Part shown: piece after piece, positions 1 through 32,200 of the stretch | Numbering within the stretch: the first letter of the stretch is position 1 | Layout: each line of letters begins with the position of its first letter | Origin: Patescibacteria group bacterium | Lineage (GTDB): Bacteria > Patescibacteriota > Microgenomatia > JACPZF01 | Length of the DNA stretch: 32,200 bases | Assembly: GCA_023484305.1 (NCBI GenBank) | Contig: JAMDAL010000001.1 | Location: forward strand, 1-32,200 | Reading direction: 5' to 3' | Program-made: the position numbers and the translations under genes | The notes under the pieces: model-generated | Seen by the model: only the letters and a program-made list of their open reading frames with translations | Told to the model about the DNA's origin: nothing | Database searches by the model: none

Positions 1-171
1 GTTTTCTTGATTTCCTTTTTGTTCGGTCTGTTCTCCTAAAACGCGGGTAGAATGTTGGTTTTGAACAACCGTGACTGCCCCTAAGAGAAGAATAGACAAC
101 ATGATTAAAGGAAGTAGATATTTCAACTTTATACTGGTGTCTTTTTTAGTTTTTTTTGAGTCGTCTTTCAT
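1..171 (-). CDS. Membrane-anchored or secreted protein, partial (runs off window start)
   Basis: Manual translation from ATG 171: MKDDSKKTKKDTSIKLKYLLPLIMLSILLLGAVTVVQNQHSTRVLGEQTEQ..., open to base 1. Basic N-terminus plus hydrophobic helix. Candidate promoter TTGACT-17-TAGTCT at 231-203. Confidence 0.65.
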   Translation of the reverse strand, partial: MKDDSKKTKKDTSIKLKYLLPLIMLSILLLGAVTVVQNQHSTRVLGEQTEQKGNQEN

Positions 172-270
172 TAAAGTGGTTTTATAATTGTCCTCTATCT
201 TCAGACTATAAAAGTTTTTACTAAAAGTCAATAGTTTTGATAAGAAGTTCGAGTTTGTTGTAAAGTTGCA

Positions 271-420
271 CGCTTTGAGTATATCCTTAGAAACACTATC
301 CAAACAGCTCTTTACTTAAAAGAGCCAACAATCTTTACGGTCAACAACCTGCTTACGGATCCGGACTTTCAAAAAGAGGCCATGACGTTTACGATGAAAA
401 TCTTAAAAATTTCCGGTCCA
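271..420 (+). pseudogene. Frameshifted fragment of a TraD/VirD4-like (HerA-type) coupling ATPase
   Basis: Frame at 271 reads RFEYILRNTIQTALYLKEPTIFTVNNLLTDPDFQKEAM, then a shifted frame at 390 reads YDENLKNFRS. From memory this resembles the R-x-EYILRNT...LLTD...LKNFW segment of CPR coupling-protein-like ATPases. No start codon; in-frame stop at 241. Confidence 0.55.
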
Positions 421-435
421 TTGTTTTCAATAATA

Positions 436-481
436 TACTCATTTATTTTTCACCGTCATTCCATGGTTGGTTATATATAGT
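436..481 (+). promoter_or_regulatory. Direct-repeat box 1 plus -10
   Basis: CTCAT(438), TTCAC(449), TCCAT(460) at 11-bp period; TATAGT at 476-481. Confidence 0.65.
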
Positions 482-508
482 GAGACTACGAAAGGAGGTG
501 AAAAAAAT

Positions 509-799
509 ATGAACAAACAAAAACTCATTCCGTTTATGGCAGCTGCTTTTGTCCTTCTGGGTGGAGCGGTCACAGGTATGCGTGCACTTGGCCCGTCCAT
601 GGTCCATGCACAAGCGCCGTCAGCTCAAATTAAACAGGCTGCTCCTGAAAAAGGGGAGGTCGTTGAAGTGCAAGGAAAAGAAAGCGCGAAAACCAGTGAA
701 CCGGCCAACGAACAGGCGCAGGAGAAAAACCTAGCAGGAAGCGGTCACCAGGATGCCAACGGCACAAACGTCGACCATCAGTTTGAAGGCGTCGAATAA
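509..799 (+). CDS. Small secreted protein with acidic, His-containing C-terminus (GHQD...VDHQFEGVE)
   Basis: Strong SD AAAGGAGGTG at 491-500 before ATG 509; signal-peptide-like N-terminus; terminator follows. Confidence 0.8.
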   Translation: MNKQKLIPFMAAAFVLLGGAVTGMRALGPSMVHAQAPSAQIKQAAPEKGEVVEVQGKESAKTSEPANEQAQEKNLAGSGHQDANGTNVDHQFEGVE

Positions 800-822
800 G
801 CCTACAGCAGTGGTAATGCTGG

Positions 823-852
823 CAAAACAAGAGGGTAACACCTCTTGTTTTG
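823..852 (+). terminator. Intrinsic terminator hairpin
   Basis: Perfect 12-bp stem CAAAACAAGAGG/CCTCTTGTTTTG, 6-nt loop, T-rich tail. Confidence 0.75.
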
Positions 853-866
853 TTATTATACACCGG

Positions 867-900
867 TTTTCATCGTATTTTCACGCAACATGACGATAAT
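867..900 (+). promoter_or_regulatory. Direct-repeat box 2 plus -10 (leaderless geometry)
   Basis: TTTTCAT-CGTA-TTTTCAC; GATAAT at 895-900, 6 nt before ATG 907. Confidence 0.65.
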
Positions 901-906
901 TAAAAA

Positions 907-1986
907 ATGAGAGGAAATTCATATAAACATAGACAAAAATCAATTGTTATCTTTACGGCTTTTTTAATATTCAGTTTTTGCATCCTTTCTTTGGTTTTTA
1001 GCGACCAAGCAAAAGCTCTTATCGCCGATAATATGCTGCGCCCGTTTATTGGCAACACAAAAACAGTCACCATAGAAGCCGCATATTTGAATGCGGTTGA
1101 CAAAACCAAGACGTTAAAAAACGGTTTACTTAACACCAAGGCAGAAAGTGCAAGGATTATAAATCCTGCTCAAACATATGGTTCGTCACATTTTGGGTTG
1201 GATAACATCCGCCCACTTTTAACAGATTACCCTGTACAAGGAGAGGGCGTATGGGATACGGTAAAAACGCATGCGGGCACAATATTATTAGCAAAAACAT
1301 TTCTGCGGGTAGATCCCCATAGGCCAACAAGCGAAGTTACCATAGTCAAGATGAATATGAATGAACTTTACCTTCATCTGGCCCCCGAAAAAGGAAAAAT
1401 TCCATCCACGATAATTAGAAACGGCAAGCTTATTGCGGCATTTAATGGCGGCTTTCAACAAAAAGACGGCCATTACGGATTTGTCATCGACAATCGAACA
1501 TATCTTCCTCTCAAAAACAATCTGGCGACCCTAGTTATTCCTTACCACGGCCAGCCCAGGATAATACAGTTTAACGGGCAACGTTTAAATCCAAACGAAA
1601 TCGAAGCCATACGGCAGAACTGTCCTATGCTTATTGAAAATGCCGTTATAACAACCAATCTTCCCGCCTGGAATACGGAGTCGTGGGGATTAACCATAAC
1701 CAACTCGATGTTTACCTGGCGTTCGGGATTAGGAGTAACCAGGAATGGAAATCTTATCTATGCGGCAGGACCGTCCCTTACCCCCAAAACCCTGGCAATA
1801 GCGCTTCAAAAAGCCGGGGCAATCAATGCCATGCAATTAGATATCAATTTCCCCTGGACCAGATATTCTGTCTTTACGTACAGAAAAGGCGTTATACATG
1901 GTAAACCGGTAAATTGGCAAATGGAGCCGAACCAACGGTATTTTACCGGATACAACAAAGATTTTTTCTATGTAACGAGAAAGTAA
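907..1986 (+). CDS. Phosphodiester glycosidase (NAGPA/DUF2233-like) family protein, membrane anchored
   Basis: N-terminal TM; motifs AAFNGGF, WRSGLG, AMQLDIN. Confidence 0.75.
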   Translation: MRGNSYKHRQKSIVIFTAFLIFSFCILSLVFSDQAKALIADNMLRPFIGNTKTVTIEAAYLNAVDKTKTLKNGLLNTKAESARIINPAQTYGSSHFGLDNIRPLLTDYPVQGEGVWDTVKTHAGTILLAKTFLRVDPHRPTSEVTIVKMNMNELYLHLAPEKGKIPSTIIRNGKLIAAFNGGFQQKDGHYGFVIDNRTYLPLKNNLATLVIPYHGQPRIIQFNGQRLNPNEIEAIRQNCPMLIENAVITTNLPAWNTESWGLTITNSMFTWRSGLGVTRNGNLIYAAGPSLTPKTLAIALQKAGAINAMQLDINFPWTRYSVFTYRKGVIHGKPVNWQMEPNQRYFTGYNKDFFYVTRK

Positions 1987-2004
1987 ACCTGTATATGAGC
2001 CTTA

Positions 2005-2039
2005 TTCTCATTATATTCCCATGTCCATAGCACTACACT
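2005..2039 (+). promoter_or_regulatory. Direct-repeat box 3 plus -10
   Basis: TTCTCAT-TATA-TTCCCAT; TACACT at 2034-2039. Confidence 0.7.
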
Positions 2040-2051
2040 ATTCACAATGAT

Positions 2052-3281
2052 ATGCACACCATAATGCAAAAGAAATCAATCCTATTTATCGGTATCACAG
2101 TGTTGATTGGAATAATCATCTATTTGCTTTGGTTAACCTTTCAGCCAGCTAATTCAGCCGTTTCTTTTCAAACAGCATCTGTAAAAAAAGGGAATCTGCT
2201 TGTTACCGTTTCTGCTTCCGGTTCCGTTGTTTCCGGCGGGAACACGAATGCAATAACACAAGCCAGTGGCACAGTAATACATATATATGTTACAGAAGGG
2301 CAGAATGTGCATACAGGAGATAAGGTAGCCGAGATACAGCTTGATTCACAAGGGATACAGAATAGGGATAAATTATGGAGTACCTATTTAACGGCAAAAG
2401 CGGCGGTGGACAGCGCAAAAGCAAAACAATACGCGCTGCAGGCGCAAATGTTTTTGGACAACCAGACATTCATGAACGGGGCGGTAGCAAGCCACTTTCC
2501 TTCGTACAACCCCACCTATGCGCAGCAAAATGCCCAGTGGTTATCCAGCGAAGCGCAGTATAAAAACCAAGAGACCGTTATTCAACAGACAGAAGCAGAT
2601 CTTGCCACCGCGTGGCGTGATTATCAAAATGTAACCGGAATAATCACCGCTCCTATAAGTGGAACTGTTGTTGGTCTAAAAGCGGTTGCCGGTATGCCGA
2701 TTACCGGCAGTATCGGAGCAAATTCAGCTCCTGTGGTTATTGCTACAATCCAATCCGAAAAGCAGGTATTCGGGCAGTTTCAGGTATCAGAGATGGATAT
2801 GTCAAAGGTCAAAGTCGGACAAAAGGCACAGCTATCGATCCCCGCTATCCCCGGAAAAACATTTACCGGGACCGTTGTTGCAATTGATACAACAGGCTTA
2901 GCAAAATCAGGAGTTATCCATTTTCCGGTTACCGTTACCATAGATAATCCGACGCCCGAGCTTTTGACCAATATGTCTGCTGACGTAAAGATTATTCTTT
3001 CGGAAAAAGATCATGTACTTCTTTTGCCTTCCAGCGCCATACAAGATACCAATGGGACTTCTGTCGTTCAGGTTATTAAAAATGGGAAAGTCTTCCCGGT
3101 TCCGGTACAGGTTGGCCTTTCAAACGATACACAAACAGAAATTCTTTCCGGTCTTTCACAAAACGATATGGTGGTGACAGGAACGCAAGCAAATCAAATA
3201 CCACAAAATGGGATAACGTCGCCTTTTGGCGGACTATCCAGCCCGGGAAACCTGGCTGCCCCGGGAGGCGGGAATAATTAA
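2052..3281 (+). CDS. Efflux membrane fusion protein (MacA-like adaptor)
   Basis: N-terminal TM; lipoyl motifs (SGTV..IYVTEGQNV, ITAPISGTV); VSEMDMSKVKVGQ; VGLSND; upstream of an ABC ATPase and permease. Confidence 0.9.
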   Translation: MHTIMQKKSILFIGITVLIGIIIYLLWLTFQPANSAVSFQTASVKKGNLLVTVSASGSVVSGGNTNAITQASGTVIHIYVTEGQNVHTGDKVAEIQLDSQGIQNRDKLWSTYLTAKAAVDSAKAKQYALQAQMFLDNQTFMNGAVASHFPSYNPTYAQQNAQWLSSEAQYKNQETVIQQTEADLATAWRDYQNVTGIITAPISGTVVGLKAVAGMPITGSIGANSAPVVIATIQSEKQVFGQFQVSEMDMSKVKVGQKAQLSIPAIPGKTFTGTVVAIDTTGLAKSGVIHFPVTVTIDNPTPELLTNMSADVKIILSEKDHVLLLPSSAIQDTNGTSVVQVIKNGKVFPVPVQVGLSNDTQTEILSGLSQNDMVVTGTQANQIPQNGITSPFGGLSSPGNLAAPGGGNN

Positions 3282-3289
3282 TAATATCT

Positions 3290-3976
3290 ATGATTCAAAT
3301 AAAAAATATTACAAAAGTTTATAAAACCGGCACAACTGATACAGTCGTTTTAAATAACGTTTCTTTCCATGTAGAGTCCGGTGACTATGTGGCGGTCATG
3401 GGGCCATCAGGAAGCGGAAAGTCAACACTTATGCATATTTTAGGACTATTGGATAGTCCTACGTCCGGGACATATGAGCTGGATAAGAAAAATGTGGCAG
3501 CATTTTCAAAGTATGAGCTGGCAAAACTAAGAAACAGAAAGATCGGTTTTGTTTTTCAGGCTTTTAATCTTCTTCCGAGGGCAAGTGCCTTGAAAAACGT
3601 GATGCTTCCCATGCTTTATGGAGGAGTAGAAGAGAAAGAACGGCAAAAACAGGCGGCGGCACTTCTAACCCGCATCGGTCTGGAAAACCGCTTGCTTAAT
3701 ACCAGTAACGAACTCTCAGGTGGAGAAATGCAGCGGGTGGCCATTGCGCGGGCGCTGGCTATGAATCCGGATATTCTTCTGGCCGATGAACCAACTGGCA
3801 ACATTTCCACGCAACAGGGAAAAGAAATTATGGAAATATTCAATACGCTTAATGGTCAAGGTCACACCATCATTATCATTACCCATGACGCGCTTATTGC
3901 CCATTATGCAAAAAGGATTATTAAACTTCAGGACGGGAAAATTATCTATGACGGGAAACGAAGAGGAATTCTATGA
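3290..3976 (+). CDS. ABC transporter ATP-binding protein (MacB/LolD type)
   Basis: Walker A GPSGSGKST, IGFVFQAFNL, LSGGEMQRV, LLADEPTGN. Confidence 0.95.
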   Translation: MIQIKNITKVYKTGTTDTVVLNNVSFHVESGDYVAVMGPSGSGKSTLMHILGLLDSPTSGTYELDKKNVAAFSKYELAKLRNRKIGFVFQAFNLLPRASALKNVMLPMLYGGVEEKERQKQAAALLTRIGLENRLLNTSNELSGGEMQRVAIARALAMNPDILLADEPTGNISTQQGKEIMEIFNTLNGQGHTIIIITHDALIAHYAKRIIKLQDGKIIYDGKRRGIL

Positions 3977-5181
3977 ACATATCTGACCTTATTGCTATCG
4001 CTTCAGAGGCTTTAACCCTTAATAAACTGCGGTCGTTTTTGGCGACGCTCGGGATCATTATCGGCATTGCTTCGGTCATTGCTCTACTCTCTTTGGGAGA
4101 AGGCAGTAAGCAGGCTATAAAATTGGAGGTAAACTCTCTGGGAGCAAATTTACTGACGATCATTCCGGGCGGCACGCTGCAACTGCCAGGGAGCAGCACA
4201 AGCCTTACTCTTTCCGATGCAAAGGCAATACAAAATGATTCTTCCATACGACGTTTTGTCTCCAACGTTTCTCCTGAGTTTTCTCAAGATACGAATGTGG
4301 CAAGCTCCCGGACATATATTGGCACGACCGTATTGGGGGTAATGCCCGATTACCAATTTGTGCATATGGTCGGCATGCAACAAGGCGCGTTTTTGACTCA
4401 AAGTGACGAAAAACAGCTGGGAAAGGTGGCGGTTATTGGTCCACAGGTTGCCTCATCTCTTTTTGCAAACGCTAATCCCATAGGTCAGACAGTTCATATT
4501 AACGACACACCGTTTACCGTAATCGGCGTTACCCAGTCAAAAGGCGGTAATATAGCACAGTACCAGGATAATTTAGTATATATCCCTCTTTCAGTTGCAG
4601 AATATGAGGTTTTTGGCATCCATTACTTAAACGCAATTTCCGTATCGGTGAAAAACGCTAAAGTTATGACGGAAGCTCAAAACGCCCTCGGATATTTCTT
4701 GCTGGCGCGCCACCATATCATAAATCTGACTTTCGCGGATTTTTCAATTATTTCGCAAAAAGACGTTTTGCACGTAGCCTCACAAACATCGCAAACCCTG
4801 ACGTCTCTTTTAGGCGGCATAGCTGGAATTTCTTTAGTGGTTGGGGGAATTGGCATTATGAATATCATGCTTATGGCGGTGATTGAACGGACACGGGAAA
4901 TCGGGCTTCGAAAAGCGTTGGGGGCAACAGAGAGTGAAATCATCTTTCAATTTTTGTCGGAGACCGTAATTTTGACATTTTTAGGAGGAATATCGGGTAT
5001 GGTCATTGGCGTTTTAACCACAACAGCAATTTCGTTTTTCCTTCAGACCTTATTGGTTATTTCTCTATCTGGAATTATTCTTTCGCTTGGAGTTTCATGT
5101 TTCATGGGCATTGTTTTTGGATTATACCCGGCATATAAGGCGGCGGCACTTTCGCCAATTGAGGCGTTGCGGTATGAATAG
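3973..5181 (+). CDS. ABC transporter permease (MacB/FtsX type)
   Basis: RSFLATLGIIIGIASV, SLVVGGIGIMNIM, ERTREIGLRKALGA, PIEALRYE; ATGA overlap with the ATPase. Confidence 0.95.
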   Translation: MNISDLIAIASEALTLNKLRSFLATLGIIIGIASVIALLSLGEGSKQAIKLEVNSLGANLLTIIPGGTLQLPGSSTSLTLSDAKAIQNDSSIRRFVSNVSPEFSQDTNVASSRTYIGTTVLGVMPDYQFVHMVGMQQGAFLTQSDEKQLGKVAVIGPQVASSLFANANPIGQTVHINDTPFTVIGVTQSKGGNIAQYQDNLVYIPLSVAEYEVFGIHYLNAISVSVKNAKVMTEAQNALGYFLLARHHIINLTFADFSIISQKDVLHVASQTSQTLTSLLGGIAGISLVVGGIGIMNIMLMAVIERTREIGLRKALGATESEIIFQFLSETVILTFLGGISGMVIGVLTTTAISFFLQTLLVISLSGIILSLGVSCFMGIVFGLYPAYKAAALSPIEALRYE

Positions 5182-5213
5182 TTACAATTTTTATTTGAAT
5201 GGAGGTGACGGAA

Positions 5214-5438
5214 ATGAAAAATAAAACAATCTTTATTATTTTTGTTGGTGCTTTACTTCTTATCATAGTTATATTAGGAGGCCGGCTTTTTTTAAAAAGG
5301 CAAAATCAAACAGTGGCTCAACCAGTTAAAGCAACCCAACAGCAAACAAACGATAATAGTCAACAAGGAGGTCCTGATGTTCCTGGACAAGGGGGAGCAG
5401 GCGAAGGGGCAGGCGCGGGTGCGGGAGGAAATAACTAA
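5214..5438 (+). CDS. Small single-pass membrane protein with Gln/Gly-rich tail
   Basis: SD GGAGGTG before ATG 5214; hydrophobic N-terminus. Confidence 0.7.
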   Translation: MKNKTIFIIFVGALLLIIVILGGRLFLKRQNQTVAQPVKATQQQTNDNSQQGGPDVPGQGGAGEGAGAGAGGNN

Positions 5439-5439
5439 G

Positions 5440-5610
5440 TGATTTTTGATGTATTCCGGCCAAAACCCGGGAGAATCCAACTATAAACGAAATAACTGCA
5501 AAAAGTATTCCAAATTTGCGGTTATACACGAACACCACTGAAGCGATGACCATAGTGAGCCAGGTATGGTCAAAAGGGAATCCATTATCTGCAACGTGAT
5601 ATAACAAGCA
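5440..5610 (-). pseudogene. Remnant of a PAP2 (BcrC-like) phosphatase
   Basis: HVADNGFPFDH (canonical FPSDH/FPSGH) and SRVLAGIH; N-terminal half and the C-terminal HxxxD continuation are missing. Confidence 0.7.
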
Positions 5611-5622
5611 AGGAAATCATAT

Positions 5623-6627
5623 ATGAAAGCATTGTTGTCACTATTTCTTTTGTTTTTCAGTACGTTATTTGGTCCACACCACACTGTTGTACCAACTCCA
5701 TCTCCTGCGCCTCGCATGACTCAAACCTGTCCAACCGGATACATTCTTGTTCCTGGGAATACGTATTTCCATACCGCTGACTTTTGTGTGATGAAATACG
5801 ATGCAAAATGTACCAACGCTGATCCGAAATGTGTTACTTATGAAGGAGTTTACCGGAATGATGCTCCCGGATGTCGTTGTGACGGAAATTATCGTGTGGT
5901 ATCCACACCAAATGGAGCACCAATCACCTATATTCCGGAAGCCAATGGTACTAATATTTCAGCCAAAAAGTATTGCGAGCGTTCTGGGGGACATTTGATC
6001 ACAAATCCCGAATGGATGACGATAGGCAGAAATGTGGAACAGGTAGCTAATAACTGGTGTAATAAGGACGGAACCGGGTGTGAAAATTCTCCTGGAGCTC
6101 CCGGCAAAATTTTAGCGAATGGTCACAATGACAGTATTCCTTACCGAGCCCTTCAGGCGGGAAACGATAGTCAACCCTGTTTTGGGACGACCGCCGATGG
6201 AAGTAACATCTGTGGTGGAGTCTCTTCACAAAAAAGAACGTTACAGATATCCAACGGAAATATCATCTGGGATTTTGCCGGAAATGTGTGGCAGTGGATT
6301 GACGTTACTATTCCTCTAAAAGATGAACCACTCTCACTGAATGCTAAAAACAAGTTTGCACAATGGGTTTGGGAGGAATTCCAATCAGTGCCATACGATC
6401 CAAATAATATGCCCTCAAATCCCAACTGGAATTCAGCCCAGGGTGTCGGAAGAGTTTTCCATTATAGTTATTATGGAAATATAGATCCAACTCTCTATAC
6501 TTTTATTCGTGCTGGAAACTGGAGACACGGTTACGACAGCGGTGCCTTTACTTATCACGAACAACCTGTTCCCAGTAAAACCGGAATAGATGATGTGGGG
6601 TTTAGGTGTATCATGTCTCCTTCCTAA
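5623..6627 (+). CDS. Secreted Cys-rich FGE-sulfatase/C-type-lectin-fold protein
   Basis: Signal peptide; CPTGYILVPG, FCVMKYDAK, LITNPEW, DFAGNVWQW, RAGNW, terminal GFRC. Confidence 0.8.
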   Translation: MKALLSLFLLFFSTLFGPHHTVVPTPSPAPRMTQTCPTGYILVPGNTYFHTADFCVMKYDAKCTNADPKCVTYEGVYRNDAPGCRCDGNYRVVSTPNGAPITYIPEANGTNISAKKYCERSGGHLITNPEWMTIGRNVEQVANNWCNKDGTGCENSPGAPGKILANGHNDSIPYRALQAGNDSQPCFGTTADGSNICGGVSSQKRTLQISNGNIIWDFAGNVWQWIDVTIPLKDEPLSLNAKNKFAQWVWEEFQSVPYDPNNMPSNPNWNSAQGVGRVFHYSYYGNIDPTLYTFIRAGNWRHGYDSGAFTYHEQPVPSKTGIDDVGFRCIMSPS

Positions 6628-6657
6628 TTCTTATCGTATGAAGTTTATTATCAGTAT

Positions 6658-7272
6658 TTAATCTTTTGTTTCCGCACCGCCTGCGGCTTTGGTTACTTGT
6701 GCCGTCTGTATGGCGTAATCAGGAGTACTGACTATAACAGTAAACTGTAGCTTGTTACTTGAAGTAAAGTAGAGACTGTGGGTATTGACCGTAAAGTGAT
6801 CGGCGCCGGATTTATTGTCAAAATGGATGGTCTGCGTTTTTCCAGCGGGTAATACAAAGTCGCTTAATTTCTTGTAATATCCTTCTTTTTTGTTGGTGAC
6901 CGTATCAGTAAGCGTGTAATATACTTCAAATGACGTCAGGTCTTTTGAGGTAAGATTTTGCAAGGTTAATTGTAAATGATCATTCACCGGATTTCCTGCT
7001 GCGTCCGTGTTATTTTCTACCACAAGCGAGGTGATTTTAAATCCCGGTGCTGTTGCGGTATTTTTAATAGGATTTGGGTAGAGCCCAGGGACGACATCCT
7101 GCGGATCTTGGGATGCTGTTTGAATACTGGGTATTTGAGAAGGTGTAGTTTGAGTAGTAGGCGTTGTCGAAAGTGGCGCTACGGTTTTTTTGGGAGATGG
7201 GGTTCCTGACACAAGATATATCGTTACAATAAACGCTAACGCGACGCCCCCAAGAATAATAAATTTATTCAT
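6658..7272 (-). CDS. Membrane-anchored extracellular protein (Thr/Pro linker plus beta-rich domain), probably accessory to the ABC exporter
   Basis: 204-aa ORF with N-terminal TM; own promoter box. Confidence 0.8.
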   Translation of the reverse strand: MNKFIILGGVALAFIVTIYLVSGTPSPKKTVAPLSTTPTTQTTPSQIPSIQTASQDPQDVVPGLYPNPIKNTATAPGFKITSLVVENNTDAAGNPVNDHLQLTLQNLTSKDLTSFEVYYTLTDTVTNKKEGYYKKLSDFVLPAGKTQTIHFDNKSGADHFTVNTHSLYFTSSNKLQFTVIVSTPDYAIQTAQVTKAAGGAETKD

Positions 7273-7283
7273 ATGCTTACTTT

Positions 7284-7318
7284 ACTATAAAATATCCGTC
7301 ATGGGAATAACATGAAAA
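7284..7318 (-). promoter_or_regulatory. Direct-repeat box 4 plus -10
   Basis: Minus strand TTTTCAT-GTTA-TTCCCAT, 11 nt, then TATAGT (7289-7284). Confidence 0.7.
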
Positions 7319-7321
7319 TGA

Positions 7322-8302
7322 CTATGTCGTCCTTTCTAGAATTCGTTTATTACTAAATACCGCAAAGGACAATAAAATACCCCCGGTGTAGTAACCAATT
7401 ATCCATACGAGATCGCCCCATTTGTCCTGAAAGATTACGGATAGATTTTTGTCATTGTACATGGTCTTAATTCCTAATGTTGCAAATGCAAGTCGCTCAT
7501 AATGTTTCTCAACCGAACTTTCCTCCAAGGCATTTCGAAGTGTTTCATAGGTTTTAAATTTTGTGATAACCCCTTGTTGCTGGGTTTTGGTCATATGCAT
7601 GCTATTAAAAAATCCTCCGGGAATTTGGTTATCAGGATCCATAGTATCGCCGATTTGCGGGATAACAAGAACGATCAGTAACCATATAACAAATCCAACA
7701 ATAAGCGCATTCGGAAGATTTTTGAAAAGAAGCGACAATAACGCCGAAAGACTATAGAAAAACATGAGATAGATATAGGAAAAGATAAATGCCAGAAAAA
7801 GTTTTACGAGTTCTAGAGGTAAAAACACCACGTGTCCGACGCCGGTAATGGCAATCATTATAAAAAGGACAATCAATCCAAGTAGTGAGGCGAGTAATAA
7901 GCTGTTTCCCAGGATTTTGCCAAAGATGAATGATAACTTGCTCACCGGCCGACTCAATAAAAGTTGCAGAGTATTATTCCCTTTTTCCTTGGCAATACTA
8001 ATGTAACCCAGGATAATACCAATAATGGCACCGATGATTTCAAGGTACTCAATGGTGCCACGAAGCATCTGGAGGGGAAAATATTGTGGTTTTTCCAAAA
8101 CCGCCCCTGTTTGACCTAAAGCATGGAGCTGCGCGATAGCCGCATTATATTGCGCCACCTGTGACTGAAAATTAAATCCGGCTACCAGAAGCGAAACCGC
8201 AGTCAAAAACAGGAGAAAAACGACGAGCGTTACAAACAATACGTTTTTTATGGCATCGCTATATTCTTTTTTGGCGATAATCCAAACCGCTCTGTTATTC
8301 AT
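7322..8302 (-). CDS. ABC-2 type permease (NosY-like)
   Basis: IAKKEY, GYISIAKEKGNNTLQLLLSRPVS, GKILG; start MNNRAV overlaps the upstream stop. Confidence 0.85.
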   Translation of the reverse strand: MNNRAVWIIAKKEYSDAIKNVLFVTLVVFLLFLTAVSLLVAGFNFQSQVAQYNAAIAQLHALGQTGAVLEKPQYFPLQMLRGTIEYLEIIGAIIGIILGYISIAKEKGNNTLQLLLSRPVSKLSFIFGKILGNSLLLASLLGLIVLFIMIAITGVGHVVFLPLELVKLFLAFIFSYIYLMFFYSLSALLSLLFKNLPNALIVGFVIWLLIVLVIPQIGDTMDPDNQIPGGFFNSMHMTKTQQQGVITKFKTYETLRNALEESSVEKHYERLAFATLGIKTMYNDKNLSVIFQDKWGDLVWIIGYYTGGILLSFAVFSNKRILERTT

Positions 8303-9251
8303 AGATTTTGTCATTGGTGACGGCATACCGTACGAATGCATAAAAACTTAGTACCATAACTAGGAGATAATACAAAAGGAGCAAAAGAACCGACGAAGCA
8401 TTTTTAATAATCGTGGTAGAAAGAGGAAGAGATTGAAACTGTTTTTGCGTTTCCAAAAGAGACTGTGCAAGTGCGGTATATTGCTGTTCGATAGAAATAG
8501 GTGCAAGAGCCGTGTGCATGAGCGTAAAAAAGGGACCCGTAGGAGTGACAACCGCAATATTGGTTGGGTTTAACAAAGCAACTGGATTTTGGCCCGTAGT
8601 AAGTTCAGGGAAAATGAAGGTAACTGCAATCCAAACAATAACCGGCACCAGTAATGCGAGCGACTCCGTATCAAAAACAATTGCCGCCCAGAGGCCGATC
8701 ATGGCAAAGATGAGCATATAAAAAAACGAAACAAAATAAAACAAAGCTAACTTCTCTGTTTCCAGAAGTGACAATTGTTGATGAGGGATAAAATATGAAG
8801 AAATAACGCTGATGAGAAACGTGATGAGGACAATTGAAAAAAGGGCGATAGTAATCCCTATGATTTTCCCGAGGATGAAAGTTTTTTTTTCGACTGGTTT
8901 GGAAAAAATTAACTGGATGACTCTTGATTTTCGTTCCCTGATGAATGCTCGATGTCCCATGACAATTGCCATGAGCGAACCGATCAGAAAAATATAGATA
9001 ATCATATTACGGAAAATGGCAAGAGCCGGAATCCCGATAAACGGATTAGGAGGAATCTGGGTTACCCCCGCATGTTGTAAACTCAGAACGGATGCTTTAT
9101 AGATGGCCAGAATGGTAGTTTTTGTGGTCCAGCCAATATAGCTTGAAAATAAGGTCATTAAAAGGAATACTCCCAAAAGAAGAATAAAGGTGCGTTCGCG
9201 GATCAAGACGCGAAGTTCGTTTGCGACAATAGCTGAAAGTTGTTTTGCCAT
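8295..9251 (-). CDS. ABC-2 type permease (NosY-like), paralogue
   Basis: GHRAFIRERKSRVIQLIFSKPV, GKIIG; multiple TMs. Confidence 0.85.
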   Translation of the reverse strand: MAKQLSAIVANELRVLIRERTFILLLGVFLLMTLFSSYIGWTTKTTILAIYKASVLSLQHAGVTQIPPNPFIGIPALAIFRNMIIYIFLIGSLMAIVMGHRAFIRERKSRVIQLIFSKPVEKKTFILGKIIGITIALFSIVLITFLISVISSYFIPHQQLSLLETEKLALFYFVSFFYMLIFAMIGLWAAIVFDTESLALLVPVIVWIAVTFIFPELTTGQNPVALLNPTNIAVVTPTGPFFTLMHTALAPISIEQQYTALAQSLLETQKQFQSLPLSTTIIKNASSVLLLLLYYLLVMVLSFYAFVRYAVTNDKIYE

Positions 9252-9267
9252 AGCATATATTTTGTGA

Positions 9268-10011
9268 TTACCATGCGCTTTTTATTTCCATCTGCACGTA
9301 TATTTCTTCTAATGAAACCTCGCTGGGAAATCGGCGGAGCGTATTATCTAAGGTATCTTTATAAATAAGTTTTCCATGATTTAAAACGCCAATTGAAGTG
9401 CATGTTTTTGCAACTTCAGATAACAAGTGAGTATTCATGAAGATGGTTAAATGCTTTTCTTTATTGAGCCGGATAATAATCTCGCGTAGATTTTTAATAC
9501 CAAGGGGATCAAGTCCTGAGGTTGGTTCATCAAGAAACAGGATTTTGGGTTCGTGAATAATTGCCTGCGCAATGCCAATCCGTTGACGCATTCCTTTGGA
9601 AAACTCACCGAGTTTTTTATTCTCAATACCGTGAAAGTCTAAAAAATCAAGAACCTCTTCAATATGTTTCCTGACATCATGCACACCCGATAGTCTTGCA
9701 AAGAAGCTTAGATTTTCAAATGCAGTTAAATTATTGTAAAACGTCACGTTCTCTGGCAGATACCCAATTTGTTGTCGAACCTGCATACTTTGCTTGACCG
9801 TGTCATATCCCGCAACCGTTGCTGTACCAGAAGATGGTTGCATCAGGGTGGTAAGAATATTGATCGTTGTCGTTTTCCCCGCGCCGTTATGCCCTAAAAA
9901 TCCAAAAATCTCTCCTTCATACACCTCTAGATCTAAATTGTCTAAGGCATTGTGGGAATTATAGGAATGACTTAAAGACTTCGTCTCAATTACGGGATTG
10001 TTGGTATTCAT
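9268..10011 (-). CDS. ABC-2 transporter ATP-binding protein
   Basis: GHNGAGKTT, FSKGMRQR, LFLDEPTSGLDP. Confidence 0.95.
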   Translation of the reverse strand: MNTNNPVIETKSLSHSYNSHNALDNLDLEVYEGEIFGFLGHNGAGKTTTINILTTLMQPSSGTATVAGYDTVKQSMQVRQQIGYLPENVTFYNNLTAFENLSFFARLSGVHDVRKHIEEVLDFLDFHGIENKKLGEFSKGMRQRIGIAQAIIHEPKILFLDEPTSGLDPLGIKNLREIIIRLNKEKHLTIFMNTHLLSEVAKTCTSIGVLNHGKLIYKDTLDNTLRRFPSEVSLEEIYVQMEIKSAW

Positions 10012-10017
10012 GCTTTT

Positions 10018-10051
10018 ATTTTATTTATAGAAGATGGGAATAAAATGAAAA
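10018..10051 (-). promoter_or_regulatory. Direct-repeat box 5 plus -10 (leaderless geometry)
   Basis: Minus strand TTTTCAT-TTTA-TTCCCAT, 10 nt, TAAAAT (10023-10018), 6 nt, ATG 10011. Confidence 0.7.
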
Positions 10052-10178
10052 AACATTTAGTTCGTTTTTGTCCTGTCCTGCTTTTTCATTATATGGGGTT
10101 CAAAACATCTATCAAAAAGTGGGTGTTTAAGCCTGTCGAAAAATGCAACGTGGAGAAGAAGGTCTTTTTAGTTTTATA

Positions 10179-10853
10179 TTATAAGTCTTTCCTTCGTTCG
10201 CTAAATTCTTTTTTATCAATTTCCCCACGAGCATAACGCTCTTTGAGAATATCAAGAGGGGTTTTATCGTCTTTGCTTTGTCCGGATCGGGATAAATACC
10301 GAATTAAAACAACCACTACGAGAATGAGAAGAATCCAGAAAATAATCATAGATATCCATCCGAAAAGACCAAAACCTCCCCATCCACCCATCATATTATT
10401 CCAACCACTATAACCCATCATAGGATTTCCACCTCCTCCCATCATCTGCATCATGCCCATCATCGGCATAAAGCCAGTGCCCTGTGAGGAAGTATCGCAA
10501 CCACTACCACGTTTACCCCAAGCAATATGCATTTGTTCCTCGCCTTGTTCTCCCATCATTCCCTTCATCATTTCATTCATGGCAATATGTCTTGAGGTAT
10601 CTCCAATGGCTTGACCCATAAAGTATTCGCCAATTTTTTCAAAATCTACGTCTTTAAGCTGTGAACAAGTAGTTTTTTTGTTGTTTAAGTCATCTAGAAA
10701 CCTTTTGCCCTCCTGTTCTTCTTGCTGCTGGCTTTGGATTGTGGCATTATCGGGAGATGAACTTGAAAAACCCATCATCCCTTGAGCAAAAACAGAGGAT
10801 GGTAAAATTGTCAAACTAGTAAACAGAACTAAAAACAAAACCATTTTTTTCAT
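10179..10853 (-). CDS. Met/Gly-rich membrane protein with C-terminal SHOCT domain
   Basis: Signal peptide, many MMG repeats, TM helix, PLDILKERYARGEIDKKEF. Confidence 0.85.
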   Translation of the reverse strand: MKKMVLFLVLFTSLTILPSSVFAQGMMGFSSSSPDNATIQSQQQEEQEGKRFLDDLNNKKTTCSQLKDVDFEKIGEYFMGQAIGDTSRHIAMNEMMKGMMGEQGEEQMHIAWGKRGSGCDTSSQGTGFMPMMGMMQMMGGGGNPMMGYSGWNNMMGGWGGFGLFGWISMIIFWILLILVVVVLIRYLSRSGQSKDDKTPLDILKERYARGEIDKKEFSERRKDL

Positions 10854-10863
10854 AGGTTTTAAA

Positions 10864-11256
10864 CTATAAATCTTTAAACACTTTTGCTAACGATGGACCA
10901 AGCACTTGAATTGAAAACTCATAAAACTGGCCAAAAGGCACAATGTGCACAGTTAAATTCATTTTTAGCTTTTCGCCCATTTTCTGTATCAGATCATTTG
11001 CGGTTTCCGGATCGGATTTACTATTTGAAAGGTGAGCAAAAGAATGGAGAATTACTGTACTCGTATTATTTTTATTTGCTAGCCATTTAATGTTCCCGAC
11101 AGCTTTATCGACCACATCGTTCTTATCTTTGTCGGTTTCTTCTACATGGATAAATATAACTAGAGAGTTATCAAAACTCACCTTTTCTGTTTCAGGAGAG
11201 TCTGAACTATATGGCTTATACCAAAAACTTTTTGTGTGAAACATTAACAGCTTCAT
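10864..11256 (-). CDS. Free-standing archaeal-type threonyl-tRNA synthetase editing domain (DTD-like fold)
   Basis: MKLLMFH, LVIFIHVEETD, LHSFAHLS, PFG..YEF match the archaeal ThrRS N-terminal pattern (LLIH, VE..D, FAHLS, PFG) as recalled. Confidence 0.8.
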   Translation of the reverse strand: MKLLMFHTKSFWYKPYSSDSPETEKVSFDNSLVIFIHVEETDKDKNDVVDKAVGNIKWLANKNNTSTVILHSFAHLSNSKSDPETANDLIQKMGEKLKMNLTVHIVPFGQFYEFSIQVLGPSLAKVFKDL

Positions 11257-11639
11257 ATTTTACTTCTATCTATAATTCCTCTAATAATTTCATCAACTTC
11301 TCTAGGTAAAGAACCTAAGTTTGCCTTAGGGAAAAATTGAGGCAATATGATAGGTCGCATACCGGAAATATAAGTTTTACCGCCCTTTTGATAGACATTT
11401 ATCTTGCAAGGAAGACAAAGACCTATCTTTAGATCAGCCTGTAAAGCATTGTAGGCATTTTTAGCGTTGCATATCTCAATAATTTTGAATGGCTCAATCG
11501 TAAAACCTTTTTCAGCCAAAGTTTTCGTAACATCATGGGTATAAAGCACCCGAAATCCAGCCTTTTTTGTTTCCTGCTCCACTATGGCAACCGCATCTTC
11601 AAATGATTTTTCCGTAGTTACTGTATAATCAAAATCCAT
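11253..11639 (-). CDS. DUF302 family protein
   Basis: GFRVL..HDV, IIEICNA, IGLCLPCKINVY; SD AAAGGAG before ATG 11639. Confidence 0.85.
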   Translation of the reverse strand: MDFDYTVTTEKSFEDAVAIVEQETKKAGFRVLYTHDVTKTLAEKGFTIEPFKIIEICNAKNAYNALQADLKIGLCLPCKINVYQKGGKTYISGMRPIILPQFFPKANLGSLPREVDEIIRGIIDRSKI

Positions 11640-11655
11640 AAATTCTCCTTTCAAA

Positions 11656-11979
11656 CTAAAATGTTAATACTTTATCGCTTGTTGCAACCAGAGAATATAA
11701 ATCTGCAATCCCACCTTTGGGACAACTTTTACTGTCTTGCTGGTGGCGCATATTCATGCATGTACCACATGCGATGAGTTCAGCTTTTTCTGCCTGTAAA
11801 AACTTATCAACCTGTTCGTTTAGATTAAATTGTTCCTGATTTACTTTGTCATACTCCACCGCTTCACCTAAAAGAAACATTCTGACTTCATCGCCTTTTG
11901 TTAAGGCTAGATTTGCTAACCTAAAAGCATTCCAGTTGGTTTCTAAATTTTTGGTAGAAAGAATTATTGATAATTTCAT
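11656..11979 (-). CDS. DsrE/DsrF-like sulfur-relay protein
   Basis: WNAFRLA, VRMFLLGEAVE, ACGTC, SDKVLTF. Confidence 0.85.
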   Translation of the reverse strand: MKLSIILSTKNLETNWNAFRLANLALTKGDEVRMFLLGEAVEYDKVNQEQFNLNEQVDKFLQAEKAELIACGTCMNMRHQQDSKSCPKGGIADLYSLVATSDKVLTF

Positions 11980-12344
11980 ACCGGTTGACTCTTTTTGTAA
12001 CCCTCTAAAAACCTATGGATAAGTTTATCTGTTCGGGTAAGGGAGCTTGCTGCTGACTTTAAGAAGTCTTTTCCTTCCTGAGTAATGGTATAAGTCCTTC
12101 TGTCTGGACCTGAATCATTTTTCTCCCAATCGGATGTTACCCAATCATCTCTTTCCATTCTTCGTAAAGTCCTGTATAAATCGCCAATATCCACTTTTTC
12201 ACCGCAATGTTTTTCTAAATCCTCCATAAGTCCATATCCATGAGAGGAACCTTTTGAAAGGAGAAGTAAAATACACGGCTCAATAAACCGTTCAATATTG
12301 CCAAAATCCCTTGACCGAAAAGAACAGCCACAAGTTCTGCACAT
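11976..12344 (-). CDS. PadR family transcriptional regulator with N-terminal CxxCxC
   Basis: HGYGL, LYRTLRRMERD, GPDRRTYTITQEG; start reassigned to MCRTCGC because it lies downstream of the promoter. Confidence 0.9.
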   Translation of the reverse strand: MCRTCGCSFRSRDFGNIERFIEPCILLLLSKGSSHGYGLMEDLEKHCGEKVDIGDLYRTLRRMERDDWVTSDWEKNDSGPDRRTYTITQEGKDFLKSAASSLTRTDKLIHRFLEGYKKSQPV

Positions 12345-12354
12345 ATATGTTAAT

Positions 12355-12383
12355 ATCATATAGCATGACAAATTAAATGTCAA
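12355..12383 (-). promoter_or_regulatory. Sigma70 promoter with palindromic operator
   Basis: TTGACA-17-TATGAT on the minus strand; TGACA-N7-TGTCA at 12366-12382 overlaps the -35. Confidence 0.75.
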
Positions 12384-13441
12384 GTCCTTGTACTGGTCCA
12401 GTACTTCTTGGACTCTAAGTCCTCCTTTAACATAAAAGCCATGGGTGTTAAGTAACCCAAGGCTTGGTGTGGTCTGACTGTATTGTAGTATAACAGATAA
12501 TTAATGAGTTTCTGGTTAAAACTGTGGATATCTTCAAGTTCTTCTGTGTGAGAGTCAACAAATTCCTCTTGAATGGTTCTGTTAAACCTTTCAATAAAAG
12601 CATTGGACTTAGGAGTATGAGGATAGGAAAAATAGTGGGTGATGTTCTTTCTTTTCAGGTAAGAATCAAGTTCTTTTTGAAATTCCAATCCGTTGTCAGT
12701 TTTAACTGCCTTGACTTTAAAAGGAGCTACTAGCTCCAGTTTTTGATAAAAGTCTAAGGCTATGGCACTACTGAGCCCTTTGTAGGAAAAGGCAAAAGAA
12801 AACTTGGAATAGACATCTAAACAAGTCAGAATATATCTTTTTAAACCCAAATCAAATCTGACGATGGTATCAATCTGAAGAAGCTCTCCTGGGCTTTTGG
12901 ACTTAAAGTTTTTGCTTACTCTGTCCTTGTGCCTTCTAATTCTTGTTTTTGCCCATTGAGAGCTGGCATCATGATAAACCCTGCCCAGTTTTAAATAACA
13001 CCAATGGTTTCTGTTAATGATCCTGCCTACTTTAGAAGCAGAAACTAAAGGTAAACCTTCTTTTTCACAGTAAGCATCCAGAAGTATTTTAATCTTTTGT
13101 TTACCAAACCTGCCATTGTGTAGTCTGAGGTTATGAATAAACTCTAGTATCTTTGAGTCTACCAACATCTTTCTAGTAGTTTTAGGTTTGGTTGATAAGG
13201 GGACTAAAGACATTAGGCTACCACCAGACTTTTTTAACTGTCTCTTCCACAAAAAGAGAGTACTTCTGCCTACTTGATAGGCCTCCTTAGTAGCAGTAAA
13301 ACCAAACTGATCATAGAAGGACAAAACTTTCATTCTGAACTTGGCCACATCACTAACAGAATATTGTTGAGAAGAAGAAAAATATTTCATGAGGGTAGCA
13401 TAGCCTACTACCCCTTTAAAAAGAAACCTGGTTTTGTCCAA
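12380..13441 (-). CDS. IS481-family DDE transposase (rve integrase core)
   Basis: HTH N-terminus; PGELLQIDT, KTDNGLEF, PKSNAFIERFNRT, YNTVRPHQAL. Start could be ATG 13390. Confidence 0.92.
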   Translation of the reverse strand: MDKTRFLFKGVVGYATLMKYFSSSQQYSVSDVAKFRMKVLSFYDQFGFTATKEAYQVGRSTLFLWKRQLKKSGGSLMSLVPLSTKPKTTRKMLVDSKILEFIHNLRLHNGRFGKQKIKILLDAYCEKEGLPLVSASKVGRIINRNHWCYLKLGRVYHDASSQWAKTRIRRHKDRVSKNFKSKSPGELLQIDTIVRFDLGLKRYILTCLDVYSKFSFAFSYKGLSSAIALDFYQKLELVAPFKVKAVKTDNGLEFQKELDSYLKRKNITHYFSYPHTPKSNAFIERFNRTIQEEFVDSHTEELEDIHSFNQKLINYLLYYNTVRPHQALGYLTPMAFMLKEDLESKKYWTSTRT

Positions 13442-13484
13442 TGCGTTTACTTAGAATAGTCCAATATGTATCTGAACTTTTGCA
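12389..13484 (-). mobile_element. IS481-like insertion sequence
   Basis: Imperfect terminal IRs TGTACTGGTCCAGTACTTCTTGGACT (12389-12414) and reverse complement TGCAAAAGTTCAGATACATATTGGACT (13484-13458), about 19/27 matches with one gap; no target duplication seen. Confidence 0.7.
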
Positions 13485-13491
13485 ATTTTTG

Positions 13492-13571
13492 ACCTCATCC
13501 CAACCTTCTCCTAAAAGGAGAAGGTATCTTTATTTTATACCCTCTCCTATCAGGAGAGGGTAGGGTGAGGT
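13492..13571. repeat. CCTCxCCC / CCCTCTCC..GGAGAGGG double-hairpin element, copy 1
   Basis: Terminal IR ACCTCATCC/GGGTGAGGT and two internal hairpins; related copy at 31682. Confidence 0.8.
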
Positions 13572-13582
13572 ATAATTTAGTT

Positions 13583-14230
13583 ATGCCAGCCAAAGACCAC
13601 ATCCCGGAAATTCTTAAAATTCTTCACCAAAAATATCCCCATGCCAAAATTGTTTTAAATTATTCCAACCATTGGGAACTTTTGGTGGCAGTGGTTTTGT
13701 CCGCACAATGCACGGATAAAAAAGTCAACGAAGTAACTGCTAAACTTTTTCAAAAATATCCCAAATTTGAGGATTATGTCAGGGCAGATTTAAAGGTTTT
13801 TGAAAGCGACATTCGCTCTACTGGTTTTTATCATAATAAAGCAAAAAATATTTTGGCAGCTGCAAAAATTGTCAAAGAAAAATTTGGCGGAAAAGTTCCC
13901 GACAAAATGGCAGACTTAATCAGTCTTCCCGGAGTCGCCAGAAAAACCGCCAATATTATTTTGGGAAATGCTTTTAACATTGTGGAAGGGATTGCGGTTG
14001 ACACTCATGTGGGGAGAGTTTCCCAAAGACTGGGATTAACCAAAAACAGCGATCCGGTGAAAATCGAAAATGATTTAATGCAGCTTTTGCCAAAAACGGA
14101 ATGGTTTAAATGGAATTATATGGTGATTGATTTTGGAAGAGAAATTTGCGACGCCAAAAAACCGTTATGCGGCCAATGTCCTCTTAACAAACTTTGCCCC
14201 CTTGCTTTTAATATCAAGGTCCGCAGATAG
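13583..14230 (+). CDS. nth: Endonuclease III
   Basis: LSAQCTD, LPGVARKTAN (HhH), VDTHV, C-x6-C-x2-C-x5-C; TATAAT 6 nt before ATG 13583. Confidence 0.95.
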   Translation: MPAKDHIPEILKILHQKYPHAKIVLNYSNHWELLVAVVLSAQCTDKKVNEVTAKLFQKYPKFEDYVRADLKVFESDIRSTGFYHNKAKNILAAAKIVKEKFGGKVPDKMADLISLPGVARKTANIILGNAFNIVEGIAVDTHVGRVSQRLGLTKNSDPVKIENDLMQLLPKTEWFKWNYMVIDFGREICDAKKPLCGQCPLNKLCPLAFNIKVRR

Positions 14231-14259
14231 CCAAAAACTTTTAGGTCTTTTGGAAATTT

Positions 14260-15465
14260 TTAAACAATTGTTAACCCCGGGTTGGCAGATATTTTCTTCC
14301 AGGAAACAGGGTGATAATTAAAAAATGCGCAGGAAGCAATATAAAAGGCATTGTCATTGCAAAGTTTAGGAGGCGGAATATACAGATAAATTTTAAATTT
14401 TAAATTTTTAATTTTTAATGAATTTTCAATTTCAAATTTTAATTTTTCTCTTAGTCTTTGATTGGCTGCCACTCCGCCACCCAGCAAAATAGTTTTTGGT
14501 TGATAAATTTCTGCAGCCTTAATAACTTTGGCCGTTAAAACATCAGTAATGGCTTCCTGAAGTTCATAGGAAACGGCATTAATTGTTTCATTGTTAAATT
14601 GTTTTATTGCTTTTAATTTTTCTACTTCCCGCATGACGGCCGTTTTTAAACCACTAAATGAAAAGTCTAAATTATCTTCGTTTATCAATGGCCTGGGCAA
14701 TCTAATTGTTGTCTGTTTTCTGTTATCTGTTATCTGTTGTGCCGCTGCGGCAATGGCCGGTCCCCCAAAATAACCATTTAATCCTAAAAGCCTGGCAGAT
14801 TTGTCAAAACATTCTCCGGCCGCATCGTCTCTGGTGCCGCCTAAATATTTTAATTGACCGTGGTTTTTCATTAACACCAAATCTGTGTGTCCGCCGGAAA
14901 CAACCAGACAGAGAGCTGGAAACTGGGGCAGGTTATTATTAATTTTTTCCTCTTTGTCATTCCCGCGAAAGCGGGAATCTATATGATAATTATTTTTATG
15001 GATTCCTGCCTGCGCAGGAACGACATTGGTATTAATCCAGTTGGCATAAATATGGCCGACCAGATGGTTAACCGGGACGATTGGTTTTTTCCAAACCAAG
15101 GCCAGCGTTTTGGCAGTTTCAACCCCGACCAAAAGAGAACCGATTAGGCCGGGACCAACAGTAACAGCAAGAGCGTCAATAGAATTATCGATATTACGAT
15201 ATTTCGATATTGCGATATTAGGCGCTTTTTCCTTATTTTTCCTAATATCATAATATCCTAGTATCCCGGCATTTTTTAAGGCTTCTTCAATCACCGGAAT
15301 AACGCATTTTACCTGTTCTCTGGCTGCTATCTCCGGAATTACCCCGCCGGTTTTTTGATGCAAATCTAGGGAAGAGGCAATAGTCTGAGAAATAATTTTG
15401 GTGCCGTTTTCCACTACGGCCGCAGCTGTTTCGTCACAGGAAGTTTCAAGAGCCAGAATACGCAT
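14260..15465 (-). CDS. tsaD: tRNA N6-threonylcarbamoyltransferase TsaD with in-frame repeat insertions
   Basis: LETSCDET, GPGLIGSL, NHLVGH, VSGGHT, DDAAGECFDK, FSFSGLKT, GGVAAN, DNA. Confidence 0.97.
   Translation of the reverse strand: MRILALETSCDETAAAVVENGTKIISQTIASSLDLHQKTGGVIPEIAAREQVKCVIPVIEEALKNAGILGYYDIRKNKEKAPNIAISKYRNIDNSIDALAVTVGPGLIGSLLVGVETAKTLALVWKKPIVPVNHLVGHIYANWINTNVVPAQAGIHKNNYHIDSRFRGNDKEEKINNNLPQFPALCLVVSGGHTDLVLMKNHGQLKYLGGTRDDAAGECFDKSARLLGLNGYFGGPAIAAAAQQITDNRKQTTIRLPRPLINEDNLDFSFSGLKTAVMREVEKLKAIKQFNNETINAVSYELQEAITDVLTAKVIKAAEIYQPKTILLGGGVAANQRLREKLKFEIENSLKIKNLKFKIYLYIPPPKLCNDNAFYIASCAFFNYHPVSWKKISANPGLTIV
14388..14446. repeat. AT-rich heptamer array inside tsaD (KLKFEIENSLKIKNLKFKI)
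   Basis: AATTTTA-like units; same family as 16063-16200. Confidence 0.75.
14581..14615. repeat. Octamer ATTGTT array inside tsaD (KAIKQFNNETI)
   Basis: ATTGTTTC ATTGTTAA ATTGTTTT ATTGCTTT. Confidence 0.7.
14706..14738. repeat. Heptamer CTGTTWW array inside tsaD (QQITDNRKQTT)
   Basis: CTGTTTT CTGTTAT CTGTTAT CTGTT; 19 bp identical to 18170-18188. Confidence 0.75.
14955..15025. repeat. TGTCATTCC palindromic element inside tsaD (VVPAQAGI...DSRFRGND)
   Basis: TGTCATTCCCGCGAAAGCGGGAATC...GATTCCTGCCTGCGCAGGAACGACA; contains ATTCCC-N8-GGGAAT; relatives at 18021 and 22341. Confidence 0.9.
15190..15266 (-). repeat. GATATT/AATATC bipartite octamer element inside tsaD (ILGYYD...ISKYRNI)
   Basis: 64/77 identical, ungapped, to 21103-21179. 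Confidence 0.9.
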
Positions 15466-15590
15466 AAATTTCTAATTGCCCTAATTTTTAATTAACCTAA
15501 ATAATTATTCAATAATAAAATTCCTAAAATTGCTTATTAAGAAAATAGAAATTATTTAGAAATTAGAATAATTAGGTTAATTAGTAATTT
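15466..15590. repeat. CTAATT/AATTAG bipartite array, intergenic
   Basis: Left arm of CTAATT units and right arm of AATTAG units; ends AAATTTCTAATT/AATTAGTAATTT. Confidence 0.7.
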
Positions 15591-16057
15591 TAATCTATTC
15601 CCAACAATTTAGTTAGTTCTGTTGTTGACGGCGTTTTAATTCTGGGAATAACTACTAGTTTTGCGCCCACCATTTTTGCCTGTTGTTGTTTTTTTTCTTT
15701 AATAGGATCGTCTTGAGTGGCAGTAATAACATCCGGTTTAACAGTTTTAATTAGGGCAGTGTAGTCGCTATCGCTATTTAGACCGGGTAGTAGCAAAACA
15801 AAATCCACCACGTCCAACCCCGCCAGCATTTCTGCCCGCTCGTTTTGATTGTGTATGGGCCTGTTTATTCCTTTTAAAGTTTTGGTTCTACTGTCAGATT
15901 CCAGGGCCACCAATAAAATATCTCCGGTTTTTTTGGCCTCTTTTAAAAACCGCAAATGGCCAATATGAAGAATATCAAAACAACCACCGCACAACACTAA
16001 CTTACGACCACTCTTTTTAATAAAGTCTAATTGATTTAAAGAAATTATTTTTGACAT
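15590..16057 (-). CDS. Cytidylyltransferase/adenylyltransferase family protein (RfaE domain II/TagD-like)
   Basis: GGCFDILHIGH, KGINRPI, ERAEML, STT. Confidence 0.88.
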   Translation of the reverse strand: MSKIISLNQLDFIKKSGRKLVLCGGCFDILHIGHLRFLKEAKKTGDILLVALESDSRTKTLKGINRPIHNQNERAEMLAGLDVVDFVLLLPGLNSDSDYTALIKTVKPDVITATQDDPIKEKKQQQAKMVGAKLVVIPRIKTPSTTELTKLLGID

Positions 16058-16062
16058 AAGCG

Positions 16063-16200
16063 TTTAATTTTTAATTTACAATTTTAAATTTTAAATGAAT
16101 TTCAAATGTCTGTTTTGCTACGCAAAATTCGCTTGCGAACAATTTTAAAAATTAAATCATTTAGATTTGATTTAAAATTAAAAATTTATAATTTAAAATT
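16063..16200. repeat. AT-rich bipartite heptamer element with nested mini-hairpins
   Basis: AATTTTA arm and TAAAATT arm around TTTTGCTACGCAAAA-TTCGCTTGCGAA. Confidence 0.75.
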
Positions 16201-17689
16201 ACTCTTTTATTCCCCTAAGATATACTGCCTGCCATGGTTGATAGTTGGAATAAAAAGTTTTCTGAAAAATAACCTGGCCGTTTCTTTCCACCTTATAATC
16301 AAAAGAAGCCTTGGCTCCCCAGGCGCTAAAATCAACCTGTTTGATTTCGCCTTTGGGCAAAGCCGGGTCGTCCTGATACAGGTCGGGCGGCGCAGGCGTT
16401 TGGTCCCAGACCACAGGCTTGGTTAAGGTTACATGGCGGTTGTCCTTTTGTCCATAAAGATCAAAGGTGAGCCGGTAGTTGGCGGTGTCGGTTATCGCCT
16501 GAACTAAAATATAATGTCCGGTGTCGTTTTTAATTTTCAAATCGTTGGTCGGGCTGTAAACTGTGGCATCAATTCCGGGCGGGCTGTCCTGTTCGTAGTA
16601 GCCGACGCGGTAAGCATGGGCCCAGCGTTCCACAATCGGCAGGCCGGCGTTAAGGGCAGAGCGAAAAAGGGTGGTGGAAACCTGGCAGACTCCGCCGCCG
16701 TCTCCCAAAATAGTTTTGCCGTCTTTAATAATATACGCCTGTTTATAGCCGGTAAAAGCAGAAATATCTCCAAGCGCCCGGTTAAACGAAAAAGTTTCTC
16801 CGGGAGCAATTAAAACGCCGTTTAAACGCGAAGCGGCCAGAGATATATTGTAAACCCGGTTTTCTATGGAATGATAAAAAGTGGAAGTTCCTGAACCGAT
16901 TAGTTCTTTGATGCCGTAATCGTTGGCGCGATCCGTGGTAATTTCCGGTTTAACCAAATTAACGGTTAAAGGGATATCAATTTCAGTTGGCGTTAAAGAC
17001 AGGGCTGTTAAGCCGTCGGCCTTTTTTCGGAAGGAATTTTCGCTTTCACTTTGATTTAATCTGCGGCCGTTTTTTGAGATTTGGAAGCTGACCACGCGGT
17101 TGTTTTCAAATCGGAATAAAGCGTTTTGCGGGGCGATATTAATTTGTCCGGCCAATAGTGTTAATATTTTTTGCAGTTGGTTTTGGTCATAGGAAACGGA
17201 CAAGGACAGTTGCAAGGGGTTTTTATTGGCAAATAATTTTAAGTATAAATCGGAAAAAAAATTGCCGCTTCTGCCCAACAGATAAGCCTGGTCGGAAAGC
17301 AGTTTTGCGTTATAACCCAAATTTAACTCTGCGGCGCTGGCAGTGGCGGCAAAATTTTCATAGCTGAAAGTAAGACGCAGATTTTTAAATTTATTGTTTT
17401 GGTCTATAAAATATTTTTGAACCTCCTGTGGGCTTTTTCCGCCCAAATCAACTCCGGCAATGGTTATGCCGGGATATACTTTGCCCTGGTATGTTTTTTC
17501 AAACGACAAATAGTAAAACAAAAAAAGAATAAAAAGGCCCAATATACAGCCGGCTAGAAAGAAGAAAACCAAAACACTCAAAGAGGTTTTTGTCTTTTGG
17601 GTTTTATCCTCATATATCAATCCTTCTTTTTCCCGGATAAGGGTTGAGCGCTGATATTTTTTTCGTCGGGGTTTTTTGCTTTTGGCCAT
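16199..17689 (-). CDS. VanW family protein with peptidoglycan-binding (PG_binding_4) region
   Basis: N-terminal TM; YPGITIAGVDLGG, PGETFSFN, GGGVCQVSTTLF, GIDATV; TGnTAAAAT 6 nt before the ATG. Confidence 0.92.
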   Translation of the reverse strand: MAKSKKPRRKKYQRSTLIREKEGLIYEDKTQKTKTSLSVLVFFFLAGCILGLFILFLFYYLSFEKTYQGKVYPGITIAGVDLGGKSPQEVQKYFIDQNNKFKNLRLTFSYENFAATASAAELNLGYNAKLLSDQAYLLGRSGNFFSDLYLKLFANKNPLQLSLSVSYDQNQLQKILTLLAGQINIAPQNALFRFENNRVVSFQISKNGRRLNQSESENSFRKKADGLTALSLTPTEIDIPLTVNLVKPEITTDRANDYGIKELIGSGTSTFYHSIENRVYNISLAASRLNGVLIAPGETFSFNRALGDISAFTGYKQAYIIKDGKTILGDGGGVCQVSTTLFRSALNAGLPIVERWAHAYRVGYYEQDSPPGIDATVYSPTNDLKIKNDTGHYILVQAITDTANYRLTFDLYGQKDNRHVTLTKPVVWDQTPAPPDLYQDDPALPKGEIKQVDFSAWGAKASFDYKVERNGQVIFQKTFYSNYQPWQAVYLRGIKE

Positions 17690-17735
17690 AGCTTAATTTT
17701 AACAGATAGAAGACCGGCGGCAAAATAATTTAAGC

Positions 17736-17903
17736 GGCACAAAATTTCGCGTACGCTACAGCTTGTGTCAGTTGTGTCTGGAAGATATTGATAAGAAGAA
17801 GTAAGCTGTGGGCAGAAAAATACAGGCATATACTTAGGGCTTGATGGCGCTATATAAAGATAAATAAAACTTTTTAATGCGTGAAGTTTTGTAAAAAATG
17901 CCA
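17736..17903 (+). ncRNA. Candidate structured RNA or folded element, family unknown
   Basis: 15-bp closing helix 17739-17753/17878-17892 plus internal helices; non-Watson-Crick positions are G-U on the + strand. Confidence 0.4.
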
Positions 17904-17979
17904 CAGCAAAAAATTATAAATATTAAAATTATAAATATTATGTATTTTATACCACAAAAAAACTATTTTGACTGACCCC

Positions 17980-18008
17980 TTGCACTTCTTGCTAATTTTT
18001 TCTAGACT
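17980..18008 (+). promoter_or_regulatory. Sigma70 promoter for the solute-binding protein
   Basis: TTGCAC-17-TAGACT. Confidence 0.6.
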
Positions 18009-18020
18009 GGAAATACCACT

Positions 18021-18151
18021 TGTCATTCCCGCGCAGGCGGGAATCTATATGAGTATTGTTCGAACAGCGAGAACTTCTCACTTTCTGCCTGTCCGGCAGG
18101 CAGGCGTTCGAAGAATATATTTATGGATTCCCGATTAGACCGGAAATGACA
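18021..18151. repeat. Three-layer nested palindromic element
   Basis: Outer TGTCATTCC..GGAAATGACA; middle TATTGTTCGA..GAGAACTTCTC..TCGAAGAATA (18054-18117); inner CTGCCTGTCCGGCAGGCAGG (18085-18104). Confidence 0.88.
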
Positions 18152-18160
18152 AATGTAAAA

Positions 18161-19489
18161 ATGAAAAAACTGTTTTCTGTTATCTGTTTACTGTTTTCTG
18201 TTTTTCTTCTTTCCGGATGTAATTTGCCGCTGGTGGGGCAGTTGGGCAGTCCGCAAAAAGTTACCCTGCAATATTGGGGCTTGTGGGAACAGCCGCAGGT
18301 TATACAGTCTCTTATTAACGATTATCAAAAGCTTCATCCCAACGTTACCGTAATTTATAAAAAAATGTCGCCGCAAAGCTACAGGGAAACCATTACCGCG
18401 CGTTTGGCCGAAGGCACCGGTCCGGATATTTTCCGCTTTCATAATACCTGGCTGGCGATGTTAAAAAACAATTTGAGTCCGGTGCCAAGTTCGGTAATGA
18501 GCGCGGCCCAAATGGACAGCAGTTTTTATCCCGTGGTGAAAAAAGATTTAAAAATCGGCAGCCAGTATTACGGCCTGCCTTTGGAAATTGATACTTTGGG
18601 GCTTTACATTAATACGGACATCTTAAATGCCGCCGGGGAAAAACCGCCGGCAACCTGGGAGGATTTTAAAAATTTGGCGCAAAAACTGACAGTCAAGGAC
18701 GCCGGCGGAAAAATTCTGACCGCCGGCGCGGCAATAGGTACAACCAATAATGTGGAACACTGGAGCGATATTTTAGGATTAATGATGCTGCAAAACGGTA
18801 CGGATATGAATAAAGTCGGCGCCACAGTTTTATCCGACGGCAGCAATGCCGGAGTTGACGCCTTAAATTATTATGTTTCCTTTGCCAAGGGCGACAGCCG
18901 GGTTTGGGACGATACGCTGGATAACTCCATGAATGCTTTTGCTTCCGGGAAAACCGCGATGTTTTTCGGTCCTTCCTGGGAAGCCTTTGATATTAAAACG
19001 CTTAATCCTTCCGTTAATTTTGAAGTGGTGCCGGTGCCGCAGCTTTCCGGAACCAATATCACCTGGGCCACATACTGGGTGGAAGGCGTTGCCCGGCGCA
19101 GCAAAAACCAGCAGGCTGCCTGGGATTTTCTTAAATTTTTATCCTCACAGGAAGAACTGAAAAAGTTTTACAGTCTGTCTTCAAATCTGCGGCTGTTTGG
19201 AGAACCCTATCCTTATATCAGCATGGCGTCTTTAATAAACAGCGATCCTATTGCCGGAGCTTTTGTCAAACAAGCCCCAAATGCCACATCCTGGTATTTG
19301 GCCTCGCGCACTTTTGATAACGGTTTAAACGACAAAATGATTGCCTATTTTGCCGATGCGGTTAACGGAGTTTATAAAGAGACAACTACGGCCAAAAGCG
19401 CCCTGGAAACCGCGGAAAAAGGGGTTAATGCTCTCTTGGTTCAGTATGGTCTAAGCTCCGGTAATGCCGGACAAGCTCCGAGCCAATAA
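18161..19489 (+). CDS. Extracellular solute-binding lipoprotein (sugar ABC, family 1)
   Basis: Start reassigned to MKKLFSV...LLSGC (lipobox); GPDIF, YGLPL, PPATWEDF, AWDFLKFL. Confidence 0.9.
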   Translation: MKKLFSVICLLFSVFLLSGCNLPLVGQLGSPQKVTLQYWGLWEQPQVIQSLINDYQKLHPNVTVIYKKMSPQSYRETITARLAEGTGPDIFRFHNTWLAMLKNNLSPVPSSVMSAAQMDSSFYPVVKKDLKIGSQYYGLPLEIDTLGLYINTDILNAAGEKPPATWEDFKNLAQKLTVKDAGGKILTAGAAIGTTNNVEHWSDILGLMMLQNGTDMNKVGATVLSDGSNAGVDALNYYVSFAKGDSRVWDDTLDNSMNAFASGKTAMFFGPSWEAFDIKTLNPSVNFEVVPVPQLSGTNITWATYWVEGVARRSKNQQAAWDFLKFLSSQEELKKFYSLSSNLRLFGEPYPYISMASLINSDPIAGAFVKQAPNATSWYLASRTFDNGLNDKMIAYFADAVNGVYKETTTAKSALETAEKGVNALLVQYGLSSGNAGQAPSQ

Positions 19490-20441
19490 TAACAAGAATA
19501 GATGCCAGAGGTACGGCAAAAATCGATCCCCAGACTCCGGCGACTTTTAAGCCGACCAAAAAAGACAAAAGGACCACCACAGGATGAATGCGCATAGCCC
19601 TGCCCCAAAGCTTGGTAGCCAAAATATTAAGTTCCACCTGCTGAATAATAAAAATAACAAAAGTCAGCCATAAGGCCGAAGGCAGCCCGAGCGTTAAACC
19701 GGCGATAAAAGGCGGCAAAAGGCCCAAAAGAGGGCCAATTATCGGGATAACTGTCAGTACCGCAGAAAGAAAGCCGGCCACCAGGGCAAAGGAGGGCACA
19801 AAAATCTGCAAAAATATAAAAACAATCAGCCCGAAAATAATTCCCAAAACCACCTGAACCCTGATAAATCCGGCAAAAGTGTTGTCAATAACGCCCCGGA
19901 AATACTCAACCTCTTTATGGTAATTGTTTGGTACAAGAAGCAAAAACCACTGCCAGATTTTTTGTTTGTCCAAAAGAAGATAAAAAGATAAAAATAAAAT
20001 AAAGAAAAAATAAAAAAGGAAAGATGCCACCCTGCCGGCAATGGTCACAGAATTTTCCAGAACCGAAAAACTGACGTCCAGAATTCTGTTGGCCCAGCCC
20101 GGAATGTAGCGGTTAAAAGTGGGAGCCAGCGTAAGCAAATTGTTGATCTGGGCCACAATAATTGGCACGGCTAAAATAAACAGCCCAACAATAAAAACCG
20201 TAAAAACACCGTATATAACAAAAGCAGCGCCAAGACGGGAAACCCCCATTTTGATTAAACGCTCCAAAAGCGGTTCAAACAAAAAAGAAATAAGCCAGGA
20301 TAAAAGCAGGACCAGAATAATGTCAGAAAAAAGATAAAGAAACTTTAAAACATAACTGGCCAAAAACAGGGCCGCAACAACAGAAAGCATAATAGAGAGA
20401 AGACGCAGAGAACCGATTTGGTCAGATAAATTTTTAAACAT
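19425..20441 (-). CDS. AI-2E (UPF0118) family transporter
   Basis: Multi-TM; IPIIGP, QQVELNIL, IHPVVVL, GSIFAVP; start at ATG 20441. Confidence 0.9.
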   Translation of the reverse strand: MFKNLSDQIGSLRLLSIMLSVVAALFLASYVLKFLYLFSDIILVLLLSWLISFLFEPLLERLIKMGVSRLGAAFVIYGVFTVFIVGLFILAVPIIVAQINNLLTLAPTFNRYIPGWANRILDVSFSVLENSVTIAGRVASFLFYFFFILFLSFYLLLDKQKIWQWFLLLVPNNYHKEVEYFRGVIDNTFAGFIRVQVVLGIIFGLIVFIFLQIFVPSFALVAGFLSAVLTVIPIIGPLLGLLPPFIAGLTLGLPSALWLTFVIFIIQQVELNILATKLWGRAMRIHPVVVLLSFLVGLKVAGVWGSIFAVPLASILVIIGSELVRHYRSLDHTEPREH

Positions 20442-20448
20442 ACAACTT

Positions 20449-20458
20449 ATGCTATCAT
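20449..20458. promoter_or_regulatory. Overlapping back-to-back -10 hexamers
   Basis: TAGCAT (minus) and TATCAT (plus), each 7 nt before a divergent ATG. Confidence 0.6.
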
Positions 20459-20465
20459 ACGGATA

Positions 20466-21347
20466 ATGAAAATAACAAGCTCGCAAATTCTGGCAATTTT
20501 ATACGCGGATATTTTTGATTATCCGTTAAAAAAGGATGAGTTAGAAAGGTGGCAGATAAAAGATAGGTATAAAAATTATAATGATTATAACAATTATAAA
20601 GTTTATACTTATAAGAACGGTTATTTCTGCCCTTACGGCCGAGAAAAAATCATTAATCTTCGTCAGCAAAGAAAAAAATATTCACAGCAGAAAATTCATC
20701 TGGCAAAAAAAACTGTCCAACTCTTACAAAAAATTCCTTTTATAAAACTGGTTGCCATTACCGGTGCCTTATCTATGTATAACAGTCCGCAGGAGGACGA
20801 CATAGATTTATTAATTGTGACGGAAAAAAACCGTTTATGGATTTCCCGATTTTTAGTTTCCATTTTCTTAGATGTGTTAGGAAAAAGAAGAAGGCCAAAA
20901 GATACAAACTTTCAGGACAAAATTTGTCTAAATATGTTTTTAGAAGAATCAAAGCTGCAAATTCCCCGGAGAGAACAAAATTTATACACAGCCCACGAGG
21001 TTTGCCAGATTATGCCAATTTACAACAAACTGCAGACGTATGAAAAGTTTCTGTCGGCAAATAAATGGACGAAGAAGTATTTACCAAACGGAGTCGACAA
21101 TAGGATATTAGGATATTATGATACCAGGCGAAATAAAGATAAATCACGTATTATCGTAATATCGAAATATCATAATATCATCTTAGATTTTCTTGAATAC
21201 ACAGCCTATAAACTGCAGTATATTTATATGAAATCCAGAATGACCAGGGAAACAGTGGAAAGAAAAAGGGCATTCTTCCATCCTCTGGACAGAACCAATT
21301 GGGTTTTAAAAGAATTCAATAAGCGATTAAAAGAGATTAATTGGTAA
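20466..21347 (+). CDS. Nucleotidyltransferase-domain protein (pol-beta-like), with repeat insertions
   Basis: YADIFDYPL; ITGALS...DDIDLLIV; KICLNMF; LYTAHEV; terminal FFHP. Confidence 0.75.
   Translation: MKITSSQILAILYADIFDYPLKKDELERWQIKDRYKNYNDYNNYKVYTYKNGYFCPYGREKIINLRQQRKKYSQQKIHLAKKTVQLLQKIPFIKLVAITGALSMYNSPQEDDIDLLIVTEKNRLWISRFLVSIFLDVLGKRRRPKDTNFQDKICLNMFLEESKLQIPRREQNLYTAHEVCQIMPIYNKLQTYEKFLSANKWTKKYLPNGVDNRILGYYDTRRNKDKSRIIVISKYHNIILDFLEYTAYKLQYIYMKSRMTRETVERKRAFFHPLDRTNWVLKEFNKRLKEINW
20568..20614. repeat. Nonamer TTATAA array inside CDS (YKNYNDYNNYKVYTYK)
   Basis: TATAA recurring at 9-bp period. Confidence 0.65.
21103..21179 (+). repeat. GATATT/AATATC element, copy 2 (ILGYYD...ISKYHNI)
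   Basis: 64/77 identical to the tsaD copy. Confidence 0.9.
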
Positions 21348-22323
21348 ACTCCTGGGCAAACATTTCGCCGTAGATGCCGCCATTAATAACTCCAATTCCC
21401 ACCTTGCCAAACTCCGGATTTAAAATGTTGGCGCGGTGCCCGGGGCTGTTCATCAGTCCGGTATCGGCAATATCCACGCCGGGCGCATAGGCCAGATTTT
21501 CCCCGGCCGCCTCAAAACTGATACCGGCATTTTTCATCCGGTCAAAAGGAGACAGGCCTTCGGGCGTATAGTGGGAAAAATAACCGCGATTAAACATATC
21601 TTTGTCGTGCGCCCGGGCCAGATTTTGCAATTTAGCGTCTAAAACCAGGGGTTTTATGCCGCGGCTAACCCTTTGTTGGTTAACATAGTTAAACATCGTT
21701 TGTTCCGCGGCCGAATCAGGACTGTAATTGGCGGTGGTAAAATGCAGGTTGATGTTTTCGCTGCCCTGCGGGTTAACCGTTAAAAAGTTCAGAGTGTCGT
21801 TTACCGCGCCGCCAAAAATATTATTTAAGGTCTGTTCCAGCCTTTGCGTTTTATCAACCAGGGGTTTTCCCAGCCTTGAAGATTCAATGCCGGCTTTAAC
21901 AACAGGAGAAATAGGCAGGGAAATTAAAAGGGTTAAGAAAAATGCCAAAACGATAAGTCCGTTTAAAAAAGAGGGGATAAAACCCAGGAGCCTGTTGCCC
22001 GGATAAAGCAGGATGTTTTTGGGCAGTTTTTCCAAAAGCAGCTGGCTTAAAAAGGCCAGGATAACTTCGGATAGAAAGCCGGCCAGCAAAAATCCCAGGG
22101 CGTCGGCAATGCCCTTGGTCAGTGAGAAATTTCCCACCAGCAGATAGGAAAGCAGGCCGTAGGACTTAAGGGCCAGAAAAAACGAGCCGCCAAACACCAG
22201 AAGTTCCAGAAATCCAGACAGAAAACCGCGCCCGATTCCGTCCACGACAAACCACAAGAGAACCAGTATTATAATAAGGTCCACCCAGTTGCCGTGAAGA
22301 AGAGGAAGGTTAGGTGGTAACAT
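21337..22323 (-). CDS. CvpA (colicin V production-like) plus CAP/SCP domain fusion protein
   Basis: NWVDLII..GIGRGF, NRLLG; C-terminal ARAH..DM...YFSH, GENLA, MNSPGHRANIL, GIG. Confidence 0.9.
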   Translation of the reverse strand: MLPPNLPLLHGNWVDLIIILVLLWFVVDGIGRGFLSGFLELLVFGGSFFLALKSYGLLSYLLVGNFSLTKGIADALGFLLAGFLSEVILAFLSQLLLEKLPKNILLYPGNRLLGFIPSFLNGLIVLAFFLTLLISLPISPVVKAGIESSRLGKPLVDKTQRLEQTLNNIFGGAVNDTLNFLTVNPQGSENINLHFTTANYSPDSAAEQTMFNYVNQQRVSRGIKPLVLDAKLQNLARAHDKDMFNRGYFSHYTPEGLSPFDRMKNAGISFEAAGENLAYAPGVDIADTGLMNSPGHRANILNPEFGKVGIGVINGGIYGEMFAQEFTN

Positions 22324-22340
22324 AAATTATATTTTTACCT

Positions 22341-22459
22341 TGTCATTCCCGGCCAGGAGGGAATCTATGTTATTGTTCGAACCGCCAACTGGCGGTGAGA
22401 ACTTCTCGCCTTGGGCTCGAAGAATATTGGTATAGATTCCTGCCTTCGCAGGAATGACA
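22341..22459. repeat. Three-layer nested palindromic element
   Basis: Outer TGTCATTCC..GGAATGACA; middle 22371-22426; inner ACCGCCAACTGGCGGT (22381-22396). Confidence 0.88.
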
Positions 22460-22524
22460 GGATGTGTCTTGTTAAACAGTATACCATACTATAACAGTTT
22501 AAGTTTAATTCTGCTGGTGGTAAA

Positions 22525-24843
22525 ATGGCGGATAATATGGAAAATCAAAAATCAAAAATCAAAAATCAAAATAGAAATTATTCTTCGAACGAAGCGAGAA
22601 GTTCTCGGCCCTTGGCCTCGAACAATAATTTATCGTTTTTACGCAAGTTAAACTCGTTTTTCCTTTTTGCCAGTAACAAACAAATTAGCGTTACTGTTGG
22701 CGTAATATTTTTGTTTTTAGTGGCCAGCTTTTACTGGTTTATCTTAAAAGATTTGCCCTTTCCCACCCAGCTTACCAGCCAAACCCCTTCCCAGACCACC
22801 AAAATTTTTGACAGGCACGGGGCACTTCTTTATGAAATTTATGTCAACCAGAACCGGACCATTGTTCCCCTGTCGCAAATCCCTCTTTATTTAAGAGAAG
22901 CCACAATTTCCATTGAAGATAAGGATTTTTACCGTCACGGCGGCATTAACGTGGTTAACGGCATGCTTCGGGCCGTTAAGGCGATGGTGATTAACCGGCA
23001 GGGCTTGCAGGGGGGATCAACGATTACGCAGCAACTGGTTAAAACTTCGCTTTTAACCCCGGAGCGGACAATTATCCGGAAAATAAAAGAAGTCGTTCTG
23101 GCAGTTATCACCGATAAAATTTATAGTAAAGACCAGATTTTGGCTATGTATTTAAACAGAGTGCCATACGGCGGTACGGCCTGGGGGGTAGAAGCCGCCA
23201 GCGAAAAATATTTTAATAAAAAAGTCAGCCAGCTGGGTTTGGCAGAGAGTAGTATGCTGGCCGGACTTCCGGCCGCGCCGACACTTTATTCGCCTCTGGG
23301 CAGCCACCCGGAATTGGCCAAAAAACGCCAGGCGGAAGTTTTGGGGCGCATGAGGGAAGACGGTTATATTACCCGCCAGCAGGAAGAAGAGGCAGAAAAA
23401 GAAATTCTGCACTACAACTTAAACAGCCAGCAAATTAAGGCGCCTCATTTTGTGATGTATGTCAAAGATTTGCTGGAGAAAAAATACGGAGAAAATTTGG
23501 TGGAGCGGGGCGGACTTCAGGTGACCACCACCTTGGATTTGCCCATTCAAAATTTTGCCCAGCAAACCGTGGCCAGCGAAGTGGCAAAGTTAAAAACCCT
23601 GGACGTTGGTAACGGCGCGGCCCTGGTGACAGAACCGGCAACCGGAGAAATTTTAGCCATGGTGGGCTCAAGGAATTATTTTGACACCACTCACGACGGC
23701 AATGTTAATGTCACTTTGGCCTTAAGACAACCGGGCTCTTCTATTAAACCGGTTAATTATGCGCTGGGGCTTCTCAAAGGAGCCACGCCGGCGACCCTTT
23801 TTATTGATGAACCAACCTGTTTTGCCAATATTGCCGGACAAAAACCCTATTGTCCTGTTAATTATGACGGCAAATTTCATGGCCCGGTGCAGCTGCGGTT
23901 TGCCCTGGGCAACTCCATTAATATTCCGGCTGTCAAAATGCTGGCCGAAAACGGAGTACACAGCATGGTGGCAACGGCTTCGGCTATGGGGATTAGTACC
24001 TGGACTGATGAAAGCCGTTTTGGTTTATCACTAACTTTGGGAGGGGCAGAAGTGCGTATGACCGATATGGCTACAGTTTACGGCGTTTTTGCCAACGCCG
24101 GGGCCAGGGTTGACCTTAACCCGGTCTTAAAAGTGGTGGACAGTTCGGGCAGGGTTTTGGAAGAAAATAAACAGGCTTACAGCTGGGACAAGAAACAAAC
24201 CCATTCGCTTTTGGATATTAACGGCAAAAGAGTTTTACCCTGGGATGTCACCTATTTAATTTCCCACATTCTTTTGGATAATAACGCCCGGTCGATGGAG
24301 TTTGGAGACAACAGCCCCCTGCGCGTTTCAGGGCACAGCGCTGTTTCTGTCAAAACCGGCACCACTGACGATAAGCGGGATAACTGGACCATCGGGTACA
24401 CCCCTTCCTATGTCGTGGCAGTTTGGGTTGGCAACAATGACAATACGCCGATGAATCCGTATTTGTCATCCGGTATTACCGGGGCAGCGCCTATTTGGAA
24501 TAAGATTATGACCTATTTGCTAAAAGATTCCAAAGACCAGTGGCCCTTAATGCCGTCTGATATTGTTGGTATGCAGATTTGCAGCCTGTCGGGGAAGTTG
24601 CCCGGAGACACCGGGTGTCCCGCGCGTTTTGAATATTTTATCAAAGGCACAGAACCAACCCAGGTTGACGATAGCAGAAAGAATGTTTTAGTTGATAAAA
24701 CCACAGGAGGATTGGCCAAACCCGGACAGACGGATAACGTGGAAGAGCAAATGCACACCGTGGTCAAAGACGCTTTTACCGGCTTTTGTGTGGACTGTAG
24801 CTCCACCAGTTCTTCAACTTTGGTGACAACGTGGAAGTTCTAG
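22525..24843 (+). CDS. Class A penicillin-binding protein (PBP1A type); true start may be 22537
   Basis: EDKDFYRH, GGSTITQQLVK, RKIKE, QPGSSIKP, NSIN, KTGT; TGGTAAAAT at 22518-22526 overlaps the first ATG. Confidence 0.96.
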   Translation: MADNMENQKSKIKNQNRNYSSNEARSSRPLASNNNLSFLRKLNSFFLFASNKQISVTVGVIFLFLVASFYWFILKDLPFPTQLTSQTPSQTTKIFDRHGALLYEIYVNQNRTIVPLSQIPLYLREATISIEDKDFYRHGGINVVNGMLRAVKAMVINRQGLQGGSTITQQLVKTSLLTPERTIIRKIKEVVLAVITDKIYSKDQILAMYLNRVPYGGTAWGVEAASEKYFNKKVSQLGLAESSMLAGLPAAPTLYSPLGSHPELAKKRQAEVLGRMREDGYITRQQEEEAEKEILHYNLNSQQIKAPHFVMYVKDLLEKKYGENLVERGGLQVTTTLDLPIQNFAQQTVASEVAKLKTLDVGNGAALVTEPATGEILAMVGSRNYFDTTHDGNVNVTLALRQPGSSIKPVNYALGLLKGATPATLFIDEPTCFANIAGQKPYCPVNYDGKFHGPVQLRFALGNSINIPAVKMLAENGVHSMVATASAMGISTWTDESRFGLSLTLGGAEVRMTDMATVYGVFANAGARVDLNPVLKVVDSSGRVLEENKQAYSWDKKQTHSLLDINGKRVLPWDVTYLISHILLDNNARSMEFGDNSPLRVSGHSAVSVKTGTTDDKRDNWTIGYTPSYVVAVWVGNNDNTPMNPYLSSGITGAAPIWNKIMTYLLKDSKDQWPLMPSDIVGMQICSLSGKLPGDTGCPARFEYFIKGTEPTQVDDSRKNVLVDKTTGGLAKPGQTDNVEEQMHTVVKDAFTGFCVDCSSTSSSTLVTTWKF
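22541..22628. repeat. (AAAATCA)4 array plus free-standing TCGA/GAGAA element in the PBP N-terminus
   Basis: Four perfect heptamers at 22541-22568; 22578-22628 (51 bp) is the reverse complement of the middle layer of the nested elements. Confidence 0.85.
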
Positions 24844-24850
24844 CCGTCTA

Positions 24851-24879
24851 TTGACATTACATATCTTTTGTCATATCAT
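24851..24879 (+). promoter_or_regulatory. TA operon promoter with operator
   Basis: TTGACA-17-TATCAT; TGACA-N12-TGTCA inverted repeat. Confidence 0.75.
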
Positions 24880-24882
24880 TAG

Positions 24883-25170
24883 ATGATGAAATATTTCGAT
24901 TGGGACGAGGTGAAAAACGGAAAACTTAAGGCTGAAAGGGATATTTCTTTTGAGGAAGCAATTATTGCCATAGAGGCAGAAGGCATTTTAGATATAGTTG
25001 ATCATCCTAATCAAAAACGCTATCCCGGACAAAAAATTTTCGTGGTCAATATTAACATTTACGCGTATTTAATTCCTTTTGTGGAAGATACGGAAAAAAT
25101 ATTTTTAAAAACCATTATATCAAGCAGAAGAGCAACAAAGAAATATTTAATAGAGAGGAGAAAAGTATGA
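24883..25170 (+). CDS. BrnT-like (RelE fold) toxin; start may be 24886
   Basis: FDWDEVKN..LKAERDISFEE, HPNQ..YP, FLKTI..SRRAT. Confidence 0.85.
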   Translation: MMKYFDWDEVKNGKLKAERDISFEEAIIAIEAEGILDIVDHPNQKRYPGQKIFVVNINIYAYLIPFVEDTEKIFLKTIISSRRATKKYLIERRKV

Positions 25171-25445
25171 AATATTTTGACTTAGACCAGGAAGAAAAAG
25201 AAATTTTACAGGCCTTGGAAAAAGGCAAATTAAAAAGCGCGGGAAATATTGCGAAGGTGAAAAAGCAATACGAACAATACGCTCGGGAAACTCTAGCCAA
25301 GACCAAAAATATTAATATCAGGTTGTCACAAAAAGACCTTTTAAAACTTAAGGCCAAGGCGGTTGAGCTTGGTTTGCCCTATCAGACACTGATAGCCTCG
25401 GCCCTGCATCAGTATGCGGGCAGGCCAGAGTCTGTTTTTGCATAA
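25167..25445 (+). CDS. CopG/RHH-type antitoxin
   Basis: KNINIRLS..DL..LKAKA...GLPYQTLI; overlaps the toxin stop. Confidence 0.85.
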   Translation: MKYFDLDQEEKEILQALEKGKLKSAGNIAKVKKQYEQYARETLAKTKNINIRLSQKDLLKLKAKAVELGLPYQTLIASALHQYAGRPESVFA

Positions 25446-25500
25446 ACCGTTAGAGAAAAGATGTTTATGAGGTTCTTAGACAAATGCAAAAGTAAAATAA

Positions 25501-25785
25501 TTAAGTACCTTTTAACTTAATATCTTCATCCCCAATCTCCATTTTTTGTCCCGGTTTCAAGTCAAAAAAAACCGAACCGTGACCTTGAATGGAAATGTCA
25601 GGCGTTTTGTCTTTAGGCGAAAGTTTAACATCTGTGGCAAAGCGCTCATTAGTTATTAGTACAGTTCCACCTTTTGCCCAACCGTGTATGTTTGCTGTTG
25701 CGCCTCCTGCTAGGGGTATTTTTTTGTTTTCGCCGCTTCCTACAATAATTCTTTCTCCTTTAACAATTCCTAAAATTGGTGCCAT
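25501..25785 (-). CDS. Hypothetical small beta-rich protein
   Basis: SD AAGGAGG; promoter TTGACT-17-TAGACT (25841-25813). Confidence 0.75.
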   Translation of the reverse strand: MAPILGIVKGERIIVGSGENKKIPLAGGATANIHGWAKGGTVLITNERFATDVKLSPKDKTPDISIQGHGSVFFDLKPGQKMEIGDEDIKLKGT

Positions 25786-25868
25786 ATTTTCCTCCTTTAT
25801 AATTTAGCCCATAGTCTACCAATCTCTCTTAATAAAGTCAATGGCTCGTAACAAAGCCACAAAGTCGT

Positions 25869-25970
25869 TGTCATTTTGAGCACATTCGACAAGCTCAGTG
25901 TAAACTGTGCGAGGAATCTTATTCCATAGACCTGATTTGTATGAGATCCTTCACTTCGTTCAGGATGACA
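25869..25970. repeat. TGTCATTYTGAGC..CAGGATGACA element with nested TTCGACAAGCTCAG unit
   Basis: Terminal IR; GAATCT/AGATCC inner stem; sister copy at 26608. Confidence 0.85.
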
Positions 25971-26052
25971 CGGTACTGTTTGGTAGCTACGTTCCCAATG
26001 TGTATTGGGATCTTCGCAATGATAAATAAAGGAAAGTGGTATACTTTAGGAT

Positions 26053-26604
26053 ATGGCAAATTATGAAAAAGATCAAAAACTGGTAGCAGAGATTTTAAAA
26101 GGAAACGAAAAAGCCCTGCGGGAATTTTATCAAACCCATTCTCCCAGGCTTTTTAGCTATATTTTAAGAAAAGTTGCCAAAGAAGAAGACAGCCAGGAAC
26201 TTTTGCAGGACACCCTCTTTGCCGGTCTGGAAGCCATGCGCGACTATGAGGGTAAAAGCAGTCTCTTTACATTTCTCTGTGCCATCGCCAACCATAAGGT
26301 GGTTGATTTTTACCGCAAAAAAAAGCTTAGACAAATGCTGTTTTCCCAAATGCCGAATTTGGGAAATTTAATCAGCGAACTGTTAAGCCCCGAAGAGCGA
26401 TACAATAAAACGGAGCTTAAAGAAAAAATAAAACTCTGCTGGGCCAGTTTGCCGCAAAGATACCAGACTATTTTGCGGCTAAAATACGTGGAGGGTTTAA
26501 CGGTTGTGCAGATTGCCGGCGATTTAAAAGAAACCGTCAAAAGCATAGAGTCAGCGCTTTTTCGCGCCAGAAAGGCCTTTATCAAAGTCTATACACAAAT
26601 ATAG
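26053..26604 (+). CDS. ECF-type RNA polymerase sigma factor
   Basis: Region 2 ELLQDT..FTFLCAIANHKVVDFYRK; region 4 LP..YQ.IL.LKYVEGL..IA..LFRAR. Confidence 0.92.
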   Translation: MANYEKDQKLVAEILKGNEKALREFYQTHSPRLFSYILRKVAKEEDSQELLQDTLFAGLEAMRDYEGKSSLFTFLCAIANHKVVDFYRKKKLRQMLFSQMPNLGNLISELLSPEERYNKTELKEKIKLCWASLPQRYQTILRLKYVEGLTVVQIAGDLKETVKSIESALFRARKAFIKVYTQI

Positions 26605-26607
26605 TTA

Positions 26608-26695
26608 TGTCATTCTGAGCAAAGCGAAGAATCTCTCGCGAATGCGAGTAGCTCAAACAAGTTGAGAGATCCTTCGGCGAAGCCCCAGGATGACA
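26608..26695. repeat. TGTCATTCTGAGC..CAGGATGACA element
   Basis: TGTCATTCTGAGCAAAGCGAAGAATCTCTC...GAGAGATCCTTC...CAGGATGACA fills the intergenic gap. Confidence 0.85.
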
Positions 26696-26699
26696 AAAA

Positions 26700-26957
26700 A
26701 TGAAAAAGAAAAAACTTTCCCAAAAATTTTCTCAAAATCTTCTTAGGCAACTTTCTTTTAAACAAGACGAAGTGTCCCAACTTCCCCCTCAGACCATGGG
26801 GCCGTTAACTCCAATTTACAAAAAAGCCGCCAGCCGTTTAAAAGTTAATCCCTGGAAAATTCTTATACCGATTTCTTTAATCTTGGCCCTTTTGGTTTTA
26901 AAGATGACCGGACTGTTTTCTGTTAAACTGGTTTCGGTTCTACAGCAGGCTTTTTAG
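26700..26957 (+). CDS. Small membrane protein (possible anti-sigma factor)
   Basis: 85 aa with C-terminal TM, directly after the ECF sigma gene. Confidence 0.65.
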   Translation: MKKKKLSQKFSQNLLRQLSFKQDEVSQLPPQTMGPLTPIYKKAASRLKVNPWKILIPISLILALLVLKMTGLFSVKLVSVLQQAF

Positions 26958-26997
26958 TAAAGGAAAAACTCTTCTGGTCGCGACTAAAGATTTTGCC

Positions 26998-27630
26998 ATG
27001 TTAATTAGTCTTTCGCTGTCTTTGCTAAGGCTTTTTGCCAGATTTTCTGTCAATACCTACGGCGTTTTTCATAAACCCTATGAAACCTGGCGCCGGCTGG
27101 TACAGGAAAGCGACCTGGGACAAATTGCTATTTGGGGTTTTTTGCTTTGGGCATATCTGTCTGTGGCTGTGGTGGTAAAAAACGGCCTGGCCACAGGAGC
27201 CTTGTTTTTAACTTTTAATTTAAACCGCTTATTTAACATCACCGTTGTTTCTTTTATGGCGGTGACCCTGCTTTTTTGGCTGGCAGGGACCTGGTGCCAT
27301 GGCAGGGGCAGTCTTAAAGAAGTTGCCGCCAGCTGGGTTTTTTCCTATTTGCCGACTTTAATCTGGTTTTTTTCTACCACGATTTTATATTTGATTTTGC
27401 CTCCTCCCCGAACCCAAAGTTTTTTGGGCCAAATTTTTACTTTGGTTTTTCTGGCCTTTTCTTTAAGTTTGTTATTCTGGAAAATAATTCTGTACTATCT
27501 GACCATGCGTTTTGCCCTGCGAATGAACTTATGGCAAATACTAAGAGCCAGTTTGGTGATTGTACCGGCCTTAACGTGTTATTTTTTACTGTTAAACAGA
27601 CTGGGGTTTTATAAAATACCATTGGCGTGA
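26998..27630 (+). CDS. Yip1-like polytopic membrane protein
   Basis: KPYETWRRL N-terminal motif, FSYLP, about five TMs. Confidence 0.7.
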   Translation: MLISLSLSLLRLFARFSVNTYGVFHKPYETWRRLVQESDLGQIAIWGFLLWAYLSVAVVVKNGLATGALFLTFNLNRLFNITVVSFMAVTLLFWLAGTWCHGRGSLKEVAASWVFSYLPTLIWFFSTTILYLILPPPRTQSFLGQIFTLVFLAFSLSLLFWKIILYYLTMRFALRMNLWQILRASLVIVPALTCYFLLLNRLGFYKIPLA

Positions 27631-27631
27631 A

Positions 27632-27714
27632 ACACAGATTTAAACGGATGCAAAACTGATTTAAGCAGATATTTTTCTGTTTACATCTGCTTTTAATCCG
27701 CTTATATCTGTGTG
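27632..27714 (-). repeat. ACAGAT/ATCTG bipartite element, copy 1
   Basis: Reverse complement is 78/83 identical to 28888-28970. Confidence 0.92.
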
Positions 27715-27720
27715 AAAAAT

Positions 27721-28929
27721 ATGTTAAAAGGAACTAAATTAAAAGATTATCCTCATGCCCAAAAAAGACGGTTGTTTCTAGAGAAAACTTTGGGTATCAA
27801 CTTGTCTGGTTTGGGAGAATTTTCCTTTGCCGAGGATGCTGTTCGTAACAAAAATATTGAAAATTTAGTGGGAGCCACACAAATACCCATGGGTGTGGCA
27901 GGACCAATTCTTGTTAACGGTCAGTTTGCCAGAGGGGAGTTTTATTTACCTTTAGCCACAACAGAAGGGGCCTTGGTGGCTTCGGTTTCCCGCGGGTGCA
28001 AGGCAATTAGTCGGTCTGGCGGAGTAACAGTGTTAGTAGAAAATGTTGGTACTACCCGCGCCCCGGTTTTTCAGACCAAGGGAATTTCAGAAAGCAAAAA
28101 ATTAATTAAGTGGGTAGAAAATAATTTTTCCGCATTACAAAAGGTGGCAGAAAATTCTTCGTCACACCTTAAACTTTTAAACTTTAAACCATATTTTATG
28201 GGAAGAAACGTGTGGTTAAGACTTAACTTTGACACCGCTGATGCGATGGGTATGAATATGGCGACAACAGCTGCCACTCTAATAATACGTATTATCGAAG
28301 TAAAAACAGGATGCAAATGCGTTTCCGTATCCGGCAACTTAGATGTTGATAAAAAACCCAGCTGGATAAATTTTTTGGAAGGAAGAGGCAAAAAAGTTTG
28401 GGCAGAAGCTGTGATTTCTAGAGAAATAGCGCAGGAGGTTTTAAAAACCACTCCGGACAAGATGGTTGAAACAAGCAGGGCCAAAGTTTTATATGGTTCA
28501 ATTTTGTCCGGCTCTTTAGGTTTTAACAGTCACTTTGCCAACATTATTGCCGCCTTATTTGCCGCCACCGGTCAGGATTTGGCCCATATTACTGAAGGAA
28601 GTTTAGGCGTGACTACGACTGAAATTTCAGACAAAGATTTATATATCAGCATTTACTTGCCGGACTTAATGATAGGTACGGTGGGCGGGGGTACCGGCCT
28701 TCCTGCGCAAAAAGAAGCCCTGTCTTTGTTAAAAATACCAGATCCTTCTTTAAAAAGCGGTCAACAGGTTTTAAAACTGGCGGAAATTATTGGCTCTGCG
28801 GTTTTAGCAGGAGAGTTGTCCTTATTGGGTGCGCTTGCAGCAGGCCAGTTAGCCAGTGCACATGAAAAACTTGGTAGAGGCAGGATGCACACAGATATAA
28901 GCGGATTAAAAGCAGATGTAAACAGATAA
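27721..28929 (+). CDS. hmgA: HMG-CoA reductase, class I (NADPH)
   Basis: ENLVG, LATTEGALVAS, DAMGMN, GQDLAH, GTVGGGT, catalytic His in HEKLGR. Confidence 0.96.
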   Translation: MLKGTKLKDYPHAQKRRLFLEKTLGINLSGLGEFSFAEDAVRNKNIENLVGATQIPMGVAGPILVNGQFARGEFYLPLATTEGALVASVSRGCKAISRSGGVTVLVENVGTTRAPVFQTKGISESKKLIKWVENNFSALQKVAENSSSHLKLLNFKPYFMGRNVWLRLNFDTADAMGMNMATTAATLIIRIIEVKTGCKCVSVSGNLDVDKKPSWINFLEGRGKKVWAEAVISREIAQEVLKTTPDKMVETSRAKVLYGSILSGSLGFNSHFANIIAALFAATGQDLAHITEGSLGVTTTEISDKDLYISIYLPDLMIGTVGGGTGLPAQKEALSLLKIPDPSLKSGQQVLKLAEIIGSAVLAGELSLLGALAAGQLASAHEKLGRGRMHTDISGLKADVNR

Positions 28930-28970
28930 ATACCTGCTTAAATCAGTTTGTCATCTGTTTAAATCTGTGT
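28888..28970 (+). repeat. ACAGAT/ATCTG bipartite element, copy 2
   Basis: Overlaps the hmgA 3' end and supplies its stop codon. Confidence 0.92.
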
Positions 28971-28978
28971 AAAAAATT

Positions 28979-30013
28979 ATGCTAACAGGTATCGTAGGTT
29001 ACGGCGTTTATATTCCAAAAGGAAGAATTAAAACTTCCGAAATTGCCCGCGTCTGGAAAAAAGAAGCCTCTGATTTAGAACATTCTTTGGGCGTTTTGGA
29101 AAAGGCAGTGGCTGCAATTGACGAAGACGCGGTCACTTTGGCCACCCAGGCGGGAAAGGATGCCATTTTTATGTCCGGGGTTAATCCGCAAGAAATTGAA
29201 GCCATGCTGGTTGGTTCCGAGTCTCATCCGTATGCGGTTAATCCTTCCAGTACTATTGTGGCTGAAGCCCTGGGATTTTCCAATTCCTACTTGGCAGCGG
29301 ATTTAGAGTTTGCCTGCAAGGCCGGAACCGCCGGGTTAATTTTTGTGGCCGGGTTGGTGGAAGCAGGAAAAATAAGTTTAGGCATGGCCATTGGTTCTGA
29401 CACGGCACAGGCCAAACCTCATGATGTTTTGGAATACACTGCAGGGGCAGGGGCAGGAGCATATCTTTTGGGCACGAAAAACATTTTGGCAAACATTCTG
29501 GATTACACTTCTTTTTCTTCCGACACTCCGGATTTTTGGCGCCGGGAAGGCATGCGCTATCCTTCTCATGGCGGCCGCTTTACCGGAGAACCGGCCTATT
29601 ACACTCATATTTTGGGGGCAGCAGAGGCGCTTTTGACCAAAACCAAAACCAAACCGAGCGATTATGATTATTGCGTTTTTCACAGCCCCAACGGCAAATT
29701 TCCCCAGGCAATTTATTCCAGATTAGGCTTTACACCGGAGCAATTTAAACCCGGATTTATTGTTGATAAAATCGGCAACCCTTATTCTGCTTCTTCGCTT
29801 TTATCTTTAGCGTCGGTTTTAGAAATTGCCAAACCCAAACAAAAAATCTTTCTGGTTTCTTATGGTTCCGGGGCAGGTTCAGACGCTTTTGCCTTAGAAA
29901 CGACAAATTTATTGCCAAAAGCCAGAACTAAAACCAAGCAGATTTCCTGGTTTATAAACAACAAAAATTATCTGGACTACATTCAATTATTAAAAAATGA
30001 AAAGAAAATTTAA
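28979..30013 (+). CDS. HMG-CoA synthase, archaeal type
   Basis: GSESHPYAV, DLEFACKAGT, FTGEPAY, FHSPNGKFP, IGNPYS, SYGSGAGSD. Confidence 0.95.
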   Translation: MLTGIVGYGVYIPKGRIKTSEIARVWKKEASDLEHSLGVLEKAVAAIDEDAVTLATQAGKDAIFMSGVNPQEIEAMLVGSESHPYAVNPSSTIVAEALGFSNSYLAADLEFACKAGTAGLIFVAGLVEAGKISLGMAIGSDTAQAKPHDVLEYTAGAGAGAYLLGTKNILANILDYTSFSSDTPDFWRREGMRYPSHGGRFTGEPAYYTHILGAAEALLTKTKTKPSDYDYCVFHSPNGKFPQAIYSRLGFTPEQFKPGFIVDKIGNPYSASSLLSLASVLEIAKPKQKIFLVSYGSGAGSDAFALETTNLLPKARTKTKQISWFINNKNYLDYIQLLKNEKKI

Positions 30014-30015
30014 AA

Positions 30016-30082
30016 GATAACGATTAAATATTAACGAGTTAACGGGTTAACGCGTTAATAAATAACCCGTTAATAATTAATA
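30016..30082. repeat. Octamer TTAACG array, intergenic
   Basis: TTAACGAG TTAACGGG TTAACGCG TTAA...TAACCCGTTAA. Confidence 0.75.
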
Positions 30083-30088
30083 AAAAAT

Positions 30089-31240
30089 ATGGCGATTACT
30101 GTTTTAGGCGCTTCTACCACTAATTTTGGTGAACTCTGGAATCAGAGTTTGCGCGATTTAATTAGAGAAGCCAGCCTCTTAGCCCTAAAAGATGCCAATT
30201 TAAGCCCCAAGGATGTGGAAGCGGTTTTTGTTGGCAATATGCTGTCAGGAATTTTAGGCAGTCAGGAACAATTAGGGCCGGTGGTAACAGAAGAGTTGGG
30301 CATAAATGTTTCTGCCACAAGGGTGGAGGCGGCTTGCGCCTCAGGGGGGCTGGCAATTTATGAAGCAGTTAACAGTTTATTGTCCCAAAGATTTACAACA
30401 GTTTTGGTCGTAGGCGCGGAAAAAATGACGGATAAACCAGCGGAAAAAATCACCAGCAGTTTAATGGCAGCCGGTTCTGATGCCGAAAGACAGGCCGGAG
30501 CGACTTTTCCCAGTTTGTATGCGCTTTTGGCCAAAGCGCATATGGAAAAATACGGGACCAGCGAAGAAGAAATGGCAGCCGTGGCAGTTAAAAATCACTA
30601 CCATGCTTCCTTAAACGGCCAGGCGCAGTTTCGCTTTTCCATTACCATAGAACAAGTTTTAAAAAGCACAAAAATTTGTGACCCCTTAAAACTTCTGGAC
30701 TGTTCGCCGATTACCGATGGGGCAGCAGCAGTGGTACTTACGTCAGAAAACAGTAAACAAAAAACAGTAAACAGGCATGTTTACATTAATGCTTGTGAGA
30801 CTGCAACCGATACTCTGGGTCTGGCGCAAAGAGAAAGTTTGACAGAGTTAAAAGCGACCAAACTGGCAGCAGAAAAGGCTTATAAAAAGGCCGGTGTCAC
30901 ACCCAAGGATATTGATGTGGCAGAACTTCATGACTGTTTTACTATTGCCGAGATTATGGCAGTTGAGGATTTAGGATTTTTTAAAAAAGGCGAAGCCGGA
31001 AAAAAATTTTTACAAGGAGAAACCAAATTGGGAAGCAAAGGCTTAATCACTAACACATCAGGGGGGCTCAAGGCCTGCGGGCATCCGGTGGGAGCAACCG
31101 GCATTAAACAAATTGCCGAGATTACCAAGCAGCTTAGGGGCAAAGCAGAGAAAAAACAAGTGGAAAATGCCAAGGTTGGGCTGTGTCAAAATGTAGGAGG
31201 GTCCGGCGCGACAGCAGTAGTTACTATTTTAACAAATTAA
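30089..31240 (+). CDS. Acetyl-CoA acetyltransferase (archaeal/SCP2-type thiolase)
   Basis: VEAACASGG, CSPITDGAAA, ELHDCF, SGGLKACGHPVGATG, NVGGSG. Confidence 0.95.
   Translation: MAITVLGASTTNFGELWNQSLRDLIREASLLALKDANLSPKDVEAVFVGNMLSGILGSQEQLGPVVTEELGINVSATRVEAACASGGLAIYEAVNSLLSQRFTTVLVVGAEKMTDKPAEKITSSLMAAGSDAERQAGATFPSLYALLAKAHMEKYGTSEEEMAAVAVKNHYHASLNGQAQFRFSITIEQVLKSTKICDPLKLLDCSPITDGAAAVVLTSENSKQKTVNRHVYINACETATDTLGLAQRESLTELKATKLAAEKAYKKAGVTPKDIDVAELHDCFTIAEIMAVEDLGFFKKGEAGKKFLQGETKLGSKGLITNTSGGLKACGHPVGATGIKQIAEITKQLRGKAEKKQVENAKVGLCQNVGGSGATAVVTILTN
30744..30774. repeat. Heptamer AACAG array inside thiolase (SENSKQKTVNR)
   Basis: CAGAAAA CAGTAAA CAAAAAA CAGTAAA CAG; same family as 14706 and 18170. 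Confidence 0.65.
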
Positions 31241-31241
31241 C

Positions 31242-31341
31242 AGCTTGCTAAGGTCGCTTAGCAATTTTTTCCGGCGTCAAAAGTCCTTCGACAAGCTCAG
31301 GACCGCGACTCCTCAAAAATTGTCTAAGCTCCCCGCAAGCT
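31242..31341. repeat. AGCTTGC..GCAAGCT palindromic element with nested TTCGACAAGCTCAG unit
   Basis: Terminal IR plus GCTTAGCAATTTTT/AAAAATTGTCTAAGC; 14-bp unit at 31287-31300 identical to 25885-25898. Confidence 0.8.
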
Positions 31342-31366
31342 TTAGAGATAAAAATAAGGAAAATTT

Positions 31367-31693
31367 ATGACTAGTCCAATAAAAATCTGGAGAGAACAGA
31401 AAAAAATTAAAAACTTTTTAGGTTTAAAAGGAAAAGTCGTCAGTGCGACTTTGGTGCGCGTGCCTCCTTTGGGATTTTCTAATCAGGCGCCGTATTTTGT
31501 GGCGATTGTGGATATGGAAAACCCAGCCAAAGGCGGGCAAGGCAAGCAACGGCTAATTGGCCAAATGGTGGATGTGTTTGAAACCGAAATAAAAACCGGG
31601 CAAAAAGTGGAAGTAGTTTACCGCAAATTGGCAGAGACAGACAAAGAAGACGTCATTCATTACGGTATAAAATTCAGACCAACCTCACCCTAA
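31367..31693 (+). CDS. DUF35 OB-fold protein lacking the zinc ribbon
   Basis: WR...GKVVS.T...PP.GF..APY.VAIVD...GQMVD...G.KV..VYRK...YGIKFRP; no cysteines; follows HMGS and thiolase. Confidence 0.88.
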   Translation: MTSPIKIWREQKKIKNFLGLKGKVVSATLVRVPPLGFSNQAPYFVAIVDMENPAKGGQGKQRLIGQMVDVFETEIKTGQKVEVVYRKLAETDKEDVIHYGIKFRPTSP

Positions 31694-31759
31694 CCACACA
31701 CCTCTCGGAGAGGGAATTATTTTTTTACCTTCTCCTTTTAGGAGAAGGCAGGATGAGGT
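31682..31759. repeat. CCTCxCCC double-hairpin element, copy 2
   Basis: ACCTCACCCTA...CCTTCTCCTTTTAGGAGAAGG...GGATGAGGT; inverted relative to the 13492 copy. Confidence 0.8.
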
Positions 31760-31765
31760 CTTTAT

Positions 31766-32200
31766 ATGAAAGAAATTACAGTTTCCGCCCCGGGAAAAGT
31801 GCATTTAACCTCTGCCCATATTGTGGTTTATGGCAAACCCGCCCTTCTTTGTGCCATAAATTTGCGCGTGACAGTCTCAATAAAAAACGAAAACCATCAG
31901 GGAAAAATTATCATCTCCAGCAATATCTTTAAAGATGCTTTAACTTTAGAGAACAAAAAGATTAAAACTTTTACAGCCCAGGCCAAAAAGAGCTGGGAAG
32001 AGTATGGAAAAACTAACAACATTGAATTAATAAAACCCCTTACCGAGCCTGCCGGTTTTGTCAAAATCATTATAGGAGAAACGCTGGCATATCTTAAGAA
32101 AGATTTAAAAGACGTGGAAATCAATATTAATTCCCAGGTTCCCTTGGGTGCCAACTTTGGCGGTTCGGCCTCAGTTTCCGCGGCTCTTTTTGGCCTGGGC
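31766..32200 (+). CDS. GHMP kinase, mevalonate kinase-like, partial and atypical
   Basis: Manual translation, open to window end: MKEITVSAPGKVHLTSAHIVVYGKPALLCAI...NSQVPLGANFGGSAS. Confidence 0.85.
   Translation, partial: MKEITVSAPGKVHLTSAHIVVYGKPALLCAINLRVTVSIKNENHQGKIIISSNIFKDALTLENKKIKTFTAQAKKSWEEYGKTNNIELIKPLTEPAGFVKIIIGETLAYLKKDLKDVEININSQVPLGANFGGSASVSAALFGLG

Follow-up and report, generated by a model that had tools for sequence, protein, structure and literature searches.

In Escherichia coli, the Pho box takes the place of the -35 element and lies about 10 bp upstream of the -10 hexamer. The box is described in PMC4447250 and PMC4415409 as a pair of CTGTCAT repeats spaced by 4 bp, 18 bp long and built of 11-bp tandem units, where PhoB contacts σ70. 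The former source also presents the phoB promoter as autoregulated and as repressed at high levels of PhoB~P. For PhoP of Mycobacterium tuberculosis, PMC4832192 describes binding as a tandem dimer to direct repeats of 7 bp that are strictly 4 bp apart, and this binding can extend to three or four repeats.

The window analysed here is a stretch of 32,200 nucleotides from a Patescibacteria group bacterium (GCA_023484305.1, JAMDAL010000001.1:1-32200). An earlier note had described five direct-repeat sites on both of its strands, each followed after 10-11 nt by a -10 hexamer (TATAGT, GATAAT, TACACT, TATAGT and TAAAAT), and all of these sites and hexamers were found as described (Table 1). The box is a direct repeat with the half-site TTYYCAY, an 11-bp period and the consensus TTYTCAT-N4-TTCCCAT. 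Two 7-bp repeats and a 4-bp spacer were observed at all five sites of the window, at C13:99-116 on another contig and at 50 sites in relatives. Like the Pho box, it is thus 18 bp long with a 7-4-7 layout, with two positions at which the half-site TTCTCAT departs from CTGTCAT. A scan for σ70 -35/-10 pairs at 9/12 or better picked up none of the five promoters, which fits a box standing where the -35 would be. Around the five sites the flanks bear no relation to each other, whereas the 18-mers and the spacing to the -10 have been kept.

Table 1. Boxes, -10 hexamers and genes in the window and on contig C13
Feature	Position	Strand	Description
Box 1	447-464	+	TTTTCACCGTCATTCCAT (TTTTCAC-CGTC-ATTCCAT); promoter of small secreted protein gene
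-10 of box 1	476-481	+	TATAGT; spacer 11 nt; then 27-nt leader with AAGGAGGTG
Small secreted protein	509-799	+	96 aa; signal peptide, variable acidic middle
Box 2	867-884	+	TTTTCATCGTATTTTCAC (TTTTCAT-CGTA-TTTTCAC); promoter of NAGPA-like gene
-10 of box 2	895-900	+	GATAAT; spacer 10 nt; 6 nt to ATG, leaderless geometry
NAGPA-like protein	907-1986	+	359 aa, membrane-anchored, N-terminal hydrophobic segment; PF09992 phosphodiester glycosidase domain, 35.2 bits (cut-off 25)
Box 3	2005-2022	+	TTCTCATTATATTCCCAT (TTCTCAT-TATA-TTCCCAT); promoter of HlyD/MacB-type pump operon
-10 of box 3	2034-2039	+	TACACT; spacer 11 nt; ATG at 2052
Pump operon	2052-5181	+	HlyD-type adaptor 2052-3281; ABC ATPase 3290-3976; MacB_PCD/FtsX permease 3973-5181
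Small membrane-anchored ORF	5199-5438		After pump operon
p204	6658-7272	-	204 aa; N-terminal membrane anchor, low-complexity linker, conserved beta-sandwich domain at about residues 74-202
-10 of box 4	7289-7284	-	TATAGT; spacer 11 nt; 11 nt to ATG
Box 4	7318-7301	-	TTTTCATGTTATTCCCAT (TTTTCAT-GTTA-TTCCCAT); promoter of p204 gene
ABC-2 exporter operon	10011-7322	-	ATPase 9268-10011; ABC-2 permeases 8295-9251 and 7322-8341
-10 of box 5	10023-10018	-	TAAAAT; spacer 10 nt; 6 nt to ATG, leaderless geometry
Box 5	10051-10034	-	TTTTCATTTTATTCCCAT (TTTTCAT-TTTA-TTCCCAT); promoter of ABC-2 exporter operon
Response regulator	C13:142-816		Response_reg 103.8 bits, Trans_reg_C 91.7 bits
Histidine kinase	C13:818-1825		335 aa; after regulator gene; DUF2127 membrane protein comes next

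The pattern TTYTCAYNNNNWTYYCAY was found five times in the window as compared with 0.03 expected matches, and in the comparison with shuffled sequence that had been set as a check, 0 of 100 shuffles reached this number. Over the whole assembly (723,085 bp, completeness 83%) the same five matches were the only ones. It should be noted that this pattern was written from the five sites themselves and that these counts are hence circular. In a less circular test, a matrix derived only from the 50 sites of other genomes was run on the present genome; the test is not fully independent, because the regular expression that gathered the relatives' sites came from this window. At 15.8 bits or more, the matrix marked 8 places, whereas 20 genomes simulated with a Markov-1 model had 1.6 on average and 4 at most; at 22 bits or more it marked 4 places as compared with 0.05. 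Six of the 8 places are the five window sites and one site upstream of a response regulator gene on contig C13, and the top four matches are three window sites and the C13 site. The remaining two (C41:9176 and C15:2205) lie inside ORFs and are not followed by a -10. Likewise, the relaxed core YYCAY-N6-YYCAY-N10/11-TANNNT has 5 matches genome-wide, the sole one outside the window being that on C13. The pattern matches examined in G001-G003 and G023 were without -10 or gene geometry.

The two-component system, which had been placed outside the window, was indeed found on C13, where a regulator gene is followed by that of a histidine kinase. The search for an OmpR-family regulator with a kinase thus led to a gene that itself has the same box, spacing and -10 upstream: C13:99-133 reads CTCCCAT-TTTC-TTCCCAT-N11-TATAAT, and the regulator ATG follows after 8 nt. 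The regulon had been called orphan. This holds in the sense that the regulator is encoded outside the window; the regulator exists, however, and the contig break alone gives the orphan look. It had also been called a five-promoter regulon, which is correct for the window, but the regulon has at least six promoters including that of the autoregulated regulator-kinase operon. The regulator promoter has an extra third half-site that abuts the -10, a feature seen in 10 of 19 regulator promoters and in only 1 of 37 target promoters. By analogy, this third half-site may parallel the repression of phoB at high PhoB~P.

The closest solved full-length homologue of the regulator with DNA is M. tuberculosis PhoP (PDB 5ED4, 3R0J; E-value 1.7e-50). 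The recognition helix of the C13 regulator, NIVETYVKYLRKKI, aligns with NVVESYVSYLRRKI of PhoP and is nearly identical to it, whereas the PhoP motif TCACAGC has only TC-N-CA in common with TTCTCAT/TTCCCAT, and neither the regulon nor the kinase sensor is alike. The C13 regulator and kinase are not equivalogs of PhoB and PhoR, as the regulator scores 188 bits (PhoB cut-off 296) and the kinase 205 bits (PhoR cut-off 334). No gene of the PhoU or PstS family was found in the 83% complete assembly, and, in contrast to the phosphate regulon of E. coli PhoB, the targets are exporters and secreted proteins. The C13 regulator protein had no match in the same-family genomes G002 and G003.

The corresponding regions are joined in a relative. 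In locus L062, whose regulator is 96% identical, the DNA is colinear with both C33:420-6446 and C13:139-2439, which lie on separate contigs in the present genome, and the promoters of the regulator operon and of the small secreted protein gene face away from each other at a distance of about 40 nt. C33:1-420 carries the start of another gene and has no counterpart in L062, and a Logan contig extends only 249 nt beyond the start of the window. We examined 19 related loci, defined as those with regulators of 68-96% identity and upstream DNA on the contig. The box, spacer and -10 precede the regulator gene in 18 of these by script and in the remaining one (L067), where one half-site is deviant, by eye. 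In the relatives the box also precedes 32 further genes, namely 9 for small proteins with the HQD motif, 5 for p204, 4 for NAGPA-like proteins, 3 for ABC ATPases, 1 for HlyD, 3 for PepSY proteins, 2 for DUF347 proteins and 5 others. The spacer to the -10 is 11 nt in 41 of the relatives' 50 sites and 10 nt in the other 9, and TATAAT (16) and TATACT (12) occur among the -10s. As the relatives are kin, these counts overstate the independent support.

At orthologous promoters, identical 18-mers have been kept in surrounding DNA that is only 69-72% identical. This applies to box 1 in L063 (L062 has TTTTCAT-CGTC-ATACCAT), to box 4 in L063, L066 and L142, and to box 5 in L066 (L063 has TTTTCAT-CTTA-TTCCCAT); the box 5 promoters of L066 and L063 also agree with that of the window in spacer (10 nt), hexamer (TAAAAT) and distance to the ATG (6 nt). 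Orthologous boxes in L062 correspond to box 2 and to box 3 (TTCTCAT-CATA-TTCCCAT), and boxes precede the NAGPA genes of L063, L064 and L066. At more distant p204 loci, the strict box was present in 3 of 28 evaluable upstream regions and a variant in 2 more, the rest having other motifs, and membership of the regulon is therefore lineage-specific. Taken together, the C13 box, the synteny in L062 and the conservation of the box at orthologous promoters in about 20 other genomes uphold the earlier reading of one regulon with an OmpR/PhoB-type direct-repeat box replacing the -35.

Considering the sites and their geometry, their confinement to the island, their presence at orthologous genes of relatives and the link with the regulator family, all of which were observed directly, we regard it as highly probable that the five boxes are sites for a tandem dimer of the C13-encoded OmpR/PhoB-family regulator, which would act like PhoB from a box that replaces the -35 ahead of a σ70-type -10 in an autoregulated island. 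From geometry and conservation we infer DNA binding, activation rather than repression, and the transcription starts. The phosphorylated regulator would recruit RNA polymerase at the box, as PhoB does at Pho boxes, and the box on the regulator-kinase operon would make this operon autoregulated. Because the ATG lies 6 nt after the -10, several transcripts of the regulon should be leaderless.

It is improbable that a different regulator binds the boxes, with the C13 regulator sharing the sites or not using them. Two paralogous systems exist in the genome behind L062 and L063, with regulators 96% and 85% identical and boxes that are indistinguishable, and a second cognate regulator resembling the 85%-identical one of L063 could therefore be missing from an assembly that is 83% complete. 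Moreover, the ABC-2/p204 half of the window resembles L063 (69-72% at the nucleotide level) and the pump half L062 (83-88%). However, only two OmpR-family regulators (Trans_reg_C genes) were found in the assembly. The second, which runs from C36:6246 to the contig end, continues on C49 and adjoins a second HlyD/MacB operon, is preceded by another kind of box (TTCTCAG-CCCT-TTTTCAG-N9-TATAAT), in which the half-sites end in CAG and the spacer is 9 nt; this pattern occurs nowhere else in the genome. The C13 regulator, on the other hand, has the window-type box and is a syntenic neighbour in L062.

As to the direction of control, the box covers about -41 to -23 and overlaps the -35 region, where a bound protein could block polymerase at otherwise active promoters. 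Binding at the third half-site of regulator promoters, directly beside the -10, would also hinder polymerase, and a strong σ70-like promoter (TTGATA-16-TATAAT, 10115-10088, minus strand) lies directly upstream of box 5. Nevertheless, we consider repression very unlikely. The five promoters have no recognisable -35 and should thus be weak without an activator, and the distance of 10-11 nt to the -10 in 50 of 50 sites in relatives is the geometry of PhoB-type activation, whereas a repressor needs no such phasing. Positive autoregulation, which is usual for the OmpR/PhoB family, also counts against repression.

The lack of a canonical -35 would also suit an alternative sigma factor for which the repeat is the -35-side element, and the sole Sigma70_r2 match in the assembly is a 183-aa ORF for an ECF-like sigma in the same window (26053-26604). 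Yet the 18-bp tandem repeat ends 10-11 nt before the -10, which is at odds with a single -35 at 16-18 nt, the relatives' -10s are of the housekeeping type, and from genome to genome the box goes with the regulator gene. Nor does a box lie upstream of the sigma gene, the only other one among the C33 matches listed at 12 bits or more being at 32010, and this explanation is barely credible. That the repeats arose by duplication of one promoter cassette, or are an AT-rich pattern due to chance, with no common regulator in either case, can be dismissed almost outright: ATGAAAA, a common sequence at gene starts, has TTTTCAT as its reverse complement, and related genomes have 0-4 background matches each (one has 10) with a similar number for the reversed-pattern control, but these matches are without -10 and gene geometry, and neither duplication nor chance accounts for unrelated flanks around conserved 18-mers and spacings or for orthologous promoters conserved across about 20 genomes, or chance for five matches where 0.03 are expected.

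Under control by the C13 regulator, one island would thus comprise the small secreted protein, the NAGPA-like surface protein, the HlyD/MacB-type pump, the ATPase with its two ABC-2 permeases, and p204. These may form an inducible envelope-stress or detoxification module. The small secreted protein belongs to no Pfam or NCBIfam family and is mostly disordered and variable outside an invariant C-terminal motif of 18 residues (GHQD-x2-G-x2-3-(D)HQ-x2-G-x-E). In most loci its gene, with its own box, directly adjoins the regulator-kinase operon; in some relatives a PepSY-domain protein or another acidic protein takes its position. In other genomes p204 always comes directly after two ABC-2 permease genes, and the cassette of ATPase, two ABC-2 permeases and p204 recurs, with an OmpR-type regulator in 6 of 31 metagenome loci, mostly with an adjoining kinase.

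Two membrane helices were seen in the kinase, whose conserved outer loop is only about 50 residues long. Conceivably, though we think it unlikely, the small secreted protein and the regulator-kinase pair constitute a self-signalling circuit. The Sec-exported protein or its C-terminal peptide (GHQD...DHQFEGVE), possibly metal-loaded, would then be sensed by the short outer loop and act as an autoinducer or as a feedback brake similar to CpxP. If so, one of the only two two-component systems of these genome-reduced Patescibacteria would serve for sensing cell density or partners, and this sensing would switch on the island of exporters and surface proteins.

Several described systems share features with this module. 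In the Cpx system, CpxP is a small secreted feedback protein that belongs to the regulon and is encoded beside the regulator and kinase genes. A similar arrangement is seen here in most loci, where the gene for the small secreted protein has a regulator box and adjoins the regulator-kinase operon, but the proteins have no sequence relation. The best-scoring named families are RppA (NF041734, 228.1 bits) and cztR_silR_copR (TIGR01387, 220.5 bits) for the regulator and RppB (245.1 bits) for the kinase. All of these scores are below the cut-offs (250, 279.2 and 400, respectively), and neither RppA/RppB nor CopR/SilR/CztR identity is assigned. The RppB alignment covers kinase residues 71-333, from the second membrane helix on, and the sensor domain is therefore not common to both. 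A likeness to heavy-metal regulators may be seen in the origin of the DNA from mine tailings and mine drainage metagenomes and in the end of the small secreted protein, which is rich in His, Asp and Glu, but the record titles of related loci name many other kinds of sample. BceRS-BceAB modules have a large FtsX permease, BceB, with a big outer domain, no adaptor, and an intramembrane-sensing kinase. The present module is not of this type, as its permease is a MacB_PCD and FtsX protein of 402 aa with a separate HlyD adaptor, and the kinase loop is about 50 residues long.

In the LanFEG-LanI-LanRK cassettes of lantibiotic immunity (NisFEG/NisI/NisRK, SpaFEG/SpaI/SpaRK), an OmpR-type pair activates promoters via direct repeats in the place of the -35. 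The exporter ATPase has its best NCBIfam matches with the drrA type (252.2 bits, cut-off 312.45) and, at a lower score, with the lantibiotic-protection model TIGR03740 (199.3 bits, cut-off 309.75); both are below the curated cut-offs. Fold searches with p204 gave generic beta-sandwich matches (best Z 9.4) with no LanI chain among the matches listed, and homology to LanI was not demonstrated. The short outer loop of the kinase is a difference, and the window ORFs, as annotated up to 17.7 kb, included no identified genes for lantibiotic synthesis. The switch of regulator and box is of an ordinary bacterial type, and its host belongs to a little-studied group of tiny bacteria. The physiological role is possibly, as a tentative proposal, inducible export and cell-surface defence by a module with the layout of these cassettes. 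Indeed, it is the lantibiotic-immunity modules that this layout most resembles: ABC_tran and two ABC2_membrane genes (Pfam) lie behind box 5 and a regulator-kinase pair on C13, such that one ATPase with two ABC-2 permeases, an adjoining membrane-anchored extracellular protein and an OmpR-type regulator with its kinase are common to both.

The sequence of the window agrees exactly with the five 18-nt direct repeats (boxes 1 to 5) that an earlier note had placed upstream of five transcription units in lieu of a -35 element, and the -10 hexamers assigned to them (TATAGT, GATAAT, TACACT, TATAGT and TAAAAT) were borne out, with spacers of 10 or 11 nt. A lack of enrichment over shuffled sequence had been named beforehand as speaking against a regulon; the degenerate pattern TTYTCAYNNNNWTYYCAY was found five times in the window, against 0.03 matches expected from 100 dinucleotide shuffles. 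The genome scan that the note had proposed returned matches to this pattern in the window only, with none elsewhere in the assembly (G000; 723,085 bp in 54 contigs, 40% G+C, 83% complete). A looser core, YYCAY-N6-YYCAY-N10/11-TANNNT, matched five times across the whole G000 genome, namely at four of the window sites and at position 101 of contig C13; the fifth window site is absent from these matches because its GATAAT does not fit TANNNT. A scan for the sigma-70 -35/-10 consensus called none of the five box promoters. As a separate observation, a contig from another mine-drainage run (X4) matches the window over the 40 nt at 440-479 alone, with 4 differences. The match covers box 1 and its -10 and then runs on like the small-protein leader of the L063 type (L063 being a locus of a relative); in this comparison the box 1 promoter is better conserved across organisms than its flanks are.

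Features of the island, its surroundings and the two regulator loci (window coordinates unless one of the other contigs C13, C36 and C49 is named)
Feature	Position	Strand	Assignment
Box 1	447-464	+	
Box 2	867-884	+	
Box 3	2005-2022	+	
Box 4	7318-7301	-	
Box 5	10051-10034	-	
Secreted protein, 96 aa (HQD-motif small protein)	509-799	+	no family (Pfam, NCBIfam)
Membrane-anchored NAGPA (phosphodiester glycosidase) domain protein	907-1986	+	Pfam/NCBIfam
HlyD-type adaptor, ABC ATPase, MacB-type permease	2052-5181	+	Pfam/NCBIfam
Small membrane-anchored ORF after the pump genes	5199-5438	+	
Cys-rich secreted protein, 334 aa, without box upstream	5623-6627	+	no family match even at E 0.1
p204, 204 aa	6658-7272	-	no family (Pfam, NCBIfam)
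ATPase and two ABC-2 permeases	10011-7322	-	Pfam/NCBIfam
Near-consensus sigma-70 promoter TTGATA-16-TATAAT (11/12), ~40 nt upstream of box 5	10115-10088	-	
Small-gene run: stand-alone archaeal-type threonyl-tRNA synthetase editing domain, DUF302, DsrE-like, PadR regulator, rve-family integrase	10864-13441	-	
ECF-like sigma factor, 183 aa, sole Sigma70_r2 match in the assembly	26053-26604	+	
First OmpR-type regulator	C13:142-816		winged-helix domain search
Histidine kinase, 335 aa, after the first regulator; DUF2127 protein next	C13:818-1825		
Second OmpR-type regulator, split by a contig break, with its kinase and second HlyD/ABC/MacB operon, outside the window	C36:6118-6758 + C49:1-4267		

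The genes of the window were annotated from Pfam and NCBIfam. In three units (those starting at 907 and 10011, and the regulator gene of most relatives), 6 nt separate the -10 from the ATG. The A of the ATG then falls at the expected start, and the transcripts of these units should therefore be leaderless, as predicted from sequence. Among the sequencing runs listed for window positions 400-10100, none was of RNA. The small-protein gene differs in having a 27-nt leader that contains AAGGAGGTG. The ABC-2 operon may own a constitutive promoter (10115-10088) besides its regulated one. The Cys-rich secreted protein is kept beside the pump operon in L062, a locus of another relative. The composition of the small-gene run beside the island suggests that this stretch is mobile or recently rearranged. 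No gene for a primary sigma factor was found in the 83% complete assembly; it presumably sits in the unassembled 17%.

The earlier note had called the regulon 'orphan', its two-component system lying outside the window, and had asked for a search for an OmpR-family regulator and kinase. Only two genes for OmpR-type winged-helix proteins are present in the assembly, and such a pair was indeed found on C13. The DNA upstream of the C13 regulator reads CTCCCAT-TTTC-TTCCCAT, 11 nt, TATAAT, 8 nt and ATG, which is the same box and geometry as at the window sites. Next to the second regulator come a 335-aa kinase and then a second HlyD/ABC/MacB operon; the promoter of this regulator carries a distinct box (TTCTCAG-CCCT-TTTTCAG, 9 nt, TATAAT) that occurs once in the genome and that may resemble the MprA box.

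With the C13 regulator as query and one genome per species, 80 loci were obtained. At L062, the regulator is 96% identical, one side of the locus is colinear with positions 420-5438 and 5599-6446 of the window's contig, C33 (83-88% nt), the other with C13:139-2439 (87% nt), and the small-protein and regulator promoters are divergent, about 40 nt apart. This colinearity with both contigs indicates that the two-component system thought to be 'missing' borders the island on its left. In G000, the island start and the regulator operon both lie at contig ends, and C33:1-420, which contains the start of another gene, is without counterpart in L062. Among public contigs over window positions 1-1200, one reaches 249 nt beyond the window start and none bridges C33 and C13, and no repeat in common turned up when the two contig ends were compared with the genome by BLAST. 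Judged from the sequences, adjacency of C33 and C13 in G000 is likely. The term 'orphan' thus stands as to the location outside the window, but not as to the regulator, which is identified on C13 and put beside the island by the synteny at L062. The ABC-2 operon, p204, the small protein and NAGPA are found together at L063, which belongs to the same assembly as L062 and whose regulator is 85% identical. The relative behind these two loci has two paralogous systems with look-alike boxes; in G000, both target sets stand next to each other, with a single assembled regulator of this type.

For a phylogenetic footprint, upstream regions were chosen by gene position alone at loci with a regulator 68-96% identical and upstream DNA on the contig. 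All 19 such loci show a box, 10-11 nt, a -10, about 6 nt and ATG; the scripted pattern catches 18 of them, L067 having one deviant half-site. A wider scan of 21 loci (189,794 bp) and the G000 regions gave 59 matches with an ORF following. Three were left out (L063:1761, which lies within a gene, L075:1942 and L071:2479), leaving 6 sites in G000 and 50 in relatives. The latter are 18 regulator promoters and 32 promoters of other genes, encoding 9 HQD-motif small proteins, 5 p204, 4 NAGPA, 3 ABC ATPases, 1 HlyD, 3 PepSY-domain proteins, 2 DUF347 membrane proteins and 5 unclassified products. Of the 50 sites, 41 have an 11-nt spacer and 9 a 10-nt one; 16 have TATAAT as their -10 and 12 have TATACT. 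Orthologous promoters can share identical 18-mers, such as TTTTCATGTTATTCCCAT ahead of p204 in G000, L063, L066 and L142, whereas the DNA around them is only 69-72% identical.

A matrix from the relatives' 50 sites only, which like the footprint comes from kin genomes and a collecting regex derived from this window, placed C33:7318, 10051, 2005 and C13:99 as the top four in G000, and window sites 447 and 867 at ranks 7 and 8. Eight places in G000 reach the score of the weakest window site, against 1.6 expected, and the two non-promoter places among them sit within ORFs. In 40 reference genomes of the same family or class (G001-G040), the pattern occurred 0-4 times per genome (10 times in G023), close to the reversed-pattern control. 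The 18 matches examined in G001-G003 and G023 were without -10 and without gene geometry, many being the reverse complement of ATGAAAA starts. The best match to the C13 regulator in the reference genomes was 49% identical, and this query found none in G002 and G003. With background-like matches and a distant or unmatched regulator, these genomes therefore provide no footprint.

The nearest solved relatives of the C13 regulator are T. maritima DrrD (E 1e-52) and M. tuberculosis PhoP (E 2e-50), and its recognition helix is near-identical to that of PhoP. PhoP binds as a head-to-tail dimer to direct repeats of 7 bp that lie strictly 4 bp apart, and it can take on a third and fourth subunit (PMC4832192). 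In the E. coli Pho box, 4 bp separate two CTGTCAT repeats; PhoB brings in polymerase via sigma-70 (PMC4447250, PMC4415409). The boxes described here share this 7-4-7 arrangement, have half-sites that are similar, and end 10-11 nt before a -10 where the -35 is absent. From these features we infer PhoB-type activation, in which the phosphorylated C13 regulator would activate transcription at the boxes and would positively autoregulate via its own box. Among regulator promoters, 10 of 19 carry a third half-site (YCA[CGT]) that takes up the spacer and reaches right to the -10, as against 1 of 37 among target promoters; this half-site takes the form YTTCCAG/C and is located at C13:121-127 in G000 and in the regulator promoters of L064-L078. 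Autoinduction of phoB is reported to be capped at high regulator levels (PMC4447250), and we speculate by analogy that the third half-site may do likewise here. A reading of the boxes as ECF-sigma promoters was rejected in view of the relatives' -10 hexamers, which are of the housekeeping type, TATAAT and TATACT among them.

The ABC ATPase behind box 5 is closest to drrA-type and lantibiotic-protection ATPases, below their cut-offs. The p204 family comprises at least 149 clusters of sequences, none of which bears a name beyond 'hypothetical', and a language-model atlas gave 'hypothetical' or 'lipoprotein family' clusters only. In its AlphaFold2 model (mean pLDDT 77), p204 folds as a membrane-anchored beta-sandwich, matching generic beta-sandwich domains only (Foldseek TM ≤0.37, VIA Z ≤9.4; Z 7.9 for the Wzt carbohydrate-binding domain). 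In metagenome contigs (L143-L169 included), an ATPase and two ABC-2 permeases always precede p204, and p204 appears to be an accessory subunit of this exporter. At 6 of the 31 metagenome loci there is also an OmpR-type regulator (41-63% identical), mostly with a kinase adjoining. Of 28 evaluable upstream regions at these more distant p204 loci, 3 have the strict box and 2 more, by eye, a TTATCAT-N4-TTCACAT-type variant; the remaining regions have other conserved motifs, with uncertain start codons in several cases.

As to the signal, the C13 kinase, in which no HAMP domain was found, crosses the membrane with two helices (10-28 and 80-98), and its outer loop measures about 50 residues. The juxtamembrane parts of the loop, WMxxSFGExYIS and AGDVALxQL, are conserved in 18 of 18 aligned sequences (G000 and 17 relatives). 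The island may represent a metal response, as suggested by the mine waste from which the DNA came and by the His/Asp/Glu motif in the small secreted protein. The best named families for the regulator and kinase are RppA/RppB and heavy-metal regulators, all below cut-offs; the sensor domain of the kinase is left unaligned. The island may also be a self-signalling circuit via the small secreted protein; the kinase loop is unchanged at loci without an HQD protein. A Pho regulon was rejected, since pst and phoU genes were not found in the 83% complete assembly.

The small secreted proteins (509-799 and orthologues in L062-L079) differ among themselves in both length and sequence, their constant parts being a signal-peptidase site, AQxP, and a C-terminal GHQD-x2-G-x2-3-(D)HQ-x2-G-x-E; for the small protein, the language-model atlas gave nothing but hypothetical clusters. 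Some relatives instead have, in this position behind a box after the kinase, a gene for a PepSY-domain protein or for another acidic secreted protein.

Most Patescibacteria (candidate phyla radiation) have yet to be cultured; their genomes are tiny, with very few regulators, and to our knowledge almost no regulon has been worked out for them. Our literature search brought up no paper dealing with this motif, with TTCTCAT-type regulator boxes or with Patescibacteria two-component regulons. The present findings support the earlier interpretation and extend it by the identified regulator, its presumed autoregulatory box and the conservation of the regulon. The genome has only two two-component systems, and for one of them the findings define a regulatory unit that is complete and can be tested, comprising regulator, kinase, an 18-bp predicted binding consensus with fixed promoter geometry and six promoters, with a target set conserved in about 20 genomes. 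The unit offers clean examples of predicted leaderless, activator-dependent promoters, and two uncharacterised families, p204 and the small protein with the HQD motif, are tied by it to exporters of the ABC-2 and MacB types. Its worth lies in annotation and as an experimental handle; the principle is not new, the proposed mechanism being textbook PhoB/OmpR-type activation. The reading that we prefer, with somewhat less than even confidence, is of the island as an inducible module for export and surface defence, directed at compounds that act on the membrane. This view draws on analogy with lantibiotic immunity cassettes, which consist of an ATPase, two ABC-2 permeases, a surface-anchored protein, a regulator and a kinase, and whose layout of parts is the same as that of the island.

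Follow-up and report, generated by a model that had tools for sequence, protein, structure and literature searches.

The question raised by this locus is why two unrelated genes should carry the same short stretch of DNA in the same reading frame. The window, which is the whole 32,200-nucleotide stretch analyzed here, lies in a 0.72-Mb (723,085-base) CPR-like genome, G000 (other G-numbers denote the genomes compared with it), and the nearest genomes of this host are labelled Patescibacteria, Woesebacteria or Gottesmanbacteria. Copy A of the shared sequence (15190..15266, minus strand) lies within tsaD, and copy B (21103..21179, plus strand), inverted relative to copy A, lies within a conserved gene of no named family. 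A direct recount confirmed the preliminary description of the two as identical at 64 of 77 positions without a gap, and a repeat search returned the same intervals as inverted arms of 77 nt that are 83% complementary. The match has an E value of 4e-8 by blastn-short over the 723,085 bases of G000 and of 1.6e-17 in a search across genomes. Each copy consists of three GATAYTAN octamers, an A-rich spacer and four inverted octamers (NNAATATC), the architecture first reported, and folds back on itself as had been proposed, with sense-strand energies of -21.8 kcal/mol for copy A (z -3.06) and -18.9 kcal/mol for copy B (z -2.46). Covariance model R1 scored copy A at 87.6 bits (E 1e-15) and copy B at 97.2 bits (E 7.7e-18), while Rfam at gathering score returned no family from the window and four loci. 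We consider it quite probable that the two matching 77-nt stretches belong to a family of small, non-autonomous palindromic repeats found in CPR/Patescibacteria-like bacteria, with a one-frame filter acting on the coding copies.

The first host gene, tsaD (tRNA N6-adenosine threonylcarbamoyltransferase; 14260..15465, minus strand), encodes a product that matches Pfam PF00814 in three stretches (E 5.2e-73, 246.4 bits against a cut-off of 24.8). Its 401-aa ORF reads copy A in frame as TsaD residues 68-92 (ILGYYDIRKNKEKAPNIAISKYRNI) and further on holds another element, unrelated to the first, in which two inverted hairpins form a REPIN-like pair. The second host gene (20466..21347, plus strand) is present in 36 of 41 relatives, and its 293-aa product contains copy B as residues 213-237 (ILGYYDTRRNKDKSRIIVISKYHNI). 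This protein had no match in Pfam, NCBIfam or PDB sequences; its best Foldseek rows were all Pol-beta-type nucleotidyltransferases (E 1.9e-3 to 0.1), weak structural matches that suggest a nucleotidyltransferase-like (NTase) fold. In AF2 models, TsaD had a mean pLDDT of 86.4 and fell below 50 only in its two inserts, at residues 77-88 and 152-176, and the NTase-fold protein had a pLDDT of 88.7 and fell below 50 only at residues 223-229, within the element. As judged from these models, the element peptides are predicted to sit where both folds tolerate them. Removing the 25 element codons from the G000 TsaD brings its loop to the length seen in G003, a relative of the same family. The candidate explanation that copies A and B bound an invertible 5.8-kb segment was rejected, since G002 and G022 also have tsaD and the NTase-fold gene on opposite strands, with 5-6 kb between them.

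Copies A and B are not alone. The search of the genome and its relatives that had been suggested with the first description recovered, with covariance model R1, four full copies in G000 (two coding, one intergenic and one in the leader before valS), and one half-copy is also present. The same model found eight places in G022 at E<=1e-3 and, by row count, 14, 6 and 5 places in G401, G402 and G403, and the family was found in seven of the 150 sampled genomes of the class, across several GTDB families. A copy comprises three to five tandem GATAYTAN octamers per arm, an A-rich spacer of ~12-25 nt and the inverted octamers, giving a length of about 71-90 nt; as the number of octamers and the length of the spacer both vary, the original view of a unit of fixed length had to be abandoned. 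Among the non-coding copies, one (C50) takes up the whole gap between two divergent genes and another (C14) occupies the stem III loop in the leader before valS. The leader with this copy matched Rfam RF00230 along the full model, interrupted by 57 inserted nucleotides at the stem III loop, with the conserved box ahead of a terminator-like stem and with valS downstream, at 28.3 bits (E 5.2e-4), which is below the gathering score of 93, and the leader is therefore referred to as T-box-like only. Several element-rich records carry 'Gammaproteobacteria' labels; cross-phylum spread was rejected for the 10 loci tested, since the ORFs at each align blockwise, at 26-69% identity, with single contigs of G000. 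The element family is new, and no paper describing such repeats in CPR/Patescibacteria turned up in a literature search whose scope did not extend to the supplementary tables of CPR genome papers.

The ORF translations bear out the claim that the two unrelated genes use the element in the same frame, with the shared reading ILGYYD...ISKY.NI. Stop codons in frames +0, +1, +2, -0, -1 and -2 number 1, 5, 0, 1, 1 and 2 in copy A and, in the same order, 2, 4, 0, 2, 2 and 1 in copy B, leaving the frame in use as the sole open one among six. The earlier suggestion that stops elsewhere explain the common frame holds beyond this pair, as all 17 distinct copies inside long ORFs (17/17) lie on the same strand and in the same frame. 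This number combines two surveys, with two duplicates counted once, the two window copies added and two weak matches omitted (G202:C38, which has different units, E 1.3e-3, and a remnant in G037, E 0.24). In the first survey (15 matches from G022, G202, G228 and G037; ORFs >=100 aa), eight of the 15 were in ORFs, six of them in G022, and all eight were on the model strand in the ILGY/ILRY frame. In the second (ORFs >=120 aa), 11 of 44 matches were in ORFs, and no match among the 44 was antisense within an ORF of >=120 aa. The host genes are of at least nine kinds (TsaD, UvrD, topoisomerase I, 5'-3' exonuclease, RNase HII, GT4, FemAB, an RluA-type synthase and a TPR protein). In the coding copies, the junction that would make a stop is changed in various ways (TAT TAT, TAC TAC, TAT GAA, TAT AAA or GAG AAA), and in the non-coding copies stops are kept in all six frames. 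The predicted peptide is a Lys/Arg-rich loop of 25-30 residues with the pattern IL[GR]Y.D.K ... N I L/A I S Q/K Y P/R N I.

These observations can be placed in a simple scheme. Either strand of a copy built as octamers, spacer and inverted octamers can fold into a long hairpin, and such copies lie scattered over non-coding DNA, a structured RNA leader and housekeeping genes. The octamers put TAA, TAG and TGA into five of the six frames, and an essential gene would survive only one strand and phase, after or together with loss of the in-frame TAA or TAG at the octamer junction; a stop-codon filter of this kind on insertions would explain the common frame of the coding copies. Copies that are retained would be translated as a loop protruding from the fold, leaving the fold undisturbed. 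We infer that the coding copies originated by insertion and that the insert is translated.

A possible, though to us doubtful, alternative is that the element is an old domesticated linker that entered a few housekeeping genes on a single occasion, at an early stage of this bacterial class, was inherited vertically, decayed slowly, was lost in most lineages and does not move now. Six genes (tsaD, the NTase-fold gene, topoisomerase I, 5'-3' exonuclease, FemAB and GT4) are occupied at the same codon-level site in different genomes, as this reading would predict, and between the tsaD genes of G000 and G022 the element is as diverged (57/80, 71%) as its flanks (105/150, 70%, and 108/159, 68%). Given both observations, old, inherited and immobile inserts fit as well as insertion. 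Decayed remnants point the same way: the G000 FemAB orthologue has NTLSSYPNL where G402 has NTLISQYPNI, the G037 NTase orthologue holds a remnant of the element, and in TatD the left arm alone remains. The gene trees, in contrast, speak against a linker of this kind. In the TsaD tree, G000 joins three genomes of its own family in which the site is empty (SH-aLRT 99), and the filled G022 joins the empty G011; forcing the two filled rows together as sisters costs 44.6 lnL and is rejected (p-AU 0.003), so that a single gain needs many codon-precise losses. In the NTase-fold tree, four changes are needed for four filled rows, and at least two of these are forced by supported branches. Also against the linker are the junction bases peculiar to G000 (G at 7/12 in its copies versus 4/74 elsewhere), the greater identity between the two window copies (64/77) than between the G000 and G022 copies in tsaD, the occurrence of non-coding copies with intact arms, and the presence of the family in so few of the sampled class genomes, in several families. 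The same-site pattern may reflect either recurrent insertion at the same site or an ancient insertion that many lineages later lost cleanly.

It is unlikely that the arrays are a selected cis-acting site, kept for binding of a DNA- or RNA-binding protein or as a regulatory mRNA hairpin, with the peptide as a by-product. Such a role would be in line with the hairpin potential across copies: in a first folding set the hairpins ranged from -18.9 to -22.8 kcal/mol (z -2.5 to -3.5), and 32 of 32 copies fold singly, with z from -0.3 to -10.9. The position of copies just upstream of genes, as in the C50 gap, and in a riboswitch-like leader would also suit it. Against this, the hairpins are weaker in coding than in non-coding copies (mean -16.8 versus -23.3 kcal/mol, 16 versus 16 copies that are not independent, Mann-Whitney p 0.001), and RNAalifold detected neither a consensus structure nor covariation across the 32 copies, the hairpins being visible copy by copy only. 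The host genes are mutually unrelated, the positions share no common functional feature, and most orthologues lack the element.

Convergent low complexity, in which octamer slippage and palindrome correction would have produced each locus with no common origin, is very improbable. Slippage does act within copies, to judge from the three to five units per arm, and hairpins of the same plan are built from other units, as in the G000 GT4 gene, where (AGGTTTC)x4, an A-run and inverted units occupy the site of the octamer element of G401; Bacteroidota genomes likewise contain similar arrays, with unrelated spacers. The spacers of the present family, however, are alike among copies at 12-17 of 19-22 positions (13/19 between copies A and B, 14/19 to the third copy), and slippage alone cannot account for a spacer common to copies, as had been argued at the outset. 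The same variant units recur at the same positions among copies within one genome, two or more perfect octamers in a row are confined to five loci in the 723 kb of G000, every one a copy of the element, and the low blastn-short E value within G000 also speaks against convergence. The sequence comparisons thus support a discrete dispersed family rather than local slippage or general low complexity. That the insert is untranslated, either because it is cut out of the mRNA or because ribosomes skip it by programmed translational jumping, is scarcely credible, as it has the hairpin itself and nothing more in its favor and would leave unexplained why 17/17 coding copies are stop-free in one frame and strand when non-coding copies have stops in all frames.

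For the palindromic repeat family, the claim that the match is a discrete mobile unit can be retained in part. Copies are discrete, dispersed and recognized by the covariance model here and elsewhere; that they are mobile is inferred. No target-site duplication, common target motif or shared flank was found in 32 copies, no linked transposase was found, and no pair of filled and empty sites was found at nucleotide resolution. The proposed comparison of filled and empty orthologues did yield empty sites, with 28 of 30 TsaD orthologue rows lacking the octamer insert. A metagenome scan for close TsaD relatives with an empty allele gave 165 pattern matches, none of them a relative. In three sequencing runs of one study, 0.99 of words were present in one, which may be the source, 0.28 in another and next to none in the third. 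The flanks of an rve-type transposase ORF in the window (12380-13441) are unrelated to the element. RAYT-like genes number five in G000, each flanked by its own hairpins, and 10 in G022; they score above the cut-off for PF01797 and reach 34-55 bits with the NCBIfam RAYT model NF047646, below its curated 80. Octamer arrays were absent beside the Y1-transposase loci at the nine loci examined.

Tentatively, and as little more than a guess, the element may transpose as single-stranded hairpin DNA by means of the multi-copy RAYT-like Y1 (HUH) transposases of these genomes, a route that would fit both the cleanness of the empty sites and the lack of a target duplication. A bolder form of this idea, for which we would claim only a minority chance, is that the element homes, entering the same codons of the same essential genes recurrently, seamlessly and in one frame in separate CPR lineages through RAYT-like HUH hairpin movement and exiting cleanly. 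Homing would fit the rejection of the filled tsaD genes as sisters, the patchy presence of the family, the genome-specific signatures in its copies and the clean empty sites with no target duplication. Against it stands the finding that the element has diverged no more and no less than its flanks. If true, this would be a translated, site-specific selfish protein insert of ~80 nt with no enzyme of its own, distributed like an intein or homing intron.

Among known systems, the Rickettsia palindromic elements (RPEs; Ogata et al. 2000, 2002, via PMC10969869) come closest; the octamer element is an analogue of these and not a member, a likeness drawn by description. As summarized in that source, RPEs are dispersed palindromic repeats of about 150 bp in a reduced genome, found in frame in unrelated housekeeping genes at fold-compatible positions, with a conserved peptide per family, non-coding copies as well and no transposase known. 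The octamer element is likewise palindromic and hairpin-forming in every copy folded, has 17 in-frame coding copies in its nine or more gene kinds, but at just four to about 14 places per genome, and has, by prediction from the low-pLDDT segments, an insert position that the fold tolerates. It differs in its CPR-like host, its shorter length as compared with the RPE length given there, its arms of tandem octamers in variable number, and its presence at the same codon site in lineages split by the gene tree. With REP and REPIN-RAYT systems, as these are described in PMC3116915 and PMC3733652, it shares a short hairpin repeat, no target duplication and RAYT-like Y1 genes in the genomes. REPs are characterized in PMC3733652 as extragenic, 20-40 nt long, G+C-rich and marked by a GTAG or CGTC tag, whereas the octamer element is A+T-rich, often intragenic and 71-90 nt long, shows no GTAG/CGTC tag in its alignment, and has no arrays at any of the nine Y1 loci. 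ERIC, BOX and Anabaena MITEs are presented in PMC10969869 as small non-autonomous inverted-repeat elements, some with in-frame fusions to host ORFs. Classical MITEs have terminal inverted repeats, target-site duplications and a parent IS that shares their ends. Here whole arms are inverted, and, unlike classical MITEs, the 32 copies show no target-site duplication. At the rve-type ORF and the nine Y1 loci, no parent IS with the same ends was seen. The long inverted repeats within Nematomorpha mitochondrial coding sequences, which reach 284 bp (PMC6649704), resemble the octamer element in that both arms are read, but by the description in that paper they are gene-specific, whereas the octamer element is a dispersed family common to genes and genomes.

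CPR/Patescibacteria genomes are very small, yet G000 has several hairpin-repeat families inside essential genes. The element gives a concrete reason for odd low-complexity inserts in many CPR proteins, inserts that upset alignments, domain calls and phylogenies. The copy in the T-box-like leader indicates that a structured RNA can absorb the same element, and the single-frame rule provides a natural experiment on the tolerance of protein loops and mRNA. The same-site pattern across lineages is a testable case of targeted insertion or precise loss.

The two copies of the octamer element in the window, at 15190-15266 on the minus strand and 21103-21179 on the plus strand, agree at 64 of 77 positions in an ungapped alignment, as the preliminary description had it, and short-word BLAST against the whole genome (G000; 723,085 bases in 54 contigs, 40% G+C) gave this 77-nt match an E value of 4e-8. 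The first lies in tsaD, a 401-aa ORF at 14260-15465 on the minus strand whose Pfam match (E 5.2e-73) falls into three pieces, and the second in a 293-aa ORF at 20466-21347 on the plus strand, taken from ORF translation; the peptides in both hosts are identical to those first reported. Both copies carry stops in each of the other five frames, and the hairpin from each strand folds better than shuffled sequences (z −2.5 to −3.5). The second host has orthologues in 36 of 41 relatives and no match by sequence in Pfam, NCBIfam or PDB. The best Foldseek rows for its AlphaFold2 model (pLDDT 88.7) are all Pol-beta-type nucleotidyltransferases and, because these matches are weak (E 1.9e-3 to 0.1), the designation nucleotidyltransferase-like is plausible and not firm. 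Its sole predicted segment with pLDDT below 50, residues 223-229, lies within the element (residues 213-237). In the TsaD model (pLDDT 86.4, with 26 orthologues as alignment), such segments are predicted only at residues 77-88, within the octamer element (residues 68-92), and at residues 152-176, which correspond to another insert, a G+C-rich double hairpin.

The short-word BLAST proposed in the preliminary description recovered further copies in G000: a third full copy at C14:52299-52369, a fourth with a different spacer at C50:19441-19525, an isolated left arm within a TatD gene (C34:24617-24647) and, on contig C16, a small fragment. A covariance model trained on nine copies found exactly four full places in this genome, the same as the BLAST copies, and only five of its loci have runs of at least two perfect octamers, each of them a copy of the element. 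Spacer identity among the three closest copies is 13/19, 14/19 and 12/19 and, because these spacers are related, the argument that slippage cannot copy the spacer between loci holds. The C50 copy takes up the space separating two divergent genes, of which one is gltX-like. In the C14 copy the "coding" frame is broken by a single stop; this copy forms a 57-nt insertion within the loop of stem III of a T-box-like leader (locus L001, 7260-7478, minus strand; RF00230, 28.3 bits, E 5.2e-4, short of the gathering score, 93) that precedes valS (779 aa; L001, 4746-7085). The ValS protein itself has a stretch, SCHPEFVSGSRGMPKQVRHDN, that looks like another in-frame repeat.

Copies inside genes were compared in two sets of hits. 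In the first, 8 of 15 hits fell within ORFs of 100 aa or more, six being in genome G022 (TsaD, UvrD, 5'-3' exonuclease, topoisomerase I, a TPR protein and RNase HII); the remaining two, a weak hit on G202:C38 (different units, E 1.3e-3) and a remnant in G037 (E 0.24), were not counted as coding. The second set, which omits one hit cut by the locus end and the four weakest, placed 11 of 44 best-strand hits in ORFs of 120 aa or more (two being repeats of G022 copies), giving 17 distinct coding copies with both window copies included. Every in-ORF hit follows the model strand and reads in the ILGY/ILRY frame, with no antisense in-ORF copy among the hits examined, which bears out the proposal that stops in the other frames explain the shared frame. 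In one G022 copy (C10a), a short spacer causes the right arm to be read in a different phase. The consensus of 32 copies would place a TAA directly after the Tyr codon, and coding copies have removed it in various ways (TAT TAT, TAC TAC, TAT GAA, TAT AAA or GAG AAA); in non-coding copies, all six frames still contain stops. Coding copies also fold less stably than non-coding ones (mean −16.8 vs −23.3 kcal/mol, n = 16 each, p = 0.001, the copies not being independent). Together, these features are as expected if selection acts on a translated insert, and they speak against its removal from the mRNA or its bypass by the ribosome.

Beyond G000, BLAST of the 77-mer matched 7 of 401 genomes of the same GTDB class, and the covariance model matched 4 of 41 relatives at E ≤ 1e-5 and 7 of 150 genomes in an even class sample (under stricter filters, with few candidates scored). 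Carriers are spread over several GTDB families; none of the three genomes in G000's own family matched. In G022 the covariance model gives eight places at E ≤ 1e-3. When 185,579 species genomes were scanned by pattern, at least 118 stretches matched, and the covariance model matched 46 of 80 listed loci, which is not independent evidence because the pattern had picked them. By title, the records are Patescibacteria, Woesebacteria, Gottesmanbacteria, Doudnabacteria, Falkowbacteria, "uncultured Gammaproteobacteria", Bacteroidota and a few others. Since the ORFs of the ten "uncultured Gammaproteobacteria" loci tested (L098, L104, L110, L116, L119, L123, L135, L143, L155 and L159) align block by block to single G000 contigs (26-69% identity), these are probably CPR relatives under wrong record titles; three genomes so titled, of ~1 Mb each, hold 14, 6 and 5 places (counted from rows). 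A 5.1-Mb Saprospiraceae genome (G404) also holds 14 places (counted from rows). There and at loci L127, L096, L149, L165, L173, L108 and L117, Bacteroidota (Saprospiraceae, Lewinellaceae and Chitinophagaceae) carry GATATTAG-array hairpins with unrelated spacers, every one non-coding in the sample examined; these may be kin of the CPR element or convergent.

Comparison of empty and filled alleles, as the preliminary description had suggested, found the element in only 2 of 30 TsaD rows (G000 and G022, at the same codon position) and empty sites in the other 28; G000 TsaD minus the 25 element codons has the exact loop length of the same-family genome G003. For the nucleotidyltransferase-fold gene, filled sites occur in G000, in the genome of L116, in G007 (a covariance-model match inside the orthologue) and, as a remnant only (E 0.24), in G037. 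The same codon is common to two genomes in topoisomerase I, 5'-3' exonuclease, FemAB (its right half decayed in the G000 orthologue) and GT4 site 1.

Such sharing may reflect repeated entry at the same sites. With insert columns removed, the TsaD tree places G000 with the three empty genomes of its own family (SH-aLRT 99) and G022 with the empty G011, forcing two changes, and holding the filled rows together was rejected (delta lnL 44.6, p-AU 0.003). The poorly resolved nucleotidyltransferase-fold tree gives four changes for four filled rows, at least two of them forced. The G000 copies have junction bases in common that are missing from other genomes (G in 7 of 12 vs 4 of 74), and the window copies are 83% alike vs 71% for the two tsaD copies. 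The inserts may also have been inherited: the tsaD elements of G000 and G022 match at 57 of 80 positions, equal to the flanking coding DNA (105/150 and 108/159), and the G037 nucleotidyltransferase-fold and G000 FemAB remnants point to slow decay in place. Also on the side of inheritance, within-genome pairs are on the whole only slightly more alike than between-genome pairs (0.68 vs 0.63), with a nearest neighbour from its own genome in 13 of 36 cases. The history may be one of repeated entry at a preferred site, of one old entry followed by many codon-precise losses, or of an old entry with homogenisation among the copies of one genome.

No target duplication or common flank was present in 32 copies, and no parent element of the family was seen. 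The first observation is confirmed and its interpretation largely right: the unit is discrete and dispersed, its mobility is inferred, and its length varies, contrary to the fixed length proposed. The element might move as a single-strand hairpin handled by Y1 transposases, which would fit the absent duplication and the clean empty sites; this enzyme family excises seamlessly. PF01797 (Y1 transposase) genes number five in G000 (211-253 aa; C18:4213-4857, C23, C50:16592-17353, C25 and C12:3046-3690; loci L217-L221) and ten in G022, with REP-associated tyrosine transposase as their best NCBIfam match, below cut-off. Each G000 gene has its own distinct hairpin on both flanks, octamer arrays were absent from the nine Y1 loci examined, and linking these enzymes to the octamer element is a guess. 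The window also holds an insertion-sequence transposase with integrase-core rve and rve_3 domains (353 aa, 12380-13441, minus strand), flanked by short unrelated hairpins at 13500-13560.

The nearest known kind is the Rickettsia palindromic elements, described in the review PMC10969869 as ~150-bp palindromic repeats in ten families, each encoding a conserved peptide and inserting compatibly with the protein fold; R. conorii has 44 insertions, of which nearly half are in frame within unrelated genes. The octamer family works alike but does not belong to that group: its host group differs, it is shorter, and its arms are octamer arrays. Nor is it a classical MITE, having no target duplication, or a REP, being not extragenic, without a tag and not adjoining a RAYT. 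The literature searched, supplements aside, gave no paper describing elements of this sort in CPR/Patescibacteria.

Genes of G000 are riddled with hairpin repeats. A second element in tsaD (14954-15025, residues ~150-176), REPIN-like and unrelated to the octamer element, has two inverted G+C-rich hairpins (TCATTCCCGCG...CGGGAATC type units) around an A+T-rich spacer with PAQAGIHKNNYHIDSRFRGNDKEE as its in-frame reading; other copies are intergenic in the window (18020-18063 and 22340-22459) and lie on C14 between the T-box-like leader and valS. Short CTGTTWT heptamer arrays (92% and 90% matches) occur at 14713-14738, in frame in TsaD as ITDNRKQ, and at 18170-18209 and 30744-30774. Two copies (94%) of an 83-nt palindromic repeat of another family, 27632-27714 and 28888-28970, bracket a 405-aa ORF (27712-28929), the second overlapping its last codons. 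The GT4 glycosyltransferase gene of G000 carries, at C19:8725-8800, a hairpin of the octamer-element plan with different units, here a heptamer array: (AGGTTTC)x4, an A-run and inverted units (−24.5 kcal/mol), in frame as LGFRFQVSGFSKKKLSKTSDLKP, at the site that holds the octamer element in G401 and the genome of L155. Because the TsaD orthologues of G019 (L006) and G007 (L026) carry their own repeated peptides at both insertion loops (GKTVKKVTEITDYCSTD twice and SNRFRI.SG..K...MTKQVQDD twice), these loops appear from sequence to be hot spots for different repeat families. With other hairpin repeats in tsaD orthologues and GT4, the octamer element is thus one clear example of a general habit in these genomes.

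Follow-up and report, generated by a model that had tools for sequence, protein, structure and literature searches.

We propose that the two nested repeats at positions 18021-18151 and 22341-22459 of the window (the whole 32,200-nt stretch of DNA analyzed here, from an ultra-small Patescibacteria bacterium) are mosaics of three unrelated, small, non-autonomous hairpin families, a reading to which, together with the cassette origins outlined below, we assign a probability of roughly 0.7. The two larger layers, an outer shell (S) and a middle unit (M), are gene-less remnants of small GIY-YIG nuclease cassettes, a point that the original prediction had overlooked.

Two Three-layer Nests in the Window

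Direct reading of the window bore out the description from which we started, i.e. that both repeats are three-layer nests and that each layer is also found separately, the shell without cargo in tsaD and the middle layer alone in PBP1A. In the first nest, TGTCATTCCCGCGCAGGCGGGAATC is followed by a short AT stretch, M, and a right hairpin ending in GGAAATGACA; the second nest has the same shell. The innermost hairpins differ in both sequence and position, as had been stated. The features are as follows.

18021-18151: composite S::M::I1, ending 10 nt 5' of the start codon of a solute-binding lipoprotein gene
18021-18045, plus strand: left shell hairpin TGTCATTCCCGCGCAGGCGGGAATC, an NTS/SRM-like, CGTC/TGTC-tagged REP matching the NTS consensus at 26/28 positions
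18054-18117 (core 18056-18115), minus strand: middle unit M of the short-loop type, with TA on both sides and TTCTTCGAAC...TCGAACAA on the minus strand
18084-18104: inner hairpin I1, a GC palindrome of 21 nt in its GGACAGG variant, located at one M arm tip
18127-18151, minus strand: right shell hairpin ATTCCCGATTAGACCGGAAATGACA
22341-22459: composite S::M::I3, in the intergenic region from which a CvpA/CAP-domain gene (minus strand) and PBP1A (plus strand) diverge
22371-22426 (core 22373-22424), minus strand: middle unit M within the second shell
22382-22395: inner hairpin I3, CCGCCAACTGGCGG, in the M arm opposite to the one that hosts I1
22578-22628 (core 22581-22625), plus strand: free middle unit M, whose translation, NYSSNEARSSRPLASNNN, forms part of the PBP1A N-terminal tail (codons 19-35)
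14955-15025: empty shell S within the tsaD open reading frame (14260-15465, minus strand), consisting of two TGTC-tagged hairpins in inverted orientation that are separated by 23 nt of AT spacer
31523-31543, plus strand: 21-nt, lineage-specific, in-frame insertion (PAKGGQG) in a DUF35/OB_ChsH2_C gene, a weak palindrome

The lipoprotein gene downstream of the first nest matches Pfam SBP_bac_8. As single-stranded DNA, the first nest is predicted to fold with -31.7 kcal/mol (z -6.4) and the second with -30.5 kcal/mol (z -6.65), values that 0 of 200 shuffles equaled in either case.

The Outer Shell Is an NTS-type Hairpin

The shell hairpin pattern gave 35 matches in the 723-kb genome and none with the reversed control. 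Further, 21 genome units, including those at 14955 (left half) and 18021 in the window, match 26 of the 28 positions of the NTS consensus CGTCATTCCCGCGMAVGCGGGAATCYRG (palindromic core ATTCCC-N8-GGGAAT), which is the Neisseria motif as printed in PMC11893778; the mismatches are always the first and last base, and the reversed control again gave no match. The shell hairpins also display the properties that define CGTC-1 REPs, namely a CGTC/TGTC tag, an 8-9-bp stem that begins with AT, a loop of 4-5 nt, a short tail resembling CCA, and a head-to-head arrangement in dimers. We detected 95 shell-type units, 73 of which are 23-24 nt long with 4-5-nt loops; the tails are CCA or CTA, and 23 clean head-to-head doublets are formed. 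As described by Di Nocera et al. 2013 (PMC3733652), CGTC REPs carry the tag CGTC or TGTC, an 8-bp stem from AT, a 4-5-nt loop, and a CCA-like tail and form head-to-head dimers; that account gives five phyla for them, reports them as lacking a link to tyrosine transposase genes, and equates CGTC-1 REPs with Neisseria dRS3 and with Rickettsia RPE-6 and RPE-4. Judged by these matches, the shell hairpin belongs to the NTS/SRM type, as do Neisseria dRS3 and the CGTC-1 REPs.

Gene-bearing Forms of the Shell and of the Middle Unit

In Neisseria, NTS is described as the recognition site of the Ssn single-strand GIY-YIG nucleases, bound and cut by the cognate enzyme only as single-stranded DNA, and the NTS-ssnA-NTS layout is likened to insertion sequences (Chenal et al. 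2025, PMC11893778). In the relative G023 (locus L073), a gene for a 110-residue Ssn-like protein begins 41 nt after the exact shell hairpin, TGTCATTCCCGCGAAAGCGGGAATCCAG, and ends 19 nt before an inverted variant, and G042 (L063) contains a similar cassette with a variant shell hairpin. The source genome has two Ssn-like genes (on C8 and C52) flanked by variant GTCAT-tagged hairpins; their proteins are 52% identical to that of G023, and gene-less look-alikes of the C52 cassette exist in which the cassette junctions are retained. No gene was seen within a shell of the exact window type in this genome, assembled to 83%. With their Pfam GIY-YIG match and single-domain size, these genes are putative members of the Ssn family (cd10448, ~94 residues), to which Neisseria meningitidis SsnA belongs. 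Of 8000 candidates scored, 7994 reach E 1e-8, and most among those listed have 94-111 residues. NCBIfam holds no model for the Ssn nuclease family, and a PDB search returned distant UPF0213 matches only.

The middle unit is present in 54 copies, each a palindrome of 41-63 nt with TA on both sides. In G083, M arms surround a GIY-YIG frame (Pfam E 2.4e-11) that contains one in-frame TGA. Ten homologous loci (60-100% identical) were compared: the pattern finds arms on both sides in five (L128-L132) and a single arm or loose matches only in the other five, and GAGAAG...TTCTC was seen by eye in three more of the ten. The long-loop type of M retains the cassette junctions GAGAAGT.. and ..ATAGTTCTC, as a miniature of a cassette would whose arms flank a nuclease gene elsewhere. 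Over 72 residues, the shell-type and M-type nucleases share 32% identity (E 4e-10). As far as its sequence tells, M represents the two arms of a second GIY-YIG cassette, related to the first, collapsed into one unit. The source genome, assembled to 83%, yielded neither an M-type nuclease gene nor an enzyme tied to the window repeats.

The Layers Assort Independently and Nest More Often than Expected

The original prediction was a hierarchy of hyperparasites, in which independent elements preferentially enter the hairpins of other elements. Its claim of independence held when examined genome-wide, as 10 of the 23 clean shells are empty, 40 of the 54 M copies lie outside shells, and I1 occurs in at least five contexts. 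The layers also separate between genomes: in 150 other genomes of the class, the shell pattern occurs alone in 17, the middle pattern alone in 9, and both together in 7, and, in shell-bearing genomes, I1 is present in two and was not found in three. Nesting likewise exceeds random placement, with 14 of the 54 M copies in shell spacers compared with 0.18 expected, and the enrichment over TA sites is ~80-fold. The strict order of the predicted hierarchy, however, is not supported. I1 is found not only in M but also directly in shell loops, shell spacers also hold other shell-type hairpins, and a third inner hairpin, I2, was never found free (6/6 copies in shell loops). The data show that the layers form a network rather than a strict hierarchy.

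All three M subtypes are represented among the nested copies, which lie 8-22 nt from the left and 9-16 nt from the right shell hairpin in both relative orientations. The nearest neighbor is a free copy in 7 of 14 cases, and one nested M is identical to a free copy. These features support the view that M entered shells several separate times. In the other 7 cases, the nearest neighbor is itself nested (3.4 expected, P 0.06), as would fit a spread of composites as units. Active targeting may explain the enriched nesting, but such spread, tolerance in existing junk DNA, or gene conversion between copies could also produce it.

Inner Hairpins Occupy the Tips and Loops of Other Hairpins

The inner hairpins are GC palindromes of 14-21 nt located at hairpin tips or loops. 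I1 has 20 copies; its exact 20-mer occurs in M arms and shell loops, in two further repeat families, and outside repeats, as well as in two genomes of other families. All five M-hosted copies have the same GGACAGG variant and position. Target duplication was absent from I1 insertions in four filled/empty pairs, and the insertion sites display no shared flanking motif. The six I2 copies all occupy one site of one loop type. On contig C27, an unrelated REP has the identical I3 14-mer in its loop. The length of the M right-arm tip varies (6, 10, or 16 nt) with compensatory pairs (GCC:GGC, GTC:GAC, ACC:GGT, GCT:AGC, and GTT:AAC), and I3-like hairpins could be variants of this variable tip of M itself.

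A degenerate inner-type unit had also been proposed in the DUF35 gene. The 21-nt insertion is real, as it is missing from 4/4 aligned orthologues, but it folds into no more than a weak hairpin (z -1.0; 33 of 200 shuffles equal), and kinship with the inner hairpins would follow from its likeness to CCGCCAAAGGCGG, the reverse complement of an inner-hairpin copy. It is possibly a decayed inner-type hairpin.

Copies within Genes Are Translated In-frame

The empty shell in tsaD is in-frame and encodes VVPAQAGIHKNNYHIDSRFRGNDK. Each of the 12 relatives yielded TsaD, and the seven aligned orthologues lack the 24-27 residues encoded by the shell, which is thus an in-frame insertion. Fmt also has an in-frame palindromic insertion missing from orthologues, and an 806-residue membrane protein carries a whole nest in-frame. 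In TsaD (G002 and G009) and in Fmt (G003 and G008), we noted that one and the same protein loop has insertions that differ from genome to genome. M lies in long open frames in 21 of its 54 copies, indicating that insertion outside other repeats is clearly tolerated, and the length is divisible by three in 18 of these 21. In PBP1A, there is no alternative start codon between the free M and the membrane helix. Such copies share the properties by which Rickettsia palindromic elements are recognized, being in-frame, within protein genes, and missing from orthologues.

Proposed Origin of the Nests and Alternative Explanations

In the course of events that we propose, the shell would be a head-to-head pair whose full-length form brackets a single-domain GIY-YIG (Ssn-like) gene of ~95-110 residues and which, in the window, would have lost this gene and kept ~20 nt of AT spacer. 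The M cassette would consist of a left arm (TTCTTCGAAC..GAGAAG), the gene, and a right arm (TTCTC..TCGAACAA), and deletion of the gene would make the two arms abut as a single 41-63-nt palindrome. The inner units are 14-21-nt GC hairpins placed at tips and loops without target duplication, as in the four compared pairs. Each family would spread separately, most likely via enzymes recognizing hairpins in single-stranded DNA; among the enzymes that could move the repeats, we infer Ssn-like nucleases to be the foremost candidates, followed by Y1 HUH transposases. Copies may accumulate in each other's loops and spacers because these sites are single-stranded when folded and harmless to the host; nesting may reflect targeting or tolerance. 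Within genes, survival would be limited to frame-keeping copies. The role given to Ssn in PMC11893778 is to cut single-stranded DNA and lower transformation, with no DNA-moving role published there, and, because the shell hairpins are inverted with one cleavable orientation per strand, excision via two same-strand cuts does not follow. It is a long shot that Ssn-like nucleases drive the whole hairpin-element community in Patescibacteria by nicking single-stranded DNA hairpins, the nicks triggering the copying of cassettes, gene-less miniatures, and smaller hairpins into exposed loops. If this were true, the nests would record genuine element-on-element parasitism, and the multiplication of dRS3, CGTC REPs, and Rickettsia palindromic elements would be accounted for. 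Our literature search returned no paper joining these repeat terms with Patescibacteria.

Nesting might instead be a product of selection, with near-random insertion and survival only in the junk or permissive loops of a compact 0.7-Mb genome. The different insertions in the same TsaD and Fmt loops, the frame-keeping bias of intragenic copies (18/21), and I1 surroundings without a common target motif agree with this view, for which we see somewhat poorer than even odds, considering that M is tolerated outside repeats in long open frames (21/54), that unrelated hosts have inner hairpins at one and the same structural position (loop or arm tip), and that the enrichment over TA sites is as high as ~80-fold. 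If, on the other hand, nests had formed once or a few times and then multiplied whole or by gene conversion, the layers would now not be independent; the variant and position common to 5/5 M-hosted I1 copies, the single site and loop type of 6/6 I2 copies, and the slight clustering of nested M would be expected. This is unlikely, as the M backbones bearing I1 differ in loop and arm types, M offsets and orientations in shells are variable, one nested M equals a free one, and the layers separate between genomes. Equally doubtful is that the inner hairpins are not elements but local growth or variants of the host tip hairpin, arising, for example, by template switching in palindromes: although the M tip varies with compensatory pairs and I2 is never free, the exact I1 20-mer recurs across shell loops, M arms, two repeat families, non-repeat DNA, and two other-family genomes, and I3 recurs as an identical 14-mer in the loop of a REP unrelated to M.

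The repeats could also be REP doublets moved by RAYT-like Y1 (HUH) transposases of the genome, a system with which the REPIN-like geometry of the shell is compatible. The 723 kb contain five Y1_Tnp matches, four of them above the Pfam cut-off, and four complete frames of 211-235 residues; the one scanned against NCBIfam matches REP_Tyr_transpos with 54.6 bits, below the cut-off of 80. I1 insertions, further, are without target duplication, as is insertion of the IS200/IS605 type. Against this, three of the four complete RAYT-like genes are visibly enclosed by low-copy hairpins of their own (6, 2, and 4 matches), S, M, and I1 are missing from the flanks of all four, and none of 12 such genes in five relatives is flanked, the single shell-motif match being in a coding frame. 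A RAYT gene flanked by the same REP was thus seen for none of these 4 and 12 genes, and, since CGTC REPs are also described as not tied to tyrosine transposase genes (PMC3733652), we think it quite unlikely that the repeats belong to this system. A function of the composites as structured RNAs or regulatory sites (terminators or attenuators), in place of a selfish-DNA nature, appears highly improbable: the predicted folds are strong, and the location is in 5' regions of genes, but no Rfam family reaches the gathering score within the window, copies occur in both orientations and also within coding frames, and their make-up is variable. An assignment as classical DDE-transposon MITEs, which would have terminal inverted repeats, a target-site duplication, and a DDE transposase parent, was rejected, given the absence of target duplication for I1 in the four filled/empty pairs, and the TA flanking M is ambiguous; the DDE_3, DDE_Tnp_1, and IS110 transposase families have no match in the 83%-complete genome.

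Comparison with Known Systems

Rickettsia palindromic elements, reportedly found by Ogata and colleagues in 2000, are said to lie in-frame in essential genes and to be translated. The repeats described here share these traits and differ in host phylum, in the nesting of three families, and in having identified gene-bearing parents. Cyanobacterial small dispersed repeats, reportedly described by Elhai and colleagues in 2008, are said to be hairpins of ~20-27 nt inserted precisely within other repeats. In Neisseria, mosaics of RS repeats flanked by dRS3 form long intergenic arrays, whereas the nests here are single doublets with one cargo, some of them within coding frames. The likeness of I1 to the cyanobacterial repeats, hairpins inserted precisely in other repeats (PMC4390886), is one of kind, and the hosts here are nuclease-cassette remnants; that to the Neisseria intergenic mosaic elements, described as RS repeats between dRS3, lies in dRS3-type hairpins around other repeat families (PMC3733652).

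REPINs, described as two inverted hairpin repeats that form a long hairpin with spacers of many lengths (Bertels and Rainey 2011, PMC3337134), have the inverted hairpin pair with a spacer in common with the shell, but here no RAYT-like gene is flanked by the repeats. The CGTC-1 REPs, as described in PMC3733652, agree with the shell in tag, stem length, AT start, loop size, tail, and head-to-head dimers, in having no tyrosine transposase between copies, and in the intragenic position of some copies; that account reports no dedicated enzyme, whereas here and in PMC11893778 a GIY-YIG gene lies between such repeats. Compared with the NTS/Ssn system, the host differs (Patescibacteria, a term with a count of 0 in the main text of PMC11893778), and here the majority of copies are doublets lacking a gene, many of which enclose other repeats; some copies are translated in-frame. 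In common with the system of that paper, the shell has the 26/28 consensus match, the orientation given by a 5' GTC tag, and, in the relative G023, a small single-domain GIY-YIG gene bracketed in inverted orientation.

Results

The two composites

Direct reading of the sequence at 18021-18151 and 22341-22459 agreed with the layout in the original prediction, i.e. an outer shell made of an inverted pair of tagged hairpins (S), a middle unit (M) and an inner GC hairpin (I1 in the first composite and I3 in the second), each lying inside the other. The features are as follows.

18021-18151: composite S::M::I1; left hairpin TGTCATTCCCGCGCAGGCGGGAATC, short AT stretch, M core at 18056-18115, right hairpin with the end GGAAATGACA
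18084-18104: 21-nt GC palindrome in the first composite
22341-22459: composite S::M::I3; shell the same as at 18021-18151, M core at 22373-22424
22382-22395: CCGCCAACTGGCGG in the second composite, in the arm of M opposite to that used in the first
14955-15025: shell without cargo
22578-22628: M outside any shell

The predicted single-stranded DNA fold had an energy of -31.7 kcal/mol (z = -6.4) for the first composite and -30.5 kcal/mol (z = -6.65) for the second, equalled by none of 200 shuffles, and no Rfam family reached its gathering score in the window. The source genome comprises 723,085 bases in 54 contigs, with 40% G+C and an estimated completeness of 83%; the window is its contig C33.

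The shell and its gene-bearing form

A hairpin-unit search of the window's type returned 95 S units in the genome, of which 73 were plain units of 23-24 nt and the remainder had enlarged loops. After seven units had been discarded by eye as false, the 88 that were kept gave 23 clean head-to-head doublets: 10 empty, eight containing M and five containing other cargo, such as other GTCAT-tagged hairpins. CGTC-tagged REPs are described in PMC3733652 as having a CGTC or TGTC tag, an 8-9-bp stem from AT, a 4-5-nt loop and a CCA-like tail, with dimers mostly head-to-head, and each half of the shell has the features of this definition. In that account, CGTC-1 is the same as dRS3 of Neisseria and RPE-6 of Rickettsia, and CGTC REPs are stated to lack an association with transposase genes. 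Further, the 28-nt recognition motif of the Neisseria Ssn nuclease (NTS; CGTCATTCCCGCGMAVGCGGGAATCYRG) is presented in PMC11893778 (2025) as an extended dRS3, and SsnA as a 94-residue single-domain GIY-YIG protein that binds and cuts the NTS solely as ssDNA; the NTS-ssnA-NTS arrangement is likened there to an insertion sequence. In the source genome, 21 units matched the NTS consensus at 26 of 28 positions, with the mismatches always at the first and last base, and the reversed NTS, which served as the control, gave no matches. We conclude that the shell is, judged by its sequence, a member of a repeat kind already known.

Seven GIY-YIG matches were detected in the source genome, and two of these are Ssn-like genes (108 and 95 residues) with GTCAT-tagged hairpins on their flanks. 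The Ssn-like gene on contig C52 sits within a longer shell-type doublet, and gene-less copies elsewhere retain the junction sequences of this cassette; the other Ssn-like gene is on contig C8. Both Ssn-like proteins share 52% identity with that of G023, a genome from another family of the class, in which TGTCATTCCCGCGAAAGCGGGAATCCAG precedes the 110-residue Ssn-like gene at a distance of 41 nt and an inverted variant follows the gene after 19 nt. By these hairpins, the G023 cassette is the window's shell carrying a gene as cargo; G042, a further genome of the class, has a comparable cassette with variant hairpins. An ORF filter applied to 30 GIY-YIG loci yielded just nine small frames; such hairpins flanked two of them and were missing beside the other seven, which are of other GIY-YIG types. 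When the G023 protein was used as the query, 7994 of 8000 scored candidates reached an E value of 1e-8; the matches listed were mostly of 94-111 residues, and those with names were annotated as GIY-YIG nuclease family protein, some of them from Candidatus Doudnabacteria and Staskawiczbacteria. A search of NCBIfam did not yield an informative name for these small proteins, and searches against the PDB returned UPF0213 proteins only, as distant matches.

The middle unit as the probable arms of a second cassette

For M, 64 candidate pairs of ends were reduced to 54 copies by excluding those longer than 100 nt, those without a GAGAAG/TTCTC core and overlapping duplicates. Fourteen copies are nested (eight in clean S doublets, four beside one clean half and, as judged by eye, two between decayed halves), and the other 40 lie outside shells. 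In G083, another genome of the class, none of the 21 distinct M copies inspected (from 30 loci) adjoins a shell, and one M has, between its arms (the two halves of the M palindrome), 263 nt that encode a GIY-YIG domain (Pfam E = 2.4e-11). This gene is probably decayed because its frame contains a single in-frame TGA where the relatives have TGG. A search of species-representative genomes with the G083 protein identified 12 loci, including 10 at 60-100% identity; the record titles name Candidatus Curtissbacteria, Daviesbacteria, Levybacteria and "Patescibacteria group," and two are labelled Gammaproteobacteria. In five of the 10 homologous loci, a pattern search located M arms flanking the gene at either end (L128-L132; left arm TTCTTCGAAC..GAGAAG, right arm TTCTC..TCGAACAA), and GAGAAG...TTCTC was seen by eye in three further homologous loci. 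One of the right arms has an I1-like palindrome. The right junction ..ATAGTTCTC, stop codon included, is retained in long-loop M of the source genome, as is the left junction GAGAAGT... The M-type and S-type nucleases share 32% identity over 72 residues (E = 4e-10). Arms placed around a GIY-YIG gene, together with the retained junctions, lead us to read M as two arms joined after gene loss; M is thus best read as the arms of a second GIY-YIG cassette. The M-type gene was not found in the source assembly (estimated 83% complete), in which the closest matches to the M-type nuclease are the two Ssn-like genes (38-42% identity), and a search of the source genome for a gene between M arms returned only a tandem M pair. 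We regard it as established, at the level of sequence comparison, that the shell matches a known nuclease recognition hairpin, that both larger layers have gene-bearing parents and that gene-less copies are many.

We also noted that many M copies adjoin AAATCAA or CAAAAGT heptamer runs; the window has such a run at 22539-22569, where it is translated as ENQKSKIKNQN in the tail of PBP1A, immediately ahead of M. The right-arm tip of M at six G083 loci (L100, L111, L114, L120, L121 and L126) is a different palindrome of 23-26 nt (GGAGAGTA..TACTCTCC), and the TACG on both of its sides may represent a 4-bp target duplication.

The inner hairpins

I1 (CCTGCCTGCCGG(A)CAGGCAGG) has 20 matches in the genome at up to three edits: seven in S loops, five in one arm of M, two in a longer shell-type element, two in an unrelated ATTGG-rich repeat and four elsewhere (the contexts of I1 and I3, as well as the decayed shells, were assigned by eye from flanking sequence). 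Comparison of filled and empty I1 loops revealed a clean insert of 19-21 nt without target duplication, the insertion points (^) being CCCGTTTA^CACGGG, CCTGATTA^GATCAGG and TTCGAACG^AAGTGAGAAG. No motif was common to the I1 flanks, and the search for genes between I1 half-sites returned coincidental pairs only. I2, a hairpin of 27-33 nt, has six copies, all in S loops. I3-like hairpins (CCGCC-N3-7-GGCGG) gave 16 matches, i.e. four in loops of another REP type, four in M arms, two in other repeats and six free, at least one of which resembles a terminator; the window's exact I3 14-mer is also present in the loop of an unrelated REP on contig C27.

Assortment and nesting of the layers

The claim that each layer also occurs separately is borne out already by the within-genome counts of S, M and I1 contexts, which reveal independent assortment. 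In a survey of 150 further genomes of the class, the S pattern was present in 24 (e.g. with 23, 17, 9 and 8 matches in G042, G070, G023 and G136, respectively), the reversed S control in none, and the M pattern in 16 (26, 5 and 5 matches in G083, G042 and G148, respectively); seven genomes had both, 17 had S only and nine had M only. When up to two changes were allowed, the I1 20-mer had 10 matches in G083 and eight in G042, exact ones included, and none in G070, G023 or G136. Six of the I1 copies in G083 and G042 were inspected; they lay in a shell loop, in the loop of another hairpin, in a heptamer run and, for the remaining three, in DNA not recognisable as a repeat.

Nesting also exceeded random insertion, as the original prediction implied: 14 of 54 M copies lie in shell spacers compared with 0.18 expected with TA dinucleotides as sites (P ~6e-23), and P is ~3e-5 assuming only four separate events. 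Nested M copies are separated from the left shell hairpin by 8-22 nt and from the right one by 9-16 nt, occur (by reading) in both orientations relative to the shell and include short-loop, long-loop and duplicated-loop types; the nearest neighbour is a free copy for seven of the 14, identical in one case. These varied offsets, orientations, M types and free neighbours indicate several separate entries of M into shells. For the other seven, the nearest neighbour is itself nested (3.4 expected, P = 0.06), which makes it likely that part of the spread took place as whole composites.

Copies inside genes

TsaD was found in all 12 relatives, and residues ~69-93 and ~150-174 are missing from all seven aligned orthologues, the latter stretch being the shell and the former another repeat. 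In-frame occurrence is frequent for M: for 21 of the 54 copies the surrounding frame stays open for 40 codons or more in either direction, 18 of these 21 have a length divisible by three, and the translation, including that of the window's PBP1A copy, is mostly YSS(N/S)E(A/V)RSSR..SNN(N/K). The Fmt (formyltransferase) gene on contig C5 contains two M copies that are missing in the relatives G001 and G002; the alignment gives a net difference of 12 residues in a variable loop and leaves the exact M ends unfixed. On the same contig, the reading frame of an 806-residue membrane protein runs through an entire three-layer nest, and a 7-residue insertion in DUF35 is missing from all four aligned orthologues.

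The repeat encoding TsaD residues ~69-93 is 77 nt long (15190-15266, in frame within tsaD) and has a copy, 83% complementary, at 21103-21179 within an ORF (20466-21347) that has no Pfam match; a third copy is on contig C14. AT-rich AATTTTAAATTTTTAAT-type repeats lie at 14384-14430, near the 3' end of tsaD, and at 16056-16210; the former is translated as LKFEIENSLKIKNLKFKI, which is extra compared with most orthologues. In relatives, the corresponding loops of TsaD and Fmt hold different insertions of their own; the insert of G002 TsaD spans 45 residues, and the peptides ..GARNDG.. and ..PAQAG.. in G009 TsaD and G008 Fmt, respectively, resemble translated shell-type hairpins.

Other repeats were also seen. 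Heptamer runs (CTGTTTT, CTGTTTA or CTGTTAT), which recur genome-wide, are present at 18170-18209, 14713-14738 and 30744-30774, the first encoding the hydrophobic core of a lipoprotein signal peptide (MKKLFSVICLLFSVFLLSGC). An entire HMG-CoA reductase gene (27712-28929; Pfam E = 7.6e-121) is bracketed by 83-nt inverted repeats composed of CAGAT-type heptamers (27632-27714 and 28888-28970, 94% complementary). Another tagged REP, CGTCATTCTGGCTTGTCCAGAATC, is also abundant; it occurs in doublets of its own (e.g. C26 6884-6949 and C28 530-584), has a partner hairpin bearing nested GC hairpins and contributes ..SGQARMT.. to the product of the 806-residue ORF on contig C5.

Discussion

The independent distribution of the layers, the enrichment of nesting and the lineage specificity of the in-frame insertions are established by the present analysis. 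We propose that Ssn-like nucleases, acting on ssDNA hairpins, could move or copy the miniatures in trans and that folded elements would offer preferred landing sites in their loops and AT spacers. Simple cut-and-paste is disfavoured, both because the inverted shell hairpins leave one cleavable hairpin per strand and because Ssn is so far known solely as a nuclease. The nesting and I1 data are compatible both with active targeting of single-stranded loops and with survival in harmless DNA.

Alternatively, the repeats might be mobilised by Y1 transposases, of which the 0.72-Mb genome has five matches (Y1_Tnp; contigs C18, C23, C50, C25 and C12), four above the Pfam cut-off, and four of the genes are complete, with frames of 211-235 residues. 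However, three of the four complete genes are visibly bracketed by low-copy hairpins of their own, S, M and I1 are absent from the flanks of all four, and none of 12 Y1 genes scanned in five relatives is flanked by any of these repeats. The Y1 gene on contig C23 adjoins a small GIY-YIG gene and a tRNA with a seemingly duplicated 5' part. Searches of the source genome (83% complete) for IS110 (PF01548), DDE_3 (PF13358) and DDE_Tnp_1 (PF01609) transposases gave no matches.

In the literature searched, we found no account of the S, M and I repeats in Patescibacteria, of the M family and its cassette or of three-layer nests; Patescibacteria are not named in the main text of PMC11893778, and the supplements of that paper and of PMC3733652 may include genomes of the phylum. 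In the source genome and its relatives, each of two related GIY-YIG cassettes is accompanied by numerous gene-less miniatures in which the cassette junctions are retained, and these miniatures lie within one another and in frame within essential genes, a pattern that would be expected if the cassettes were mobile and produced non-autonomous copies. The cassettes and their miniatures supply concrete enzyme/substrate pairs. Further, ultra-small and supposedly streamlined genomes bear a heavy load of selfish hairpin DNA, which lengthens their proteins.

To our knowledge, no mobilising enzyme has been known over two decades for the CGTC-tagged REPs, for dRS3 of Neisseria or for some of the palindromic elements of Rickettsia. 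Repeats in other bacteria offer parallels: dRS3 flanks other repeats in Neisseria, palindromic elements lie in frame within genes in Rickettsia, and tiny hairpin repeats are inserted into other repeats in cyanobacteria. The 2025 Ssn work ties the repeats to a single-strand nuclease and leaves their mode of multiplication open (PMC11893778). The occurrence of dRS3 beside other repeats, and of REP dimers within other palindromes, is described in PMC3733652, and that of cyanobacterial hairpin repeats within repeats in PMC4390886.

Follow-up and report, generated by a model that had tools for sequence, protein, structure and literature searches.

Inverted palindromic repeats flanking hmgA in the mevalonate operon of a Microgenomates-type genome

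The inverted repeats that bracket the HMG-CoA reductase gene, hmgA, in the 32,200-nucleotide stretch of DNA analyzed here (the window) are real, and they have an ordinary explanation; they do not delimit a cassette. The pair likely consists of two selfish palindromic repeats that were inserted beside an unmoved hmgA in an ancestral mevalonate operon. On this account two noncoding palindromic repeats of 82 to 83 nt, resembling MITEs or REPINs, would have entered the very short spacers that flank hmgA, the downstream copy landing just behind Met389, the final native sense codon, and ahead of the native stop. Because of that position, translation would run 13 codons into the element, as far as a consensus TAA in its loop. 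Since the two copies are sisters, one was most likely made from the other, or both from one shared donor, by short-distance copying in opposite orientation. The insertions would be passively tolerated, each copy folding locally within the transcript of the operon and altering expression modestly at most.

The genome is of Microgenomates type and comprises 723 kb in 54 contigs; at 83% completeness and with this number of contigs, the copy numbers given below are lower bounds.

The repeat pair

hmgA (27721 to 28929, plus strand) encodes an intact class I (NADPH) HMG-CoA reductase of 402 amino acids. Pfam PF00368 covers residues 13 to 386 and profile positions 2 to 368 of 368 (E = 7e-121), a full-length catalytic domain; TIGR00533 scored 423 bits, slightly under its cutoff of 441.8, and PDB chain 6hr7_A aligned (E = 4e-108) up to residue 386, the last residue of the chain. 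The longest open reading frame starts at a GTG at 27712, and relatives align only from residue 5 to 7 onward.

The left copy (27632 to 27714, plus strand) occupies the gap between the stop codon of a Yip1-like gene (27628 to 27630) and the hmgA ATG at 27721, leaving the 6 nt described in the initial annotation; it scored 99.1 bits with the family model, and its hairpin has a predicted energy of −30.9 kcal/mol (z = −6.8). The right copy (28888 to 28970, minus strand) scored 101.1 bits, with a hairpin of −29.7 kcal/mol on the plus strand, and ends 8 nt before the ATG of the HMG-CoA synthase (HMGS) gene at 28979. Our own count of the reverse complement of 27632 to 27714 against 28888 to 28970 gave 78 of 83 identical positions and no gaps, the same figure as previously claimed; in direct orientation only 21 of 83 match. 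A repeat search of the window returned inverted arms of 83 nt, 94% complementary and spaced 1,173 nt apart, and a 42-nt segment taken from the left copy found no chance match in 100 shuffles of the window. All five mismatches fall in the outer halves, and the inner 39 nt beside hmgA are identical. By our own arithmetic this placement has a P of about 0.04 under an even spread; instead of simple divergence, the clustering might point to gene conversion or recombination between the inner arms.

The C-terminal tail and stop codon of hmgA

Read in the hmgA frame, the right copy gives HTDISGLKADVNR and then a stop; its first 39 nt on the plus strand are the final 13 codons (residues 390 to 402), and its loop supplies the TAA at 28927 to 28929. 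The left copy, read likewise, has AAA at the stop codon position, and the frame closes four codons later. Reading the frame thus confirmed two earlier claims, that 13 C-terminal residues are encoded by the element and that the AAA-versus-TAA mismatch is the hmgA stop. A third, that the end of the gene was later repaired, was not supported. The T that makes the TAA is the family consensus, present in five of five other copies, and on this comparison it is the left copy that is derived at that base. The left copy changed and the right copy kept the consensus, and therefore there was no repair; in hmgA too, the frame would close four codons on if the stop were absent.

A conserved His is followed by 8 residues in 48, by 7 in 19, and by 9 in 14 of the 120 proteins listed; hmgA has 21, that is, 8 plus the 13 from the element, so that comparison with homologues, proposed in the initial annotation, does set its C terminus apart. 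Excising 82 nt (28888 to 28969) places a TAA at 28970 to 28972 (plus strand) directly behind Met389 (28885 to 28887), which restores the modal 8 residues past the His and leaves 6 nt ahead of the HMGS ATG. Judging from the sequence and the tail lengths, this TAA is probably the native hmgA stop.

A dispersed repeat family in a repeat-laden genome

The two copies belong to a family, here called CAGAT, with seven full copies on six contigs, half-copies on contigs C16 (two) and C38, and one 18-nt fragment; a whole-genome nhmmer search returned just the seven full copies, half-copies, and weak matches. The full copies are 78 to 90 nt long, with ends that form terminal inverted repeats (ACACAGAT...ATCTGTGT), and have no coding capacity, with stops in most frames. 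All seven lie in tiny gaps, 3 to 9 nt from a start codon. Three of them give the upstream gene its C-terminal tail (13, 10, and 15 residues) and its stop, in three different frames. The flanks of all seven copies were inspected, and no consistent target-site duplication of at least 2 nt was found; classical MITE transposition is therefore not shown.

Within the family the hmgA copies are the closest pair, at 94% identity versus at most 86% to any other copy; all remaining pairs have 61 to 72 matches over 83 to 91 aligned columns. The initial annotation had reasoned that many equally similar copies would make the pairing a coincidence of an abundant repeat: other copies do exist, none of them as similar, and the two are closer to each other than to the rest. 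The chance of two copies landing in adjacent gaps is about P = 0.05. The sister status of the copies suggests copying over a short range, in keeping with the proposal of local copying of an element. Of the six copies that can be oriented, the left copy alone has the other strand in the mRNA sense.

Short repeats as a whole make up 5.55% of the bases of the genome, in 86 families, and repeats of the same family bracket 14 of about 730 open reading frames, 7 of these in inverted orientation. Two other loci that carry the CAGAT element were considered and set aside. The copy on contig C2, beside open reading frames of 403 and 383 amino acids, is not a second or inverted hmgA-thiolase locus; it shares only repeats with the window, and tblastn gave distant paralogues only. 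Judged by eye, the two reading frames resemble those of an Obg-type GTPase and a LysM/M23 peptidase. The half-copies on C16 bracket a 1.14-kb segment that might have been an autonomous parent, but the segment is in ancestral synteny: its 262-amino-acid gene, presumably inositol monophosphatase-like, stands within an order of Pth, this gene, and a membrane protein that is kept in three same-family relatives. The segment adjoins another repeat, of 196 nt.

Distribution and possible movers of the element

A DNA search found the element in none of three same-family genomes and gave one weak 36-nt match among 37 same-class genomes. A covariance model detected full-length relatives in 4 of 60 relatives, again in none of the three same-family genomes; they share the architecture and differ in their motifs (xGAT here and others in genomes G007, G053, and G022), and the one in G053 possibly lies inside the reading frame of an aminoacyl-tRNA synthetase. 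The exact 23-base pattern of the right arm had no match in genome or metagenome contigs, and a pattern of the invariant columns matched three metagenome contigs, no species-representative genome, and no viral contig. One of these metagenome contigs is collinear with contig C32 of this genome (76% over 1,034 nt) and has the element in the corresponding position; this insertion is therefore shared and old. From its presence and absence among relatives, and from its dispersed and diverged family, we infer that the element is mobile.

Five genes matched Y1_Tnp (HUH/Y1, RAYT-like), four of them over the Pfam cutoff, and each has a different palindrome of its own on its flanks. None of the five has a CAGAT repeat beside it, in a genome that is 83% complete and could be missing a sixth, and as cognate mobilizers these five were rejected. 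The sole rve (DDE) transposase gene in the window (12380 to 13441) lies 14 kb away, and its ends are unrelated to the element; whole-genome nhmmer found no parent insertion sequence with the element's ends, and no cognate transposase was found. Because no target-site duplications were seen, our guess is that the element is moved by one of the HUH/Y1 (RAYT-like) transposases of the genome.

Predicted folding of the copies

By minimum-energy folding each hmgA-flanking copy forms a single long imperfect hairpin on both strands, with energies of −24.5 to −32.7 kcal/mol and z scores of −4.1 to −7.0 that none of 200 shuffles equaled. The initial annotation was right about the inverted pair but had missed these self-hairpins, along with the genome-wide family and the consensus state of the stop base. 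Over 18 elements, 425 of 469 pair cells are paired (91%), with double changes in 25 of 28 pairs; these counts lean toward structure because the alignment was fitted to a structural model. The arms consist of four direct units of about 10.5 nt with a conserved xGAT core (GAT at positions 6, 16, 27, and 37 of the left copy), and the minimum-energy folds of both copies contain no hairpin internal to one arm. No Rfam family matched the two hmgA copies or the C16 locus at E values up to 0.1. A promoter or terminator role was also rejected: neither copy holds a terminator-like site, and the one promoter-like match (9 of 12, within the right copy) lies in a region poorer in such matches than its shuffles.

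A duplex between the left and right copies has a predicted energy of −121.1 kcal/mol, versus −30.5 and −27.9 kcal/mol for the local hairpins. The minimum-energy fold of a 1,366-nt piece of the transcript pairs 79 bases of the left copy with the right copy; with the pair span capped at 150 nt, about 98 kcal/mol of stability is lost. On thermodynamic grounds only, these predictions favor a long-range RNA duplex of the two copies and support the earlier suggestion that the segment can fold back. It may be asked whether the copies have been co-opted as RNA, pairing into a stem of about 80 bp around the hmgA cistron that RNase III would cut, so that the level or stability of hmgA mRNA would no longer be tied to Yip1 upstream or to HMGS and thiolase downstream. 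The stability of the predicted duplex favors such a role, as does an RNase III gene on contig C29 (117 bits), and RNase III is described as cleaving Correia-element hairpins in mRNAs in PMC10969869. Nevertheless, we regard it as unlikely: the local hairpins would arise first during transcription, ribosomes traverse the right copy for its first 42 nt, and bracketing by repeats is common in the genome. There is also no hint of selection for pairing, because relatives have no such elements at the operon.

The folding data and the survey of relatives could be combined into a further reading, which we hold to be similarly doubtful, that the element represents an undescribed Microgenomates-type class of foldback elements and that the hmgA pair has been co-opted as a double-stranded RNA clamp of about 80 bp. 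Genome-specific motifs in four helically phased units would then suggest coevolution with a DNA- or RNA-binding mobilizing protein. If the clamp did exist, RNase III would excise or destabilize the hmgA cistron, and flux into the only isoprenoid pathway of the cell would be set apart from the rest of the operon.

Gene order, orientation, and assembly of the locus

Local insertion of two selfish repeats, our preferred explanation, is supported by the gene order in relatives. Upstream of hmgA lies a gene for a Yip1-domain membrane protein (26998 to 27630, plus strand; PF04893), assigned also from synteny and from its C terminus in relatives, whose native stop is intact 1 nt ahead of the left copy; downstream lies the conserved neighbor, a gene for an archaeal-type HMGS (28979 to 30013, plus strand; NF003274, E = 3e-146). 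The order sigma factor, Yip1, hmgA, HMGS, thiolase is conserved in relatives. In 12 of 13 relatives' loci the gene behind hmgA is HMGS, on the same strand, the 13th being cut at a contig end, and in 9 of 13 Yip1 precedes hmgA. The gaps that flank hmgA in these loci measure a few bases and contain no element; in two relatives (G002 and G003) the hmgA stop and the following ATG are 1 nt apart. The nearest hmgA homologue is 73% identical, so this comparison, and with it the term insertion, rests on distant relatives. Every gap of the operon studied here contains some repeat: besides the two CAGAT copies, a member of a different short family with 15 intervals genome-wide lies behind the ECF sigma factor gene (26601 to 26679), a 2-interval repeat lies between HMGS and thiolase (30028 to 30090), and a 3-interval repeat that starts with a terminator-like hairpin lies between thiolase and DUF35 (31245 to 31338). 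By this synteny hmgA is in its ancestral place and orientation, and the gene appears never to have moved.

Invertible segments such as fimS, hin, and the shufflon are stretches of DNA bounded by inverted repeats, a geometry that the hmgA locus shares. Recombination between the copies would flip the 1.17-kb hmgA segment and turn the gene off, a form of phase variation to which the 83-bp repeats with their perfectly identical 39-bp inner stretch, the presence of RecA, and the confinement of mismatches outside the inner arms, as expected of exchange there, might lend themselves. The known switches differ, however, in that the hmgA locus has no adjacent recombinase, its repeats are copies of a dispersed family, and the segment is a whole gene of an essential pathway in ancestral orientation. 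A Pfam scan of 36 reading frames across the window found no resolvase, invertase, or tyrosine recombinase, and among the frames from 22525 to 32200 there is no recombinase or invertase; the only integrase-type gene is that of the distant rve transposase. Of the MEP pathway, Dxr scored below the cutoff and GcpE had no match in the 83%-complete genome; inversion would therefore halt what is apparently the sole source of isoprenoid precursors in a peptidoglycan-making cell (a PBP1a gene is present by Pfam). Seven other genes also have inverted repeats on both sides, a by-product of repeat density, and we consider a switch at hmgA very unlikely.

Even less probable is that hmgA was imported or swapped as a cassette, with the repeats serving either as arms for homologous recombination or as the termini of a composite element. 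The bracketing is exact, the copies are unusually alike, and the GC3 of hmgA (0.373) is somewhat under the 0.41 to 0.46 of its neighbors, but its total GC of 0.42 is neighbor-like, and its position and orientation are those of 12 of 13 relatives' loci. Identities to three same-family relatives (hmgA, 61 to 66%; HMGS, 61 to 69%; thiolase, 66%; Yip1 and sigma factor, 47 to 56%) run in parallel, the same genomes being closest for all five genes. This comparison of identities, which stood in for the phylogeny that the initial annotation had envisaged, shows hmgA tracking its neighbors, and with the conserved gene order it contradicts a cassette that can move. For HMGR-I in the CPR, including Microgenomates, PMC6107057 reports trees congruent with the species tree and vertical inheritance.

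The least likely alternative is an assembly artifact, a wrong join or orientation at repeated 31-mers: Logan contigs of the likely source run over 26800 to 29800 break inside both copies, with 27685 to 28917 as a separate contig of 1,233 nt and no joint, and among the three DNA runs (one study) the joints in the other two belong to other organisms with low likeness, but such breaks are expected at repeats longer than the assembler's word size and do not inform orientation, order and orientation match the synteny of relatives, and hmgA stays in frame through the junction.

Comparison with known repeats

Compared with REPINs as PMC3337134 presents them, the CAGAT element is of similar size (82 to 83 nt here versus 89 bp in Pseudomonas fluorescens SBW25) and is likewise a near-perfect long hairpin, noncoding, dispersed in gene gaps, without visible target-site duplications, and housed in a genome with RAYT-like HUH/Y1 genes. 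It differs in that REP halves are short imperfect palindromes, whereas its arms are four direct units of about 10.5 nt, and in that the family flanks none of the five RAYT-like genes here, has a low copy number (seven), and overlaps gene 3′ ends in three of seven cases. Correia elements of Neisseria and ERIC, both MITEs, are, according to PMC10969869, also small, with terminal inverted repeats, found upstream of or at the 3′ ends of genes, and cotranscribed, and their hairpins can be substrates of RNase III or RNase E. For the CAGAT element no target-site duplication was seen, no insertion sequence with matching ends was found, and there is no evidence of promoters; it is likened to MITEs by features, not sequence. 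The Rickettsia palindromic elements (RPEs), according to the same source, are likewise palindromic and selfish, occur in a reduced genome, and join protein-coding genes without destroying them; an RPE is about 150 bp and lies in frame inside reading frames, whereas the CAGAT element sits at the extreme 3′ end and brings its own stop. The resemblance is one of function only.

Since the geometry around hmgA is plainly explained, the locus should be dropped from any list of candidate switches or mobile metabolic cassettes. It offers instead a clean case, in an ultra-small CPR-type genome that has hardly any room between genes, of selfish palindromic repeats wedged between the genes of an essential operon that are coupled in translation. 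Across the genome, and like the RPEs, such repeats provide three proteins with a C-terminal tail and a stop codon. The repeat load, at 5.5% of 723 kb in 86 families with five RAYT-like genes, is unexpected for so reduced a genome, and a limited literature search found no publication joining the CPR with MITE or REP. Such repeats also break assemblies of CPR-type genomes: three of the seven CAGAT copies are no more than 1.4 kb from the end of a contig.

Two inverted copies of a palindromic element bracket hmgA

A repeat search of the window identified inverted arms at 27632-27714 and 28888-28970, 83 nt long, 94% complementary and 1173 nt apart, on either side of the HMG-CoA reductase gene hmgA (27721-28929, +). 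Recounted, the left copy matches the reverse complement of the right copy at 78/83 positions without gaps, and a 42-nt piece of the left copy gave no chance matches when the window was shuffled 100 times. Between the end of the left copy and the hmgA ATG (27721) lie 6 nt. The right copy supplies the last 13 residues of the protein, reading in frame as HTDISGLKADVNR and then TAA; in the same frame the left copy reads AAA at this stop codon and stops four codons later. Every factual statement of the initial annotation about the repeat pair holds. All five differences between the copies lie in the outer arms, the inner 39 nt being identical; by hand arithmetic this clustering has a P of roughly 0.04 if differences are evenly spread, and it may be due to conversion between the inner arms or to chance.

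Each copy alone forms a long imperfect hairpin; RNA folds of the copies on either strand gave -24.5 to -32.7 kcal/mol (z -4.1 to -7.0), and 0/200 shuffles were as stable. The element has the termini ACACAGAT...ATCTGTGT, and the invariant alignment columns divide each arm into four ~10.5-nt units with a conserved xGAT core and variable spacers between them.

The element is a family that occupies short intergenic gaps

The genome (723 kb, 54 contigs, 83% complete, 40% GC; the window is the entire contig C33) holds seven full-length copies, those besides the hmgA pair being C5:7648-7730, C6:298-387, C2:1357-1440, C32:1054-1131, and C14:25063-25141. Half-copies are found at C16:11619-11663, C16:12807-12851, and C38:2435-2480, and an 18-nt fragment at C16:6266-6283. 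The gaps filled by the seven full copies are all very short, and one end of each copy is 3-9 nt from a start codon. Three copies overlap the upstream gene at its 3' end and encode its last residues and stop codon, each in a different frame: 13 residues for hmgA, 10 for a 1,218-aa ORF on C14, and 15 for a 546-aa ORF on C6. The mRNA carries the same element strand as the right copy in 5/6 copies whose direction is set by flanking genes, the exception being the left hmgA copy. Members of this family may favour one orientation with respect to transcription or replication.

The element resembles REPINs and MITEs in how it works, and its effect on proteins is comparable to that of the Rickettsia palindromic element. 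We file it as a small palindromic mobile repeat in the broad sense, outside any named family, because it departs from both REPINs and MITEs in defining features: its arms are not REP palindromes and no cognate RAYT was found for it; inspection of the flanks gave no target-site duplication at any copy, and no parent IS was found. An Rfam search with the element returned no family. Among the papers listed by the literature searches made, none joined CPR terms with those for MITEs or REPs, which does not prove that no such work exists.

The right copy appears to have extended hmgA

C-termini were compared across 120 proteins among the matches listed (query included), 111 of which have a C-terminal His motif, which we take to be the catalytic His of class I enzymes. 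Among these matches the His is followed by 8 residues in 48 proteins, 7 in 19, and 9 in 14, against a mode of 8 the query has 21, or 8 + 13. The closest homologues among the matches listed (70-73% identity; labelled Gottesmanbacteria, Daviesbacteria or Microgenomates by their sources) have the normal short C-terminus. hmgA is intact; the whole Pfam profile is covered, and the alignment with the best solved structure reaches the final residue of that structure, at query position 386. From these comparisons we infer that the 13-residue tail is an add-on from the element. Taking out 28888-28969 (82 nt) would put TAA 28970-28972 directly after Met389, bring back the modal tail length, and leave a 6-nt spacer to the start of the HMG-CoA synthase (HMGS) gene. 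The suggestion that the gene end was later repaired fails here: the stop is family loop sequence, and since 5/5 other family members share the stop-making base with the right copy, the left copy is the changed one.

The pair is best read as short-range copying

Family pairs other than the hmgA pair match at 61-72 of 83-91 aligned columns; as 78/83 exceeds all of these, the hmgA copies are sister copies. In a simulation with ~784 gaps, seven randomly placed copies produced one or more adjacent pairs with P = 0.049, and 10 copies (half-copies included) gave two or more adjacent pairs with P = 0.004. The second adjacent pair is formed by the C16 half-copies on either side of a 262-aa gene in ancestral synteny. 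The proposal of local copying is supported by the sister-copy likeness and the simulation, and short-range copying is the simplest reading: a non-autonomous palindromic element would have inserted twice, the first copy probably being the template for the second. Such insertions would be tolerated because they sit between stop and start codons and the element itself bears stops. Within the operon mRNA the copies would be expected to fold separately, each on itself, and neither looks like a terminator. The observation is confirmed and its first interpretation partly supported; ordinary repeat biology explains the locus.

The C16 half-copies, a left arm and a right arm (C16:11619-12851), bracket 1.14 kb in which the 262-aa gene is inositol-monophosphatase-like by eye; also within the segment are another palindrome and a 196-nt repeat from a different family of 9 intervals, so that repeats are nested within one gap.

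Pairing of the two copies across hmgA in RNA is possible in models: the inter-copy duplex is predicted at -121 kcal/mol, the two separate hairpins summing to -58; in the minimum-energy fold of the 1,366-nt transcript, 79 bases are paired from one side of the gene to the other; and RNase III is encoded in the genome. Folding during transcription, and the translation that runs into the right copy, oppose pairing as the main state. Rare DNA inversion of the segment is likewise possible, given a 39-bp identical stretch in inverted orientation and the presence of RecA. It should, however, be selected against, because it would put hmgA antisense in the apparently sole isoprenoid-precursor pathway, and Pfam scans of the window ORFs revealed no recombinase near hmgA. 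Contigs of the available runs break inside both copies. A cassette able to move is contradicted by conserved synteny, identities in line with the neighbouring genes, and similar GC, all of which place hmgA in its ancestral position.

hmgA lies in a conserved mevalonate operon

The operon, preceded by a PBP1a gene, encodes an ECF sigma factor, a Yip1-domain protein, hmgA (class I, NADPH type), archaeal-type HMGS, an archaeal-type thiolase, a DUF35/OB-fold protein, and mevalonate kinase. An hmgA match at E <= 1e-20 was present in 13/40 relatives; HMGS follows on the same strand in 12 of these loci, the 13th stopping at a contig end, and Yip1 precedes in 9/13, with the sigma factor further upstream in most. 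In the two closest genomes 1 nt separates the hmgA stop from the HMGS ATG, and the Yip1-hmgA gap, read from sequence, is 6 to about 22 nt. Identities to three same-family genomes are 61-66% for hmgA, 61-69% for HMGS, 66% for thiolase, and 47-56% for Yip1 and sigma; the nearest genomes are the same for all five. The GC content of hmgA resembles that of its neighbours, its GC3 being slightly lower. In published work, mevalonate genes are reported from most Microgenomates and the HMGR-I tree agrees with the CPR species tree (PMC6107057). The MEP pathway was not found in this 83%-complete genome (Dxr, 18.1 bits, below the 21.7-bit cut-off; GcpE, no match), whose incompleteness means that its absence is not proven.

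Elsewhere in the window, a stand-alone 130-aa protein (10864-11256, -) matches an archaea-specific threonyl-tRNA synthetase editing domain (PF08915, E 4e-38), an archaeal-type feature in a bacterium, as the mevalonate genes are. Just upstream of the sigma factor gene, an overlapping pair (24883-25170 and 25167-25445, +) with weak, below-cut-off Pfam matches to BrnT toxin and CopG-type antitoxin is likely a type II toxin-antitoxin system.

Old and young insertions

A DNA search with the element found 0/3 same-family genomes and one 36-nt match among 37 same-class genomes. A covariance model built from the seven copies gave full-length matches in 4/60 relatives, none same-family; these likewise have four phased units per arm, with different motifs, and lie in S8/L6, L31/release factor, and pilin-like gene gaps, and in one relative possibly inside an aminoacyl-tRNA synthetase ORF. 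The invariant-column pattern matched three metagenome contigs and none among species-representative or viral contigs. One of these metagenome contigs carries the element where C32 does, and is collinear with C32 (76% identity over 1,034 nt), so some insertions are old; the 94% identity of its copies indicates that the hmgA pair would be a much younger event.

Architecturally related elements in same-class genomes include L046:1501-1585 (G007), L047:1501-1578 (G024), with the S8-L6 and L31-release factor gaps among the sites, and L045:1501-1582 (G053). One of the three may be an in-frame insertion: it lies in the ORF of a class I aminoacyl-tRNA synthetase (632 aa), with the catalytic domain on one side and the anticodon-binding domain on the other.

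Repeat background of the genome

In a self-comparison, short repeat intervals made up 40,137 nt (5.55%) of the genome and fell into 86 repeat families, a very high load for 723 kb. The largest family has 158 intervals, and that of the hmgA pair ranks eighth. Every operon gap holds some repeat (26601-26679, the two hmgA copies, 30028-30090, and 31245-31338), and 14 of ~730 ORFs have copies of a single short repeat family on both sides, in inverted orientation for seven of them. The genome has five RAYT-like HUH/Y1 transposase matches; each has a palindrome of its own in its flanks, and none has a copy of the hmgA-pair family there (0/5). These RAYT/IS200-like ORFs (211-253 aa) are C18:4213-4857, C23:1742-2422, C50:16592-17353, C25:432-1067, and C12:3046-3690; the palindrome stands on both sides, and those on C18 and C23 lie just downstream of tRNA-like genes, by eye.

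The largest repeat group centres on small GC-rich hairpins with the pattern TGTCATTCC...GGAATGACA; example sites of the genome-wide load in the window are 14938-15031, 17995-18157, 22341-22380, 22403-22459, and 22527-22642. A 353-aa ORF (12380-13441, -) for an rve-family (DDE) transposase is accompanied by a repeat at 12375-12514, and as one end of it reappears at contig ends (C14 and C8), it is probably an insertion sequence that breaks the assembly there. A 77-nt repeat built of short GATATT-like units has three copies, one at C14:52298-52374 and two in the window (15189-15266 and 21103-21179) that are inverted, 83% identical, and located inside long ORFs, a TsaD-like ORF (14260-15465) and the ORF at 20466-21347.
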